Assembly (NCBI RefSeq): GCF_046119375.1
Contig: NW_027362769.1
Coordinates: forward strand, 362,390,001 to 362,454,000
DNA from: Phyllobates terribilis
Taxonomy: Eukaryota
Length of the DNA: 64,000 nt
Reading direction: 5' to 3'
Below are positions 1-64,000 of the stretch, piece by piece. Within the stretch, counting starts at the first letter, position 1. The number at the start of each line of letters is the position of its first letter. A program made the position numbers and the translations under genes. The notes beneath the pieces were generated by a model. That model was not told where the DNA came from and searched no databases. It worked only from the letters and a program-made list of their open reading frames with translations.

Positions 1-198
1 CCATTGGCCGTGGACTCCTTAGGACGGCGCGCGCGGCCCCTTTAAGAGGGAGGGAGGGCGCGCGCGCGCGCCCTAAGCACAGTGGCCGGGAAGGAGCGCG
101 CGCTGCCAGCAGAGCGGGAGAGGGACGCCGGGCACGGAGCAGAGCGGTGAGGGGAACAGCGTCCCTGCCTAGCAGAGGGCAGGGACGCCGGCACTACA
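1..198 (-). mobile_element. Terminus of an LTR (probably Gypsy-type) abutting the satellite; element continues beyond the window start
   Basis: The minus strand starts TGTAGTGCCGGCGTCCCTGCC at 198 (TG start, like the TGTAGC start of the solo LTRs at 34211 and 50794). GC/CpG-rich, with a sharp junction into the middle of a satellite monomer. The other end is not visible. Confidence 0.5.
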
Positions 199-3100
199 AC
201 TGCGACCTCCATCACTTTTTCAAGGGGCATTGATATTGTCTTTTTATCCACTGCAAACACCACCACTGTTCCAAGGGGCATTAAAACCATCTTGTTAAGC
301 TACTGCGACCTCCACGTCTCTCCAAGGGGCATTAAAACTGCCTTGTTTAGCTACTGCGACCTCCACGTCTCTTCCAAGGGGCATTAAAACCGTCTTGTTA
401 AGCTACTGCCACCTCCACGTCTCTTCCAAGGGGCATTAAAACCGTCGTGTTAAGATACTGCGACCTCCACATCTCTTCCAATGGGCATTGACATTGTCTC
501 TTTATTCCACTGCAACCTCCACGTCTCTTCCAATGGGCATTAAAACCGTCTTGTTATGCTACTGTGACCTCCACATCTCTTCCAATGGGCATTGATATTG
601 TCTTTTTATTCAACTGCGACCTCCACGTCTTTTCCAAGGGGCATTAAAACCGTCTTGTTAAGCTACTGCGACATCCACCACTTTTCCCAGGGGCATAGAT
701 ATTGTCTTTTTATTCCACTGCGACCTCCACGTCTCTTCCAAGGGGAATTAAAACTGTCTTGTTTAGCTACTGCGGCCTCCACCACTTTTACCAGGGGCAT
801 TGATATTGTCTTTTTATTCCACTGCGACCTCCACGTCTCTTCCAAGGGGCATTAAAACCGTCTTGTTAAGCTACTGCGACCTCCATCACTTTTTCAAGGG
901 GCATTGATATTGTCATTTTATCCACTGCAAACACCACCATTGTTCCAAGGGGCATTAAAACCATCTTGTTAAGCTATTGCGACCTCCACCACTTTTCCCA
1001 GGGGCATTAAAACCATCTTGTTAAGCTACTGTGACCTCCCCGTCTCTTACAATGAGCATTACAACCATCTTATTAAGCTACGGCGACATCCAAGTCTCTT
1101 GCAAGGGGCATTAAAACACTCTTGTTTAGCTACTGCGACCTCCACGTCTTTCCAAGGGGCATTAAAACCGTCTTGTTAAGCTACTACGACCTCCACCACT
1201 TTTACTAGGGTCATAGATATTGTCTTTTTATTCCACTGCGACCTCCACGTCTCTTCCAAGGGACATTAAAACCGTCTTGCTTAGCTACGGCGACCTCTAC
1301 CACTTTTCCCAGGGGCATTGATATTGTCTGTTTATTCCACTTCGACCTCCACGTCTCTTCCAAGGGGCATTAAAATTGTCTTGTTAAGCTACTGCGACCT
1401 CCAGCACTTTTCCCAGGTGCATTGATATTGTCTTTTGATTCCACTGCGACCTCCACGTCTCTTCCAAGGGGCATTAAAACCGTCTTGTAAAGCTACTGCG
1501 ACCTCCACCACATTTCCCAGGGGAATTGATATTGTCTTTTTCTTCCACTGCGACCTCCACGTCTCTTCTAAGGGGCATTAAAACCATCTTGTTAAGGTAC
1601 TGCGACCTCCACGTCTCTACCAAGGGGCATTAAAACAGTCTTGTTAAGATACTGAGACCTCCACGTCTCTTCCAAGGGGCATTAAAACAGCCTTGTTAAG
1701 CTACTGCGACCTCCACGTCTCTTCCAAGGGGCATTGATATTGTCTTTTTATTCCACTGCGACCACCGCGTCTATTCCAAGGGGCATTAAAACCATCTTGT
1801 TAAGCTACTGGACCTCCACGTCTCTTCCAAGGGGCATTAAACCCATCTTGTTAAGCTACAGCGACCTCCACGTCTCTTCCAAGGGGCATTGATATTTTCT
1901 TTTTATTCCACTGCGACCTCCACATCTCTCCAAGGGGCATTAAAACAGTCTTGTTAAGCTACTGCGACCTCCACCACTTTTCCCAGGGGCATTGATATTG
2001 TCTTTTTATTCCAATGCGACCTCCACATCTCTTCCAAGGGTCATTAAAACCGTCTTGTTAAGCTACTGCAACCTCCACGTCTCTTCCCAGGGGCATTAAA
2101 ACCGTCTTGTTAAGCTACTGCGACCTCCACGTCTCTTCCAAGGGGCATTAAACCCATCTTGTTAAGCTACAGCGACCTCCACGTCTCTTCCAAGGGGCAT
2201 TGATATTTTCTTTTTATTCCACTGCGACCTCCACATCTCTCCAAGGGGCATTAAAACAGTCTTGTTAAGCTACTGCGACCTCCACGTCTCTTCCAAGGGG
2301 CATACATATTGTCTTTTTATTCCACTGCGACCTCCACATCTCTTCCAAGGGGCATTAAAACCGTCTGTTTAAGCTACTGCAACCTCCATGTCTCTTCTAA
2401 GGGGTATTAAAACAGTCTTGTTAAGCGTCAGCGAACTCCACGTCTCTATCAAGGGGCATTAAAATCATATTGTTAAGCTACTGCGACCTCCACGTCTTTT
2501 CCAAGGGGCATTAAACCGATCTTGTTAAGCTACTGCGACCTCCACGTCTCTTCCAAAGGGCATTAAAACCATCTTGTTATGCTACTGAGACCTCCATATC
2601 TTTTCTAAGGGGCAATAAAACCGTCTTGTTAAGCTTCTGCGAACTCCTCGTCTCTTCCACGGGGCATTAAAATCATCTTGTTAAGCTACTGCGACCTCCA
2701 CGTCTCTTCCAAGGGGTATAGATATTGTCTTTTTATTCCACTGCGACCTCCACATCTCTTAAAAGGGGCATTAAAACTGTCTTGTTAAGCTACTGCGACC
2801 TCCATCTCTTTTTCAAGAGGCATTGATATTGTCTTTATATCCACTTCAAACTCCACCATTGTTCCAAGGGGCATTAAAACCATCTTGTTAAGCTACTGCG
2901 ACCTCCACCACTTGTCCCAGGGGCATTAAAAAAGTCTTGTTAAGCTACTGCGACATCCACGTCTCTTCCAAAGGGTATTAAAACCGTCTTGTTAAGCTAC
3001 TGCAACCTCCACGTCTTTTCCAAGGGGCATTAAAACCGTCTTGTTAAGCTACTGCGACCTCCACGTCTCTTCCAAGGGGCATTAAACCCATCATGTTAAG

Positions 3101-6100
3101 CTACAGCGACCTCCACGTCTCTTCCAAGGGGCATTGATATTTTCTTTTTATTCCTCTGCGACCTCCACATCTCTCCAAGGGGCATTAAAACAGTCTTGTT
3201 AAGCTACTGCGACCTCCACCACTTTTCCCAGGGGCATTGATATTGTCTTTTTATTCCAATGCGACCTCCACATCTCTTCCAAGGGTCATTAAAACCGTCT
3301 TGTTAAGCTTCTGCGACCTCCACCACTTTTTCAAGGGGCATAGATATTGTCTTTTTATTCCACTGCGAACTCCACCATTGTTCCCAGAGGCATTAAAACC
3401 GTCTTGTTAAGCTACTGCATCCTCCACCACTTTTCCCAGGGGCATTAATACCGTCTTGTTAAGCTACTGCGACCTCCCCATCTCTTCCAATGGGTATTAA
3501 AACCGTCTTGTTAAGCTACTGCAACCTCCACGTCTCTTCCAAGGGGCATTAAAACCATCTTGTTAAGCTACTGCCACCTCGAAGTCTCTTTCAACCGGCA
3601 TTAAACCTATCTTGTTAAGATACTGCGACCTCCACGTCTCTTCCAAGGGGCATACATATTGTCTTTTATTCCACTGCGACCTCCACATCTCTTCCAAGGG
3701 GCATTAAAACCGTCTTGTTAAGCTACTGCGACCTCCACCACTTTACGCCGGGGCATTGATATTGTCATTTTATTCCAATGCGACCTCCACGTCTCTTCCA
3801 AAGGGCATTAAAACCATCTTTTTAAGCTACTGCAACCTCCATGTCTCTTCTAAGGGATATTAAAACAGTCTTGTTAAGCTTCAGCGACCTCCACGTCTCT
3901 ACCAAGGGGCTTTAAAATCATATTGTTAAGCTACTGCGACCTCCACGTCTCTTCCAAGGGGCATTAAACCCATCTTGTTAAGCTACTGCGACCTCCACGT
4001 CTCTTCCAAAGGGCATTAAAACCATCTTGTTATGCTACTGCGACCTCCATATCTTTTCTAAGGGGCATAAAAACCGTCTTGTTAAGCTTCTGCGAACTCC
4101 TCGTCTCTTCCAAGGGGCATTAAAATCATCTTGTTAAGCTACTGCGACCTCCACGTCTCTTCCAAGGGGCATAGATATTGTCTTTTTATTCCACTGCAAC
4201 CTCCACATCTCTTAAAAGGGGCATTAAAACTGTCTTGTTAAGCTACTGCGACCTCCATCTCTTTTTCAAGGGGCATTGATATTGTCTTTATATCCACTTC
4301 AAACTCCACCATTGTTCCAAGGGGCATTAAAACCATCTTGTTAAGCTACTGCGACCTCCACCACTTGTCCCAGGGGCATTAAAAAAGTCTTGTTAAGCTA
4401 CTGCGACCTCCACATCTCTTCCAAAGGGCATTAAAACCGTCTTGCTAAGCTACTGCGACCTCCATGTCTCTTCTAAGGGGCATTAAACCCATCTTGTTAA
4501 GCTACTGCGACCTCCACGTCTCTTCCAAGGGGCATAGATATTGTCATTTTATTCCACTGCGACCTCCACATCTCTTTCAAGGGGCATTAAAACCGTCTTG
4601 TTAAGCTACTGCGACCTCCATCACTTTTTCAAAGGGCATTGATATTGTCTTTTTATCCACTGCAAACTCCACCATTGTTCCAAGGGGCATTAAAACCATC
4701 TTGTTAAGCTCCTGCGACCTCCACTACTTTTCCCAGGGGCATTAAAACCGTCTTGTTAAGCTACTGCGACCTTCACGTCTCTTCCAAAGGGCTTTAAAAC
4801 GGTCTTGTTAAGCTACTGCGAACTCCATGTCTCTTCTAAGGGGCATTAAAACCGTCTTGTTAAGCTACTGCGACCTCCACGTCTCTTCCAAGGGGCATTA
4901 AAATCGTCTTGTTAAGCTACTGCGACCTCCATGTCTCTTCCAAGGGGCATTAAACCCATCTTGTTAAACTACTGCGACCTCCACGTCTCTTCCAAGGATC
5001 ATAGATATTGTCTTTTTATTCCACTGCGACCTACACATCTCTTCCAAGGGGCATTAAAACCGTCTTGTTAAGCTACTGCGACCTCCATCACTTTTTCAAG
5101 GGGCATTGATATTGTCTTTTTATCCACTGCAAACACCAACATTGTTCCAAGGGGCATTAAAACCATCTTGTTAAGCTACTGCGACCTCCACCCCTTTTCC
5201 CAGGGGCATTAAAACCGTCTTGTTAAGCTACTGCGACCTCCCCGTCTGTTCCAATGGGCATTAAAACCATCTTTTTACGCTACTGCGACCTCCAAGTCTC
5301 TTCCAAGGGGCATTAAAACTGTCTTGTTTAGCTACTGCGACCTCCACGTCTCTTCCAAGGGGCATTAAAACCGTCTTGTTAAGATACTGCGATCTCCACA
5401 TCTCTTCCAATGGGCATTGATATTGTCTTTTTATTCCACTGCAACCTCCATGTCTCTTCCAATGGGCATTAAAACCGTCTTGTTATGCTACTGTGTCCTC
5501 CACATCTTTTCCAATGGGCATTGATATTGTCTTTTTATTCAACTGTGACCTCCGCGTTTCTTCCAAAGGGCATTAAAACCGTCTTGTTAAGCTACTGCGA
5601 CCTCCACCACTTTTCCCAGGGGCATAGATATTGTCTTTTTACTTCACTGCGACCTCCACATCTCTTCCAAGGGGCATTGAAACCATCTTGTTAAGCTACT
5701 GCGACCTCCATCACTTTTTCAAGGGGCATTGATATTGTCTTTTTATCCACTGTAAACACCACCATTGTTCCAAGGGGCATTAAAACCATCTTGTTAAGCT
5801 ACTGCGAACTCCACCACTTTTCACAGGGGCATTGAAACCGTCTTGTTAAGCTACTGCGACCTCCCCGTCTCTTACAATGGGCATTACAACCATCTTGTTA
5901 AGCTACTGCGACCTCCAAGTCTCTTCCAAGGGGCATTAAAACTGTCTTGTTTAGCTACTGCGACCTCCACGTCTCTTCCAAGGGGCATTAAAAACGTCTT
6001 GTTAAGCTACTGCGACCTCCCCGTCTCTTATAATGAGCATTACAACCATCTTGTTAAGCTACTGCGACCTCCAAGTCTCTTCCAAGGAGCATTAAAACTG

Positions 6101-8120
6101 TCTTGTTTAGCTACTGCGACCTCCACATATCTTCAAATGGGCACTGATATTGTCTTTTTATTCCACTGCAACCTCCACATCTCTTCCAAGGGGCATTAAA
6201 ACCGTCTTGTTAAGCTACGGCGACCTCCACTACTTTTCCCAGGGGCATACATATTGTCTTTTTATTCCACTGCGACCTCCACGGCTCTTCCAAGGGGAAT
6301 TAAAACTGTCTTGTTTAGCTACTGCGACCTCTACCACTTTTACCAGGGGCATTGGTATTGTCTTTTTATTCCTCTGCGACATCCACGTCTCTTCCAAGGG
6401 GCATTAAAAGTGTCTTGTTAAGCTACTGCGACCTCCACCACTTTTTCAAGGGGCATTAATATTGTCTTTTTATTCCACTGTGAACTCCACCATCCTTCCA
6501 AGGGGATTAAAACCGTCTTGTTAAGCTACTGCGACCTCCACCACTTTTCCCAGGGGCATTGAAACCGTCTTGTTAAGCTACTGCGACCTCCATGTCTCTA
6601 CCAAGGGGCATTAAAACGATCTTGTTAAGCTACTGCAACCTCCACGTCTTTTCCAAGGGGCATTAAAACCGTCTTAATAAGTTACTGCGACCTCCACGTC
6701 TCTTCCAAGGTGCATTAAAACCGTCTTGTTAAGCTATTGCGACCTCCACGTCTCTTCCAAGGGGCATTAAAACCATCTTGTTAAGATACTGCGACCTCCA
6801 CGTCTCTTCCAAGGGGCATTGATATTGTCTTTTTATCTCACTGCAACCTCCACGTCTCTTCCAAGGGGCATTATAACCATCTTGTTAAGCTACTGCGACC
6901 TCCACATCTCTTCCAAGGGGCATTGATATCGTCTTTTTATTCCACTGCGACCTCCACGTCTCTTCCATGGGACATTAAAACCGTCTTGTTTAGCTACTGA
7001 GACCTCCACCACTTTTTCAAGGGGCATTGATATTGTCTTTTTATTCCACTGCGAACTCCACCATTCTTCCAAGGGGCATTAAAACCGTCTTGTTAAGCTA
7101 CTGCAAACTCCACCACTATTTCCAGGGGCATAGATATTGTCTTTTTATTCCACTGCGACCTTCACGTCTCTTCCAAGGGGAATTAAAACTGTCTTGTTTA
7201 GCTAGTGCAACCTCCACCACTTTTACCAGGGGCATTGATATTGTCTTTTTACTCCACTGTGACCTCCACGTCTCTTCCAAGGGGCATTAAAACTGTCTTG
7301 ATAAGCTACTGCGACCTCCACCTCTTTTTCAAGGGGAATTGATATTGTCTTTTTATTCCACCGCGAACTCCACCATTCTTCCAAGGGGAAATAAAACCGT
7401 CTTGTTCAGCTACAGCGATTTCCACAACTTTTCCCAGGGGCTTTGAAACCGTCTTGTTAAGCTACTGCGACCTCCACGTCTCTGCCAAGGGGTATTAAAA
7501 CCGTCTTATTAAGCTACTGCTACCTCCACGTCTCTTCCAAGGGGCATTAAAACAATCTTGATAAGCTACTGCGACCTCCACGTCTCTTCCAAGGGGCATT
7601 AAAACCATCTCGTTAAGCTTCTGCGACCTCCACGTCTCTTCCTAGGGGCATTAAAACCGTCTTGTTAAGCTACTGCGACCTCCACGTCTCTTCCAAGGGG
7701 CATTAAAGCAATCTCGTTAAGCTTCTGCGACCTCCACGTCTCTACCAAGGGGCATTGATATTGTCTTTTTATTCCACTGCATCATCCACGTCTCTTCCGA
7801 GGGGCATTAAAACCGTCTTGTTAAGCTACTGCGACCTCCACCACTTTTCCCAGGGGTATAGATATTGTCTTTTTATTCCACTGCGACCTCCACGTCTCTT
7901 CCAAGGGGCATTAAAACTGTCTTGTTTAGCTACTGCGACCTCCACGACTTTTACCAGAGGCATTGATATTGTCTTTTTATTCCACTGCGACCTCCGCGTC
8001 TTTTCCAAGGGGCATTAAAACTGTCTTGTTAATCTACTGCAACCTTCACCACTCTTTCAAGGGGCATTGATATTGTCTTTTTAATCCACTGCAAACTCCA
8101 CCATTCTTCCAACGGGCATT

Positions 8121-8355
8121 GCATTTCCTCCTAATCTTAGTCAGCTTTTCCTTTTCAATGCATAGGCGAACACTAAGGGAGAACCACTCTCCAATAATGG
8201 TGAGAAGGTTTTCAGTATGCTGTAATCCACGTCTGTTTCAAGGGGCATTGCAGTTCCTCATAATTTTTGGAAAGCCTTCCATTCACTGCTTAGGCCAACA
8301 GTGCACAGGAGACCCATTTGCTATAAAATGAAAAAACGGTTTAGTTAGGGCCCTC
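8121..8355. repeat. Long-unit interruption of the satellite (two diverged ~130-bp units), copy 1
   Basis: Starts gcatttcctcctaatcttagtcagc and is near-identical to 10307-10545. Homologous to the 132/133-bp units at 55405-56385. Confidence 0.9.
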
Positions 8356-10306
8356 TGACCTCCAAGTCTCTTCCAAGGGGCATTAAAACCATCTTGTTAA
8401 GCTACTTCGACCTCCACGTCTCTTCCAAGGGGCATTAAAACCGTCTTGTTAAGCTACTGCGACCTCCACGTCTCCTCCAACTGGCATAAAAACCGTCTTG
8501 TTAAGATACTGCGACCTCCACGTCTCTTCCAAGGGGCATTGATATTGTCTTTTTATTCCACTGCAACCTCCACGTCTCTTCCAAGGGGCATTAAAACTGT
8601 CTTTTTAAGCTACTGCGACCACCACATCTCTTCCAAGGGGCATTGATATTGTCTTTTTATTCCACTGCGACCTCCATGTCTCTTCCAAGGGGCATTAAAA
8701 CTGTCTTGTTAAGCTACTGCGACCTCCACCACTTTTTCAAGGGGCATTGATATTGTCTTTTTATTCCACTGCGAACTCCACCATTCATCCAAGGGGCATT
8801 AAAACCGTCTTGTTAAGCTACTGCGACCTCCACCACTTTTCCCAGGGTCATAGATATTGTCTTTTTATTCCACTGCGACCTCCACGTCTCTTCCAAGGGG
8901 CATTAAAACTGTCTTGTTTAGCTACTGCGAACTCCACCACTTATACCAGGGGCATTGATATTGTCTTTTTATTCCACTGCGACCTCCACGTCTCTTCCAA
9001 GGGGCATTAAACTGTCTTGTTAAGCTACTGCGACCTCCACCACTTTTTCAAGGGGCATTGATATTGTCTTCTTATTCAACTGCGAACTCCACCATTCTTT
9101 CAAGGGGAATTAAAACCATCTTGTTAAGCAACTGCGATTTCCACCACTTTTCCCAGGGGCATTGAAACAGTCTTGTTAAGCTACTGCGACTTCCACGCCT
9201 CTTCCAAGGGGCATTAAAACCGTCTTGTTAAGCTACTGCGACCTACACGTCTCTTCCAAGGGGCATTAAAACTGTCTTGTTAAGCTTCTGCGACCTCCAC
9301 GTCTCTTCCAAGGGGCATTAAAACCGTCTTGTTAAGCTTCGGCGACCTCCACGTCTCTTCCTTGGGGCATTAAAACCGTCTTGTTAAGATACTGCAACCT
9401 CGACTTCTCTTCCAAGGGGCATTGATATTGTCTTTTTATTCCACTGCAACCTCCACGTCTCTACCAAGGGGCATTAAAACCATCTTGTTAAGCTATTGTT
9501 ACCTCCACCAGTTTTCTCAGGGGCATAGATATTGTCTTTTTATTCTACTGCAACCTCCACATCTCTTCCAAGGGTCATTAAAACTGTCTTGTTTAGCTAC
9601 TGCGACCTCCGCCACTTTTACCCGGGGCATTGATATTGTCTTTTTATTCCACTGCGACCTCCTCGTCTCTTCCAAGGGGCATTAAAACTGTCTTGTTAAG
9701 CTACTGCGACCTCCACCACTTTTTCAAGGGGCATTGATATTGTCTTTTTATTCCACTGCGAACTCCACCATTCTTCCAAGGGGCATTAAAACTGTCTTGT
9801 TAAGCTACTGCAACCTCCACCACTTTTCCCAGGGGCATTGAAACCGTCTTGTTAAGCTACTGTGACCTCCACGTCTCTACAAAGGGGCATTAAAACCGTC
9901 TTGTTAAGCTACTGCGACCTCCACTTCTCTTCCAAGGGGCATTAAAACAGTCTTGTCAAGCTACTATGACCTCCACGTCTCTTCCAAGGGGCATTAAAAC
10001 CGTCTTGTTAAGCTACTGCGACCTCCACATCTCTTCCAAGGGGCATTGATATTGTCTTTTTATTCCACTGCAACCTCCATGTCTCTTCCGAGGGGCATTA
10101 AACCGTCTTGTTTAGCTACTGCGACCTCCACCACTTTTACCAGGGGCATTGATATTGTCTTTTTATTCCACTGCGACCTCCACATCTCTTCCAAGGGGCA
10201 TTAAAACTGTCTTGTTAAGCTACTGCGACATCCAACACTCTTTCAAGGGGCATTGATATTGTCTTTTTATTCCACTGCAAACTCCATTATTCTTCCAACG
10301 GGCATT

Positions 10307-10545
10307 ACATTTCCTCCTAATCTTAGTCAGCTTTTCCTTTTCAATGCATAGGCGAACACTAAGGGAGAACCACTCTCCAATAATGGGGAGAAGGTTTTTA
10401 GTATGCTGTAATCCACGTCTGTTTCAAGGGGCTTTGCAGTTCCTCATAATTTTTGGAAAGCCTTCCATTCACTGCTTAGGCCAACAGTGCACAGGAGACC
10501 CAGTTGCTATAAAATGAAAAAACGGTTTATTTAGGGCCCTCTGAC
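10307..10545. repeat. Long-unit interruption of the satellite, copy 2
   Basis: Duplicate of 8121-8355, offset by 2186 bp. Confidence 0.9.
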
Positions 10546-10669
10546 CTCCATGTCCCTTCCAAGGGGCATTGGAGTGCCTCGAAATTTTTGGTAGGCATTG
10601 CACTCACTGCATGCCCTATAACTGTGTAGCCGAACTGCTCCTTTTGGTGCAGAAACATATCCTACAAGA

Positions 10670-12668
10670 CATGTGTGGTTAACTGCCTTGATATTGATGT
10701 GAATGGTCCCTTTTCCTCCTGCTCTTTCTCCTTTGCCACCACCTCATCCATCATTCATCACCTGAAGCTTTGTTTTAATGGGAGTCGTAGAACTGGGACA
10801 GTAGCAGGAAAACATCCAGCAATCCTCGGAGGAAGTAGGATATGCGCCAAAACGCTGACCACCTCAGGCCTAGCTGTTACTACATACATGCGCTTGCATT
10901 CCAAGAAAACAAAGCAGATGGTAACTTCTATCATTATCATCATGCTCCTCACCTTGGCACTCTCAACTCCCCTGATGGAGAAGCACGGCCCAACGGAGGA
11001 GTCTGGTTCTCTGGTGGGCTCATCCAATCCTGCCCTAAAGCAGGCCAGGCTAAGAAAAGTGTGGTGGGAAGTTCCAAGGAGAAATAGGGGCGGCTGGGGA
11101 CCGTTTATGGACACCCGGCCGCCCCCAGGCGGCTGGGGACCGTGCGTGGACACCCGGCCGCGGGGCGGCTGGGGACCGAGTATGGACACCCGGCCGCCCC
11201 CTGGCGGCTGGGAACCGAGCGTGGACACACGGCTGCCGGGCAGCTGGGGACTGGGTATGGATACCAGGCCGCCGACGCAGCCATGAGATGGTGGCCGGCG
11301 TCTGCCTCCACATACCTAAAAGGCCCAATTTCAATTGCAAGCAAGCTAGCAGTATGGTATAACAGCCTGGGGGTGGGTGGGTGGCAGGTTGCACACTTAC
11401 GCTTGCATTCCAAGAAAACAAAGCAGATGCTAACTTCTATCATCATCATCATGCTCCTCACCTTGGCACTCTCAACTCCCCTGATGGAGAAGCCAGGGCC
11501 CACCGGAGGAATCTTTTTCTCTGGTGGGCTCGTCCAATGCTGCCCTAAAGCAGGCCGGGCTTGGAAAAGTGTGGGGGGTAGTTCCAAGGAGAAATAGGGC
11601 CGGCTGAGGACCATTTATGGACACCCTTCCGCCCCCAGGTGGCTGGGGACCGTGTGTGGACACCCGACCGCCGGGCACCTGGGGACCGAGTATGGACACC
11701 CGGCCGCCCCCTGGCGGCTGGGGACCGAGCGTGGACACCCGGCCACCAGGCGGCTGGGGAGTGAGTATTGATACCTCGCTGCCAAAGCAGCCATGAGGTA
11801 GTGGCCAGCTTCGTCCTCCTTCAAACTAAAAGGTCCTATTTCAAGTGCAAACTAGCAGTATGGTATTGCAGCCTGGGGGTGGGTGGGTGGCAGGTTGCAT
11901 ACTTGCGCTTGCACTGCAAGGAATGGGGAAGGTACAATTGAACACTGCCCAGGGACAAGGACTTGCATGGGGATAGTTGCATGTCTGCATCTTCTGATGC
12001 TGCAAGGATTACTTCTGATGGACACACTTTTAGGCAGTGACCTGGGTGTCAGAGATGCTTCCAGGGGTCTTCCCAATGCTGTTCCCATGTCTTTTCAGCA
12101 CTGTATGCATATGTCATACAGCACATGGCCAGATAATATTGTAAAATGTTAAATGACATTTCTCATTGAATGCATTTGTCACGGTTGAAAGCAATACAAA
12201 AGTGCAAAACCGCATAGAAAATGCTACTTGTGTACATAGCCCAATGTGTGGAGGAGTAGTTTTGTTTTTGTTTTTTTATTTTACCTTATACACAAGTCTT
12301 TACCCTGGAAAAGAAGTTCCTTAACATATTTCACAGGAAAACTGTTTCAGTTTTGTTTTTGAACGTTTTATTGTGAGCCCGTAAAAGTGGCTTAATACCT
12401 TTGACCACGTTGTTGACAGCAGTGACCTGGGGGTCAGAAATGCTTCCTGGGGCGATGCCCATGCTGTCCCCATGTCTTTTGAGCACTCTCACTATCGTTT
12501 TGTGCACTTTTTAGGCTTTCTACAGACTGCCGGAAGTGCAGCCGCAAAAATGCTCGGGCCTCCCATAGGCTAACATTGGGCTCGTTGCTCGGGTCGAGCA
12601 CCCAAGTATCACGGTGAGCTCTGCCCCAGCTTCGAGCACCCAAGCATTTTAGTGCTCGCTCAACACTA
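10670..12668 (-). mobile_element. Degenerate non-autonomous hAT derivative (5' TIR, subterminal region and transposase remnants)
   Basis: TIR TAGTGTTGAGCGAGCA ends at 12668 on the minus strand. 12250-12668 is the reverse complement of 22213-22640. Minus-strand peptides ASLLAIEIGPFRYVEADAGHHLMAASAAWYPYPVPS and HILLPPRIAG match SRLLALEMLPFRLVETESFRNLMAVAVPRYSVPS and HILPTPRIVG of the hAT transposase at 53091+. Confidence 0.8.
10880..11930. repeat. ~510-bp tandem duplication (about 2.3 copies) containing 36/39-bp GC-rich minisatellites (11090-11280 and 11600-11780)
   Basis: cgcttgcattccaagaaaacaaagcagatg recurs at ~10890 and ~11400. ggacacccgg recurs at 11109, 11148, 11184, 11223 and 11259 (spacings 39/36/39/36). 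Confidence 0.9.
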
Positions 12669-12673
<5 letters not shown>

Positions 12674-12718
<45 letters not shown>

Positions 12719-12736
12719 ATATATTTACATATATAT
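12674..12736. repeat. (TA)n microsatellite
   Basis: Pure TA run at 12674-12710 with a degenerate tail. Confidence 0.95.
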
Positions 12737-13139
12737 TTGTGTATGGACTTGATAAAGACGTAGTTTTCTAGCATCCTCTAGTGTGAACTGTGCTTTACAG
12801 ACAGGTCTGCTGATTGCATTTCGCCCTGAGTGTTTATTGACTTTGAGTTTTCGTCTGCGCTTGTTTGAAACACCGTGTGTTTATAATATAAACTTTGACA
12901 CCTATTAACTATGTTCTGTAGTATCTTTGTTCCACGCAAAGAGACTCCTGGGGTATCCATTATAATTATTACAAGCTGTCTGCTTTGCCTAAGCTGATTT
13001 AAAAAAAATGAGGGGGACACCACACCATTTTTTTCTTTCTTTATTAGCTAAATACATGTACAGTAAGCTACACATGCACTGTGCTAATTATATATCTCAC
13101 TGACATCTTTCTATCTTTTCTATTCTGACGGGTCACACT

Positions 13140-13650
13140 GTGCATATACACTCATGGTCTGTGTGCCGTGAGATTTTTTTCTCACACGCATTGCTTTGCA
13201 TTGCTGAGTCTCGTCCGATATATGCAGCCACTCGCAGCATGCTGCGATTTTTTTTTTTTTCTCAGTCCGATTCGAGCTGAGAAAAAAATTGCAGATGAGC
13301 ACAATCATTCAATAACATTAGTCAGAGTGCAATCCAATTTTTTTATTGGATTGCACTCGTCCGATTTAAATGCAGGTGAGTATGAGCCCTTTGGGTTTGC
13401 TCACATCTGAGTATAAATCCGGCGAGTCCAATGTGAGAAAAAAAAAAATCGCATCGCATTGCACTTGCACTAATATTATTCAATAAGGCAGTGTTCATCT
13501 GTGAGATTTTTTCCTCAGGTGCAAATGGGCTGAGTAAAAAAATTGCAGCATGCGAACACCTGAGACTCACCAATGCAAGTCAATGAGTGCGAGGAAAAAA
13601 AACGACGGCACACGGACCATGCACACTCCATCATTTTTTTTCTCACACAC
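13140..13650. mobile_element. Foldback / MITE-like element with long imperfect inverted arms
   Basis: 13153-13310 (atggtctgtgtgccgt...gcatgctgcgattt...ctcag...) is an imperfect reverse complement of 13492-13622. No TSD identified and no family assigned. Confidence 0.55.
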
Positions 13651-13949
13651 ATCTCAGTAAAGACAGGAAATGTCTTCAGCCAAGTACAATAAATCCACAG
13701 CAAAACCCTTAGAATAGATAGATATCCTGTAGATATTTAATGTCACAAACCCCCTACATATAATAAACTAGCACTCTTTAGTGCCTTTCATATGATACTA
13801 AAGGGTGTCTAGGCTTATTTAACCTATTTAATTAAAAAAATAGTCTAAAATTAAAGGCCGTTGGGCCTCCCTATTTGTAATAACCAGCCAAGTGACAGCA
13901 GACAGCTGTGAGCTGGTCTTATTAAGTTGGGAAAGAGACAATTTCCATG

Positions 13950-14110
13950 CACCTTTCCAGCCTATTAATATCAGCCCCCAGCTGTCTTCTTTGCCTCTGC
14001 TGGTTGTTAAAAATGGGGTAAACAAAAAAAAATGATGTGGGGTCCCCCTATTTTTAATAACCAGCTAAGACAAAGCAGACACCTGGGGGCTGATATTAAT
14101 AGGCTGCGAA
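13950..14110. repeat. Inverted-repeat module within a dispersed repeat
   Basis: ccagcctattaatatcagcccccagctgtct (~13957) pairs with agacacctgggggctgatattaataggctg (~14078). Confidence 0.6.
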
Positions 14111-15339
14111 GGGTCAATGGATATTGGAGCTGGCTGTGGAGATAATATGGGGGAGCTGGCTGTGGGGACATTGAGGGGCTGAATGTATTGGTATTGCTGT
14201 GCAGAGAGCTTGTCTCTGCGCGGCAATACATTTCAATTGAATGTGTCCAGTGCGCTGACGTCGGCGGACCCCTGGACCTCGCCGCAATCATCAAGGGGTC
14301 TAGTATGCATGTAGGCCGCAAGTGCAAAAAGGACATCAAGGGAATGGAGGGCAGGTGTGAACAATATTTTTGTTTTTCTTTTATGTGTATGTGAACAACA
14401 GTACAATAGGGGACATTACTACAATATAGGGACAAGAATGGGGTAATACTACAAGATGAAGATGAGGATGAGCACATTATTGCAAGAAGGTGACCAGGAT
14501 GGGGCATTACTACAAGAAGGTTGTACCATCCATTCCCTGTGCCCTCGCATAGTTCCCCTGCACTCTTCATGAGGGATGCTGACAAACTCACTGCCCCGGC
14601 CACGGTAGCGTCCTCACGCTCCTCTCCCCCCTTCTCCTGAGCACACCTCACTGACGCGTGCCCCCATGCTCTTAAAGGGGCAGCGTGCGCACCTGCAAAG
14701 ATTCTCCAGCCAACAGCTGGGAGGCATCTTGTATAAAAGGTACCCTCCCCAATAGGGAGGTGCCTGAACAACCCCTACAGTTGCTTTTTGTTTGTGCAAC
14801 TGTATGTTGCCAGGTATATAATGTACACATAGCTCCCAACCATCCTGTTTTCGGCGGGACTGTCCCGCTCCCCGTCACGGCTCAGCTGTCCTCCCGGCTG
14901 TGGAGGGTGGTGTTGCGGCGGTGGAGCAGCGGGCACAGGTAGTAGCCAGCAGCCACAGCTATCATGTGTGCCTGCTGCTAAACAAAATGAATATTCACTC
15001 TTCTCCATGCCCATGGGAGTGAAGATTCATTCTCTTTAGTAGCGGTCATGGAGTCACAGCAGGAGCTGCGTCCTTGCTCACAGTGCGCGCTATTAAGGAG
15101 AATGATTATTCACTCCTCTCCACGCCCATAGTCCCGGCGTGGAGAGGAGTGAATATCCCCGCAACTCACTTTGGCATCTGAGAGCACATGGCAGTCATGT
15201 CATTCGCTGATCAGCTGCTGAGATCAGCTACTGACAGACAGGACACAGCGCTGGAGCAGAGGGGAGGAAGGAAGGTGAACAGAAGTGTTTATTTTTTTCA
15301 TGTGTGCAGTGATGGGGTGCCATGCACACTAGGATAGTG

Positions 15340-15530
15340 GGGCCATGCATACCAGGATTGGGGATGAGGGGGGCCATGCACACCAGGAATGGGGATGAGG
15401 GGGGCCATGCACACCAGGAATGGGGATGAGGCGGGCCATGCACACCAGGATTGGGGAGGAGGGGGCCACACATGCCAGGATGGGGATGATTGGGCCATGC
15501 ATACCAGGAATGGAGATGAGGGCCATCTGC
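15340..15530. repeat. ~30-bp minisatellite (gggccatgcacaccaggaatggggatgagg), about 6-7 copies
   Basis: Tandem copies read directly from the sequence. Confidence 0.9.
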
Positions 15531-15625
15531 TGAATGCCCATCATTACCAGCGCCCCTTTGACAACTCCTCCTGCCACTGGAGAAAGAAATGGGTAAATGG
15601 GCGTGTGGCCAAAATTTGCCTGCTC

Positions 15626-15712
15626 TATATACTGTGCACACTGCTCTATATGCTATACAGACTGCTCTATACACTGTACACACTGCTCTATACACTGTAT
15701 ACACTGCTCTAT
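15626..15712. repeat. 21-bp minisatellite (tatacactgtacacactgctc), about 4 copies
   Basis: Tandem copies read directly from the sequence. Confidence 0.85.
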
Positions 15713-15936
15713 TATCAGTGACACTTATAAGGCTGCTGATCTGGGCTGTACAGATGTGGAGTTGTGCAGTCTGTGCACTACATACAGCTGTGCTCTGTGT
15801 GTAGACACTGCATTTTGTGTCTTCTCTCAGTATTTCAAATTTTACACAATAGTGGGGTCACATAAATACATTAATATCTCACAGTTATCTCACCGGAGAT
15901 GTTTATGTGTTTGGTTGGGGGATGAGTTGCATTGTG

Positions 15937-16299
15937 AAGCTGGCCGTCAAGGCTCTGGTCACCAAGGGCGCCTTCCTCCAGGTGAAGGGCAGCGGCGCCT
16001 CCGGGTCCTTCAAGCTGAACAAGAAGCAGCAGGAGACTAAGGACAAAGCGGCCAAGAAGAAGTCAGCAGCTGCGACCAAGCCCAAGAAACCCGCTGCAGC
16101 CAAGAAAGCCGCCAAGTCTCCGAAGAAGCCCAAGAAGGCTCCGACCGCGGCCAAGAAGAGCCCGAAAAAGGCCAAGAAGCCCGCAGCAGCTGCCAAGAAG
16201 GCGGCCAAGAAGCCAAAGGCCGCTCCGAAGCCCAAGAAGGTGACGAAGAGTCCGGCTAAGAAGGCAGCTAAAGCCAAGAAGCCCGCAGCTAAGAAATAA
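15937..16299 (+). pseudogene. H1: Linker histone H1, 5'-truncated (only the end of the globular domain and the C-terminal tail remain)
   Basis: [30 protein letters not shown] followed by a K/A/P-rich tail with SPKK motifs, a stop at 16299 and a stem-loop. The N-terminus and promoter are replaced by unrelated sequence. Confidence 0.9.
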
Positions 16300-16329
16300 T
16301 CCAAAGCTGCCCTGTTATTACACCACAAA

Positions 16330-16345
16330 GGCTCTTTTCAGAGCC
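16330..16345 (+). terminator. Histone 3' stem-loop of H1 (SLBP site)
   Basis: GGCTCTTTTCAGAGCC followed by ACCAC; HDE AGAGCTG near 16363. Confidence 0.95.
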
Positions 16346-16486
16346 ACCACCTTGTCCCCTGCAGAGCTGTATTATCCGTGCCATCACCTTGTCGGAAGAG
16401 CTGTATAATCAGAGCCACCATCTTGTCCCTGGCAGAACAGTTTTTCTATAAAGAGGGTCTGTTCCTACTAATCTGCTGCGCTGTAT

Positions 16487-16978
<492 letters not shown>

Positions 16979-17009
16979 ATCCGTCCTACACGTCTGACTA
17001 TAACACAAA

Positions 17010-17025
17010 GGCTCTTTTCAGGGCC
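17010..17025 (+). terminator. Histone 3' stem-loop of H3 copy 1
   Basis: GGCTCTTTTCAGGGCC (one G-U pair); HDE-like AACGAGCTG at ~17043. Confidence 0.9.
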
Positions 17026-17861
17026 ACCAAATCCTCCATAATAACGAGCTGATCCCTCATCTGCTTCATATTCTGCTGAGTGTTCACTTGTGCTCAGTAA
17101 CATCAGGGGCGCTCAGTTCTCTTCTCAGTCTGCAGTTGGTATCTGGGGGGATTATTCCCTTGAGTGCAGTTATAAGGGTGTGTAGAAATGATGTGATGAC
17201 TACACGAAGTACATTCTACTCATTCAACCACTTAATATTCGTATCCCCACTAGTTTTCGCGACGATCCTGCTGCATATCGAATAATATCAGCCTTATATA
17301 ATCTGTTAGGAGTCTGTACGGTGTTGTGAAGAAATCTAGAAAAAATGCGCAGATTTCTTGGTGTATATGATGCGATCATTATAGGACGTCCATTATCCAG
17401 CGCTATCTCCTGTGAACACTCGCTGACTCCTATCAGCCGCACGGGTCTGATCCTGAAAACGCATCAGGATTAAGAGACTAATATCCTCTGCAGCTCTGTA
17501 GTAGGTTTATCTAGATAATATTAACCTACATTTTATAAAATCCCCACCTCCTTCTTTCAAAGTTCTCTGTAAACTGCAGTATCTCGTTTCTTTATATTCC
17601 CGGCACTCGGAATATTGCTGGTGTGATGGAGTCACCATTGTTAGAATCAAAGTTCTGCACTTTGTGTTCTAGAAAGCGGATACTGTTCCCTTAATCCTGG
17701 AAAACGAGAAATTCCTGTATGGAACCAAGAAACCATTGATCGCTCAACACAAGCAAATTTCCTGATATCCGACCGTCCTGAAACCACGTGATCCAGAAGG
17801 ACAAAGAACAGAAAAAGCCATCAGCCCCTGAGCGGGGACTTCATATTCGGTAACTATTAAC

Positions 17862-17990
17862 ATTAGCTCCTCCCCTTCCTCTGCTGATTGGCTGAACACA
17901 GGACGTTAGGGAGTTTGAATTTCCCGCTCCTTGTAGTTTCCGCAGCTTCTACATGTAATTGTGTTACTACTTCTGCTGTGAAGAGAAGTG
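17862..17990 (-). promoter_or_regulatory. Inverted paralogue of the H4 upstream module (E2F-like GCGGGAAA, TTCAAA CHR-like and CCAAT)
   Basis: The reverse complement matches 18737-18830 over ~95 bp, with weaker similarity beyond. TTTGAA at 17914-17919, TTTCCCGC at 17920-17927, ATTGG at 17887-17891. Confidence 0.7.
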
Positions 17991-18763
17991 TCCGGTCTAT
18001 AGATAAACTCCACTGAGCACATTCATGTAATCACCTTCCAGATCACAGTGTATTCTCCATTGGATATGGGACCACTGGAATGAGAATCAATCAGCTGCTC
18101 AGTGATTATGTTATTTATACGGTTCCTTTTTTATTTGACCAATCTGAGCTGTTGTCTTTATCTTCTACAGGAAGAATTCTGTTCCCAATTGATATCAGTA
18201 CTGTCCTGCCATTATCGTTTGCAGGAAGAGACCCTCTGTAAGCCAAACTGAGGGGATTCCCGGCTTATGAGCTGGTGTCAGTATCGGAGCAGTGCTGCTG
18301 ACCGCGGCTTCCTCCCTGCACTGTCCTTAGAAGAGGCAATAATCCTGGCTGCCACAATCCTCCTCACATCACCGCACCCCAAGAGCAATTCTATCAGAAG
18401 TGACAAGCCCATCTTAGAAATGTCAGAGCTCAGTCAGGATCCTATAGATTAGCCGACGGGAGCAGCCAGAATGTCCCATGTAGATTGTACAGAATGCAAG
18501 GGATGATGAGGGGAGTAGTAAGGTGCGGAAATGACCCTTCCTGGACATTAGTGAATAGCATGTTACGAATATGATGGAAGTGGGGGTTAATCACTGTCAG
18601 TGCCGTTATAGGTATATTCAGCAGTGATCTGAAGCTTCTATATGAAGTGTAGATCACTTGCAGCTGGTGTCGTGTCTGCCCTTCTATTTATAGACTGTTT
18701 CTGAAACATTTCTCATCACAGGGAAAAAATCTATAATTAGACGCTGCGGAAACTGCACAATGA

Positions 18764-19265
<502 letters not shown>

Positions 19266-19297
19266 TTGTGTTCTCTGCTCAATCCTGACAACCCAAA

Positions 19298-19313
19298 GGC
19301 TCTTTTCAGAGCC
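19298..19313 (+). terminator. Histone 3' stem-loop of H4
   Basis: GGCTCTTTTCAGAGCC followed by ACCAC. Confidence 0.95.
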
Positions 19314-20321
19314 ACCACATCTTCTAAGTGAGAGGCTACAATCTCCTGTTGTGGAATAATAATCCCTGTGCTTGTGTGAATGCCAGTACAAGCTTTATAC
19401 GCTGTTCACAAGGAGTTTAAATGTTCACTCATTGTTGAGAACGAACTCTGAGAATACTGGCACTGAAGGGTTAAAAGTTTGTTGTGATTGGAATTATGTA
19501 ACTTCTTTAACCTATTGTGTTCCATACAGGAATCTGTAGTTCTCCCGAGTCAAGGAAGCAGTATCCGCATCCGGATGTTCCGAGTGCTGCTTACAGAAAG
19601 GAAACCTAAGATCCTGTGATTGAGGACGGGGCTTGTATCAGGCTCAGTGTATATGGAGGCCGCTGAAGGTTCATAATCATAACACCACAAAAATTAATGG
19701 GAGGCCCAACCTCTTTCTGATGAGAACGATCACCGTGTTTGGGGCAAGATGCTCTGCCCTGTATTCTCAGAGGGGTAGAGCTGTCCCCGAACCGCATTGC
19801 TTAGATTGCGATCTCCGCTACAAGCAGAGGGGCCGGTAATAATCCGACGAACAAAGAACAACGATTGAGCGGCAAATTCAAAACCACCAACGGATCTGTG
19901 ATCAGTGAATGCCAGACAGACCTCAGCAGGCGCCGATCAATACCAGATACAAATGTTTCCTCCACCGTTTAACTCTCTATTAGCCGGCTGTGTGCTGATC
20001 CCCGCTCCACACTTATACATGCTTTACAGAAGCGGAGATTTCCCACACACCAGACCCGGCAGCGCTCACATCAGGTTCTTATTAGTCTGTGATAAGATCG
20101 GAGTTGACACCACTGGGAATCAGCCTAGAATATTACGTGGGTGAATGAGGGGCTTCCTGGATGTTCTATGTAATGCTTTACTTTTCTAATCTATAATAAA
20201 CCATACAATATAGAATAGATTGTGTAGTATCTATAAATCGCCTGGTGTCCCTGTTATAAGACACTTAAGCGATGGTTCTCTTATCCATCAGCGGTGCCGG
20301 CTCTTACAAGGAGGATGTGGT

Positions 20322-20337
20322 GGCTCTTAGAAGAGCC
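20322..20337 (-). terminator. Histone 3' stem-loop of H2A
   Basis: Minus strand GGCTCTTCTAAGAGCC followed by ACCAC. Confidence 0.93.
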
Positions 20338-20371
20338 TTTGGTTGTTCGGACAGATGTGGAGGAGAGGCGC

Positions 20372-21478
<1,107 letters not shown>

Positions 21479-21511
21479 NNNNNTCCGTCTGCTGCTCGCC
21501 ATCACCCCAAA

Positions 21512-21527
21512 GGCTCTTCTAAGAGCC
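21512..21527 (+). terminator. Histone 3' stem-loop of H2B
   Basis: GGCTCTTCTAAGAGCC followed by ACCAC. Confidence 0.95.
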
Positions 21528-21533
21528 ACCACC

Positions 21534-21950
21534 CCGTCTACATCAGAGCTGTGGCTGCTCCTGTGTCCTCTCCCGTCTACATCAGAGCTGTGGCTGCTCC
21601 TGTGTCCTCTCCCGTCTACATCAGAGCTGTGGCTGCTCCTGTGTCCTCTCCCGTCTCCATCAGAGCTGTGGCTGCTCCTGTGTCCTCTCCCGTCTACAGA
21701 GCGGTGGCTGCTCCTGTGTCCTCTCCCGTCTACATCAGAGCGGTGGCTGCTCCTGTGTCCTCTCCCGCCTACATCAGAGCTGTGGCTGCTCCTGTGTCCT
21801 CTCCCATCTACATCGGAGCGGTGGCTTCTCCTGTGTCCTCTCCCGTCTACATCAGAGCTGTGGCTGCTCCTGTGTCCTCTCCCGTCTACATCAGAGCTGT
21901 GGCTGCTCCTGTGTCCTCTCCCGTCTACATCGGAGCTGTGGCTGCTCATG
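21534..21950 (+). repeat. 39-bp tandem array (about 11 copies), each unit carrying the HDE core AGAGCTG or a variant
   Basis: Unit ccgtctacatcagagctgtggctgctcctgtgtcctctc. The first AGAGCTG (21545-21551) is at the normal HDE position. Confidence 0.95.
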
Positions 21951-22212
21951 TGTTCTGTCTATTCACAGGGTAAATGGCAGGTGGCGCTAGTACAGCTGAT
22001 TAACCCTTTCTAGACTGATGGTGAAACCTATGAATGTTGTGGTGACCCTTCTTTGTTATTAGGGATAACTTTGGAATAGACAGCAAAGGGTCTTCACATT
22101 GCCAGTGAGATTCAAATTAAAATACTTCATCGATGAAAGGAGAGAGACAAAATACATGCGACATGCATTGTCGGCAGGTAATGTCTTATGTGTGGCAGCT
22201 AAGACTCACCAC

Positions 22213-23833
<1,621 letters not shown>

Positions 23834-25220
23834 TAATAACGAGCTAATCCCTCACATCTGCTTCATATTCTGCTGAGTATTCACTTGTGCTCAGTAACAT
23901 CTGGGTCGCTCAGTTCTCTGCTCAGTCCGCTCTTGGTATCTCGGTGGAGATATTCCCTTCAATGCCGTTATAACTGCAGAAATAGTTTAATTATAGCTCT
24001 GTAGTAGATTTCGCTAGAAAATAACCTACAATTTGGACAGTCTCCCAACCCTTTCTTTCAATGTTCTTTAACCCCTTTACCCCCCAGGGTTGTTTGCACG
24101 TTAATGACCAGGCCAATTTCTACAATTCTGACCACTGTCATTTTATGAGGTAATTACTCTGAAACGCTTTAACGGATCTCACTGATTCTGAGACTGTTTT
24201 TTCGAGATTGTACTTCATGATAGTGGTAACATTTCTTTGATATCACTTACGTTTATTTGTGAAAAAATTGGAAATTTGGCAAAAATTTTGAAAATTTCAC
24301 AATTTTCAAAATTTGAATTTTTATTCCGTTAAATCAGAGAGAAATGTTACACAAAATAGTTAATAAATAACATTTCCCACATGTCTGCTTCACTTCAGTA
24401 CAATTTTGGAACCAAAATTTTTTTTTATTAGTGCGCTATAAGGGTTAAAAGTTGATCAGCAATTTCTCATTTTTCCCACAAAATTTAAAAAAACATTTTT
24501 TTAGGGACCACATCACATTTGAAGTGACTTTGAGGGGCCTTTGTGACAGAAAATACCCAAATGTGACACCATTCTAAAAACTGCACCCCTCCAGGTGCTC
24601 AAAACCACATTCATGAAGTTTATTAACCTTTCACATGCTTCACAGGAATTTTTGGAATGGGGAAGAAAAAAATGAACATTTAACTTTTTTCACAAAAATG
24701 TTACTTTAGACCCCATTTTTTTTTTATTTTTTCAGGGATAACAGGAAAAATTGGACCCCTAAGTTTGTTGTGCAACTTTCGCTGAGCATGCAGATACCCC
24801 ATACGTGGGGAAAAAGTACTGTTTGGGCGCACAGCAGGGCTCAGAAGAGAAGGAGCGCCATTTGACTTTTTGAATGTAAAATTTGCTTGAATAATTAGCG
24901 GACGTCATGTTGCGTTTGGAGAGCCCCTGATGTGCCTAAATAGTGGAAACCCCCCACAAGTGACTCTATTTTGGAAACTAGACCCCTCAGGTAATTTATC
25001 TAAATTTATATTGAGCACATTGAACCCCCAGGTGCTTCACAGAAGTTTATAACATGGAGCCGTAAAAATAAAATTTTCACATTTTTCCCACAAAAATGTT
25101 TTTCAGCCCCAAGTTTTGCATTTTCCTAAGGGTAACAGGAGAAATTGCACCATGCAACTTGTGCAATCTCTCCTGAGTTAGCTCATACCCCATATGTGGG
25201 GGAAAACCACTGCTTGGGCG

Positions 25221-27180
25221 TAATAATAATAATAATAATAATCTTTATTTATATAGCGCCAACATATTCCGCAGCGCTTAACAATTCACAGGTTCATGTA
25301 CAACAGTCATAAGTAACATAGCTAAAGATAATACAATAATTACAGCAAAAATATTGACGACCCTGCTCCTAAGAGCTTACAATCTACAATGAGGTGGGGG
25401 TGACACAAAGTACAATGGCTTATTTACAAGGATGGTCCAGCCATCTTGAGGGGATGAGGGATAGATAGAGGCTGCATGAGCTTGTCACCAGCCAGTATCT
25501 GTAGTGCTTTTTGGTTAGGTGGAGACTTATGTTTGGAGAAATAAGGAATGGGCTATAAGAATATAAAAGGACTTTGATTAGAGAACGTGATAGGCCACCC
25601 TAAACAGATGTGTTTTTAGGGAGCGCCTAAAACTGTGTAAATTGTGGTTCATCCTAATTTCTTGGGGTAGAGCATTCCAAAGAATAGGTGCAGCTCGGGA
25701 GAAGTCTTGAAGCCGGGAGTGGGAGGTACGGATTAGTGCGGATGTTAGTCGAAAGTCACTTGCAGAGCGTAGAAAACGGGTAGGCCGATAAACAGAAAAG
25801 AGGGAAGAGATGTAGGGTGGTGCCGCACTGTGGAGAGCTTTGTAGGTGAGAGCAAGCAATTTAAATTGGATCCTATAATTCATGGGCAGCCAGTGCAATG
25901 ACTGGCACAGAGCGAAAGCGTCTGAGTAACGATTAGCCAGATAGATGACCCTGGCTGCAGCATTAAGGATGGACTGGAGGGGGGAAAGTCGAGTGAGGGG
26001 GAGGCCAATTAAGAGAGAGTTACAGTAGTCAAGGCGGGAGTGGATCAGGGCAACAGTGAGGGTTTTTGTTGTTTCCAAGGTGAGAAAGGGGCGGATTCTA
26101 GAGATGTTCTTCAGGTGCAAGCGACAAGAGCGGGCAAGAGATTGTATGTGGAAGGTGAAGGAGAGATTGGTGTCAAACACAACGCCCAAGCAACGCGCCT
26201 GCTTGCTCGGCATTATTGTGGTGCCACACACTGAGAGAGAGATGTCAGATTTAGAGAGGTGAGTAGACGGCGGGAACAGAAGAAGTTCAGTTTTTGAGAG
26301 GTTGAGTTTCAGATAGAGAGTGGACATGATTTTAGAAACTGCGGCCAGACAGTCACTGGTGTTCGGTAGTACAGCGGGGGCAAGGTCAGGGGATGAGGTG
26401 TATAGTTGTGTGTCATCAGCATAAAGATGATACTGCAAACCAAATTTGCTGATTGTCTGTCCAATTGGGGCTGTGTAGAGAGAGAAGAGAAGAGGGCCAA
26501 GGACTGAACCCTGAGGAACCCCAATAGTGAGAGGAAGAGGGGAAGAAGTGGAGCCAGCGAACGATACACTGAAAGAGCGGTCAGATAGGTAGGAGGAGAA
26601 CCAGGAGAGAGCAGTGTCCTTTATGCCGATTGAGTGAAGCATAGAGAGTAGGAGGTGGTGGTCAACGGTGTCAAAGGCTGCAGAGAGGTCAAGAAGAATG
26701 AGCAAAGAGTGGTCACCATTACATTTTGCTGTCAGAAGGTCATTGGTTACTTTGATGAGTGCAGTTTCTGTAGAATGTAGAGGGCGGAAGCCGGACTGTG
26801 ATGGGTCTAGAAGAGAGTGAGTGGAGAGGTAGCTGGTAAGGCGGGAGTAGACCAGGCGCTCCAAGAGTTTAGAGATGAAGGGAAGATTGGAGACTGGTCT
26901 GTAGTTGTTTGTGCAGGAAGGGTCAAGAGAGGGCTTTTTTAATAATGGAGTGATGATGGAGTGTTTGAAGGAAGAGGGGAAGATACCAGAAGAGAGGGAG
27001 AGGTTGAAGATTTTAGTTAGGTGAGTAGTGACGACTGAAGAAAGAGACTGGAGTAGATGTGAGGGGATGGGGTCAGTGGTGCATGTGGTGGGATGAGAAG
27101 AAGAGAGGAGCCTGGAGACTTCGTCTTCTGTGACTGGGTCAAATGTGGAGAGGGATCCAGAGGGGATGTGGGGGGGTGAG
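25221..27180 (-). mobile_element. 5'-truncated L2/CR1-group LINE
   Basis: (ATT)n tail at 25221-25242 with terminal agcgctgcggaatatgttggcgctatataaataaag. RT motifs [54 protein letters not shown]. Confidence 0.93.
25578..27180 (-). CDS. L2 ORF2 fragment (RT domain); the frame stays open upstream of the tracked ORF start
   Basis: Tracked ORF 25578-26864 extends in frame to ...[19 protein letters not shown]...; no endonuclease domain, so non-autonomous. Confidence 0.8.
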
Positions 27181-27234
27181 ACTCACGGCACAGAATTTGA
27201 TAACATTAGGTCATCATATTTAATAAGTTGTCAT

Positions 27235-27369
27235 TAGTCTTGAGTGTAAGTGCTCGCTACTTGAGTTTGCATCAGGTACTCGGGCATATCACTCGAGCAC
27301 CCGCGATACTCATTGCATACCCGAGCACACGATGCAAACTCAAGTAGTGAGCATTTGCGCTCAACACTG
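27235..27369. mobile_element. 135-bp hAT MITE
   Basis: ~40-bp imperfect TIRs (tagtcttgagtgtaagtgctcgctacttgagtttgcatc vs the reverse complement cagtgttgagcgcaaatgctcactacttgagtttgcatc). Flanks gttgtcat and gtcgccat match at 6/8 with both differences being C/T transitions, consistent with an 8-bp TSD. Confidence 0.8.
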
Positions 27370-27414
27370 GTCGCCATATTGTCATCATTTTTTTTATTAA
27401 CTTTTGAAAAAATC

Positions 27415-27580
27415 CCAACCCCAACTATAATACAACCCTAACTCCAACCCCAACCATAGACCCAACCCTACCCCAACCCTAACCCTAACCCCAACCACAG
27501 CCTAACCCTAGCCCAACCCTAACCCCAAAAACTAACCCCAACTCTAGCCCAACCCTAACCCTAGCACAACCCTAACCCTA
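27415..27580. repeat. Degenerate telomere-like hexamer array (CCCTAA/CCCCAA/CCCTAG)
   Basis: Read directly from the sequence; lies inside the TTAA-anchored element. Confidence 0.85.
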
Positions 27581-27983
27581 GAGTTTTTTTTTTTACACCG
27601 TTCCTCGTGTGGCATAAGTGATTAGACGACTTTATTCTCCGGGTCGGTGCGATTACAGCGATACCAGATTCATATCGTATTTTTATGATTGACAGCTGTC
27701 ACAACACTAAAAGACGCTTTTTTTGCAAAGACTTGTTTTTACATCACCATATTTTGAGAGCTATAATTTTTCCATATTTTGTCCGACAGAGTCATGTGAA
27801 GGCTTGTTTTTTGCGGGACAAGTTGACGTTTTTATTGATACCATTTTCGGGCATGTGACATTTTTTGATCGCTTTCTATTCTGATTTTTGGGAGGCAGAA
27901 TAAACAAAAACCAACAATTCAGGAATTGTTTTTTTTTTTTTTTTTTTATGCTGTTCCGCGTGTGGTAAAATTGATAAGGCAGC

Positions 27984-30951
27984 CCACATATTGCAAGCCA
28001 CATCCACATTGCAACAAGTAGACCACATAGTCAGAATGACAGTCCACTTTACAGGTGATGGAGAATTGTTCATCAGTGGTTTGCGAGCAGAAGGATACTG
28101 CCCCATGATTAATGGTACTACAGCATAAACAGCCAGGAGATCTGCAAGCAAAACAATCTACTCCTTCTTGCCTTTGCCTCCAATATCTCCATACTGAAGC
28201 TGCAGATTTCAAATGTCGTGTTACTGGGCGATAAAAAGGACCGTAAATTCTGATTCTTCCTATAAACAATCCTGGGTTTACATGGCAAATGCTTAGACAA
28301 AAGCGGATCCCCCAACAGGACGCACCAATAACGACTTAATAGTTTCTGTATGTACACTCTAGATTTATTGAAAGTAGTCACTAAACTCCAATCTTTATAT
28401 CCTGTATTCGCATGCTCACAGTTAGGGCCAGAAATCCGAGCCAAACATTATTCCTGACTGAGCGGCTTAATTCTTTTCTGTGCATCCCTAATCAATTTCT
28501 TAGGATACCCCTTCCTCAAGAATCTTTTTTCAAGGACATCAGCCTTCTTTTCAAAATCTTCATCCTGCGAACAATTTTTCCATATACGCCAATACTGGCC
28601 ATACGGAATGTTCTTAATCCACCTTGGAAGATGGCCACTGTCAAATCTGAGGTAGCTATTCACATCCACGGTTTTGAAATGGGTAGATGTGAGAACCTTC
28701 CCCAAATCATCCAATTTCAAAACTAAGTCAAGAAACTGTATGGAGTCACTTGACATGGATACAGTGAACTTAAGACTCCATGGGTTATTATCCAAAATTT
28801 CAAAGAAATCCTGGGCTGATTTTTACGTCCCTTCCCAGATAAAGAACAGATCATCGATATAACGACGATATAATCGTATATGGCCTTGGGTTAGAGGAGA
28901 AGACGTGATGAACAAAGATTCAAAGCGTCCCATGAAGATATTCGCGTAGCTGGGAGCTACCCTCGTTCCCATTGCACAGCCCTTTATTTGCTTGTAAAAA
29001 TTATCCTCGACTGAGAACACATTATTATTTAATATGAATTCTATTGATTTCAAAATGAACTCTTTTTGAGAAAGGGGGATACTACCATCTTCCATTAAAA
29101 AATGGCGCACCGCATCTATACCTAGTTCGTGGGAGATATTACTGTAAAGAGCTGCAATGTCTGCTGTAATGAGAATACAGTTTCTCACAGACGCCAGACT
29201 TCTAACTGTGGCAATCAAAGTTTAGGAGTCTTTAAGATAGGACCCCAATTCAGATACATATTTCTGAAGAAACAAGTCAATGAAGTGTGATAGATTGGAC
29301 GTAATGGAATTTATCCCGGATATGATGGGGCGCCCAGGCGGGTTACAGGGATCCTTGTGTAGTTTAGGTAAAAAATAAAAAATGGGGGTCCGGTAACTTG
29401 AGATATCTAAAAACCTCTTTTCATTCTTATTCAGAATGCCCTTTTCATAACCTTCCTTAATCAAATAATTAGAATTAACAAAGATGGAGATAGAAGGATC
29501 AATATCCAATTTATGGTAGTATTGGTCATCACTAAGTATCCTGAGACCCTCACACAAATACCAGGATCTATCCATAATCACGACTCCTCCTCCTTTATCA
29601 GCACTTTTTATTATGATGTTATTATTGTTCTTCAAAGACTGCATTGCTTCCCTTTCACTTTTCATCAAATTGTCTGGTTTCTTGTACCGCTCAATCGAGC
29701 GTAGATCTCTGAGGACCAATTGTTGAAAAGATTCTATATGCGCACCCTTGTGGTGCATCGGGTAAAACTTATTAGAGCCTCCCCTGACCGCCATATGCTT
29801 ATATTGATCAGTCGGGATGGTTGTCTCATCAGGTGAATTGGAAAAACCTGCGGAAGCATTGGGAGCTGGCAATTTCTTGCCACGTTCCTCTATCAAAAAA
29901 TGTCGCTTAATAGTCAATTTACGGAAGAATTCGTTCAGATCTAAGAAAAGATCAAAACTATTTATTTCAGCATCTGGACAAAATGATAAACCTTTAGCCA
30001 ATAAGGAAGTTTCACCTTCTGTAAGCATGTGACTTGAAAGATTAAATATACCACAGGATCTTAAAACACTAATCTCCGAAATTTGTGAGCTGGATGCTAC
30101 CTCACCTATACCGTTGTTTTCTTGGTGATTACGGATTCCGAGGTAACGGCTATTACCTGAGATCCCTCTACCTCCTCTACATCCACGTGTCCTCTTTTTC
30201 TTTTTGGGTGGCGCCCTGGTGCCACTTGAAAAAAATGAGTGATTTTTGAATCTTTCATTGTTATTGGTGGCTTAAATGGGCCAAGCAATGGTGAGGATCT
30301 CATTCCTATGTTAGCCGTATCTAACATGGGCGCAGTAAGAAACAAGGCAGAATTTTTTACCTCTAATGATGGCGAGTCCATGGTGCATGTGGTATCCACA
30401 ATGGATTCAACCAAACTAATATTACTATCTCCTGATTCAAATAATTCCTGACTCATGTCTGGTCCTATTATCCTATTAAAGTCTTGCGAGGTCGGGTGAA
30501 TTGTGAGACATGAGGAAGCATCTACAGTGTTCGTATTGTTAAATGAACGTTCGTGACCTGATGCCAACCCAGCACCCTGATTTATCAAAGGTATCATGTT
30601 GGGGAGGGAGGTAATGGAACTACTCGTACATGACATAATGATGGGTTCCATTGTGTTATGTATAACTTCAAGTGTGTTAAGCATAACCATGGAATTATTG
30701 ATGTTAGAGGCAGTGATTTTTCTTTTATCACTGACATTACATGCAGCAATAGTGCCCTGTGACTCCGGTATTACTGACCCTATGGGGAGCACGGACACAT
30801 TCTCCATCCTCATAGGATTCCCCAAACCATCATTACAGCCAAAATCCAAGGGTGGAGCAAACGGATTTGATAATGCTGTCATCTGCATAATGCCATCGCT
30901 ACCTTGCATCTTATGCTGATCTAATAGTGTACTTGATGGAATGGAGAACAC
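27984..30951 (-). mobile_element. Penelope-like retroelement, defective and 3'-truncated within the GIY-YIG domain
   Basis: GIFNLSSHMLTEGETSLLAKGLSFCP, IIKSADKGGGVVIMD, PKLHKDPCNPPGRPII, GCAMGTRVAPSYAN, YRRYIDDLFFIW, FLDL, and YVVYLLQCGCGLQYVG; several stops and frameshifts. Confidence 0.92.
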
Positions 30952-30989
30952 AGCAGTTTTGGGTACACTTCTATTTTTTCCCAGGATGG

Positions 30990-31140
30990 TTAAGGAGTTT
31001 GAATTTCCCGCTCATTGTAGTTTCTACAGTTTCAAAATGTAAAGATGTAACTTCTTCTGCTGTGAAGAGAAGTATCCGGTCTATACATAAACCCCACTTA
31101 CACACTCTCATGTAATCGCCTTCCAGATCACGGTGGAGTC
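30990..31140 (+). repeat. Displaced fragment of histone H3-H4 spacer carrying the E2F/CHR-like module
   Basis: ggagtttgaatttcccgctc...cttctgctgtgaagagaagt.tccggtctata...catgtaatc.ccttccagatcac matches 17910-18050. Confidence 0.8.
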
Positions 31141-31239
31141 ATTGAATACATTTATATTTGGAGAAACAATGAGAGAATCAAGATAATATAGAAATATAAA
31201 AGTGAGTTATAATTTTGAATAGGAGTAAACTTGAGACGT

Positions 31240-31760
31240 AGCACTCGCATGCCTTCTTCCCGAGAAGATGTTGAGAATTTTGCTATGGTGATTTAAATAT
31301 AGGGGTGCTGACTGCAGCCATTGGTATTTATTTCCTGATTGGAAAAGTTCCTTTCTAGTGCTTTCAAAGGATTCCTTAGAGAAAAGAGGAGAATTGAATT
31401 ATACGGAGCCGGTAGTTCTTTTGAGCTCAGTGTTACTGACAATAATTCGTTACTTATGAAAAACGATTGAAAGGACACAATTATATGTCTTTGAGCCTCA
31501 GTCCAAAATAAATAAAAACTTTGAAATTATGTAAGCGTCTAGCAATTTTATCCGTTGGTCATTCAGGAAGAAGATGAGTGATCATGTTTTCAGTATAGCG
31601 ATTTATATCTGAAGTGAAGACATCACTGATTATGGTATTCCTCTGATTTTCAGATTAGTCTTCCTTAACATTTCTTTGAAGTTAGCCAGTTCTAGTTTAA
31701 ATGATGAGAGCTCTTTATTGAAATGATTGATAGAGGTTGACAGGTTGTCGTTGTTCTCAT
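31240..31760 (-). pseudogene. L1 ORF1 remnant
   Basis: Minus strand DNLSTSINHFNKELSSFKLELANF...NLKIRGIP and a C-terminal KYQW-like segment; multiple lesions. Confidence 0.75.
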
Positions 31761-32219
31761 CCCCTTACATAACTTAACAGGCGATGTGCATTTCTTGTGT
31801 CACCTTGCACGGACTCTCCTGACTTCCTCTGCTACTGTATAAATGGGCTCTTGTACCCGAGTTTGCAGGGAGGAGAGTCCCGGCTGCTGCATGTTGGGCC
31901 TTTTCTTTCCCATTTCGCTGAGTGTTAAGGTATGTAAGAGGATATGTGCCTATTCATCCAATGGCTAGGGGAAACTCAGTATCACTTACCCTACACATTC
32001 AAGTGAAGTGAATATTAATGAGTCGCACACAACTAGGCCCCTGAGTACTGTTATTAATGGGGAGCAGAATTATAAAGCTATTGATTATTGCCCCCACTGC
32101 TCATCAGAAATTACAATATTTACTTTCTCCTAATACTTGTATTTTAATTGGCAGAAATCATAAAACTCAGATATCACTTGTTTCTTCACATGAGGATTAA
32201 CACTCAGATAACACGAATT

Positions 32220-32345
32220 GTTATCTTCTCATAGAAAATAATGACAGCTGCTCAGATGGATAAAATAAAACGGAACGGTATAATCATTTTGAGCATCAGA
32301 TTTATTCTCAATCCAATAGTCCCATATCCAATGAAGAATCTAATA
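32220..32345 (-). repeat. Second displaced fragment of histone H3-H4 spacer
   Basis: The reverse complement (cattggatatgggac.a.tgga.tgagaat...) matches 18050-18180. Confidence 0.7.
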
Positions 32346-33667
32346 ATGGTATGGGAGTGGGATAAATAATTAAACGGGCCACAGAGAAGTTGATAAACGA
32401 TTTAATGCAGACTTGTAAATGTTACCTTCTGGAAGACTCTGCATTCATAAAAAAACAAGGGAAAAACTATTGAAAGCATTCCATAACCTGTCATTCCTCA
32501 ATTGATGGAGCTGCAGGATGATGGACTGATGGGGCGCTCCGATCTGAGAGAGTAAGCTCTCACTTGTCATAGTTTAATCACTGATAAATTTGATATACAG
32601 TAGGAGACAGATGTCATGATTAATATTGAAAGGGCAACAATGAGGCAGACTGAGGCGTACACTAACTTACAGGGAAGCAACAGTCTGCAGATATTTAATA
32701 AAAATAAGCTTAGCTGACTATTGATAATAGCTGTTCAAAACCATCTCCTATCGCTAAGCCGCTGGGGAAATATAACTGTAAAAGACCGAACCCCTTCTGC
32801 TATTAGAGGAAAAAATCCATAAACGCCATTTTCTTTCTTACCATTAGCAAAAAAAGCTAAGCAATATATGAATCCCCTTATCCCACAAAGAGGATCTATT
32901 CCTAATCATAAGTCGTAACAATAATTTTGTTAATTCTATATACACAGTAGGAACTCTATACCTGCACAGGAAAAAAAAAGTCAAACTAAATTTAACCCAT
33001 AGAAACCACTATTTGGAGAAATATATTTCACCAATCTCAACAAAATCATTTTCTAGATCTGATGATGCTTTCCATGGAAAAAATATGTATCATCCGAAAA
33101 AACAACCTGCCAACCTCGATTAATTATTTCAATAAACAGCGCACATCATTTAAACTACAACTGGCTAATAGTGTTGAGCCACCCCCGTAGTGTTCGAGTT
33201 CGGTTCGGTTCGTCGAACACCCGTGTGTTCGCCGAACTGTTCGTCGAACTGTTCGTCGAACACCTTCGAACACCGTTAAAACCAATGGCAGGCAAACAAA
33301 AACACATAGAAACACATAGAAAACACCTTCAAAGGTGTCCAAAAGCTGACAAACTGCTCAGAAGACACAACTAACACATGGAAAAGTGACAAGTACATAT
33401 AGTCATGCGAAAAGAAAAGAGGTGGAGGAGTAAAAGGAGGGGGAGACACAGATATAGGCATGTCATGCCCTTCTAAAATCCAAAAAGTGAGAAGCCGAGA
33501 CGGCCAGTCCGCTCCTGCCCGTGCCACCTCCGTGTCGCCGGGTTTGTGCCAGAGCCGCGGTGAACCCTGACGGCCAGCCCCCCTCTCCCAATACTGGTGC
33601 CTGTCCGCTGGTGGGTCGAGAGAGCCCCCCTGTGGTGGAGGCAGCTCTAAGCTTTTTAATTTAAATT

Positions 33668-33946
33668 GTCCCTCTAATTTGAATTAATACACTTTAAATC
33701 CATTTACAAGGATCTATTGGAGGGCAAGTCTCATGCCAGCAGCCGCGTAATTCCAGCTCCAGTAGCGTCCACTAAAGCTGCTGCAGTTAAAAAGCTTTTA
33801 TAAGGATCGAGCTCGGCTGTCCACCGCAAGGCATCCTAGTGCCAGTCCCAGCCCCTATGCCTTGGGGTGCCTCCTGATGCTCTTCACTGAGTATCCCGTG
33901 GTCCCGAAGCATTTCCTTTGAAAAAATTAAGTGTCCAAACTACAGG
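33668..33946 (+). pseudogene. 18S rRNA-derived fragment (helix 18 / 530-loop through the start of V4/ES6)
   Basis: cactttaaatcc...ggatctattggagggcaagtct..tgccagcagccgcg-taattccagctcca.tagcgt...aaag.tgctgcagttaaaaagct...gatgctctt.actgagt.tcccg...cccgaagc.ttt.ctttgaaaaaatta is collinear with 18S as recalled; diverged and partial. Confidence 0.92.
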
Positions 33947-34052
33947 TGGTGTAGCTTGCTTAACAGCCGGGATAATCCGCTGACTAGCAGACACTGCTAC
34001 TAGGCACAAAGTATTTCCTGGGCTAGATGCAGTTAAAAATTTGTAAGTAGAT

Positions 34053-35845
34053 ACTCTCGTTGGATGCTGAGAAAGCATTCCATAGAGTCTCCTGGCACGC
34101 CATATATGATTCTCTTAAAAAGCTTGGGGTAGGGGTCTAGGGGACCCTTTTATAGCCAAAATCACGGCCCTGTATCACAATACGTCACCTAGGCTGAAGA
34201 TAAATGGAACTGTAGCACCGAGGGCTCGGTTGCTACAGACGTATTGCACCTCACCCAGAGGTGTGATATCTCACTCTCAGATAAGGATGGAGTGTGGATC
34301 AGGACCCGACACCTGCATGCATTACACCACATTGCCGTGGGGCAGGGCGACCAATATGCCCCTGAGATGGGCACGACAGTCCCTGTCCCTGGCTGGAGTG
34401 GGGGGAGGGAACACTGAGGAAGGGGAACCCTGCAGTGCAGGAGCAGGGAGGAAGCAGTTCCTGGGTGCATTGAGAAGGGAGTATAAAAGGTGGGCACCAT
34501 CTTAGTTCAGTGCAGAGAAGTCTGAGCAGAAGTGGCAGGGAGCAGGGGCTAGTAACAGAGGCCCAGGCCTGCAAGAGGGAGAAGGAAGGAAGAGGAGCGG
34601 AGAAGGCTCCAGGAACGAGGAATGAAGGGATCCCATGGGGGGGGACGGGCGAGTCGCCACCGCACGCCCGAATCCACCTGCGTGGAGGGGTCAGGCCAAA
34701 GGGGGAGACCGGTCCCCGAACTAGTGGAGGCAGGAAACGACCCTCAGCTAGAAACCGGAGGCTCTGACATTTTATGTGGCGCAGCCCCTTGCTCCACCCG
34801 CTAGGAAGGCACCACATAGGGTCAGGGAAACTGGCGCCAAGTTTACCAAGAGGAGGCCCGAGGCAGCCGGACAGAAGTGTTGGTAAGAAAGGCCAGACAA
34901 AGGACACACAAAGGGGGTCCTGTGAAGCGCTCCAAAGTTATCTGGGAGTTGTCTGAGCCCCTCACCTGGTGAGCACAGTACGACGTGGGCAGCCGTTACC
35001 TGCAGACGTGGTCTGGATAATAAGAACTGTGAGTAAAGGCCCTGAACTGCATCACTGACTCCGTGTCGTTACTGCTGCTGCCCTGCACCATCACCCCCAT
35101 CCTCCGCATACACTGCCCTGAGGCTATACTCCTCCCGTGGGGAGTTATGCTACGCTCTGCTGCACCCACAACACCAGCCTTAGCGGTCTGCCCTGTAGCG
35201 GCGGTTCACTCTGACCGCAATCCACGGGTGGCGTAGTCGGACATTTAAACATCAAAACCACATAAATAGTTCCGCCACTGGTTTGACCGCCCTGAGCCAC
35301 GGAACCGGATCGCCGCCACGAAGACTACAACCACCAGCATCCACCAAAAAGGGTCCGGCTCCGGGTGTCCCAAGGCCCAGGGGGTGCGTCAGAACATTTT
35401 CATCACCTTTCACAATCACCAATGGGACAAGGCAGGGATGTCCTCTGTCCCCTCTCTTATACATCCTAGTGACGGAGCACCTGCTCTCATCAATTCGCCA
35501 TAACCCCAATATTAGGTGGATTGAGGTGGGAGGCACCGAGTACAAGTGCTCTCTATTTGCTGATGATGTCCTAGTATATATCACTCAATCACATATATCC
35601 ATCCCTGCTGTTATGGCTGAAATAGATCACTTTGTTACATGGTATAATTTTAAAATCAATGCAGCGAAGTCTGAGGCCCTAGATGTCTCCCTCCCTAAAT
35701 CCATATAGGATTCCATCCAGTCCAACTTTCCCTTTGCCTGGCCCTCACAGGGTATCAAATACTTAGGAATTCCTATTCATAGAGACCTCTCCCATCTATG
35801 TTATCTTAATTTTGGGCCCTTTATTGAACAATTCCATACAGACCA
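34053..35845 (+). mobile_element. Internal L1 ORF2 (RT) fragment split by a solo LTR
   Basis: LSLDAEKAFHRVSW...KINGT | FSSPFTITNGTRQGCPLSPLLY...LFADDVLV...KINAAKSE...IKYLGI. The frame rejoins across the GAAC TSD. No L1 3' end. Confidence 0.9.
34211..35391 (+). mobile_element. Solo LTR (Gypsy-type), 1181 bp
   Basis: TG...CA ends; 4-bp TSD GAAC at 34207-34210 and 35392-35395; TATAAAA at ~34483; 3' part homologous to the LTR at 43617-44637. Confidence 0.93.
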
Positions 35846-35911
35846 CGGTTGGCAAGTTAGAACTGTAAGATTCACTACGTGAACCACTGGTGTTTTGTGG
35901 AAAAGCACATG
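35846..35911 (-). pseudogene. Diverged duplicate of part of the hAT transposase C-terminal coding region (left piece; the right piece is at 37280-37410)
   Basis: 35846-35911 matches 38065-38134, and 37280-37410 matches 38215-38345. A Tc1 is inserted at the TA of acatgTA. Confidence 0.85.
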
Positions 35912-35913
35912 TA

Positions 35914-37275
35914 CACCGCGTTCCAAATTATTATGCAAAAAGTGTTTAGGAGTGATAAGGGAAGAATTTGTTTGTTTGTCAGTTAAACTCATTGATGGTG
36001 ATGTGTGTCAGGGCTCTTTATATCACTGTAAGCAATTGCAGACACCTGTGCTAATTAGTTTGGCAGGTGTGTCCAATGAAAGGCAAGACTACTTAAGAAG
36101 GCTCTCTCACATTATTAAGCAGCCTACATTTTCTGCCAAAATGGGAAAGAAAAAGGATGTGTCGGCTGCTGAGAAGCAACAAATTGTGGAGTGTTTAGGT
36201 CAAGGCATGACTACAATCAACATTGTGCGATGATCAGGATGAAGTGTCTTGGCAATCAAGAAGTATGTAGCTGATTCACAGTACACACGTGTGCGTGCTG
36301 ATAAGGGCAAATTGAGGACTCTTTCCTACAGGCAATTACGTCAGGTTGAAAGAGCAGCGGCAAAAAAGCCTTGTCATAGCAGCAGACAAGTTTTTGAAGC
36401 TGCTTGTGCCTCCAACGTCCCCCGAACAACAAGATGCAGGGTCCTTCAGAGGTTTGCAGCTGTGCATACGCCATCCTGTCGACCTCCTCTATCCACTTCA
36501 CACAAGCAGAAACGGCTCCAGTGGGCCAAACATTACATGAAGACTGATTTCAAAACTGTTTTGTTCACGGATGAGTGCCGTGCAGCGCTCGATGGTCCAG
36601 ATGAATGGAGTGGAGGATGGCTGGTTGATGGACACCCCACGCAAACACGGCTACAGCGCCAACAAAGAGGAGGTGGAGTAATGTTTTGGGCTGGAATCAT
36701 GGGGAGAGAGATTGTCGGCCCCTTTAGGATCCCTGAAGGCGCTAAAGATGAACTCCATAATGTATGTGGATTTTCTCAAACAGCACTTCCTGCCATGGTT
36801 CAAGAAGAAGAACCGTGTATTTCACAGCAAGATCATTTTTCTGCATGATAATGCACCATCTCATGCTGCACATAAAACATCTGCATCTCTGGCTGATATG
36901 GGCATAAAAGGGGACAAACTTATGGTGTGACCCCCATGCTCCCCTGACCTCTACCCCATTCAGAACCTTTGGAGCATCATTAAAAGGAGTGTCTATGATG
37001 GCGGGAGGCAGTTCACATCTAAGCAACAGCTCTGGGAGGGTATTCTGTCCTCATGCAAAACAATTGAAGCAGAAACCATCCAAAACCTGACAAATTCAAT
37101 GGACGAGAGAGTTCAGAAGCTCCTTTCGAACAAGGGGTCCTATGTGAAAATGTAACATCACCTAGAATAAAGTTTTGAGTTGAAAACTGTTTGATTTCAG
37201 TTTCTAACAACCTGCTAATGCTTATAATTTCAAAAATGACCATTTTTTTGGTCTTTATTAAAATGAAAAGGTTGA
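35914..37275 (+). mobile_element. Tc1/mariner element, defective; right TIR lost
   Basis: TA followed by CACCGCGTTCCAAATTATTATGCAA. Transposase MGKKKDVSAAEK...VLFTDE...VMFWAGI...LHDNAPSH...SPDLYPIQNLW (catalytic E changed to Q), with frameshifts and an in-frame stop. Confidence 0.92.
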
Positions 37276-37612
37276 TCGAAAAGTTTGGGGGATCTAAGAG
37301 TGTGGCAGCCCAGTAGTCATGATTACTTCGAATTCTGACAATATGAGGGTCATGCTGCAGGTAGTGCAGCAAGAAGGCACTTATGTGTCTTGCGCATCTC
37401 GGAGCCCCAAAATTATTTTCCGGGCTAGATGCAGCTAAAAATTATTTTTAATTTTAAATCTGGTGAAGCTTATTATAGATGGCCTAATAGGATCAGTGCT
37501 GCACACTGCTACAAAGCCCAAATTATTTTCCAGTCAAGATACAGATAAACATGATTAGTAATTTGAAAGCTTAAAACGGTTGGTAGGGTGATTTTAACCA
37601 ATCATCAAGCTT

Positions 37613-40600
37613 TTACTCTCCCCAGGATGACACAGGGGTAGAAAAGTCGTTTCGGATCCATGATTTGTTCATCTTTATGAACGTGAGTCTGTCTACATTA
37701 TCAGTGGAGAGCCGCGTGCGCTTATCTGTCAGCACACCACCAGCAGCGCTGAACACACGTTCAGACAGAACGCTGGCTGCGGGGCATGACAAGATCTCCA
37801 AGGCGTAAGTGGCTAGCTCCGGCCATTTATCCAGATTGGAAGCCCAAAAAGAGCAAGGGTCCAGTGACACAGTCGTGGCTTCAATGTTTACTTGGAGATA
37901 CTCCTGTACCATCGTCTCTAGGCGTTGACTATGTGTCAGACTTCTTGTCTTCTGTGGCCTTGCAAAGGATGGGCTAAAAAAGTGGTGAAATGATTCCGCA
38001 AAATTGATGTTACCAGCAGATACTGTGGTTCTGTTACAGTTTGAGTGCTGAACACTTGACGGTCCCACGGTTGGCAAGTTGGAACTGTGAGATTCACTAC
38101 GTGCACCACTGGTATTTTGTGGAAAAGCACATGTAAGATTCTGCAACAGTCTCTGCTGATACTCCTGCATGCGTGCATCCCTTTCTATGGCAGGAATAAT
38201 TTCTGCAAATTTACTTTTGTACCGGGGATCTAACAGTGTGGCAACCCAGTAGTCAGGATTATTTCTAATTCTCACAATTCGAGGGTCATGTTGCAGGTAG
38301 TGCAGCAAGAAGGCACTCATGTGTGTTGCGCATCCAGGAGCACCAAGTCCCTGTTGTGTTGGTGGCGAGGTAACAATCATGCTTCCTTCCTCTGTCCTCT
38401 CCCCCCAACCTCGCACAACAGAAATGTGATCAAGGTCTCCCTCATCTGATGAGTCTTCCATCAGTTCGTCCTCCACTTCTTCCTGGGCTCCTGCACCTTC
38501 CTCACTAGTTTGGCTGCTACCATGCGCCCTGGTAAAATCATCTCCCCCACCCTCACATGCCTGCCGCCTTGGTGCTGCCGACCGTCTGGACCTTGCAGAT
38601 GTTAGCCCTTCCGCATACAACTCCTCCTCCTCTACTTCCTCCACCTCCTCTTGTGCCACCACCTGACTCCGAATTCTGTTTAACATGTGCTCCAGCATGT
38701 AAATCACCGGAATAGTCATGCTGATAATGGCATCGTCAGCACTAAACATCTTCGTCGCCATTTCAAAACTGTGCAGAAGGGTGCATAGGTCCCTGATCTG
38801 AGACCACTCCTCCAGCGTGATTTGCCCCACCTCTGAATCTCGTTGGCCCAGGCTATACGTCAGAACGTATTGCACCAGGGCTTGTCGGTGCTGCCACAGT
38901 CGCTGCAACATGTGCAGAGTTGAATTCCACCGGGTAGGCACATCGCATTTTAGCCGGTGAAGTGGCAGGCCCAACGACTTCTGTAGAGATGTAAGTCGCT
39001 GAGCTGCGGGATGCGAACGGCGGAAGTGAGCACACAGCGACCGTGCCCTCTGCAGAAGGCCATCTAGTCTGGGATAGTGGGCTAAAAATTGCTGGACAAC
39101 CAGGTTCAACACGTGAGCCATACAAGGCACGTGTGTGACATTGCCCTGGCGAAGGGCCGCACCCAGGTTTGCAGCATTGTCGCACACGGCCTTCCCTGGT
39201 TTCAGGTCCAGTGGAGACAACCATTCATGAAATTGGTTCTCCAGAGCTGACCACAACTCCTCAGCTGTGTGACTCACATTTCCCAGACATTTCAATGTAA
39301 AAACCGCCTGATGACGTTGAGCCCTACTGCCAGCATAGTAAGGAGGTGTGCAGGATCCCTTCTGCGCAGTTAGAAAGCTTGTGGCATGACCAGACAGGCT
39401 TTGGGTGCAGGTGGAAGACCGAGAGGAGGTTGAGGAGGCAGAGGCAGTGGAGGAACTTTGACATAAAGAGGATTGACGCACAACTCGTGGGGACGGCAAG
39501 ACTTGGACAGCAGCCCCTTGTCCTGCTGTCACCATAGTTACCCAGTGCCCAGTCAGCGACATGTAACGCCCCTGTCCATGCCTACTCGTCCAAGTGTCTG
39601 TGGTGAAATGCACCCTGTCACACACAGAGTTTCTCAAAGAAGCGGTGATGTTGTGTGCGACATGCTGGTGGAGCGCAGGCACACCTTTCTTTGAGAAGTA
39701 GTGCCGACTGGGCATCTGGTACTGGGGCACTGCGACGGACATAAGGTCTCGAAAATCCTCTGTGTCCACCAGGCGGAAAGGCAGCATTTCTGTAGCCAAG
39801 AGCTTGCAGATGGTGAAATTCAACCTCTTAGCTTTCTCATGGCTAGGAGGAAATGGTCTTTTACTTGTCCACATCTGAGGGACCGAGGGCTGGCTATTGT
39901 GCTTAGACGGGGTTGATAAGGGTGTCCCCGGCAAACTGCCGGTCTGTGAGGAAGATGCAGGCGGACATGTTAGGTTGCCTTGATCCAAAGGTGGTGCTAT
40001 CGATGTCGGACAGCGCTCAAGACCAGCTGGTGTTACCACCTCCAAAGAAAATGATGACCTGCCAATCACGCTGGCTGTTGCGGGTAAAGAGGTGGCAGGT
40101 CTGCGCCCCAAAACAGGTGTGACTGCTGTCCCCCAAGTCACAGAGGATGAAGAGGCCGCGGATGCACAAGATATGGCAGACGGTGGTTGGCCCGGCCGGC
40201 TAGGCCGCATTGTAGCACACTGAGCTTCCCACTGCAACTTATGCTTCATGTCCATGTGCCGGTTCATGCATGAAGTACTCAAACTATGTATTTTTTGGCC
40301 TCTACTTAGCTTTTGCTGACAAATGTTACAGATAACACGAGTTGGGTCATCTTTATCGATCTGAAAAAATGCCCAGGCTATGCAAGGCTTAGCACCCATG
40401 CGACCTGAAGAGCCACCACGACTTGTGGTGAGAGGCAGAGTTGTGTTTGAGGATGCAGTTGTTGACGTGCTTCCAGTACTACGTCTCTGTCCAGGAAGGC
40501 GCAACCTGACCTCGTCGTCACTAGCATCTTCCTCCACCTCCTCTGCTGACCTCATCTCTTGGCTGACTGTGGGTTGACAGTAAGTGGGATCTCCGACCTC

Positions 40601-41293
40601 ATCATCATCACCCTGTGCGTTATCACACCCGTCGTCCTCAGAGCCAACCTGTTCCTGCCCTGACAAAAAACTAAAGTTGTCGCTCCAATCAGGTATTTGA
40701 GTCTTATCATCGTCTTCCTCATTGTCTCCACCAACAGGAGTTACAGTTTGGGAATGAGGGTCTACATTATGGTCAGAACCTTCTGCGTCTGGTCCTGGAT
40801 CCGACTCATAAAGATTCTGGGCATCAGTGCAGATCATTTCCTCGTCTGGATTCACAGAAGCGCTGGAGTCGACCTCTGATTCCCAGGCTATAGTATGAGT
40901 AAACAGCTCTGCAGACTCAACCATCTGTTCTACCTCATACTCAGACGGGCAGCTGGAGATTTGGGAGCTGTGAGGAAGCAAGTGCGATTTGGGTGACACC
41001 TTTGAGGACTGGAGTATTTGTGATGTTGAAGTTGATGTGGAGGAGAGCCCACTTAAAGGAGCACTTGATATCCGTTGAAGCACCTGCTGTTTTTGTGCCT
41101 CATCTGGAATTTGTAGCGATTGGCGTGGCCGTAAGAAAGGGATCTTATCACATTGTCCGCTAAAAGAAGTAGACATTTTAGTTTGGCTGGAAGATGGTCT
41201 TTCTTCTGCACCTACCCCACGGACACAACCTTTTTTCCCCTTCCCAACACGCCTATTCCCCTTTCCACCAGCAGCAGGCCTTTTTCCACTCAT
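37613..41293 (-). CDS. hAT transposase, intact single ORF (1226 aa): BED finger, DDE catalytic core, hATC dimerisation domain
   Basis: BED finger AWAFF...ICNIC...MNRHMDMKH; D1 FTTDTW; D2 VCDNAANL; CMAH; CDVPTRWNS; LDPRYK; E in SVLSERVFS; RTRLSTDNVDRLTFIKMN. Confidence 0.95.
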   Translation of the reverse strand: MSGKRPAAGGKGNRRVGKGKKGCVRGVGAEERPSSSQTKMSTSFSGQCDKIPFLRPRQSLQIPDEAQKQQVLQRISSAPLSGLSSTSTSTSQILQSSKVSPKSHLLPHSSQISSCPSEYEVEQMVESAELFTHTIAWESEVDSSASVNPDEEMICTDAQNLYESDPGPDAEGSDHNVDPHSQTVTPVGGDNEEDDDKTQIPDWSDNFSFLSGQEQVGSEDDGCDNAQGDDDEVGDPTYCQPTVSQEMRSAEEVEEDASDDEVRLRLPGQRRSTGSTSTTASSNTTLPLTTSRGGSSGRMGAKPCIAWAFFQIDKDDPTRVICNICQQKLSRGQKIHSLSTSCMNRHMDMKHKLQWEAQCATMRPSRPGQPPSAISCASAASSSSVTWGTAVTPVLGRRPATSLPATASVIGRSSFSLEVVTPAGLERCPTSIAPPLDQGNLTCPPASSSQTGSLPGTPLSTPSKHNSQPSVPQMWTSKRPFPPSHEKAKRLNFTICKLLATEMLPFRLVDTEDFRDLMSVAVPQYQMPSRHYFSKKGVPALHQHVAHNITASLRNSVCDRVHFTTDTWTSRHGQGRYMSLTGHWVTMVTAGQGAAVQVLPSPRVVRQSSLCQSSSTASASSTSSRSSTCTQSLSGHATSFLTAQKGSCTPPYYAGSRAQRHQAVFTLKCLGNVSHTAEELWSALENQFHEWLSPLDLKPGKAVCDNAANLGAALRQGNVTHVPCMAHVLNLVVQQFLAHYPRLDGLLQRARSLCAHFRRSHPAAQRLTSLQKSLGLPLHRLKCDVPTRWNSTLHMLQRLWQHRQALVQYVLTYSLGQRDSEVGQITLEEWSQIRDLCTLLHSFEMATKMFSADDAIISMTIPVIYMLEHMLNRIRSQVVAQEEVEEVEEEELYAEGLTSARSRRSAAPRRQACEGGGDDFTRAHGSSQTSEEGAGAQEEVEDELMEDSSDEGDLDHISVVRGWGERTEEGSMIVTSPPTQQGLGAPGCATHMSAFLLHYLQHDPRIVRIRNNPDYWVATLLDPRYKSKFAEIIPAIERDARMQEYQQRLLQNLTCAFPQNTSGARSESHSSNLPTVGPSSVQHSNCNRTTVSAGNINFAESFHHFFSPSFARPQKTRSLTHSQRLETMVQEYLQVNIEATTVSLDPCSFWASNLDKWPELATYALEILSCPAASVLSERVFSAAGGVLTDKRTRLSTDNVDRLTFIKMNKSWIRNDFSTPVSSWGE

Positions 41294-41404
41294 TTTGGTG
41301 GTTAACTAATTCACAACTCTGGAGTTGTTTGCACAAAAAAACAATGGATGGTAACCGAGCAGAGCTGAGTGGCCAAACTGTGGTATTAGGCCAAAACTAT
41401 TGGC

Positions 41405-42135
41405 TGGGTTAGATGCAGAAAAAAAATATTTTTAATTTGCAACCTGATGGAGGTCAGTATAGATGGACTAATAGACCAAGTCCCACACACCGCTAGAAGC
41501 CCAAATATTTTTTCAGAGCTAGATGCAGAAATTTTTTTTATTCAATTTGCAACCTGATGGAGGTCAGTATAGATGGACTAATAGACCAAGTCCCACACAC
41601 TGCTAGAAGCCCAAATATTTTTTCAGAGCTAGATGCAGAAAAAAATTATTTTTAATTTGCAACCTGATGGAGGTCAGTATAGATGGACTAATAGACCAAG
41701 TCCCACACACTGCTAGAAGCCCAAATATTTTTTCAGAGCTAGATGCAGAAAAAAATTATTTTTAATTTGCAACCTGATGGAGGTCAGTATAGATGGACTA
41801 ATAGACCAAGTCCCACACACCGCTAGAAGCCCAAATATTTTTTCAGAGCTAGATGCAGAAAAAAATTATATTCAATTTGCAACCTGCTGGAGGTCAGTAT
41901 AGAAGGACTAATAGAACAAGTCCCACACACTGCTAGAAGCCCAAATATTTTTACAGAGCTAAATGAAGAAAAAAATTATTTTTAGTTTGCAACCTGATGG
42001 AGGTCAGTATAGATGGACTAATAGACCAAGTCCCACACACTGCTAGAAGCCCAAATATTTTTTCAGAGCTAGATGCAGAAAAAAATTATATTCAGTTTGC
42101 AACCTGATGGAGGTCAGTATAGATGGACTAATAGA
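41405..42135. repeat. 110-bp tandem array (about 6.6 copies) in the hAT 5' region
   Basis: agatgcagaa recurs at 41411, 41521, 41631, 41741, 41851, (41961) and 42071. Single related copies lie at ~33990-34045 and ~37410-37545. Confidence 0.95.
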
Positions 42136-43052
42136 ATGATGCTATGCCCAAAAGATTTTACTTCACTAGGTGCAGTAAAAAAATTGGTATTCTATACACA
42201 GGTGGTATATCTTGCAACACAGATAGGCTACTCCACTGACTAACACACTCTGCAATAGGCCAAAAAGGATTAGCTTTGCTAGATTCAGCCAAATGCTGTG
42301 AAAAAAACTTGCACAGCACTGGCACAGACCTGCCTGGCAAAAACTGATAGGAACTGATGTAACCTAGTCCTGAAAAGGACTCCAATTACAATTAGTCTTT
42401 ACTCCCACAATCTATCTATTTAAGAGCACAGACCTGCTTGATAAAAGTCGTAGGAAATGCTGTAACCTAGTCCTTAAAAGGACTGCAATCACAACTATTC
42501 CCTACTCCCAAGCTATCTGTATATTTGTGCGAAAATTGGCTTGAAATTAACAAGGTATAGCGCACACAGCAACAGCGGTGCCGTCTAACACGCAGCTGCA
42601 GCAGTGAGAAAATGGTGGCGACGGGGAAAATGGCTTGGTCTTATAGGGCAAGGACATGTGACATACACTGCCAATCACACATGCCCTTGCTTGTGTGAAA
42701 AAAAGCACTTCGCTCCGTGTGTGCGCTGCTGATAGGCTGACAGATTGCACCTCCCCACTGCAAATGCGGGAAAGAGAAAAAAAAATGGAGATCTTCATTG
42801 TTCCTGCAGAGATCCATCCCCTGCCCCTCCCCCCGCCCCGCTGTACACTCAAACTGCGTATTAACATTAATTTTCATCATTACTGAGAAAAAATCCAGTT
42901 ATGATTTTGGTGCACGAACAGTTATCGAACATAACCTCGAACAGCCGAATTTTTCTCAAATTGTTCGTGTTCGCCGACCGGCTCGAACACCGCCCAAAAC
43001 AGCTCGAATTTGAGATTGGCGAACAGTTCGAGTAGAACAACGCTCATCTCTA

Positions 43053-43470
43053 CTGGCTAACTGGGAAGAAGTATAATCTGAAAATCAGAGGAATACCAGA
43101 ATCAGTGACTCCAGATACATATCTCCATATCTCTATATTGTAAACATGATCACTCATCACTCCGGAATAACCAACCCATAAAGTTGTTTTACAAGCGTAC
43201 AAAATTCCCAAGAAAAAAAAATTTTTGAAGGAGGCTCAGAGACAATAATTGTTTCCTTTAATCATTTTCCATAAGGAGTAAACTACTGGCACTAACAGAA
43301 TTCCAAAAAAGAGATACCGGCTCCTATACTTCCATTCTCCTCAAAGACCTCTACAATACACTTTTCCCTGGGGAATCCTTTAAAAGCACTACAAAGGAAA
43401 TTTTCCAAGCAGGAATTAAATACCAATGGCTGCAGTCAGCAACCCTACAGATAAATTACCATAACAAAAT
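43053..43470 (+). pseudogene. L1 ORF1 remnant split by the hAT (its 5' part lies at ~33100-33168)
   Basis: NLKIRGIPESV...GIKYQW. Joining the two flanks reproduces the paralogue at 31240-31760. Confidence 0.8.
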
Positions 43471-43616
43471 GCTCGACACTGCTCGGTACTCGCCCAAGCA
43501 TCACGCTACTCGGGATGTTCGGTGAGCACCGAGCATTTCCGGGTTACTCGGGCGGGAGCTCGGGTCTCCGCCCTGCATGTTTGGCGCTCTTTACAGAGCC
43601 AATGAACATGCAGGTG
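43471..43616 (+). mobile_element. hAT subterminal fragment (TIR deleted)
   Basis: Reverse complement of 16487-16575. Confidence 0.75.
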
Positions 43617-44641
43617 TGTCACCCCAGGCCTGGATGCCACAAATAATAAAGGCTGTGTCTGAGAGCAGGAGGGAGGTTCACGGGGTCAGGGACCATTAGC
43701 ATGCAGCACCTCCTGTCCCAGGCCAGTAGGGTGAGCTGGCTGCCCTATAAAAGCTGGAACTGGGGCAGGGTTAGAGAGACCTGAACCCACTTCTGAAGTG
43801 ACCAGAAGGGTTACTTAGAGGAAGGGACAGGTCAGCAGCAGCTGAGGAGTCCGTGAGGCAGAGGAGGAACTGCAGGCCAGGGACACAGGCGACGAGAGCT
43901 GGTCCTGGCAGAGAACCAATCTACCGGACAATGGGGTCCGAGGCTGTCAGGGTTATAAGCCCAGCAGCAGAGAACCAATCCGCGAGGGATTTCATGTCCT
44001 TTGGCCTAAGAAGCCCGGAGGCTCCGCCACTACAGAAGGGACCAGCAAGGCCAAGAGAGGCCAAAGGTAAAAGGAACCCAAGTTGCAAGCCATACGGGCG
44101 AGAAGTACACGGCCAGCTCAGGGACGTGGGCTATTACACCACGAAAAGGGGGATAGTCAGAAAGTGCATAGAGAGAACGGTAGGCCTACACACTCACCCT
44201 GACCAGTGGGGCTCGCCCAAATGCTCTCAGACACCCAGGTCCATTCCTAACCGGTACCACTGTTGGGTCATTAATAATACCTACAATAAAGACCCTGGAC
44301 TGTTTGAAGCGGACTCTGAACTCTTACTATTGCGGCCTGCACTATCACCCCCACCATCCACCTACACTGCCCTGAGGCTACATTCTTCCCATGGGGAGTT
44401 ATCCTACCCCTGTGCTGCACACCAACACCAGCCTCAGCGGTCTGCCTTGCAGCGGTGGTTATCCCTGACCGCAATCCACGGGTGGCGTAGTCGGACATTC
44501 AAAACACTGATAAATAGACTGCCACAATTTGGTCTGACCACCCTGAGCCACGAGGTCGGGCTGCCACTACTACCCCCATCAGCACCGTACACCAGAAGGC
44601 CCGGTTCCGGGTACCCCACGGCCCAGGGGGCGTGTCAGCTT

Positions 44642-44660
44642 TGGCGTAGTCGGCAGGATT
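44642..44660 (+). promoter_or_regulatory. Primer-binding site complementary to the tRNA-Ser 3' end
   Basis: TGGCGTAGTCGGCAGGATT is the complement of ...AATCCTGCCGACTACGCCA (vertebrate tRNA-Ser 3' end plus CCA); lies 4 nt after the LTR end. Confidence 0.9.
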
Positions 44661-45015
44661 GTGACCAACCCGCCACAAACGGGTATTGCGTGCCTGAAAA
44701 AGACTTTATACTTACCTGAGTGAAGTTTCCCGCCATTCGGGGCCGTTTCCCGCCAATCGGAGCCGTTTCCCGCCATCGGGCGCCATCTTCGGGACGCCGC
44801 GCGGGAAGAAAAGCGGCGTGGACGTCAAAAATGCGCGAGACCTGAAGCCCCGCCCTACGCTGAGACGCTGCGCAAGGTCCTGGAAGGAGATCCAGCAGAC
44901 GCCGACGTCATCACCAAGCGACGCAATGTCCTCGCCCAGAGCATCGCGAGCGGAGCCGCGGCCTACAGAAGAGGATCGCCAGAAGGTAGGCCACGGTTAA
45001 CTAGGGGGGAGGAAG

Positions 45016-46008
45016 ATGTCGCACGCGGAGGGACCCTCCACCACCAGCGTAGCCGCTGCAGCTGTGATGCCGTTTTCCATGCCCTATATCCCTGGAGCGG
45101 CCTGGCTGCCACAGTATGCCGGCGAGTCGCATACCTTGGAGCGACTTTAAAGAAAGGCTGTACAGCCTGTTCAAAGTTTATCCCCTGACAGAAGAACAGA
45201 AAGTAAGCATACTGATAGGGCAGTTAACTGGTGCGGCCCAGCGGGAGGTAAAGTCTTGGACAGCTGAGGAGAAAAGGACGGTAAGGGGGGTTCTGACCCA
45301 TCTACGGGACACCTTTGATACCCGTACCTCAGCAGAAATCAAAATGCGGTTCTATGGATGTAAGCAGCGAGCTCCAGATAGCATCAGAGATTATGCCCTA
45401 AATTTACAGAAACCCTGGGAGCAATCAAGCAAGCAGACCCTGGCAGCGTGCAGGATACAGATAAACTATTGACTGACCAGTTCATAGAAGGTCTGCTGTC
45501 CAGCGCCAACAGAACTCAGCTGCGCCTCATGGCCCTCAAGAACCCCGATTTGACTTTTGCACAATTTAAAGATAGGGCCATCCGGGTGCTCCGAGAACCC
45601 GCACCAGGTGGTGCTGTAGCTTCCCGGCGCCCTGCCATCACTTACCACCAGGAGGCAGCGCCCTATCTTGCAGACCTTGTGGGGGCTGATGTGCATGCCC
45701 TAAACCCATCCCCGCCTGCAAACCTGCACCATCAGGTCCAAGAACTAACAAAGAGTGTTGCTGCATTGACCAGGACCGTACAGTCGTTACAGATGGACCC
45801 GTCAGGACCAATCAAGCTGGCTTCCAGTCCGGAGGATGTCCCGTGCCGTCGACGGAGGAGGATCCCGTCATTCAGAGGGAGGCCCGCCGATCGTTACACT
45901 GAGGATGGACAGCCGATTTGCCGCCGTTGTAGCCAGCCGGGACACGTAGCCAGGTACTGTACTTTAAATGGGTCCGACCTGGGGCAGAGGGCCAACCCCC
46001 AGGCATAA
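45016..46008 (+). pseudogene. Gypsy gag (two frameshifts)
   Basis: MSHAEG...AAWLPQYAG...DFKERL...DQFIEGL...CRRCSQPGHVARYC. Confidence 0.85.
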
Positions 46009-46043
46009 GGTCATCAGGCCCGTCTAATTGGCGTGATAAGTAC

Positions 46044-49000
46044 GTGGGGGGACGCCCAGTTTTACCCGTAGTGCTGGACGGTATCCCCATGAGTGCACTG
46101 CTGGATACCGGGTCACAAGTAACTACCATCCCCTATGTACTTTTTAAGCAGTATTGGAGTGACACTGACATAACCCGCTATCCAGACAATAACTTGAGCA
46201 TCATCGCCAGCAATTGCCAGCCCGTGCCGCAGGTGGGGTTCAGAGAGATGACCATTAAGATTGGTAAAGTTGAACTGCCGGCACAGGGAGTGATCATTCT
46301 GGACATTGACCGTCGAGAAAGTCACCCTTAAATAACCTTGGGTACTAACGTGATTGAAAATTGTCTTTCAGAAGTAATGGTAATTTTGCAGCAGGTGGTG
46401 ATGAATGCTAGCTCCAGCCAACAGAGGGTCCTCCAGAAAGAGATAAGAGCCCTGATGAGACGGCAACAGGTAGAACTGTCTGGTGGTGAGATCGGTAGCG
46501 TGAGGATGAGCGACCCGTTCCCTATTGCCATGCCTCCCAAAAGTGAAATGATGATCTGGTGTCGGACTGCAATCGGGTTAAGAGGGAGAGACTACCAAGC
46601 CATGGTAGAATCCGTGTACTCAGACAGCAGGCCCACCATTTTGACAGCCCGGGGGGTGGTTGATGTCCGCCATGGAAGGGTGCCCGTCCGGAACTTAAAC
46701 ATTGGGGAAAGGGAAGTACACTTGCCCAGGTACGCTACACTAGCCAAATTGTATACTGTTGAACACAATGCTGTCAGGGCCGTGGAACCCTTGCCTCCAT
46801 CTCCCCAGGCGGAGGGTAATGGCTCCCAGAAACCCAAGGGGGACTGGTGCCAGAAACTCCACGTGGGTGCTGACTCCACTCCCTTGCACCAAAAACATGG
46901 AGTCTACCGGGTGGTTCAGGAGTACGAGAGAATCTTTAGTAAGCACCCGCTGGACTTCGGCAGAGTGAAAGGGGTAGAACACCACATCCCCACGGGGAGC
47001 CACCCACCAATAAAAGAGAGGCACAGGCCTGTATCCCCTGCACATTATCAGAACGCAAAGGGCATGCTGAGAGAAATGAAAGAAGCTGGGGTGATTAGAG
47101 ATAGCTGTAGCCCCTGGGCAGCTCCCTTAGTTTTGGTAAAAAAGAAAGACGGTACCATGAGAATGTGCGTGGACTATAGAAAGGTTAATCGTATCACCCA
47201 TAAAGACGCGTACCCGTTACCTAGGATAGAGGAGTCTTTAGCCGCACTAAAATCAGCTAACTTCTTCTCTACTTTGGATCTTACTAGCGGGTACTGGCAG
47301 GTTCCTGTGGCAGAGGCTGACAAGGAGAAGACCGCCTTCACCACCCCGATGGGATTAAGTGAATTCAACTGTATGCCATTCGGGCTCTGCAACGCACCCG
47401 GGACCTTCCAGAGGCTGATGGAATGCTGTCTAGGGCACCGAAACTTTGAGACGGTCCTACTTTACTTAGATGACGTGATTGTATATTCGAAGACCTACGA
47501 GGACCATCTAAAACACCTGGCAGAGGTGTTCGAAGCCCTTGCAGGCTATGGCCTGAAAGTGAAGCCCTCAAAGTGTCACCTGTTAAAACCGAAGGTACAG
47601 TACCTGGGGCATGTGGTGAGTACTGAGGGAGTAGCCCCCGACCTTGACAAAGTTACAGTAATCAAGAGCTGGCCAAGCCCCTCTAACATCAAAGAAGTGA
47701 GGCAATTCCTCGGGTTGGTAGGCTACTACCGAAGGTTCATCCCCAGGTTCACCAAGATGGCAGCCCCTATGCAGGACCTCCTTATAGGACAATCTAAGAC
47801 CAGAAGCCAAAAGCCACCCTTCAAGTGGGACAAGCCGGAAGAGGAGTCCTTCCGCCAGCTGAAGATGGCCCTCACGGGGGATGAGATCCTGGCCTACCCC
47901 GATTATGGCCAGCCTTTTATCCTCCACACAGACGCCAGTAATGTGGGGCTGGGAGGCATATTGTCACAAAACCAACAGGGCAGAGAAAGGGTGATCGCTT
48001 ACGCCAGCCGGAAGCTGAGGCCCACCGAGAGAAGCCCAGAGAATTACAGCTCCTTCAAGCTAGAATTCTTGGCAGTGGTGTGGGCCGTCACAGAATGGTT
48101 TAAACATTACCTGGCCTTCGCAAAGTTCACTGTGTACACGGACAACAACCCGGTGACACACCTGGACAACGCAAGACTTGGTGCCCTAGAACAGCGGTGG
48201 ATGGCCCGGCTATCAAATTATGACTTCACAATCAAATACCGGGCGGGCAGAACCAACGCCAATGCAGACGCCCCATCAAGAATGCCCCACCTACCCGAAG
48301 GAGAAGAGGACTCAGAAGAGCTGGAGGAAGTAGAGCTCCCTGCGTACCACCGGTATGGGGCCACTCAGTATTCTCACCGGGTAAGAGACAAAGACCTAAC
48401 CACCGTCATGTTTAATCTCTTACCCCACCACGGCTGGGCTGAAATGCAAGATAGCGACCCTGTAATTCGCCTGGTGAAAGACCTGTTGACCCAGGCTGAC
48501 GCTAGCCGTGGCCCGGATGCTCCAGAGGAACCAAGCAGTTATGGAAGGAGAGAAGCAGGCTCTTCCTCTACGAAGGTAAGCTGTGGAGGCCTACCATGAC
48601 AGAGCGGGACACTTCGGGTGGAAGAAGCTGGAGTTCCTACTGAAAGAGCAGTTCTTCTGGGTCGGTATGAGAGGGGCCATAGAGAAGTGGTACAGGGACT
48701 GCGGCCCATGTAACCTCAGAACGAAGGACGGTACCAACCAGAAGACACCCTTGAGGCCCATCGTCACAAGGCAGCCTCTTGAGTTGGTAGCTCTGGACCA
48801 TGTGAAATTGGCTCCAAGCCGGTCGGGCTACGTCTATGCCCTGACTATAGTGGACCTCTATTCCCGGTTTCTGGTGGTGGTTCCCGTTAAAGACTTGACA
48901 GTCCAAACAGCGGCCAGAGCCTTCCAACAACACTTCTGCTGTCCACACGGGTATCCGGAACAGGTCTTGACAGATCAAGGTCCAGCGTTAGAGGCGGAAA

Positions 49001-50007
49001 TCTTCCAGGAGTTCTGCAACCTCTACGGCTGTAAGAAGATTCGGAAAACGCCTTACCACCCGCAAACCAACGGGCTGTGTGAGAAAATGAATAATATTGT
49101 CATTGATCTCCTCAAGACGTTGCCCCTGGAGGAACGCAGCCTGTGGCCGGAGAAGCTGCCTGACCTGATAGACTTATTCAACCATATCCCTGTGAATGCT
49201 ACCAACTGCACCCCGGCTTACATGATGCGAGCAAGACCAGGTAAGCTGCCTATGGACCTGGAGATGGGAATCCTGACACCCGAGGACACCTCCCCAGATG
49301 CGGACTGGGATACGGAACCGCGGCTACAGTACAAGAAGGTACAGGAGAGTGTGGAGAGGAGTCTGGCTCAAGCGAGAGAAAAGCAAGAGAGGCTCTCCAA
49401 CCAACACACCCCTGCTGGTCCCCTGGAACCTCGCGAGCAGGTCCTGAAGCCGAAGAGAAAGCTTCACAAGCGAGATGACCAGTGGGAGAGAGACCCATAC
49501 ACAGTACTGCAGTCCGACCACAACAACCCGAAGGTATGTGTAATTACCAAATATGGAGGAGAAACCACTAGCACCGTCTCCAGAGACCACCTAAAACGGT
49601 GCCCCGAGCAACTGCAGAGTCCAAGTGAAGATCAAGATGACCTTGAACCCGCAGCGGACAAGGAAGAAATGGTCAGCACCATTCTCGGAGAGTTCCCCCG
49701 GTCCTGGACTCGGATAAACGATGCCATAGTGGTACCCATCCTACACTTCCTTCAACCTACCCAGCAAGAGCCTACAGGAGAGCAGGAAGAACAAGAGGAA
49801 CAAGCAGCCCCGGAGGCAGAAGAACCCATGCCAGCAGCCCAGGAGAGTCAACCCTGTGCTGACAGTGAGCCTGCCATGCCTGCGGTAAGCCAAAGGACCC
49901 GCAGACAGCTGCCTGCACTGCCAGTAAACCCAGCTAGTAGCTGTACCCTAAATGCTAGTGGGGAAAGCCAGGTTAGACCACCACCAGACAGTGGGTTACG
50001 CAGGTCA
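46044..50007 (+). pseudogene. Gypsy pol (protease, RT, RNase H, integrase) with a stop and a deletion near 48575
   Basis: LLDTGSQV; PWAAPLVLVKKKDG, CVDYRK, DLTSGYWQV, MPFGLCNAP, YLDD; TDAS, YASRKL; YHDRAGH...CGPC, ALDH, TDQG, NGLCE. Confidence 0.93.
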
Positions 50008-50470
50008 AAAAAGTGTGGTATACACCAGTAAATTAAAACTGTGGTTTTGCTGTTCCATGGTAAAAAATCTCTATTATCCTGTTTTTAGCTTTTTTTGCCT
50101 TAAAAAAAAACAGTAGTGTCTCCTGACTGTTCTGACACAAAAATATATCTGTTGAAAATAGTCTGGTGTATGCCTGACAAATCCCAGTGTGGTTTTGCAG
50201 TTCTACGGGTAAAATCTCTGTAGTATCCAGTTTTGGGCCTTTGGTATCTAAAAAAACAGTTTGAGTGTGTCGCTCACTGTTCAGCCGCAAATCTATATTT
50301 TTAAAAAAGTCTGGTACACACCAGTAAACAATAACTGTGGTTTTGCCATTTCATGGTAAAAAATCTCTATTATTCAGGTTTTGGTATTTTTTCCGTAAAG
50401 AAAAACAGTAATAGTTTCTCCAAGATTGTTCAGATTGTTTAAAAGAGTTGGGTGTAGGCCAGAGAAATAG
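50008..50470. repeat. Diverged subterminal-type tandem repeats upstream of the second hAT transposase
   Basis: The motif aaagt.tggta.acaccagtaaa...actgtggttttgc..ttc.atggtaaaaaatctctatt recurs at ~50010, ~50160 and ~50305. Confidence 0.7.
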
Positions 50471-50563
50471 AACTGTGGTTTTCCTCTTCCACGGTTCAAA
50501 TCTACTTTTTATTACCCTTTTTCCATTGATAGTGCGAGTGTAAGCTATTTTACTTCCTTTACA

Positions 50564-53500
50564 ATGGGCAAGGCGCGTGGCAAGAGACGTGGAACTGGAC
50601 GTTCTGGTCATGGTGCGTGCAGAGGACAGGGCCGTGGCCAAGGTGAAAATGTGCCACAACCAACAGCCACATCTTCTCGCTCCCACTTCTTGACCGAATT
50701 ACTAGGAAAACACAGAACAACACCAGTATTGCGAACTGATCAGTGTGAACAGGTTATTAATTGGATAGCAGATAATAATTCCAGCTACCTGGGTGTAGCA
50801 CCCCGAGGACTCGGCTGCTACAGGGGTATTGCACCTCGAACCAGAGGTGTGGTATTCCACTCCCGGGTAAGGATGGAGTGTGGAACAGAGCTCAGTTAGC
50901 TGCATGCACCACATACACCCCATTTCCGGGGGACAGAACAACGGTACTCCCACCAGATAGATGTGCAGGTACGACAGCGTCTGTCCCTGGCTGGAGTGGG
51001 GGGGGGGGAACATCCCAGTGGTGTAGGAGCAGACAGGGGAGGGACTCTGGGCATAGGTAGGAGCCCATTGGTTGCATTGTCACCAGGGCTCGGGTGTCAG
51101 AGGGAGTATAAAAGGTGGGCACCATCTTAGGACAGCAGTCAGTTCAGTCTGAGGAGAAGCTGAGAGAGAGTTCAGCCAGAGAGGGCTGACAGGGAGCTGT
51201 GGCTCCGTCTGGGCCCAGCTCCAGAGCTAGGCCTGAAGCAGAGAGGAGAGAGGAGGAAGAGGAGAAACACAAAGAAAGGCCCAGAGACGCAAGCATAGAG
51301 GGAACCCTGAGATCCCACAAGAGAACGAAAATGGGTGAAGGGTTGGCAGAACAGGGTACCGGATCCCAAACTGGTGGAGGCCAATTATCCTCAGCCAGGA
51401 ACCGGAGGTCGTGGACAAGTTTTGGCGCGACCCCTCGCCACATCCACCAGGAAGGCAAACCACGTATAGGGTCAGGGAAGCCGGGAAAGGTTTCACCACC
51501 AGAAGGCCTGAGGGAGCCGGACAAAGGTGGATCCCTGGTGGGGACGGCCAGTAGGAAGGAAGAGAGGGGAGCCCTGGACCACGCTCTGGAATTGCCTGGG
51601 AGTTGGCCGAGTCCCGCACCTGGTGGACGCAGCATGACTCGGGTGGTCCTTACTGTGCACAAGCGACCTGATAAAGAACCGTGAGTAAAGCTTTTGAAAC
51701 TTCACTACCAGACTCCGTGTTTCGTCGTCGTACCTGCACCACCAGTACTGGGACATCCGCACCATCACCCCCATCATCAACTCTACAATAGCTGCCCTGA
51801 GGCAATACTCCTCCCGTGGGGAGTCGTTCCATTCTCAGCTGCACCAACAACACCAGCCTCGGCGGTCTGCTCTGCAGCGGCGGTCTCATGACCGCAATCC
51901 ACGGGTGGCGTAGTCGAACATTCTAACATCTACTGCTAAATACTGCCACTCAGTTTGACTCCCTGGGCACGGACCGGGTCACCGCCACGAGACTACTACC
52001 CCTATCTGATCCGGCTCCGGGTAAGCCCCCGTGCGCGCGATGCCGCACGACTCAGGCCCAGGGGCGCGTCATGGGCACCACCACCTCCGGTCTGTCTTCC
52101 ACACGGTCAACTCTTAGTAGCCGTGAGTCTCGACCGCATACTCCTCCTCACTCTAATGCTCCTTCCTCCCACCATGCCGAGTGTTGACAGAGAGCAATTG
52201 ATCCCACACTTGGACACTCTGAAGAGCTGTTCACTGGTCCATTTCCATATTTGTACCCCTCGCCTGCTACTCTTGAAGTGGTGGAAGAGGAGATCCCATG
52301 TAGCGTTGCCCAAATATTTGAACAGCCACGGGCACAGGAAGTCGACGCTGTCAATTTGTCACAAGAGGTGGACGATGACGAGACACAAATGCCAGGAAGT
52401 GAGGAGGAGCATCGTGGTGCGCAAGTGGAAGAGGAGGAGGTGGTGGATGATCTAGTAACTGACCCAATGTGGCAGGAGGACATGCAGAGTGAGGCCAGCA
52501 GCACACAGGGGGAGGGAGGCAGAGTACTCCAACAGGCAGGAAGAAGCAGTGTGGTGGACGCAGACAAAAGGCGGGCAAACGTTCCCCGTAACACCATCAC
52601 GAGGGACGTTGCCAGTACAAGCGGTAGGTCTTCCAGAGTCTGGAATTTTTTTAAAGACTCTGCTGATAACCCCAAAAAGGCCATTTGTACCACATGCCAT
52701 GCCAGCATCAGCAGGGGTGATAAAACTACCAGCCTGACCACCACCAGCATGATCAGGCACATGGCAGCAAAGCACCCGACTTTGTGGGGCGAAACCCAGG
52801 GTCCACGACCAGTATCAGCGGGTGACACCACTGCTTCTTCCGCTGTTGTGCGTGCAATAGAACCCCCTGTTGTGTGTGCAAGGCAATCCCCTCTCCATAC
52901 TGCATGTAAAGATGCCCCCTCCTCTCAGTCTTCACTTGTTATGGCAGGTTCTCAAGAAACAGCATCCACGTCCACGTCCCACCGCAGCGTTCAAATGTCC
53001 ATATCCCAGACCTTTGAATAAAAGTGGAAATTCGCATCTAACGCCCAACAGGCCACAGTCCTAAATTCGCACATTTCACGACTGCTTGCGTTGGAAATGC
53101 TGCCTTTTAGGCTGGTGGAGACGGAATCCTTCCGCAACCTTATGGCGGTGGCCGTCCCTCGGTACTCGGTCCCCAGCCGACACTGTTTTGCCCGGTGTGC
53201 TATCCCCGCACTACACAAGCACGTGTCCCAAAACATCTGCCGTGCCCTCAACAACGCAGTTACTGGGAGAGTCCACCTGACAACGGACACATGGACAAGT
53301 GCTTGTGGCCAGGGACGGTATATCTCCCTGACGGCACACTGGGTAAACATAGTGGAAGCCGGGACCCAGTCAGATCTTGGGACGGAACACATCCTCCCCA
53401 CACCGAGGATTGTGGGCCCTATGTCAGTCAGAGTTGCCCCCACAGTGTACAGCTCCTGCGCATCATCCTCCTCCTCCTCCTCATGTCCACCCTCTATCTC

Positions 53501-55193
53501 AGATATCACCATATCAGTTACAAGCTTGAAGCACTGCAGTACTGCCTCCGCCAAGCGGCAACAGGCTGTGCTGAAACTCATAAGCTTAGGTGATAAACCT
53601 CACACTGCTTGTGAGTTTTGGACAGCTGTTAAAGAGCATGCAGATCTGTGGCTGAGACCGCTGAACCTACATCCAGGCATGGTCGTGTGTGACAATGGCA
53701 GTAACCTGGTGGCGGCTCTGAGGCGAGGCGAGATCACACACGTACCATGCCTGGCTCATTTGATTAACCTCGTGGTTTAGCGATTTCTTAAATCGTACTC
53801 CGAGTTGCCAGATCTGCTCGTGAAAGTACGCCGCCTGTCAGCTCATTTTCGCAAGTCGGCTACAGCTTCCGCTGCCCTTGCTGTGTTGCAGTAGCGTTTG
53901 CAGCTTCCGGCCCACCGACTGGTGTGTGATGTCCCCACACGTTGGAACTCTACCCTCCACATGTTGCAAAGGATTTGTGAGCAGAAGAGAGCAGTTGTGG
54001 GGTACCAGCTGCAACAAGGCCGTCGATATTCAGGTCAGACTCCACACATAAGACCTCAGGAGGGGACCTGGATGTCTGACATATGTACCATCCTGACAAA
54101 CTTTGAGGAGGCCACCAAGATGGTGAGTGGCGATGATGCCATCATTAGTGTCAGCATCCCACTTGTCTGTCTTTTGCAACGCTCTCTGCAGAGAATTAAA
54201 GAGGAGGCATTGCAGCCAGAGTATGATGAGATGGATCAAGAAGCTGTAGTGGGCGATTACACACAGCCCAGCCTCATCTCATCCCAACGTGCATTGGGGG
54301 ACAATGAGGGAGAGGAGGAGGAGGAGGAAGAACAGGAGCTGAAATCATGTGCTGTAAACGGTAGTACCTGTACAAGTGTCATACCGTCGGTTCAGCGTGG
54401 GTGGCCTGAGGATAGGGGGGAGGAGGAGGAGGAGGAGAGCATGGTCAGTCGTCATCTTGGTGAGGACACGGAAATGTTGCCCGTTACCAGTCTGGCACGC
54501 ATGGCTGACTTTTTGTTACGCTGCCTTAACCGTGACCCTCGCGTTGTCAAAATGTTGGGTGACAGTCATTACTGGTTGGTGACACTTGTAGACCCCCGCT
54601 ACAAGGAGAACTTTCACTCTCTTATTCCTGAGGTGGAGAGGTCTACAAAAATGGGCCAGTACCAGATGGCCCTTGCTGCAGAACTGTTTAAAAAATTCCC
54701 ATCTGAACACGATAGCGACAGAGGTCACAGTTCGTTGACCAACCAAAGCGTACAAGCGAGAGAGAGGCATCTCCAATCCAACAGAGGCAGGGGAACACGG
54801 TCAACGTTCTGGGACAGTTTTCTAAGACCCTCCCTAAGGACAGACCCTGAGGCGTGGGGTATTCTGACAAGGAGTGGAAAGTTTCAAAAGATGGTGAGGG
54901 AGTACCTTGCCGACCGTACCAGCGTCCTCCGTGATTCCTCTGTGCCTTTTAATTATTGGGTATCCAAGCTGGACACTTGGAATGAACTTGCTCTGTACGC
55001 CTTGGATGTCCTGGCCTGCCCTGCCTCTAGCGTGTTATCGGAGCGTGTTTTTAGTGCCCCTGGGGGAATTATAACTGATAAGCGCACTCGTCTGTCAACT
55101 GACAATGCTGACAAGCTGACTCTTATCAAAATGAACAAGGGCTGGATTGGGCCAGACTTCTCATCACCACTAAATGACAGCAGAGTAACATAA
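50564..55193 (+). pseudogene. Second hAT transposase, inactivated by a solo LTR and in-frame nonsense codons
   Basis: MGKARGKRRG...NNSSYLG | TTTSGL... joins across the TGGG TSD. BED finger VWNFF...ICTTC...MIRHMAAKH; LTTDTW; VCDNGSNL; CLAH; VLSERVFS. Stops at ~52183, 53021, 53780 and ~53892, all in one frame. Confidence 0.93.
50794..52071 (+). mobile_element. Solo LTR, 1278 bp, same family as 34211-35391
   Basis: TGTAGCACC...GCGTCA; 4-bp TSD TGGG at 50790-50793 and 52072-52075. Confidence 0.93.
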
Positions 55194-55404
55194 AGTCAAA
55201 TCCACTGTGTTATTTTGGGAGGTGTATTCACATGCACCGCTTCACTCCCACACATGGTTATACGCTTCCTCATTTCTGCTGTTTTATGTTCTTCTCCTTA
55301 TCCTCAGCCTCCACCACCACTATAACACCAGGGTGACCGTGGTCCGTGTTGCCATTATTGAAATGTTGTTTTAATTAACTCTAACCTCTACGACTCTTCG
55401 AACA

Positions 55405-56385
55405 GGAATTGCATTTCCTCCTTATTTTTGTCAGCTTTTGCTTGGAAGGCATAAGCAAAGACTGTGGGAGACCCACTCCCCAATAATGGGAATAATATTT
55501 TTAAGATGCTGTACTGTATGGCTCTTGTAAGGGGCATTAAAAGCATCTTATTATACCACTCTGACCTCCACGTTTCTTGTAAGGGGCATTAAAACCGTCT
55601 TGTTAAGCCACTGGGACCTCCACGAGTCTTCGAACGGGCATTGCAAATCCTCCTTATTTTTGGAAGCTTTTGCTTGGAAGGCATAAGCAAATACTATGGG
55701 AGACCCACTCCCCAATAATGGGACTTATGTTTGTAATATGCTGTACTGCATGGCTCTTGTAAGGGGCATAGCAAGTTGCTCCGTCCTAATTTTTTGAAGA
55801 TTTTGCTTGGAAGGCTTAAGCAAATACTATGGGAGACCCACTCCCCAATAATGCGACTTATGTTTGTAATATGCTGTACTGCATGGCTCTTGTAAGGGGT
55901 ATTGCAGTTGCTCCGTCCTAAGTTTTGGAGGCTGTTGCTTTCTAAAGCATAAGCAAATGCTATGGGAGGCCCACTTCCCAATAATGTGACTTATGTTTGT
56001 AATATGCTGTACTGCATGGCTCTTGTAAGGGGCATTGCAGTTGCTCCGTCCTAAGTTTTGGAAGCTTTTGCTTGGAAGGCATAAGCAAATACTATAGGAG
56101 ACCCACTCCCCAATAATGGGACTTATGTTTGTAATATGCTGTACTGCATGGCTCTTGTAAGGGGCATTGCAGTTGCTCCGTCCTAATTTTTTGAAGCTTT
56201 TGCTTGGAAGGCATAAGCAAAGACTATGGGACACCCACTCCCCAATAATGGGACTTATGTTTGTAATATGCTGTACTGCATGGCTCTTGTAAGGGGCATT
56301 GCAAGTTGCTCCGTCCTAATTTTTGGAAGCTTTTGCTTGGAAGGCATAAGCAAATACTATGGGAGACCCTCTCCCCAATAATGAG
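55405..56385. repeat. 132/133-bp tandem array in the hAT 3' region, including two 52-bp satellite-like monomers (~55523-55640)
   Basis: The ggagacccactcccc motif recurs at 55699, 55832, 55965, 56097, 56229 and 56362. aggggcattaaaaccgtcttgttaagccactgggacctccacg at ~55582 matches the 52-bp satellite. Confidence 0.93.
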
Positions 56386-57385
56386 GAACCAGGAAGATCC
56401 AGCTGAACAAATCTTCTAAAATCCATATTTTATTGGTCATGCAAAAAATATTAAAAGTCCACCTTGGAGAGGAACAGCAACGCGTTTCGAACTATAAGTT
56501 CTTAATCATTGCATAGCAAAAAAACAGCAAGGAAGTGGTATTTATATGTCATGTCCTGCTATGCACCTGTTCTAAGCTATGTTAATCAAAAATTTAAACA
56601 CACATACCATATTAAAACCGTATAGCATAGAAACAATGCATATAAATGTGAATAATCCAAGAGAAAAAAAAAAAAAAAGGAACATAAACATAATAATCTA
56701 TAAATAATCACTCATAATGATACATCAAATCATGTCTGATATTTAAACCTGCTGGTACACGTGTATTTAAAGTATAAATCCACCAACTTTCTCTATTAAG
56801 GAGTTTTCTCCTATGATCACCCCCTCTATGAGGTTTCAACACTTTTTATATGCCCGTTACTATTAATGTTGAAGTATCTCCATTCTGGCATAACGAAAAA
56901 TGTCTTGATGCTGCAGAACACCTGATACTTAATTTATTATGTGCATCTGATAAATGCCGTCTGATGCGTTTTTTCAAGGGAGTACACGTACATCCCACGT
57001 ATTGGAGACAGCACGCACTGCATGAAATAATATATATGACATAAGTAGTGTTACAATTAATAACATTTTTTATGTTATATTTTATATTGGTAGAAAAAGA
57101 TGTAAAAGTTGCTGCATTTTTAACATGGCTGCAGCAAGTGCAAATGGAGTGACCACATTTATAAAAACCAGTTGTGTGTAGCCAGGTACTAGAATTAGAA
57201 GGATCTTGTTTGAGAAAAAGACTAGGGGATAAAAGATCACCCAAAGTGGGTGCCTTATGAGCTGTGAACCTAACTGGTGTTAGTAGTACTTCTCTCAATT
57301 TGGGATCTGTAGAAAGCATAGGAAGATATTTGTTAATAATATTTTTGATCATAGAAAATTGGGGGCTATACTGAGTTACTGTTAG
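56383..57385 (-). mobile_element. Penelope-like element, 3' segment (GIY-YIG endonuclease and 3' terminal repeat)
   Basis: CGHSICTCC...INCNTTYVIYIISCSACCLQYVG.T...LKKRIRRH; hammerhead-like GAAACGCGTT motif at ~56480; AATAAA at 56429-56434 on the minus strand. Confidence 0.9.
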
Positions 57386-57389
57386 TAAA

Positions 57390-58382
57390 TTTGCAAGAGC
57401 ACTGACTTTACGTTGTCATTTTTTTGAAGACCCAACTGATTCAATGAGTATAGATCAGAACCAGGGACAATTTAATTCGGAGACTTCAGAAATACCGAAC
57501 ATAGGGACTTATGAAGAACAAAAATCCCTTTTTGATCTACAATTATTACAGTCGGAGAATATACAGGACTGCACTAATTTGAATCATAAATATACCATCA
57601 AGAATCCTTACTACTATCCACTTCAATCAAGACCGGCTGTTCTACATGACTTTCAGGAAGCTGTTGAAAGGGACTTGCATTCTCTAAAACAATCTCTAAA
57701 ACATGAAGGGAGACTGGCTTCCAATTTGACTAAACTGGAAAGAGATGCTATCATGGATATTAAAAATAATAACGATCTTATAGTGAGACCAGCAGATAAA
57801 GGAGGAGCAGTGGTACTCCTAGATGGAGGCCTATATGAGAAAATGAATCTAGATATGTTACAGGACAGCAATACCTATGAAGCACTACCAAATGACCCTA
57901 CATTTAAGATTAAAAAAGAATTAGAAAATTTATTAGCCTATGGTATACAATTGGGAGTCATCAATGATAAATTAGCAGAGGATCTTTTGGTTAAATGTCC
58001 TATTACTCCCATATATCATTCCCTTCCTAAAATACATAAAGGTATTTTTCCCCCACCCTTCCGCCCAATAGTGGCAGGTATTGGTAGTTTAAATGAAAAA
58101 CTCAGTATGTGGGTCGATATATTCCTACAACCTTTAGTCAAACAATTACCTGGTTACATTAAAGATACTAAACATCTTATAGCATCTCTTGATAATACTG
58201 AAAGGGTGAATTCATCCCTTTGGCTCTCATGTGATGTCATAGGTCTTTATCCGTGTATACCACACACATTAATGATCTCCATATTATCATACCATCTCCA
58301 TACTTATAGCACTTATAGTGAAGATTTACAACGGTTTTTGGTGTTTTCAGTCGAATATTTACTCAGCCACAACTATTTTTCC
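57390..58382 (+). mobile_element. Penelope-like element, N-terminal RT segment in the opposite orientation
   Basis: SNLTKLERDAI...VRPADKGGAVVLLD...PKIHK...RPIVAGIGS...YIKDT...CDVIGLYPCIPH...LLSHNYF, then a switch to the L1 5' end. Confidence 0.9.
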
Positions 58383-59365
58383 GGGGGCGTGGCCTGGAGC
58401 TCATGGAGAGAGGACGTGTGTAGCTGAAGCTCTTGCCATCCAGCCTTAAACCTACAGGATTTGACCCCTTATAGGGGTTTGGTTCCCACCACAACGACAG
58501 ATCATCGTCTGGGATGTCCTCCTGATCCCTTTGGATCCTTTGGATACCACTTATATCCTGATTTAACCCACCGCGTCCCATCCGCAGTTGTAACAGTAGC
58601 CCTGCTGCTGTCGGACCATTACCTCATTGCCCTTAATATACTGAAGGATTACTGTTATCCATTATACTATCTCCATTATCCTGGAAGCCTCCTAACACCT
58701 GGAAGATACCGGAGTTACACAGATTGGGCCGCCCGCCATTTGACGCGATTATCCAGAGCCTGGAGTGAAGATCACAAAATGGCGGCGGCGATTTACCTCA
58801 GCACTACACTGCTGTGATTCTGACAGGAGTCTGTCAAATAATCTCTGAACTGGACTCTGGAAAATTCTTATTTCACGGATTGTATGCATTTATATATCTG
58901 CTGAACTTCTACTCTAAAACCACTGAAAAAGGAATCTGGACTCCTCAACCCTTAGATGATCACAAACAGGATCGACCTCTCACTGAAGCCTTGGATTAGG
59001 TCTTATATTGTGATAGTCATTCTCACTTCTTCTCTATCTTAACTCTTTCCTGTTCTTATTCCTCTGTAAAGTAATTAATACAACTGTTTGCCTTAACTGC
59101 CCATTGCACATATAGCTTGATAATTTGCCATTGCTTAGTATAAAACGATTTTCCTATACTATATCTGGGGTATTGTTACTAGTGTTGTACTTTTGTGTTA
59201 TTGAGTAATTGTTTATCTAAATTTACCACCTGAGACTTACTCTCCTATTTACTCATTTGATCATCCTTGTCTTACTGTGTAACTGATAAGTAGTATAGAC
59301 ATATTTGCATATATCTACAATATATCAATGTAAACTCTAATATTTGGGAAGGCTCTCTGAAAACC

Positions 59366-60467
59366 ATGGCGTCCCAGAAATCCAAGCTAGATAAATCCAA
59401 ACCCACTTATAAAGACTCAGCTCAACTAGGAAACCCACATAGGAATAGATCTAGATCCCCTACTAAACAGAGTGATAATGACTCAAGGTCAAGGGATCGA
59501 GGCATGAAATCTGATGACTCCACAAATCCAGAATTTGATCCCCAGAAACAAAGGAGAGAAAAGAGGAAGGAGTCGGCCTCTAAACTAGCATCTGCACAAA
59601 AACCGACAGTGCACGAGAGTTCTGACTCAGATGAAGACTCGTCCCTTATAACTAGTCCTCCTAAGCAACGGATAAGGACAGACAGCCCTCCGTCTTTAGA
59701 AGTTACGGACCCGTTGCAGAATTTTGATTGGAAACAGCCAATTGACCAATCATTTTTTAAAGGGATATTCTCTGCCTTCAAGGAGTCCCTTCGCATTGAC
59801 TTCGACACTAGGTATGATAAACTTCAGAAACAAATCGACTCAGTTACCAACAAAATAGATAAGACTGAGTCTGAGATCTTTGAATTGGAGCAAAAAAATA
59901 ACAGACTAGAAAAAGAGTACCACCTCCTCAAGGAGGAATTTAGAACAGTAATAAATAAGCTCACTGACCTGGAGGACAGAGGTAGACGACAGAACTTAAA
60001 ATTCAGAGCTATACCAGAGTCTGTCAAATCTGACCAACTTGCCCCCTACATCAAAAATTTGATTAGAACGGCAATTCCATCTTTATCTGACCTAGAAGTA
60101 ACACTGGACAGGACACATCGGCTTCCTAAGCCTAAACACCTGAAACCTGATGTCCCAAGGGACGTTATCACTAAGTTCCATTTTTACCAGACTAAAGAGC
60201 AGCTCATGGAGTTTCTTAGGCACAAAAAATCCTTCCCTAAACCATACGACTCCATCAAGATATTTGCTGACTTGTCGAGAGAGACAATGACCCAACGTAA
60301 AAACCTAACAAAGGTCACCGACGTATTACGAAATAATCAGATCCCCTATAAATGGGGATTCAACCCCCACAAAGGTCCTGTTTTACCACCAGGGGAAAAA
60401 TTACAGTATTTCTGACATTGCGGATGGGGGTAAACTCTTCAGGGACCTAGGAATTAACATCACCTGA
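59366..60467 (+). pseudogene. L1 ORF1p (coiled coil, RRM, CTD) with a 4-nt frameshifting insertion near 60362
   Basis: LTDLEDRGRRQNLKFRAIPESV, LDRTHRLPKP, PRDVI, IFADLSRET, IPYKWGF. Removing aacc restores FPTKVLFYHQGK...INIT* ending at 60467. Confidence 0.88.
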
Positions 60468-60802
60468 CGTTCCAATCTAATTAATGGGCTGAGGTATTAG
60501 GCCATAACTTTAGTCCCGCCTAGGAGGTCATCATCGAAACGTTAGTCCCTCCTTGTTTGGAACTTGGTATTTAGTTACTGGACTTAGACCTGTATTGAGG
60601 TATTTTATCACTCAAGTTAAGTTTTTTTTTTTTTTTTTTATTATTTAATTTCTATCTTTGTCTAAGGTTGTAGACTTGATCTGATTTATATTCTTTCTGG
60701 ACATTTTATAGTTAATTTTTGAAAACATGCTTTGGAAAAAACAATGGACGATTTTATTTCACCAAATATTGAGCTTTTACCATTGCTTGTACAGTATAAG
60801 TC

Positions 60803-63800
60803 ATGTCACTTAGATTTCTAACACATAATGTCAATGGCCTCAATACTCCACAGCGCCGTTTCTTTGCCTGGAAGACAATTAAGGACTATAATGCTGATAT
60901 AGTAGCTCTCCAGGAAACTAAATTCTCCTCTGTCAAGCCACCCCATTTCGCTCATAAAGAATTCCAAAATATATTTTACGCCAATAATATCAAGAAAAAG
61001 TGGGGAGTAGCCCTGTTAATCAAAAATTCTGTCTCGTTTGAATTAATCTCAAGCCTTAAAGATCCAAATGGGAGGTATATTATATTAATCTGCAAACTGA
61101 ACCACGAAATTTTTACCCTCGCTAATGTATATGTACCCAACCAAGGCCAAATATCCTTCCTGAATAAAATAATGCGTACTATTACCCAAAATAAACAAGG
61201 TGATTTAATTCTCTTCGGAGACTTTAACATTGTACCAAATTCTCTCCTGGACTCTTCTAACAAGTCAAGGCGTCAATCTTCTTCACTAGGCCCATGGTTG
61301 CTCAAAATGGATTTATACGACGTTTTTAGGTGCCTTCATTCGTCTTCCCTGGAATTCACTCATTACTCTGGTACTCACAATTCCCACTCTAGGATAGATC
61401 TAATTCTCACTAACATATTCTCACTTCCTAAATTTAAAAATATACTAATAGCACCCAGAGTGTGGTCAGATCACTCACCTGTAATATTCGAAGTAACAAA
61501 CCCCCAAAATACCATTGTAGAAAAAATCTGGCGTAATAATAGTTTCCTCTATAACCATCCTGTCTACAAAAAAGAAATCGACAAAGCCATCCAGAACTAC
61601 TTCAATGAGAATGACACTGATGATATCTCTATATTCACACTTTGGTCGGCCTTCAAGGCAGTACTTAGAGGCAAGCTTATACAATTAAATTCACAACTAA
61701 ACAAATCTAATAGAGAAAAAACTCAAAAATTAGTTCATGAAATTTATGCTTTAGAGCAAAAACAAGTCTCCAATCCTTCATTTGACTATTCAAAAGATAT
61801 CCTTAAATTGAGAACAAACCTTAAATCTCTCCTGACCACCGAGTACTATTTCTCTGCTGACAAACCATCGAAACTGCTTGCAGCTAAGATTAGACATTAC
61901 AAAACTAAGTCACGTATTAGCGAGATTAGAGACCCCCTAGGCCATTCCTATAACCATCCTAAAGATATAGTCAAAGTTTTTGCAAATTTTTATAATTCCC
62001 TATATAACCTAAAAGATGATCCAAGCTTCTCAAAACCTTCTGATTCAGACATTAATAATTATTTACACAAACTACATTTACCCACACTAACCGACCAAGA
62101 CCTACAAGATTTGAACCTCCCATATTTACCGAAAGAGATTTCGGGAGTAATCAAAGGACTTAAACTGGGCAAATCTCCAGGCCCCGATGGACTACAGAAT
62201 GAGCTATATAAAACTTTTGAAACTCGTTTAGTTCCCTACCTAACCAAATTAGCCAACCATACAACACAACAGGCCTATCTTCCTCAGGATATGCTTGAAG
62301 CGATAATAACCATAATCCCAAAAGAAAAAGGTGACCCACTCGACACAAAGAACTATAGGCCCATATCCCTCCTAAATTCGGATACAAAAATTTTAGCGAA
62401 GTTGGCTGCGGAAAGATTAAAAATTCATATCGGTAAATTGGTGCATGAGGATCAGGCGGGTTTTATTCCTGGCAGAAATACTGCCGATGCCACCAGAAGA
62501 GCAGTCAATCTCATTACCCTAGTTGAGCGTGCCAATCTTCCTTCGGCCTTCCTTGCACTGGATGCAGAGAAGGCTTTCGACAGGGTCTACTGGCCATTCC
62601 TATTTAACACACTACAAAAATTTGGTCTCAAGGGTAATATTCTCAACCTAATTAAGTCAATGTATTCTGCTCAATCAGCTCGTGTCTATTCCAATAGTTC
62701 TTTGTCACAAAGATTTTCCCTGTCTAATGGCACTAGACAGGGGTGCCCTCTTTCCCCCATTCTTTTTGCCCTGTTTATAGAGCCATTTGCCTCTTCTATT
62801 AGAGAAAACATTAACATTACTGGCATCCCTGTCAATACTAAGCAAAGCAAAATAGCCCTATTTGCGGATGATATTTTACTTACCATCTCAAATCCCCTTA
62901 AGTCCCTGAGGCATATTACCACCACAATTGACGAATTCTCACACCTATCACTACAAAGTTAATAAGTCTAAATCTCAAATAATTGACTTTAACATAGAAA
63001 ACACATTTCTACAATACCTAAAAAAAGAATTTGAGTACATATGGGAGGAGAAGAAAATTATATATCTGGGAATTAAGTTGACTAAACCTTCTTCAGATCT
63101 AGTCTCAGAAAATTTGACCACACTATTCAACACTTTTCATTTAGATTACATTCGCCTGGCTAAGCTAGAAATCTCATGGCTAGGTAGAATTGAAGCGTTC
63201 AAGATGCTCTTACTCCCAAAATTTATTTATGTCATAAGATCTATTCCCATTTTTAAACCAAAACAATGGTTCAAGAAACTACAATCTCAACTTATGAAAT
63301 ATATTTGAAACCATAAAAAGGCAAGAATCCCTACCCTCTCATTATTAAAACATAAAAAGATGGGAGGACTGGGTGTTCCCAATTTATATAATTATTATCT
63401 GGCCACCACATTAAAGCTTTCTCAGGGATGGTTAATTGAATCTAATAACACATCCTGGATCAACATAGAGACGTCAGCTGCTAAAACTGAACAATTAAGG
63501 TCCCTAATTCTCGCCCACCTTATTGAGCCTTCTAGGCCCCCGCCAAACTACCCCACCTTAAAAGCCGTTATTCTGGCCTGGAGAGACTTGGTAAACAAAT
63601 CCTCTACACACTTCCCTTTAATTAAAATTAAAAATATCCCTTTGGTTGTACTAGAAATCTTAATTACAAACCTCGACCTGTCGACCTGGCTAGATAAAGG
63701 CATAAATACTGTTAATGACCTCATTTCTGATGATACCCTCTTACCCTTTTACACATTACAAACTAGATACTCTCTCTCAAGAGATGAGAGGACGAATTGG

Positions 63801-64000
63801 AAGCTTATCTCTAATTTGCTTACGAAACCTTCCCTCACGTTTGCCATGCCACAAATAGTAGTACAATTAATAAATAATCCAGAGAAAACATCTATTTGGA
63901 AGACAAATGCATTGTATAAAATTTTTAATGAGGAAGTGAATTTGCCTTACCACCCCTTTTTTAAAACTTGGGAGAAAGAACTTAACATTAAAATAGATCT
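60803..64000 (+). pseudogene. L1 ORF2p (APE endonuclease and RT), frameshift near 62950 and TGG>TGA at 63306
   Basis: HNVNGLN, LQETK, NVYVPN, GDFN, SRIDLI, SDHSPV; KSPGPDG, YRPISLLNSD, LDAEKAFDRV, GTRQGCPLSP, LFADD. Confidence 0.92.

Follow-up and report, generated by a model that had tools for sequence, protein, structure and literature searches.

The element at positions 33169–43052 is, with a probability that we put at about 85%, a young copy of a hAT family whose 3′ arm took up dead DNA stepwise and which was copied whole, likely by its own transposase. Positions are those in the window, the whole stretch of 64,000 nt of Phyllobates terribilis DNA that was analysed, and rDNA comparisons are with the same genome's own rDNA. 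The window element is one copy of a family of about 57,000–66,000 copies (~60,000), which at 9–10 kb per copy is estimated to make up ~5–6% of the genome (0.5–0.65 Gb of 10.6 Gb). The composite was put together earlier and moves as one unit. A cargo-laden autonomous hAT is already known, in the form of hobo_AC; new are the scale, the traced loading order and the selection signal.

Layout of the composite and its transposase

The perfect target site duplication (TSD) reported around the element in the preliminary description was recovered, with the 8-bp CTGGCTAA on both sides (Table 1). The terminal inverted repeats (TIRs), TAGTGTTGAGC and TAGAGATGAGC (reverse complement), are 11 bp long and identical at 9/11 letters, and the left end falls at 33169 in 20/20 copies of one set and in 20/20 junction-picked copies; the fetched copies all share these termini. 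By its features the element belongs to the hAT superfamily, with an 8-bp TSD, short TIRs (range 5–27 bp) with subterminal repeats, and the transposase domains described below.

Table 1 Features of the composite element, with positions in the window
Feature	Positions	Strand	Basis
TSD CTGGCTAA, left copy	33161–33168		Sequence
3′ terminal arm: imperfect 11-bp TIR (33169–33179) and subterminal GTTCG-type repeats	33169–33490	-	Repeat/TIR analysis; copies
Decayed rDNA 5′ETS piece, 83% to the genome's rDNA; from 410–570 bp upstream of 18S	33491–33652	+	Genome rDNA comparison (L144)
Decayed 18S rRNA piece, 85% to the genome's 18S	33672–33939	+	Rfam SSU E 4e-14; genome rDNA comparison
Remaining unit of the ~110-bp tandem repeat native to the element	33940–34044		Self-comparison
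L1 reverse-transcriptase piece, part 1; terminates in the LTR's TSD GAAC (34207–34210)	34045–34210	+	Junction analysis
Solo LTR, TG..CA, 4-bp TSD GAAC	34211–35391	+	Sequence; empty sites
L1 reverse-transcriptase piece, part 2, cut at 35842	35392–35842	+	Profile search; sister subfamily
Transposase duplicate, part 1; 94% to 38065–38135	35843–35913	-	Self-comparison
Dead Tc1: left TIR after TA; 3′ end and right TIR lost	35914–37275	+	Profile search; free Tc1 contig
Transposase duplicate, part 2; 89% to 38224–38346	37288–37410	-	Self-comparison
1.5 units of ~110-bp repeat; unit number differs among subfamilies	37403–37571		Self-comparison
hAT transposase ORF, intronless, 1226 aa: BED finger 306–352, catalytic core, dimerisation domain 1133–1207	37613–41293	-	ORF and profile searches
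110-bp tandem array upstream of the transposase ORF	41373–42222		Self-comparison
5′ arm: subterminal repeats and TIR (43042–43052)	42140–43052	-	Repeat analysis; copies
TSD CTGGCTAA, right copy	43053–43060		Sequence

An 18S fragment, an L1 piece, a solo LTR, a lesioned Tc1 and a transposase duplicate had been recognised in the 3′ arm, and all were borne out. The L1 reverse-transcriptase piece (RVT_1, E 2e-15) is interrupted by the solo LTR, and reaches ~175 bp beyond the 35842 break in a sister subfamily. The LTR is 76% like that of a Gypsy-type element at 44287–44638. The Tc1 has lost ~220 bp of its 3′ end relative to a 1585-bp free Tc1 contig, and carries frameshifts near 36227–36246 and 36740, a TGA at 36928 and a CAG (E>Q) at 36961. 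The rDNA cargo, a 5′ETS piece joined to the 18S piece, is bigger than had been recognised. Its parental rDNA was located in the same genome, and the passengers in general match that genome's own rDNA and repeats. No protein-gene piece was present in the cargo, which consists of rDNA scrap and dead mobile-element DNA, evolving neutrally.

Tandem units of 110 bp, which had been overlooked, are present in both arms. The array upstream of the ORF comprises ~7 units in the window copy and >20 in some copies, and in the oldest copies a long ~110-bp repeat array continues where the window copy has the remnant unit. The arms of the Xenopus 1723 element, a hAT, contain tandem repeats.

The ORF has no internal stop codon, and profile searches place a zf-BED domain (E 4e-10) and a Dimer_Tnp_hAT domain (E 2e-14) within it. 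D566, D705, C724-x-x-H727 and E1178 are all present, D566 being, by its motif, the presumed first catalytic D. The intact 1226-codon transposase with BED finger, D/D/E and CxxH motifs originally described thus holds up, with that one assignment presumed. D705, the CxxH and E1178 fall inside an alignment with the Hermes transposase (E 2e-19; PDB 4d1q, 8edg), in which the catalytic core, CxxH, tryptophan motif and dimerisation domain align, whereas the 1226-aa frog protein differs from Hermes in long acidic and Ser/Thr-rich insertions that are evolving neutrally. Database relatives carry the labels ZBED4-like or ZBED6-like; those from anurans show 38–52% identity across residues 470–900 and those from lizards 30–37%, with only 25% to a horse protein named ZBED6. 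The full ORF is kept in 10/20 young position-picked copies, 3/20 other ORF-picked copies and 1/20 pre-LTR copies, and with an intact ORF in full-length copies the element is predicted to be autonomous.

A large family that moves as a unit

In the 10.57-Gb genome, a transposase-core motif had 66,108 exact matches, the Tc1/duplicate junction 56,637 and the young L1/duplicate junction 21,600, and the empty LTR site, where L1 part 1 is joined straight to part 2, matched exactly 3,704 times. Control patterns for all of these counts gave 0 matches. Exact patterns are whole-genome counts; DNA-similarity searches score 40 candidates, so counts from them are floors. The position-picked samples cover contig C1 over its first 240 Mb.

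Among 33 fetched copies with both ends, 30 had an exact 8-bp TSD of their own and 32 one with at most one mismatch, and no flanks were shared between these copies except by two pairs (L153/L154 and c25/c27). The whole cargo was present in 10/10 copies picked by ORF likeness, and 16/20 junction-picked young copies had the full-size form, the ORF 3′ end being missing in 4/20. The same internal junctions hence recur with separate TSDs, as proposed in the first of two explanations offered in the preliminary description, a pre-assembled composite moving as a unit, and the cargo junctions are far from unique to this locus. The apparent paradox of an undamaged ORF beside decayed cargo, from which that description had set out, dissolves, because the window ORF differs by only 0.2–0.7% from the ORFs of other young copies and is too young to be damaged.

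Order of loading and probable selection on the transposase

Four structural stages were found: rDNA only, rDNA plus L1, these plus Tc1 and the duplicate, and all of these plus the LTR. Full-length members of each have TSDs. Loading was stepwise, with rDNA first, then L1, then Tc1 with the transposase duplicate, and the solo LTR last. All stages occur in one genome, where copies diverge from their own majority by 0.3%, 0.4%, 1.7–1.8% and 1.5–3.8%, with intermediates. No copy without any cargo was found, as rDNA is already in the oldest group reached, an 18S motif having served to pick that group. One candidate for a cargo-free ancestor (L077) was rejected, being a dead derivative whose ORF contains an LTR; the derivative family with this LTR and four shared stops numbers at least 40 copies at 99%. 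The order in the ORF tree was disregarded, as the tree contained chimeric rows and was rooted on this derivative.

The cargo went on decaying during carriage. Group majorities of the 18S piece, from oldest to youngest, show 9, 17, 19 and 29 differences of 267 from the real 18S (3.4% to 10.9%), and shared indels were gained and pieces lost or replaced between subfamilies. The E>Q change in the Tc1 is missing in most pre-LTR copies and present in young copies, and therefore arose on board. In contigs of the organisms labelled B and C, the arm is present together with the 18S and L1 pieces, but the LTR is absent; these older stages are thus common to B and C, and the LTR stage is common to this genome and organism D.

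Changes were compared among groups of 10–23 copies chosen by structure (young, n = 23; mid, n = 15; sister, 10/10; oldest, 19/20, leaving out L147, which is plain rDNA). A pre-LTR group (n = 14) comprised L075 and 13/20 fetched copies, with L101, 103, 105, 109, 112, 117 and 119 excluded as truncated or chimeric. Intermediate, partial or deleted copies were left unassigned (c05, c09, c11, c13, c25, c29, L042, 046, 051, 053, 054 and 061–064), as were further such copies (L066, 070, 072, 073, 076 and 080).

The dN/dS of the ORF, proposed earlier as a check, gave a divided answer. Private changes in single copies are neutral (omega 0.96–1.2), while omega between subfamilies is about 0.3–0.5, with no stops, in the folded transposase domains, and the whole-ORF test of nonsynonymous (N) against synonymous (S) changes is weak (p = 0.06–0.08), the latest step, from mid to young, giving 8 N:1 S. 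The folded domains, pooled after per-domain counts had been seen, show 23 N:27 S between subfamilies against 587:228 private (p = 2e-4; non-CpG sites, p = 7e-5), and 63:54 with the oldest group added (p = 4e-5). The three separate steps give 6:11, 13:16 and 40:27. Low-complexity parts of the same ORF show no such deficit (31:11 between subfamilies against 442:165 private, p = 1). Between young and pre-LTR majorities, changes numbered 81/2566 in the cargo, 32/2661 at nonsynonymous sites and 21/1017 at synonymous sites, the nonsynonymous rate lying below that of the cargo (p = 1e-6) and the cargo changing by 3.2% against 2.1% synonymous. Stops account for 0/92 between-group changes and 70/1422 private ones (P = 0.01), and the shared ORF indels (21, 9 and 3 bp) are all in frame, with no shared frameshift. 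These patterns suggest that, from one wave of copying to the next, selection likely preserved the function of the folded parts of the transposase. The earlier suggestion that selection maintains the transposase would thus stand for the lineage of source elements, not for a host gene.

How hAT enzymes work suggests that the transposase would need the ends only, so that whatever lies from the stop codon to the 3′ arm would ride free. Each passenger would have entered one source copy, which then founded the next wave; the LTR and Tc1 probably inserted themselves, while repair or deletion events likely brought in the pieces of rDNA, L1 and transposase. Less surely, the enzyme may stay intact because wave-founding copies tend to make enzyme too, for example if silencing leaves a rare copy both expressed and open to excision in a germ cell. 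Any such self-preference is partial, as the ORF-truncated young copies and the dead derivative family amplify in trans, and disagreement in places between the cargo and ORF trees points to recombination between copies, which blurs the notion of one lineage. We tentatively propose, at somewhat less than even odds, that the transposon persisted and grew to its present share of the genome as a chain of source copies under purifying selection, akin to LINE-1 masters, without horizontal transfer.

The transposase could instead have been kept intact by repeated entry into naive genomes, through horizontal transfer or hybridisation of related frogs, while evolving neutrally within each. Zhang et al. 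(PMC7070016), in the part of their paper available to us, report that it is only across transfers that DNA transposons show purifying selection, the private changes in this family are indeed neutral, and four organism labels hold the family at high or partial word shares. However, all four stages, with graded ages and intermediates, lie in one genome whose own rDNA and repeats the passengers match, and the sharing of older stages with B and C and of the LTR stage with D is as vertical descent predicts, which makes repeated entry somewhat unlikely. It is improbable that the selection signal is a by-product of grouping, majority calling and recombination in a neutral family carried by any expressed intact copy among thousands. 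The weak whole-ORF test, the 8:1 ratio of the youngest step, the small structure-picked groups and the late pooling of domains would fit such an artefact, but the deficit persists at non-CpG sites, recurs in three separate steps and is missing from the low-complexity parts, and the ORF gained no shared stop or frameshift while the cargo gained shared indels.

We consider it highly doubtful that the cargo benefits the element and let loaded variants displace plain ones, for example through effects of the LTR or 3′ block on silencing, transcription or RNA ends. The LTR form is far commoner (exact empty sites number 3,704, and copies bearing the Tc1 total ~57,000), but these counts are explained if the cargo hitchhiked with the source copy that happened to be active. 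Cargo sequence also changes as fast as neutral sequence or faster, with pieces lost or replaced. The second explanation originally offered, a domesticated ZBED-like host gene at the window locus with passengers decayed in place, is refuted to within a very small residual chance despite the intact ORF and the names of its relatives: a domesticated gene would have few copies, lost TIRs and a locus under purifying selection, whereas 66,108 copies of the ORF motif exist, both TIRs are kept, private ORF mutations are neutral, identical passengers with identical lesions sit at many loci within other TSDs, and identity to the horse protein named ZBED6 is only 25%.

Known systems and significance

To call the element a novel system, as was first done, is too strong, since hobo_AC of Anolis carolinensis behaves alike. 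As described in the available text of Novick et al. (PMC3014272), hobo_AC is a cargo-laden autonomous hAT of 290 copies and 9–15 kb, sharing with the frog element (itself autonomous by prediction) an 8-bp TSD, an 11-bp TIR, internal fragments of other transposons and recombination between copies. The non-autonomous TIR in its Table 1, TAGGCTTGAGC, agrees with our left end at 9/11 letters; the likeness is one of structure, behaviour and TIR. According to its authors, hobo_AC shows no sign of lateral transfer and raises the copy number of its passengers. The frog family differs in that it has about 60,000 copies, mostly full-size (16/20), whereas hobo_AC copies are mostly non-autonomous. Its LTR and Tc1 arrived by insertion into the element, and subfamilies that have them persist beside others that lack them, unlike the hobo_AC cargo, which is read as captured blocks of old DNA. 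The selection signal has no counterpart for hobo_AC in the available text.

Pack-hAT-N8_XT of Xenopus tropicalis (Tan et al. 2021, PMC8277862, accessible portions) is another frog hAT that moves captured host DNA, at several loci with distinct TSDs, and template switching, as modelled there, would fit the rDNA and L1 pieces. The composite works like such a Pack-TIR, with non-TIR DNA that has a parental copy elsewhere present at several loci within distinct TSDs, but without a protein-gene piece or any captured host gene sequence from which new transcripts could arise. In that account, multicopy Pack-TIRs number 3–5 copies, with 291 bp captured by a carrier that is not autonomous, whereas the frog carrier is a coding element, bears ~4 kb of cargo in layers and runs to tens of thousands of copies. 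Tol2 of medaka, in the accessible part of its description (10.64898/2026.01.12.699174), is an active autonomous vertebrate hAT with a nested Angel MITE missing in a sister form; unlike the frog element, it has a single small passenger, 4.7 kb, four exons and horizontal spread. Xenopus Kolobok elements (PMC6004289, available text) are autonomous, 7–14 kb long and have conserved ORFs in frogs, but belong to a different superfamily. ToxhAT was rejected as a precedent, as the portion of its report at hand gives a TA TSD and no clear transposase (10.1101/2024.03.04.583430).

In poison-frog genomes, the available sections of PMC12208295 and PMC11152451 report hAT-Ac at 5.1% of reads in one species and 2.8–4.9% in two others, and hAT at 3.91% in a fourth assembly. 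These totals are of the same order as our estimate of 5–6%, and are class totals, without family structure, cargo or subfamily history in those sections. In the open literature searched, we found neither a description of the frog family nor a report that a hAT lineage had evolved under purifying selection within a genome; an entry in Repbase or Dfam may exist.

A vertebrate hAT moving 10–11 kb at such scale may serve as a large-cargo vector, as proposed for hobo_AC in the text available to us (PMC3014272). The family is a direct DNA-transposon contribution to genome gigantism, estimated at ~0.5–0.65 Gb of 10.6 Gb. Some 4 kb of each copy would be annotated as Tc1, Gypsy LTR, L1 or rDNA, so that repeat landscapes would show false young bursts of these classes and under-count hAT. 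Because a neutral passenger block is tied to coding sequence in dated subfamilies, within-host selection on DNA transposons becomes directly testable, an issue raised in PMC7070016 and modelled in PMC13558583 (both in their accessible parts). If the chain of selected source copies is real, it would mean that self-preference for coding copies is possible in a cut-and-paste element, contrary to the current picture of DNA transposons as sharing their enzyme, evolving neutrally in the host and limiting themselves, and the neutral cargo would serve as a built-in clock and control.

Structure of the element and its surroundings

The element carries the terminal sequences TAGTGTTGAGC and TAGAGATGAGC and subterminal repeats, and its ORF product contains zf-BED and hAT dimerisation domains and matches the Hermes transposase (E 2e-19). 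Among named proteins the closest are anuran ‘ZBED4/6-like’ ones, with identity of up to 50% across residues 470–900, which suggests a frog-like host. All passengers listed in the preliminary description were located in the element, though its account was incomplete in two respects: the 18S fragment is real but is fused to a 5′ETS piece (85% and 83% like rDNA of the same genome, respectively), and a 110-bp tandem repeat found in both arms had gone unmentioned. The repeat array varies from about 5 to >20 units among copies otherwise 99% alike. A 30-bp stretch of the solo LTR, present in 19/19 other aligned copies, is missing from the window copy, a private deletion.

Features in and around the hAT element
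Feature	Window position	Strand	Description
hAT element	33169–43052		flanked both sides by CTGGCTAA
Transposase ORF	41293–37613	minus	1226 aa, stop-free
110-bp array	41373–42222		homologous arrays in other copies
30-bp deletion in cargo solo LTR	34548		
Second hAT	50500–56300		distantly related (core DNA likeness 65–72%), stop-broken; solo LTR of same broad LTR family, 4-bp TSD TGGG, in 5′ ORF part; own tandem array behind stop codon
Gypsy-type retrotransposon	43800–50030		zinc knuckle, RT, RNase H, integrase; LTR 76% like cargo LTR
LINE remnant	25578–27182	minus	RT piece
LINE remnant	59294–62962	plus	ORF1-like coiled-coil ORF, then endonuclease and RT

The element moves as a unit and was loaded stepwise

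Copies were counted across the 10.57 Gb genome by exact motifs, with reversed motifs as controls (0 matches each). The transposase-core motif gave 66,108 matches, the Tc1/duplicate junction 56,637 (motif with four degenerate positions) and the L1/duplicate junction in its young form 21,600; the element is a family, not a single locus. All cargo blocks were present in 10/10 copies selected by ORF likeness, the LTR of two of them being partly deleted or interrupted by a further insertion. Among 20 position-picked copies from the junction list, all shared the same TIR start at 98–99% identity and 16 retained Tc1, the other four being a derivative in which recombination between duplicate part 1 and the ORF removed Tc1 and the ORF 3′ end. 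Tc1 cargo also adjoined the ORF in 17/20 position-picked ORF matches without the exact junction; two of the remainder were cut short there and one came from a dead sister family. The earlier proposal that the composite was assembled beforehand and travels whole is thus borne out by identical junctions in tens of thousands of copies and by exact 8-bp TSDs in 30/33 copies with both ends visible. At 9–10 kb per copy the family would occupy 0.5–0.65 Gb, 5–6% of the assembly, an arithmetic estimate from which older copies escape and in which some matches are not full length. Published figures put the hAT-Ac share in poison frogs at 2.8–5.1% (PMC12208295 Table 3; PMC11152451). Young copies often lie within older ones of this or a related hAT (L031–L034, L157, L158, L119), as expected from the family's abundance.

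Surviving groups differ in cargo. The oldest (ORF about 90–93% to the window ORF) has the layout arm, extra ~810-bp block, ETS, 18S and 110-bp array, and L1, Tc1 and LTR are absent from its copies. The block, at window position 33487 in L141–L164, holds further 5′ETS sequence and a reverse-transcriptase-like piece (HYLDDFL motif) that we take to be DIRS-like; it was lost from later groups. The sister group has arm, rDNA, a longer L1 piece and then other fillers, and Tc1 is absent from it. The pre-LTR group has L1 ending at 35842, the duplicate and Tc1, and its LTR site is still unoccupied (3,704 exact genome matches; empty in 20/20 fetched copies, 19 with Tc1 DNA). The LTR inserted afterwards, duplicating GAAC. 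The direction of loading follows from the 18S piece, which differs from real 18S at 9, 17, 19 and 29 of 267 sites in the oldest, sister, pre-LTR and young groups, the first figure being biased downwards because that group was chosen by a true-18S motif. The Tc1 stop is common to all groups, and the E>Q change arose later, on board. Contigs from two other organisms (B, C) carry arm, 18S and L1 extending beyond 35842 without the LTR; in a third (D) the LTR site is both filled and empty. Since the pre-LTR and sister groups are of similar age (1.7% and 1.8%), groups are partly sisters, not strict ancestors; ORF and cargo trees disagree in places.

Probable selection on the transposase between waves

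The preliminary description held that decay after insertion should also have damaged the ORF. The window ORF is intact because the copy is young (0.2–0.7% from other young copies, which average 0.26% from their majority); the cargo was inherited and owes its decay to its age. A full ORF was found in 10/20 position-picked young copies vs 1/20 in the older pre-LTR group.

Its suggestion of a selected transposase is likely to hold for folded domains between groups but does not for single copies, whose private changes are neutral in all groups (omega 0.95–1.2). Young and pre-LTR majorities differ at 81/2566 cargo sites and, in the ORF, at 21/1017 synonymous and 32/2661 nonsynonymous sites. For the set formed by the BED finger, the core and the C-terminal region, pooled after an initial look at the data, nonsynonymous:synonymous changes were 23:27 between groups vs 587:228 private (p = 2e-4; p = 7e-5 at non-CpG sites; 63:54, p = 4e-5, with the oldest group included). 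The low-complexity rest gave 31:11 vs 442:165 (p = 1). None of 92 between-group ORF changes was a stop (P = 0.01), and ORF indels common to groups were in frame. These patterns argue for constraint on the folded domains between waves; counting against it are the whole-ORF result (p = 0.06–0.08), the latest step (8:1), the late pooling of the folded set and the amplification of dead families in trans.

The hAT enzyme binds subterminal repeats and cuts at TIRs, so any inner DNA is carried, and copy number rises via excision from replicated DNA or gap repair. Insertions in the ORF or 5′ arm would kill a source copy and those behind the stop codon would be harmless, so junk would accumulate there. 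Rather more tentatively, strong silencing might leave, in any one germ cell, only a rare copy that is transcribed and also accessible, in which case founders could tend to provide their own enzyme. For LTR elements, Zhang et al. (PMC7070016) reason in the same way. The leading alternative has the family entering naive frog genomes again and again.

Derivatives and comparison with known systems

One dead derivative family (L077, L081–L100; at least 40 copies at 99%) has an LTR within the ORF and four shared stops, with the 3′ arm inverted at the right end in 7/11 copies, a case of trans-mobilisation of a rearranged copy. An amplified 7.6–8.0 kb derivative (L042, L051, L053, L054) arose by recombination within 16 bp at the start of the 71-bp duplicate; here the cargo gives rise to a non-autonomous parasite of its carrier.

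Cargo-loaded hATs are already known. As described in PMC3014272, hobo_AC of anole is an autonomous 9–15 kb hAT with a similar 11-bp TIR and old transposon fragments inside, at 290 copies, whereas copy number here is 200-fold larger. Xenopus multicopy Pack-TIRs (PMC8277862) and Tol2 with an Angel insert (10.64898/2026.01.12.699174), as those sources present them, are smaller cases of the same kind. The present family is set apart by its copy number, the dominance of full-size copies, surviving subfamilies recording every loading step, and the selection signal.

An 18S family search of the genome returned about 79,000 rough candidates, in accord with hAT copies by the tens of thousands carrying an 18S scrap, which could distort read-based rDNA counts.
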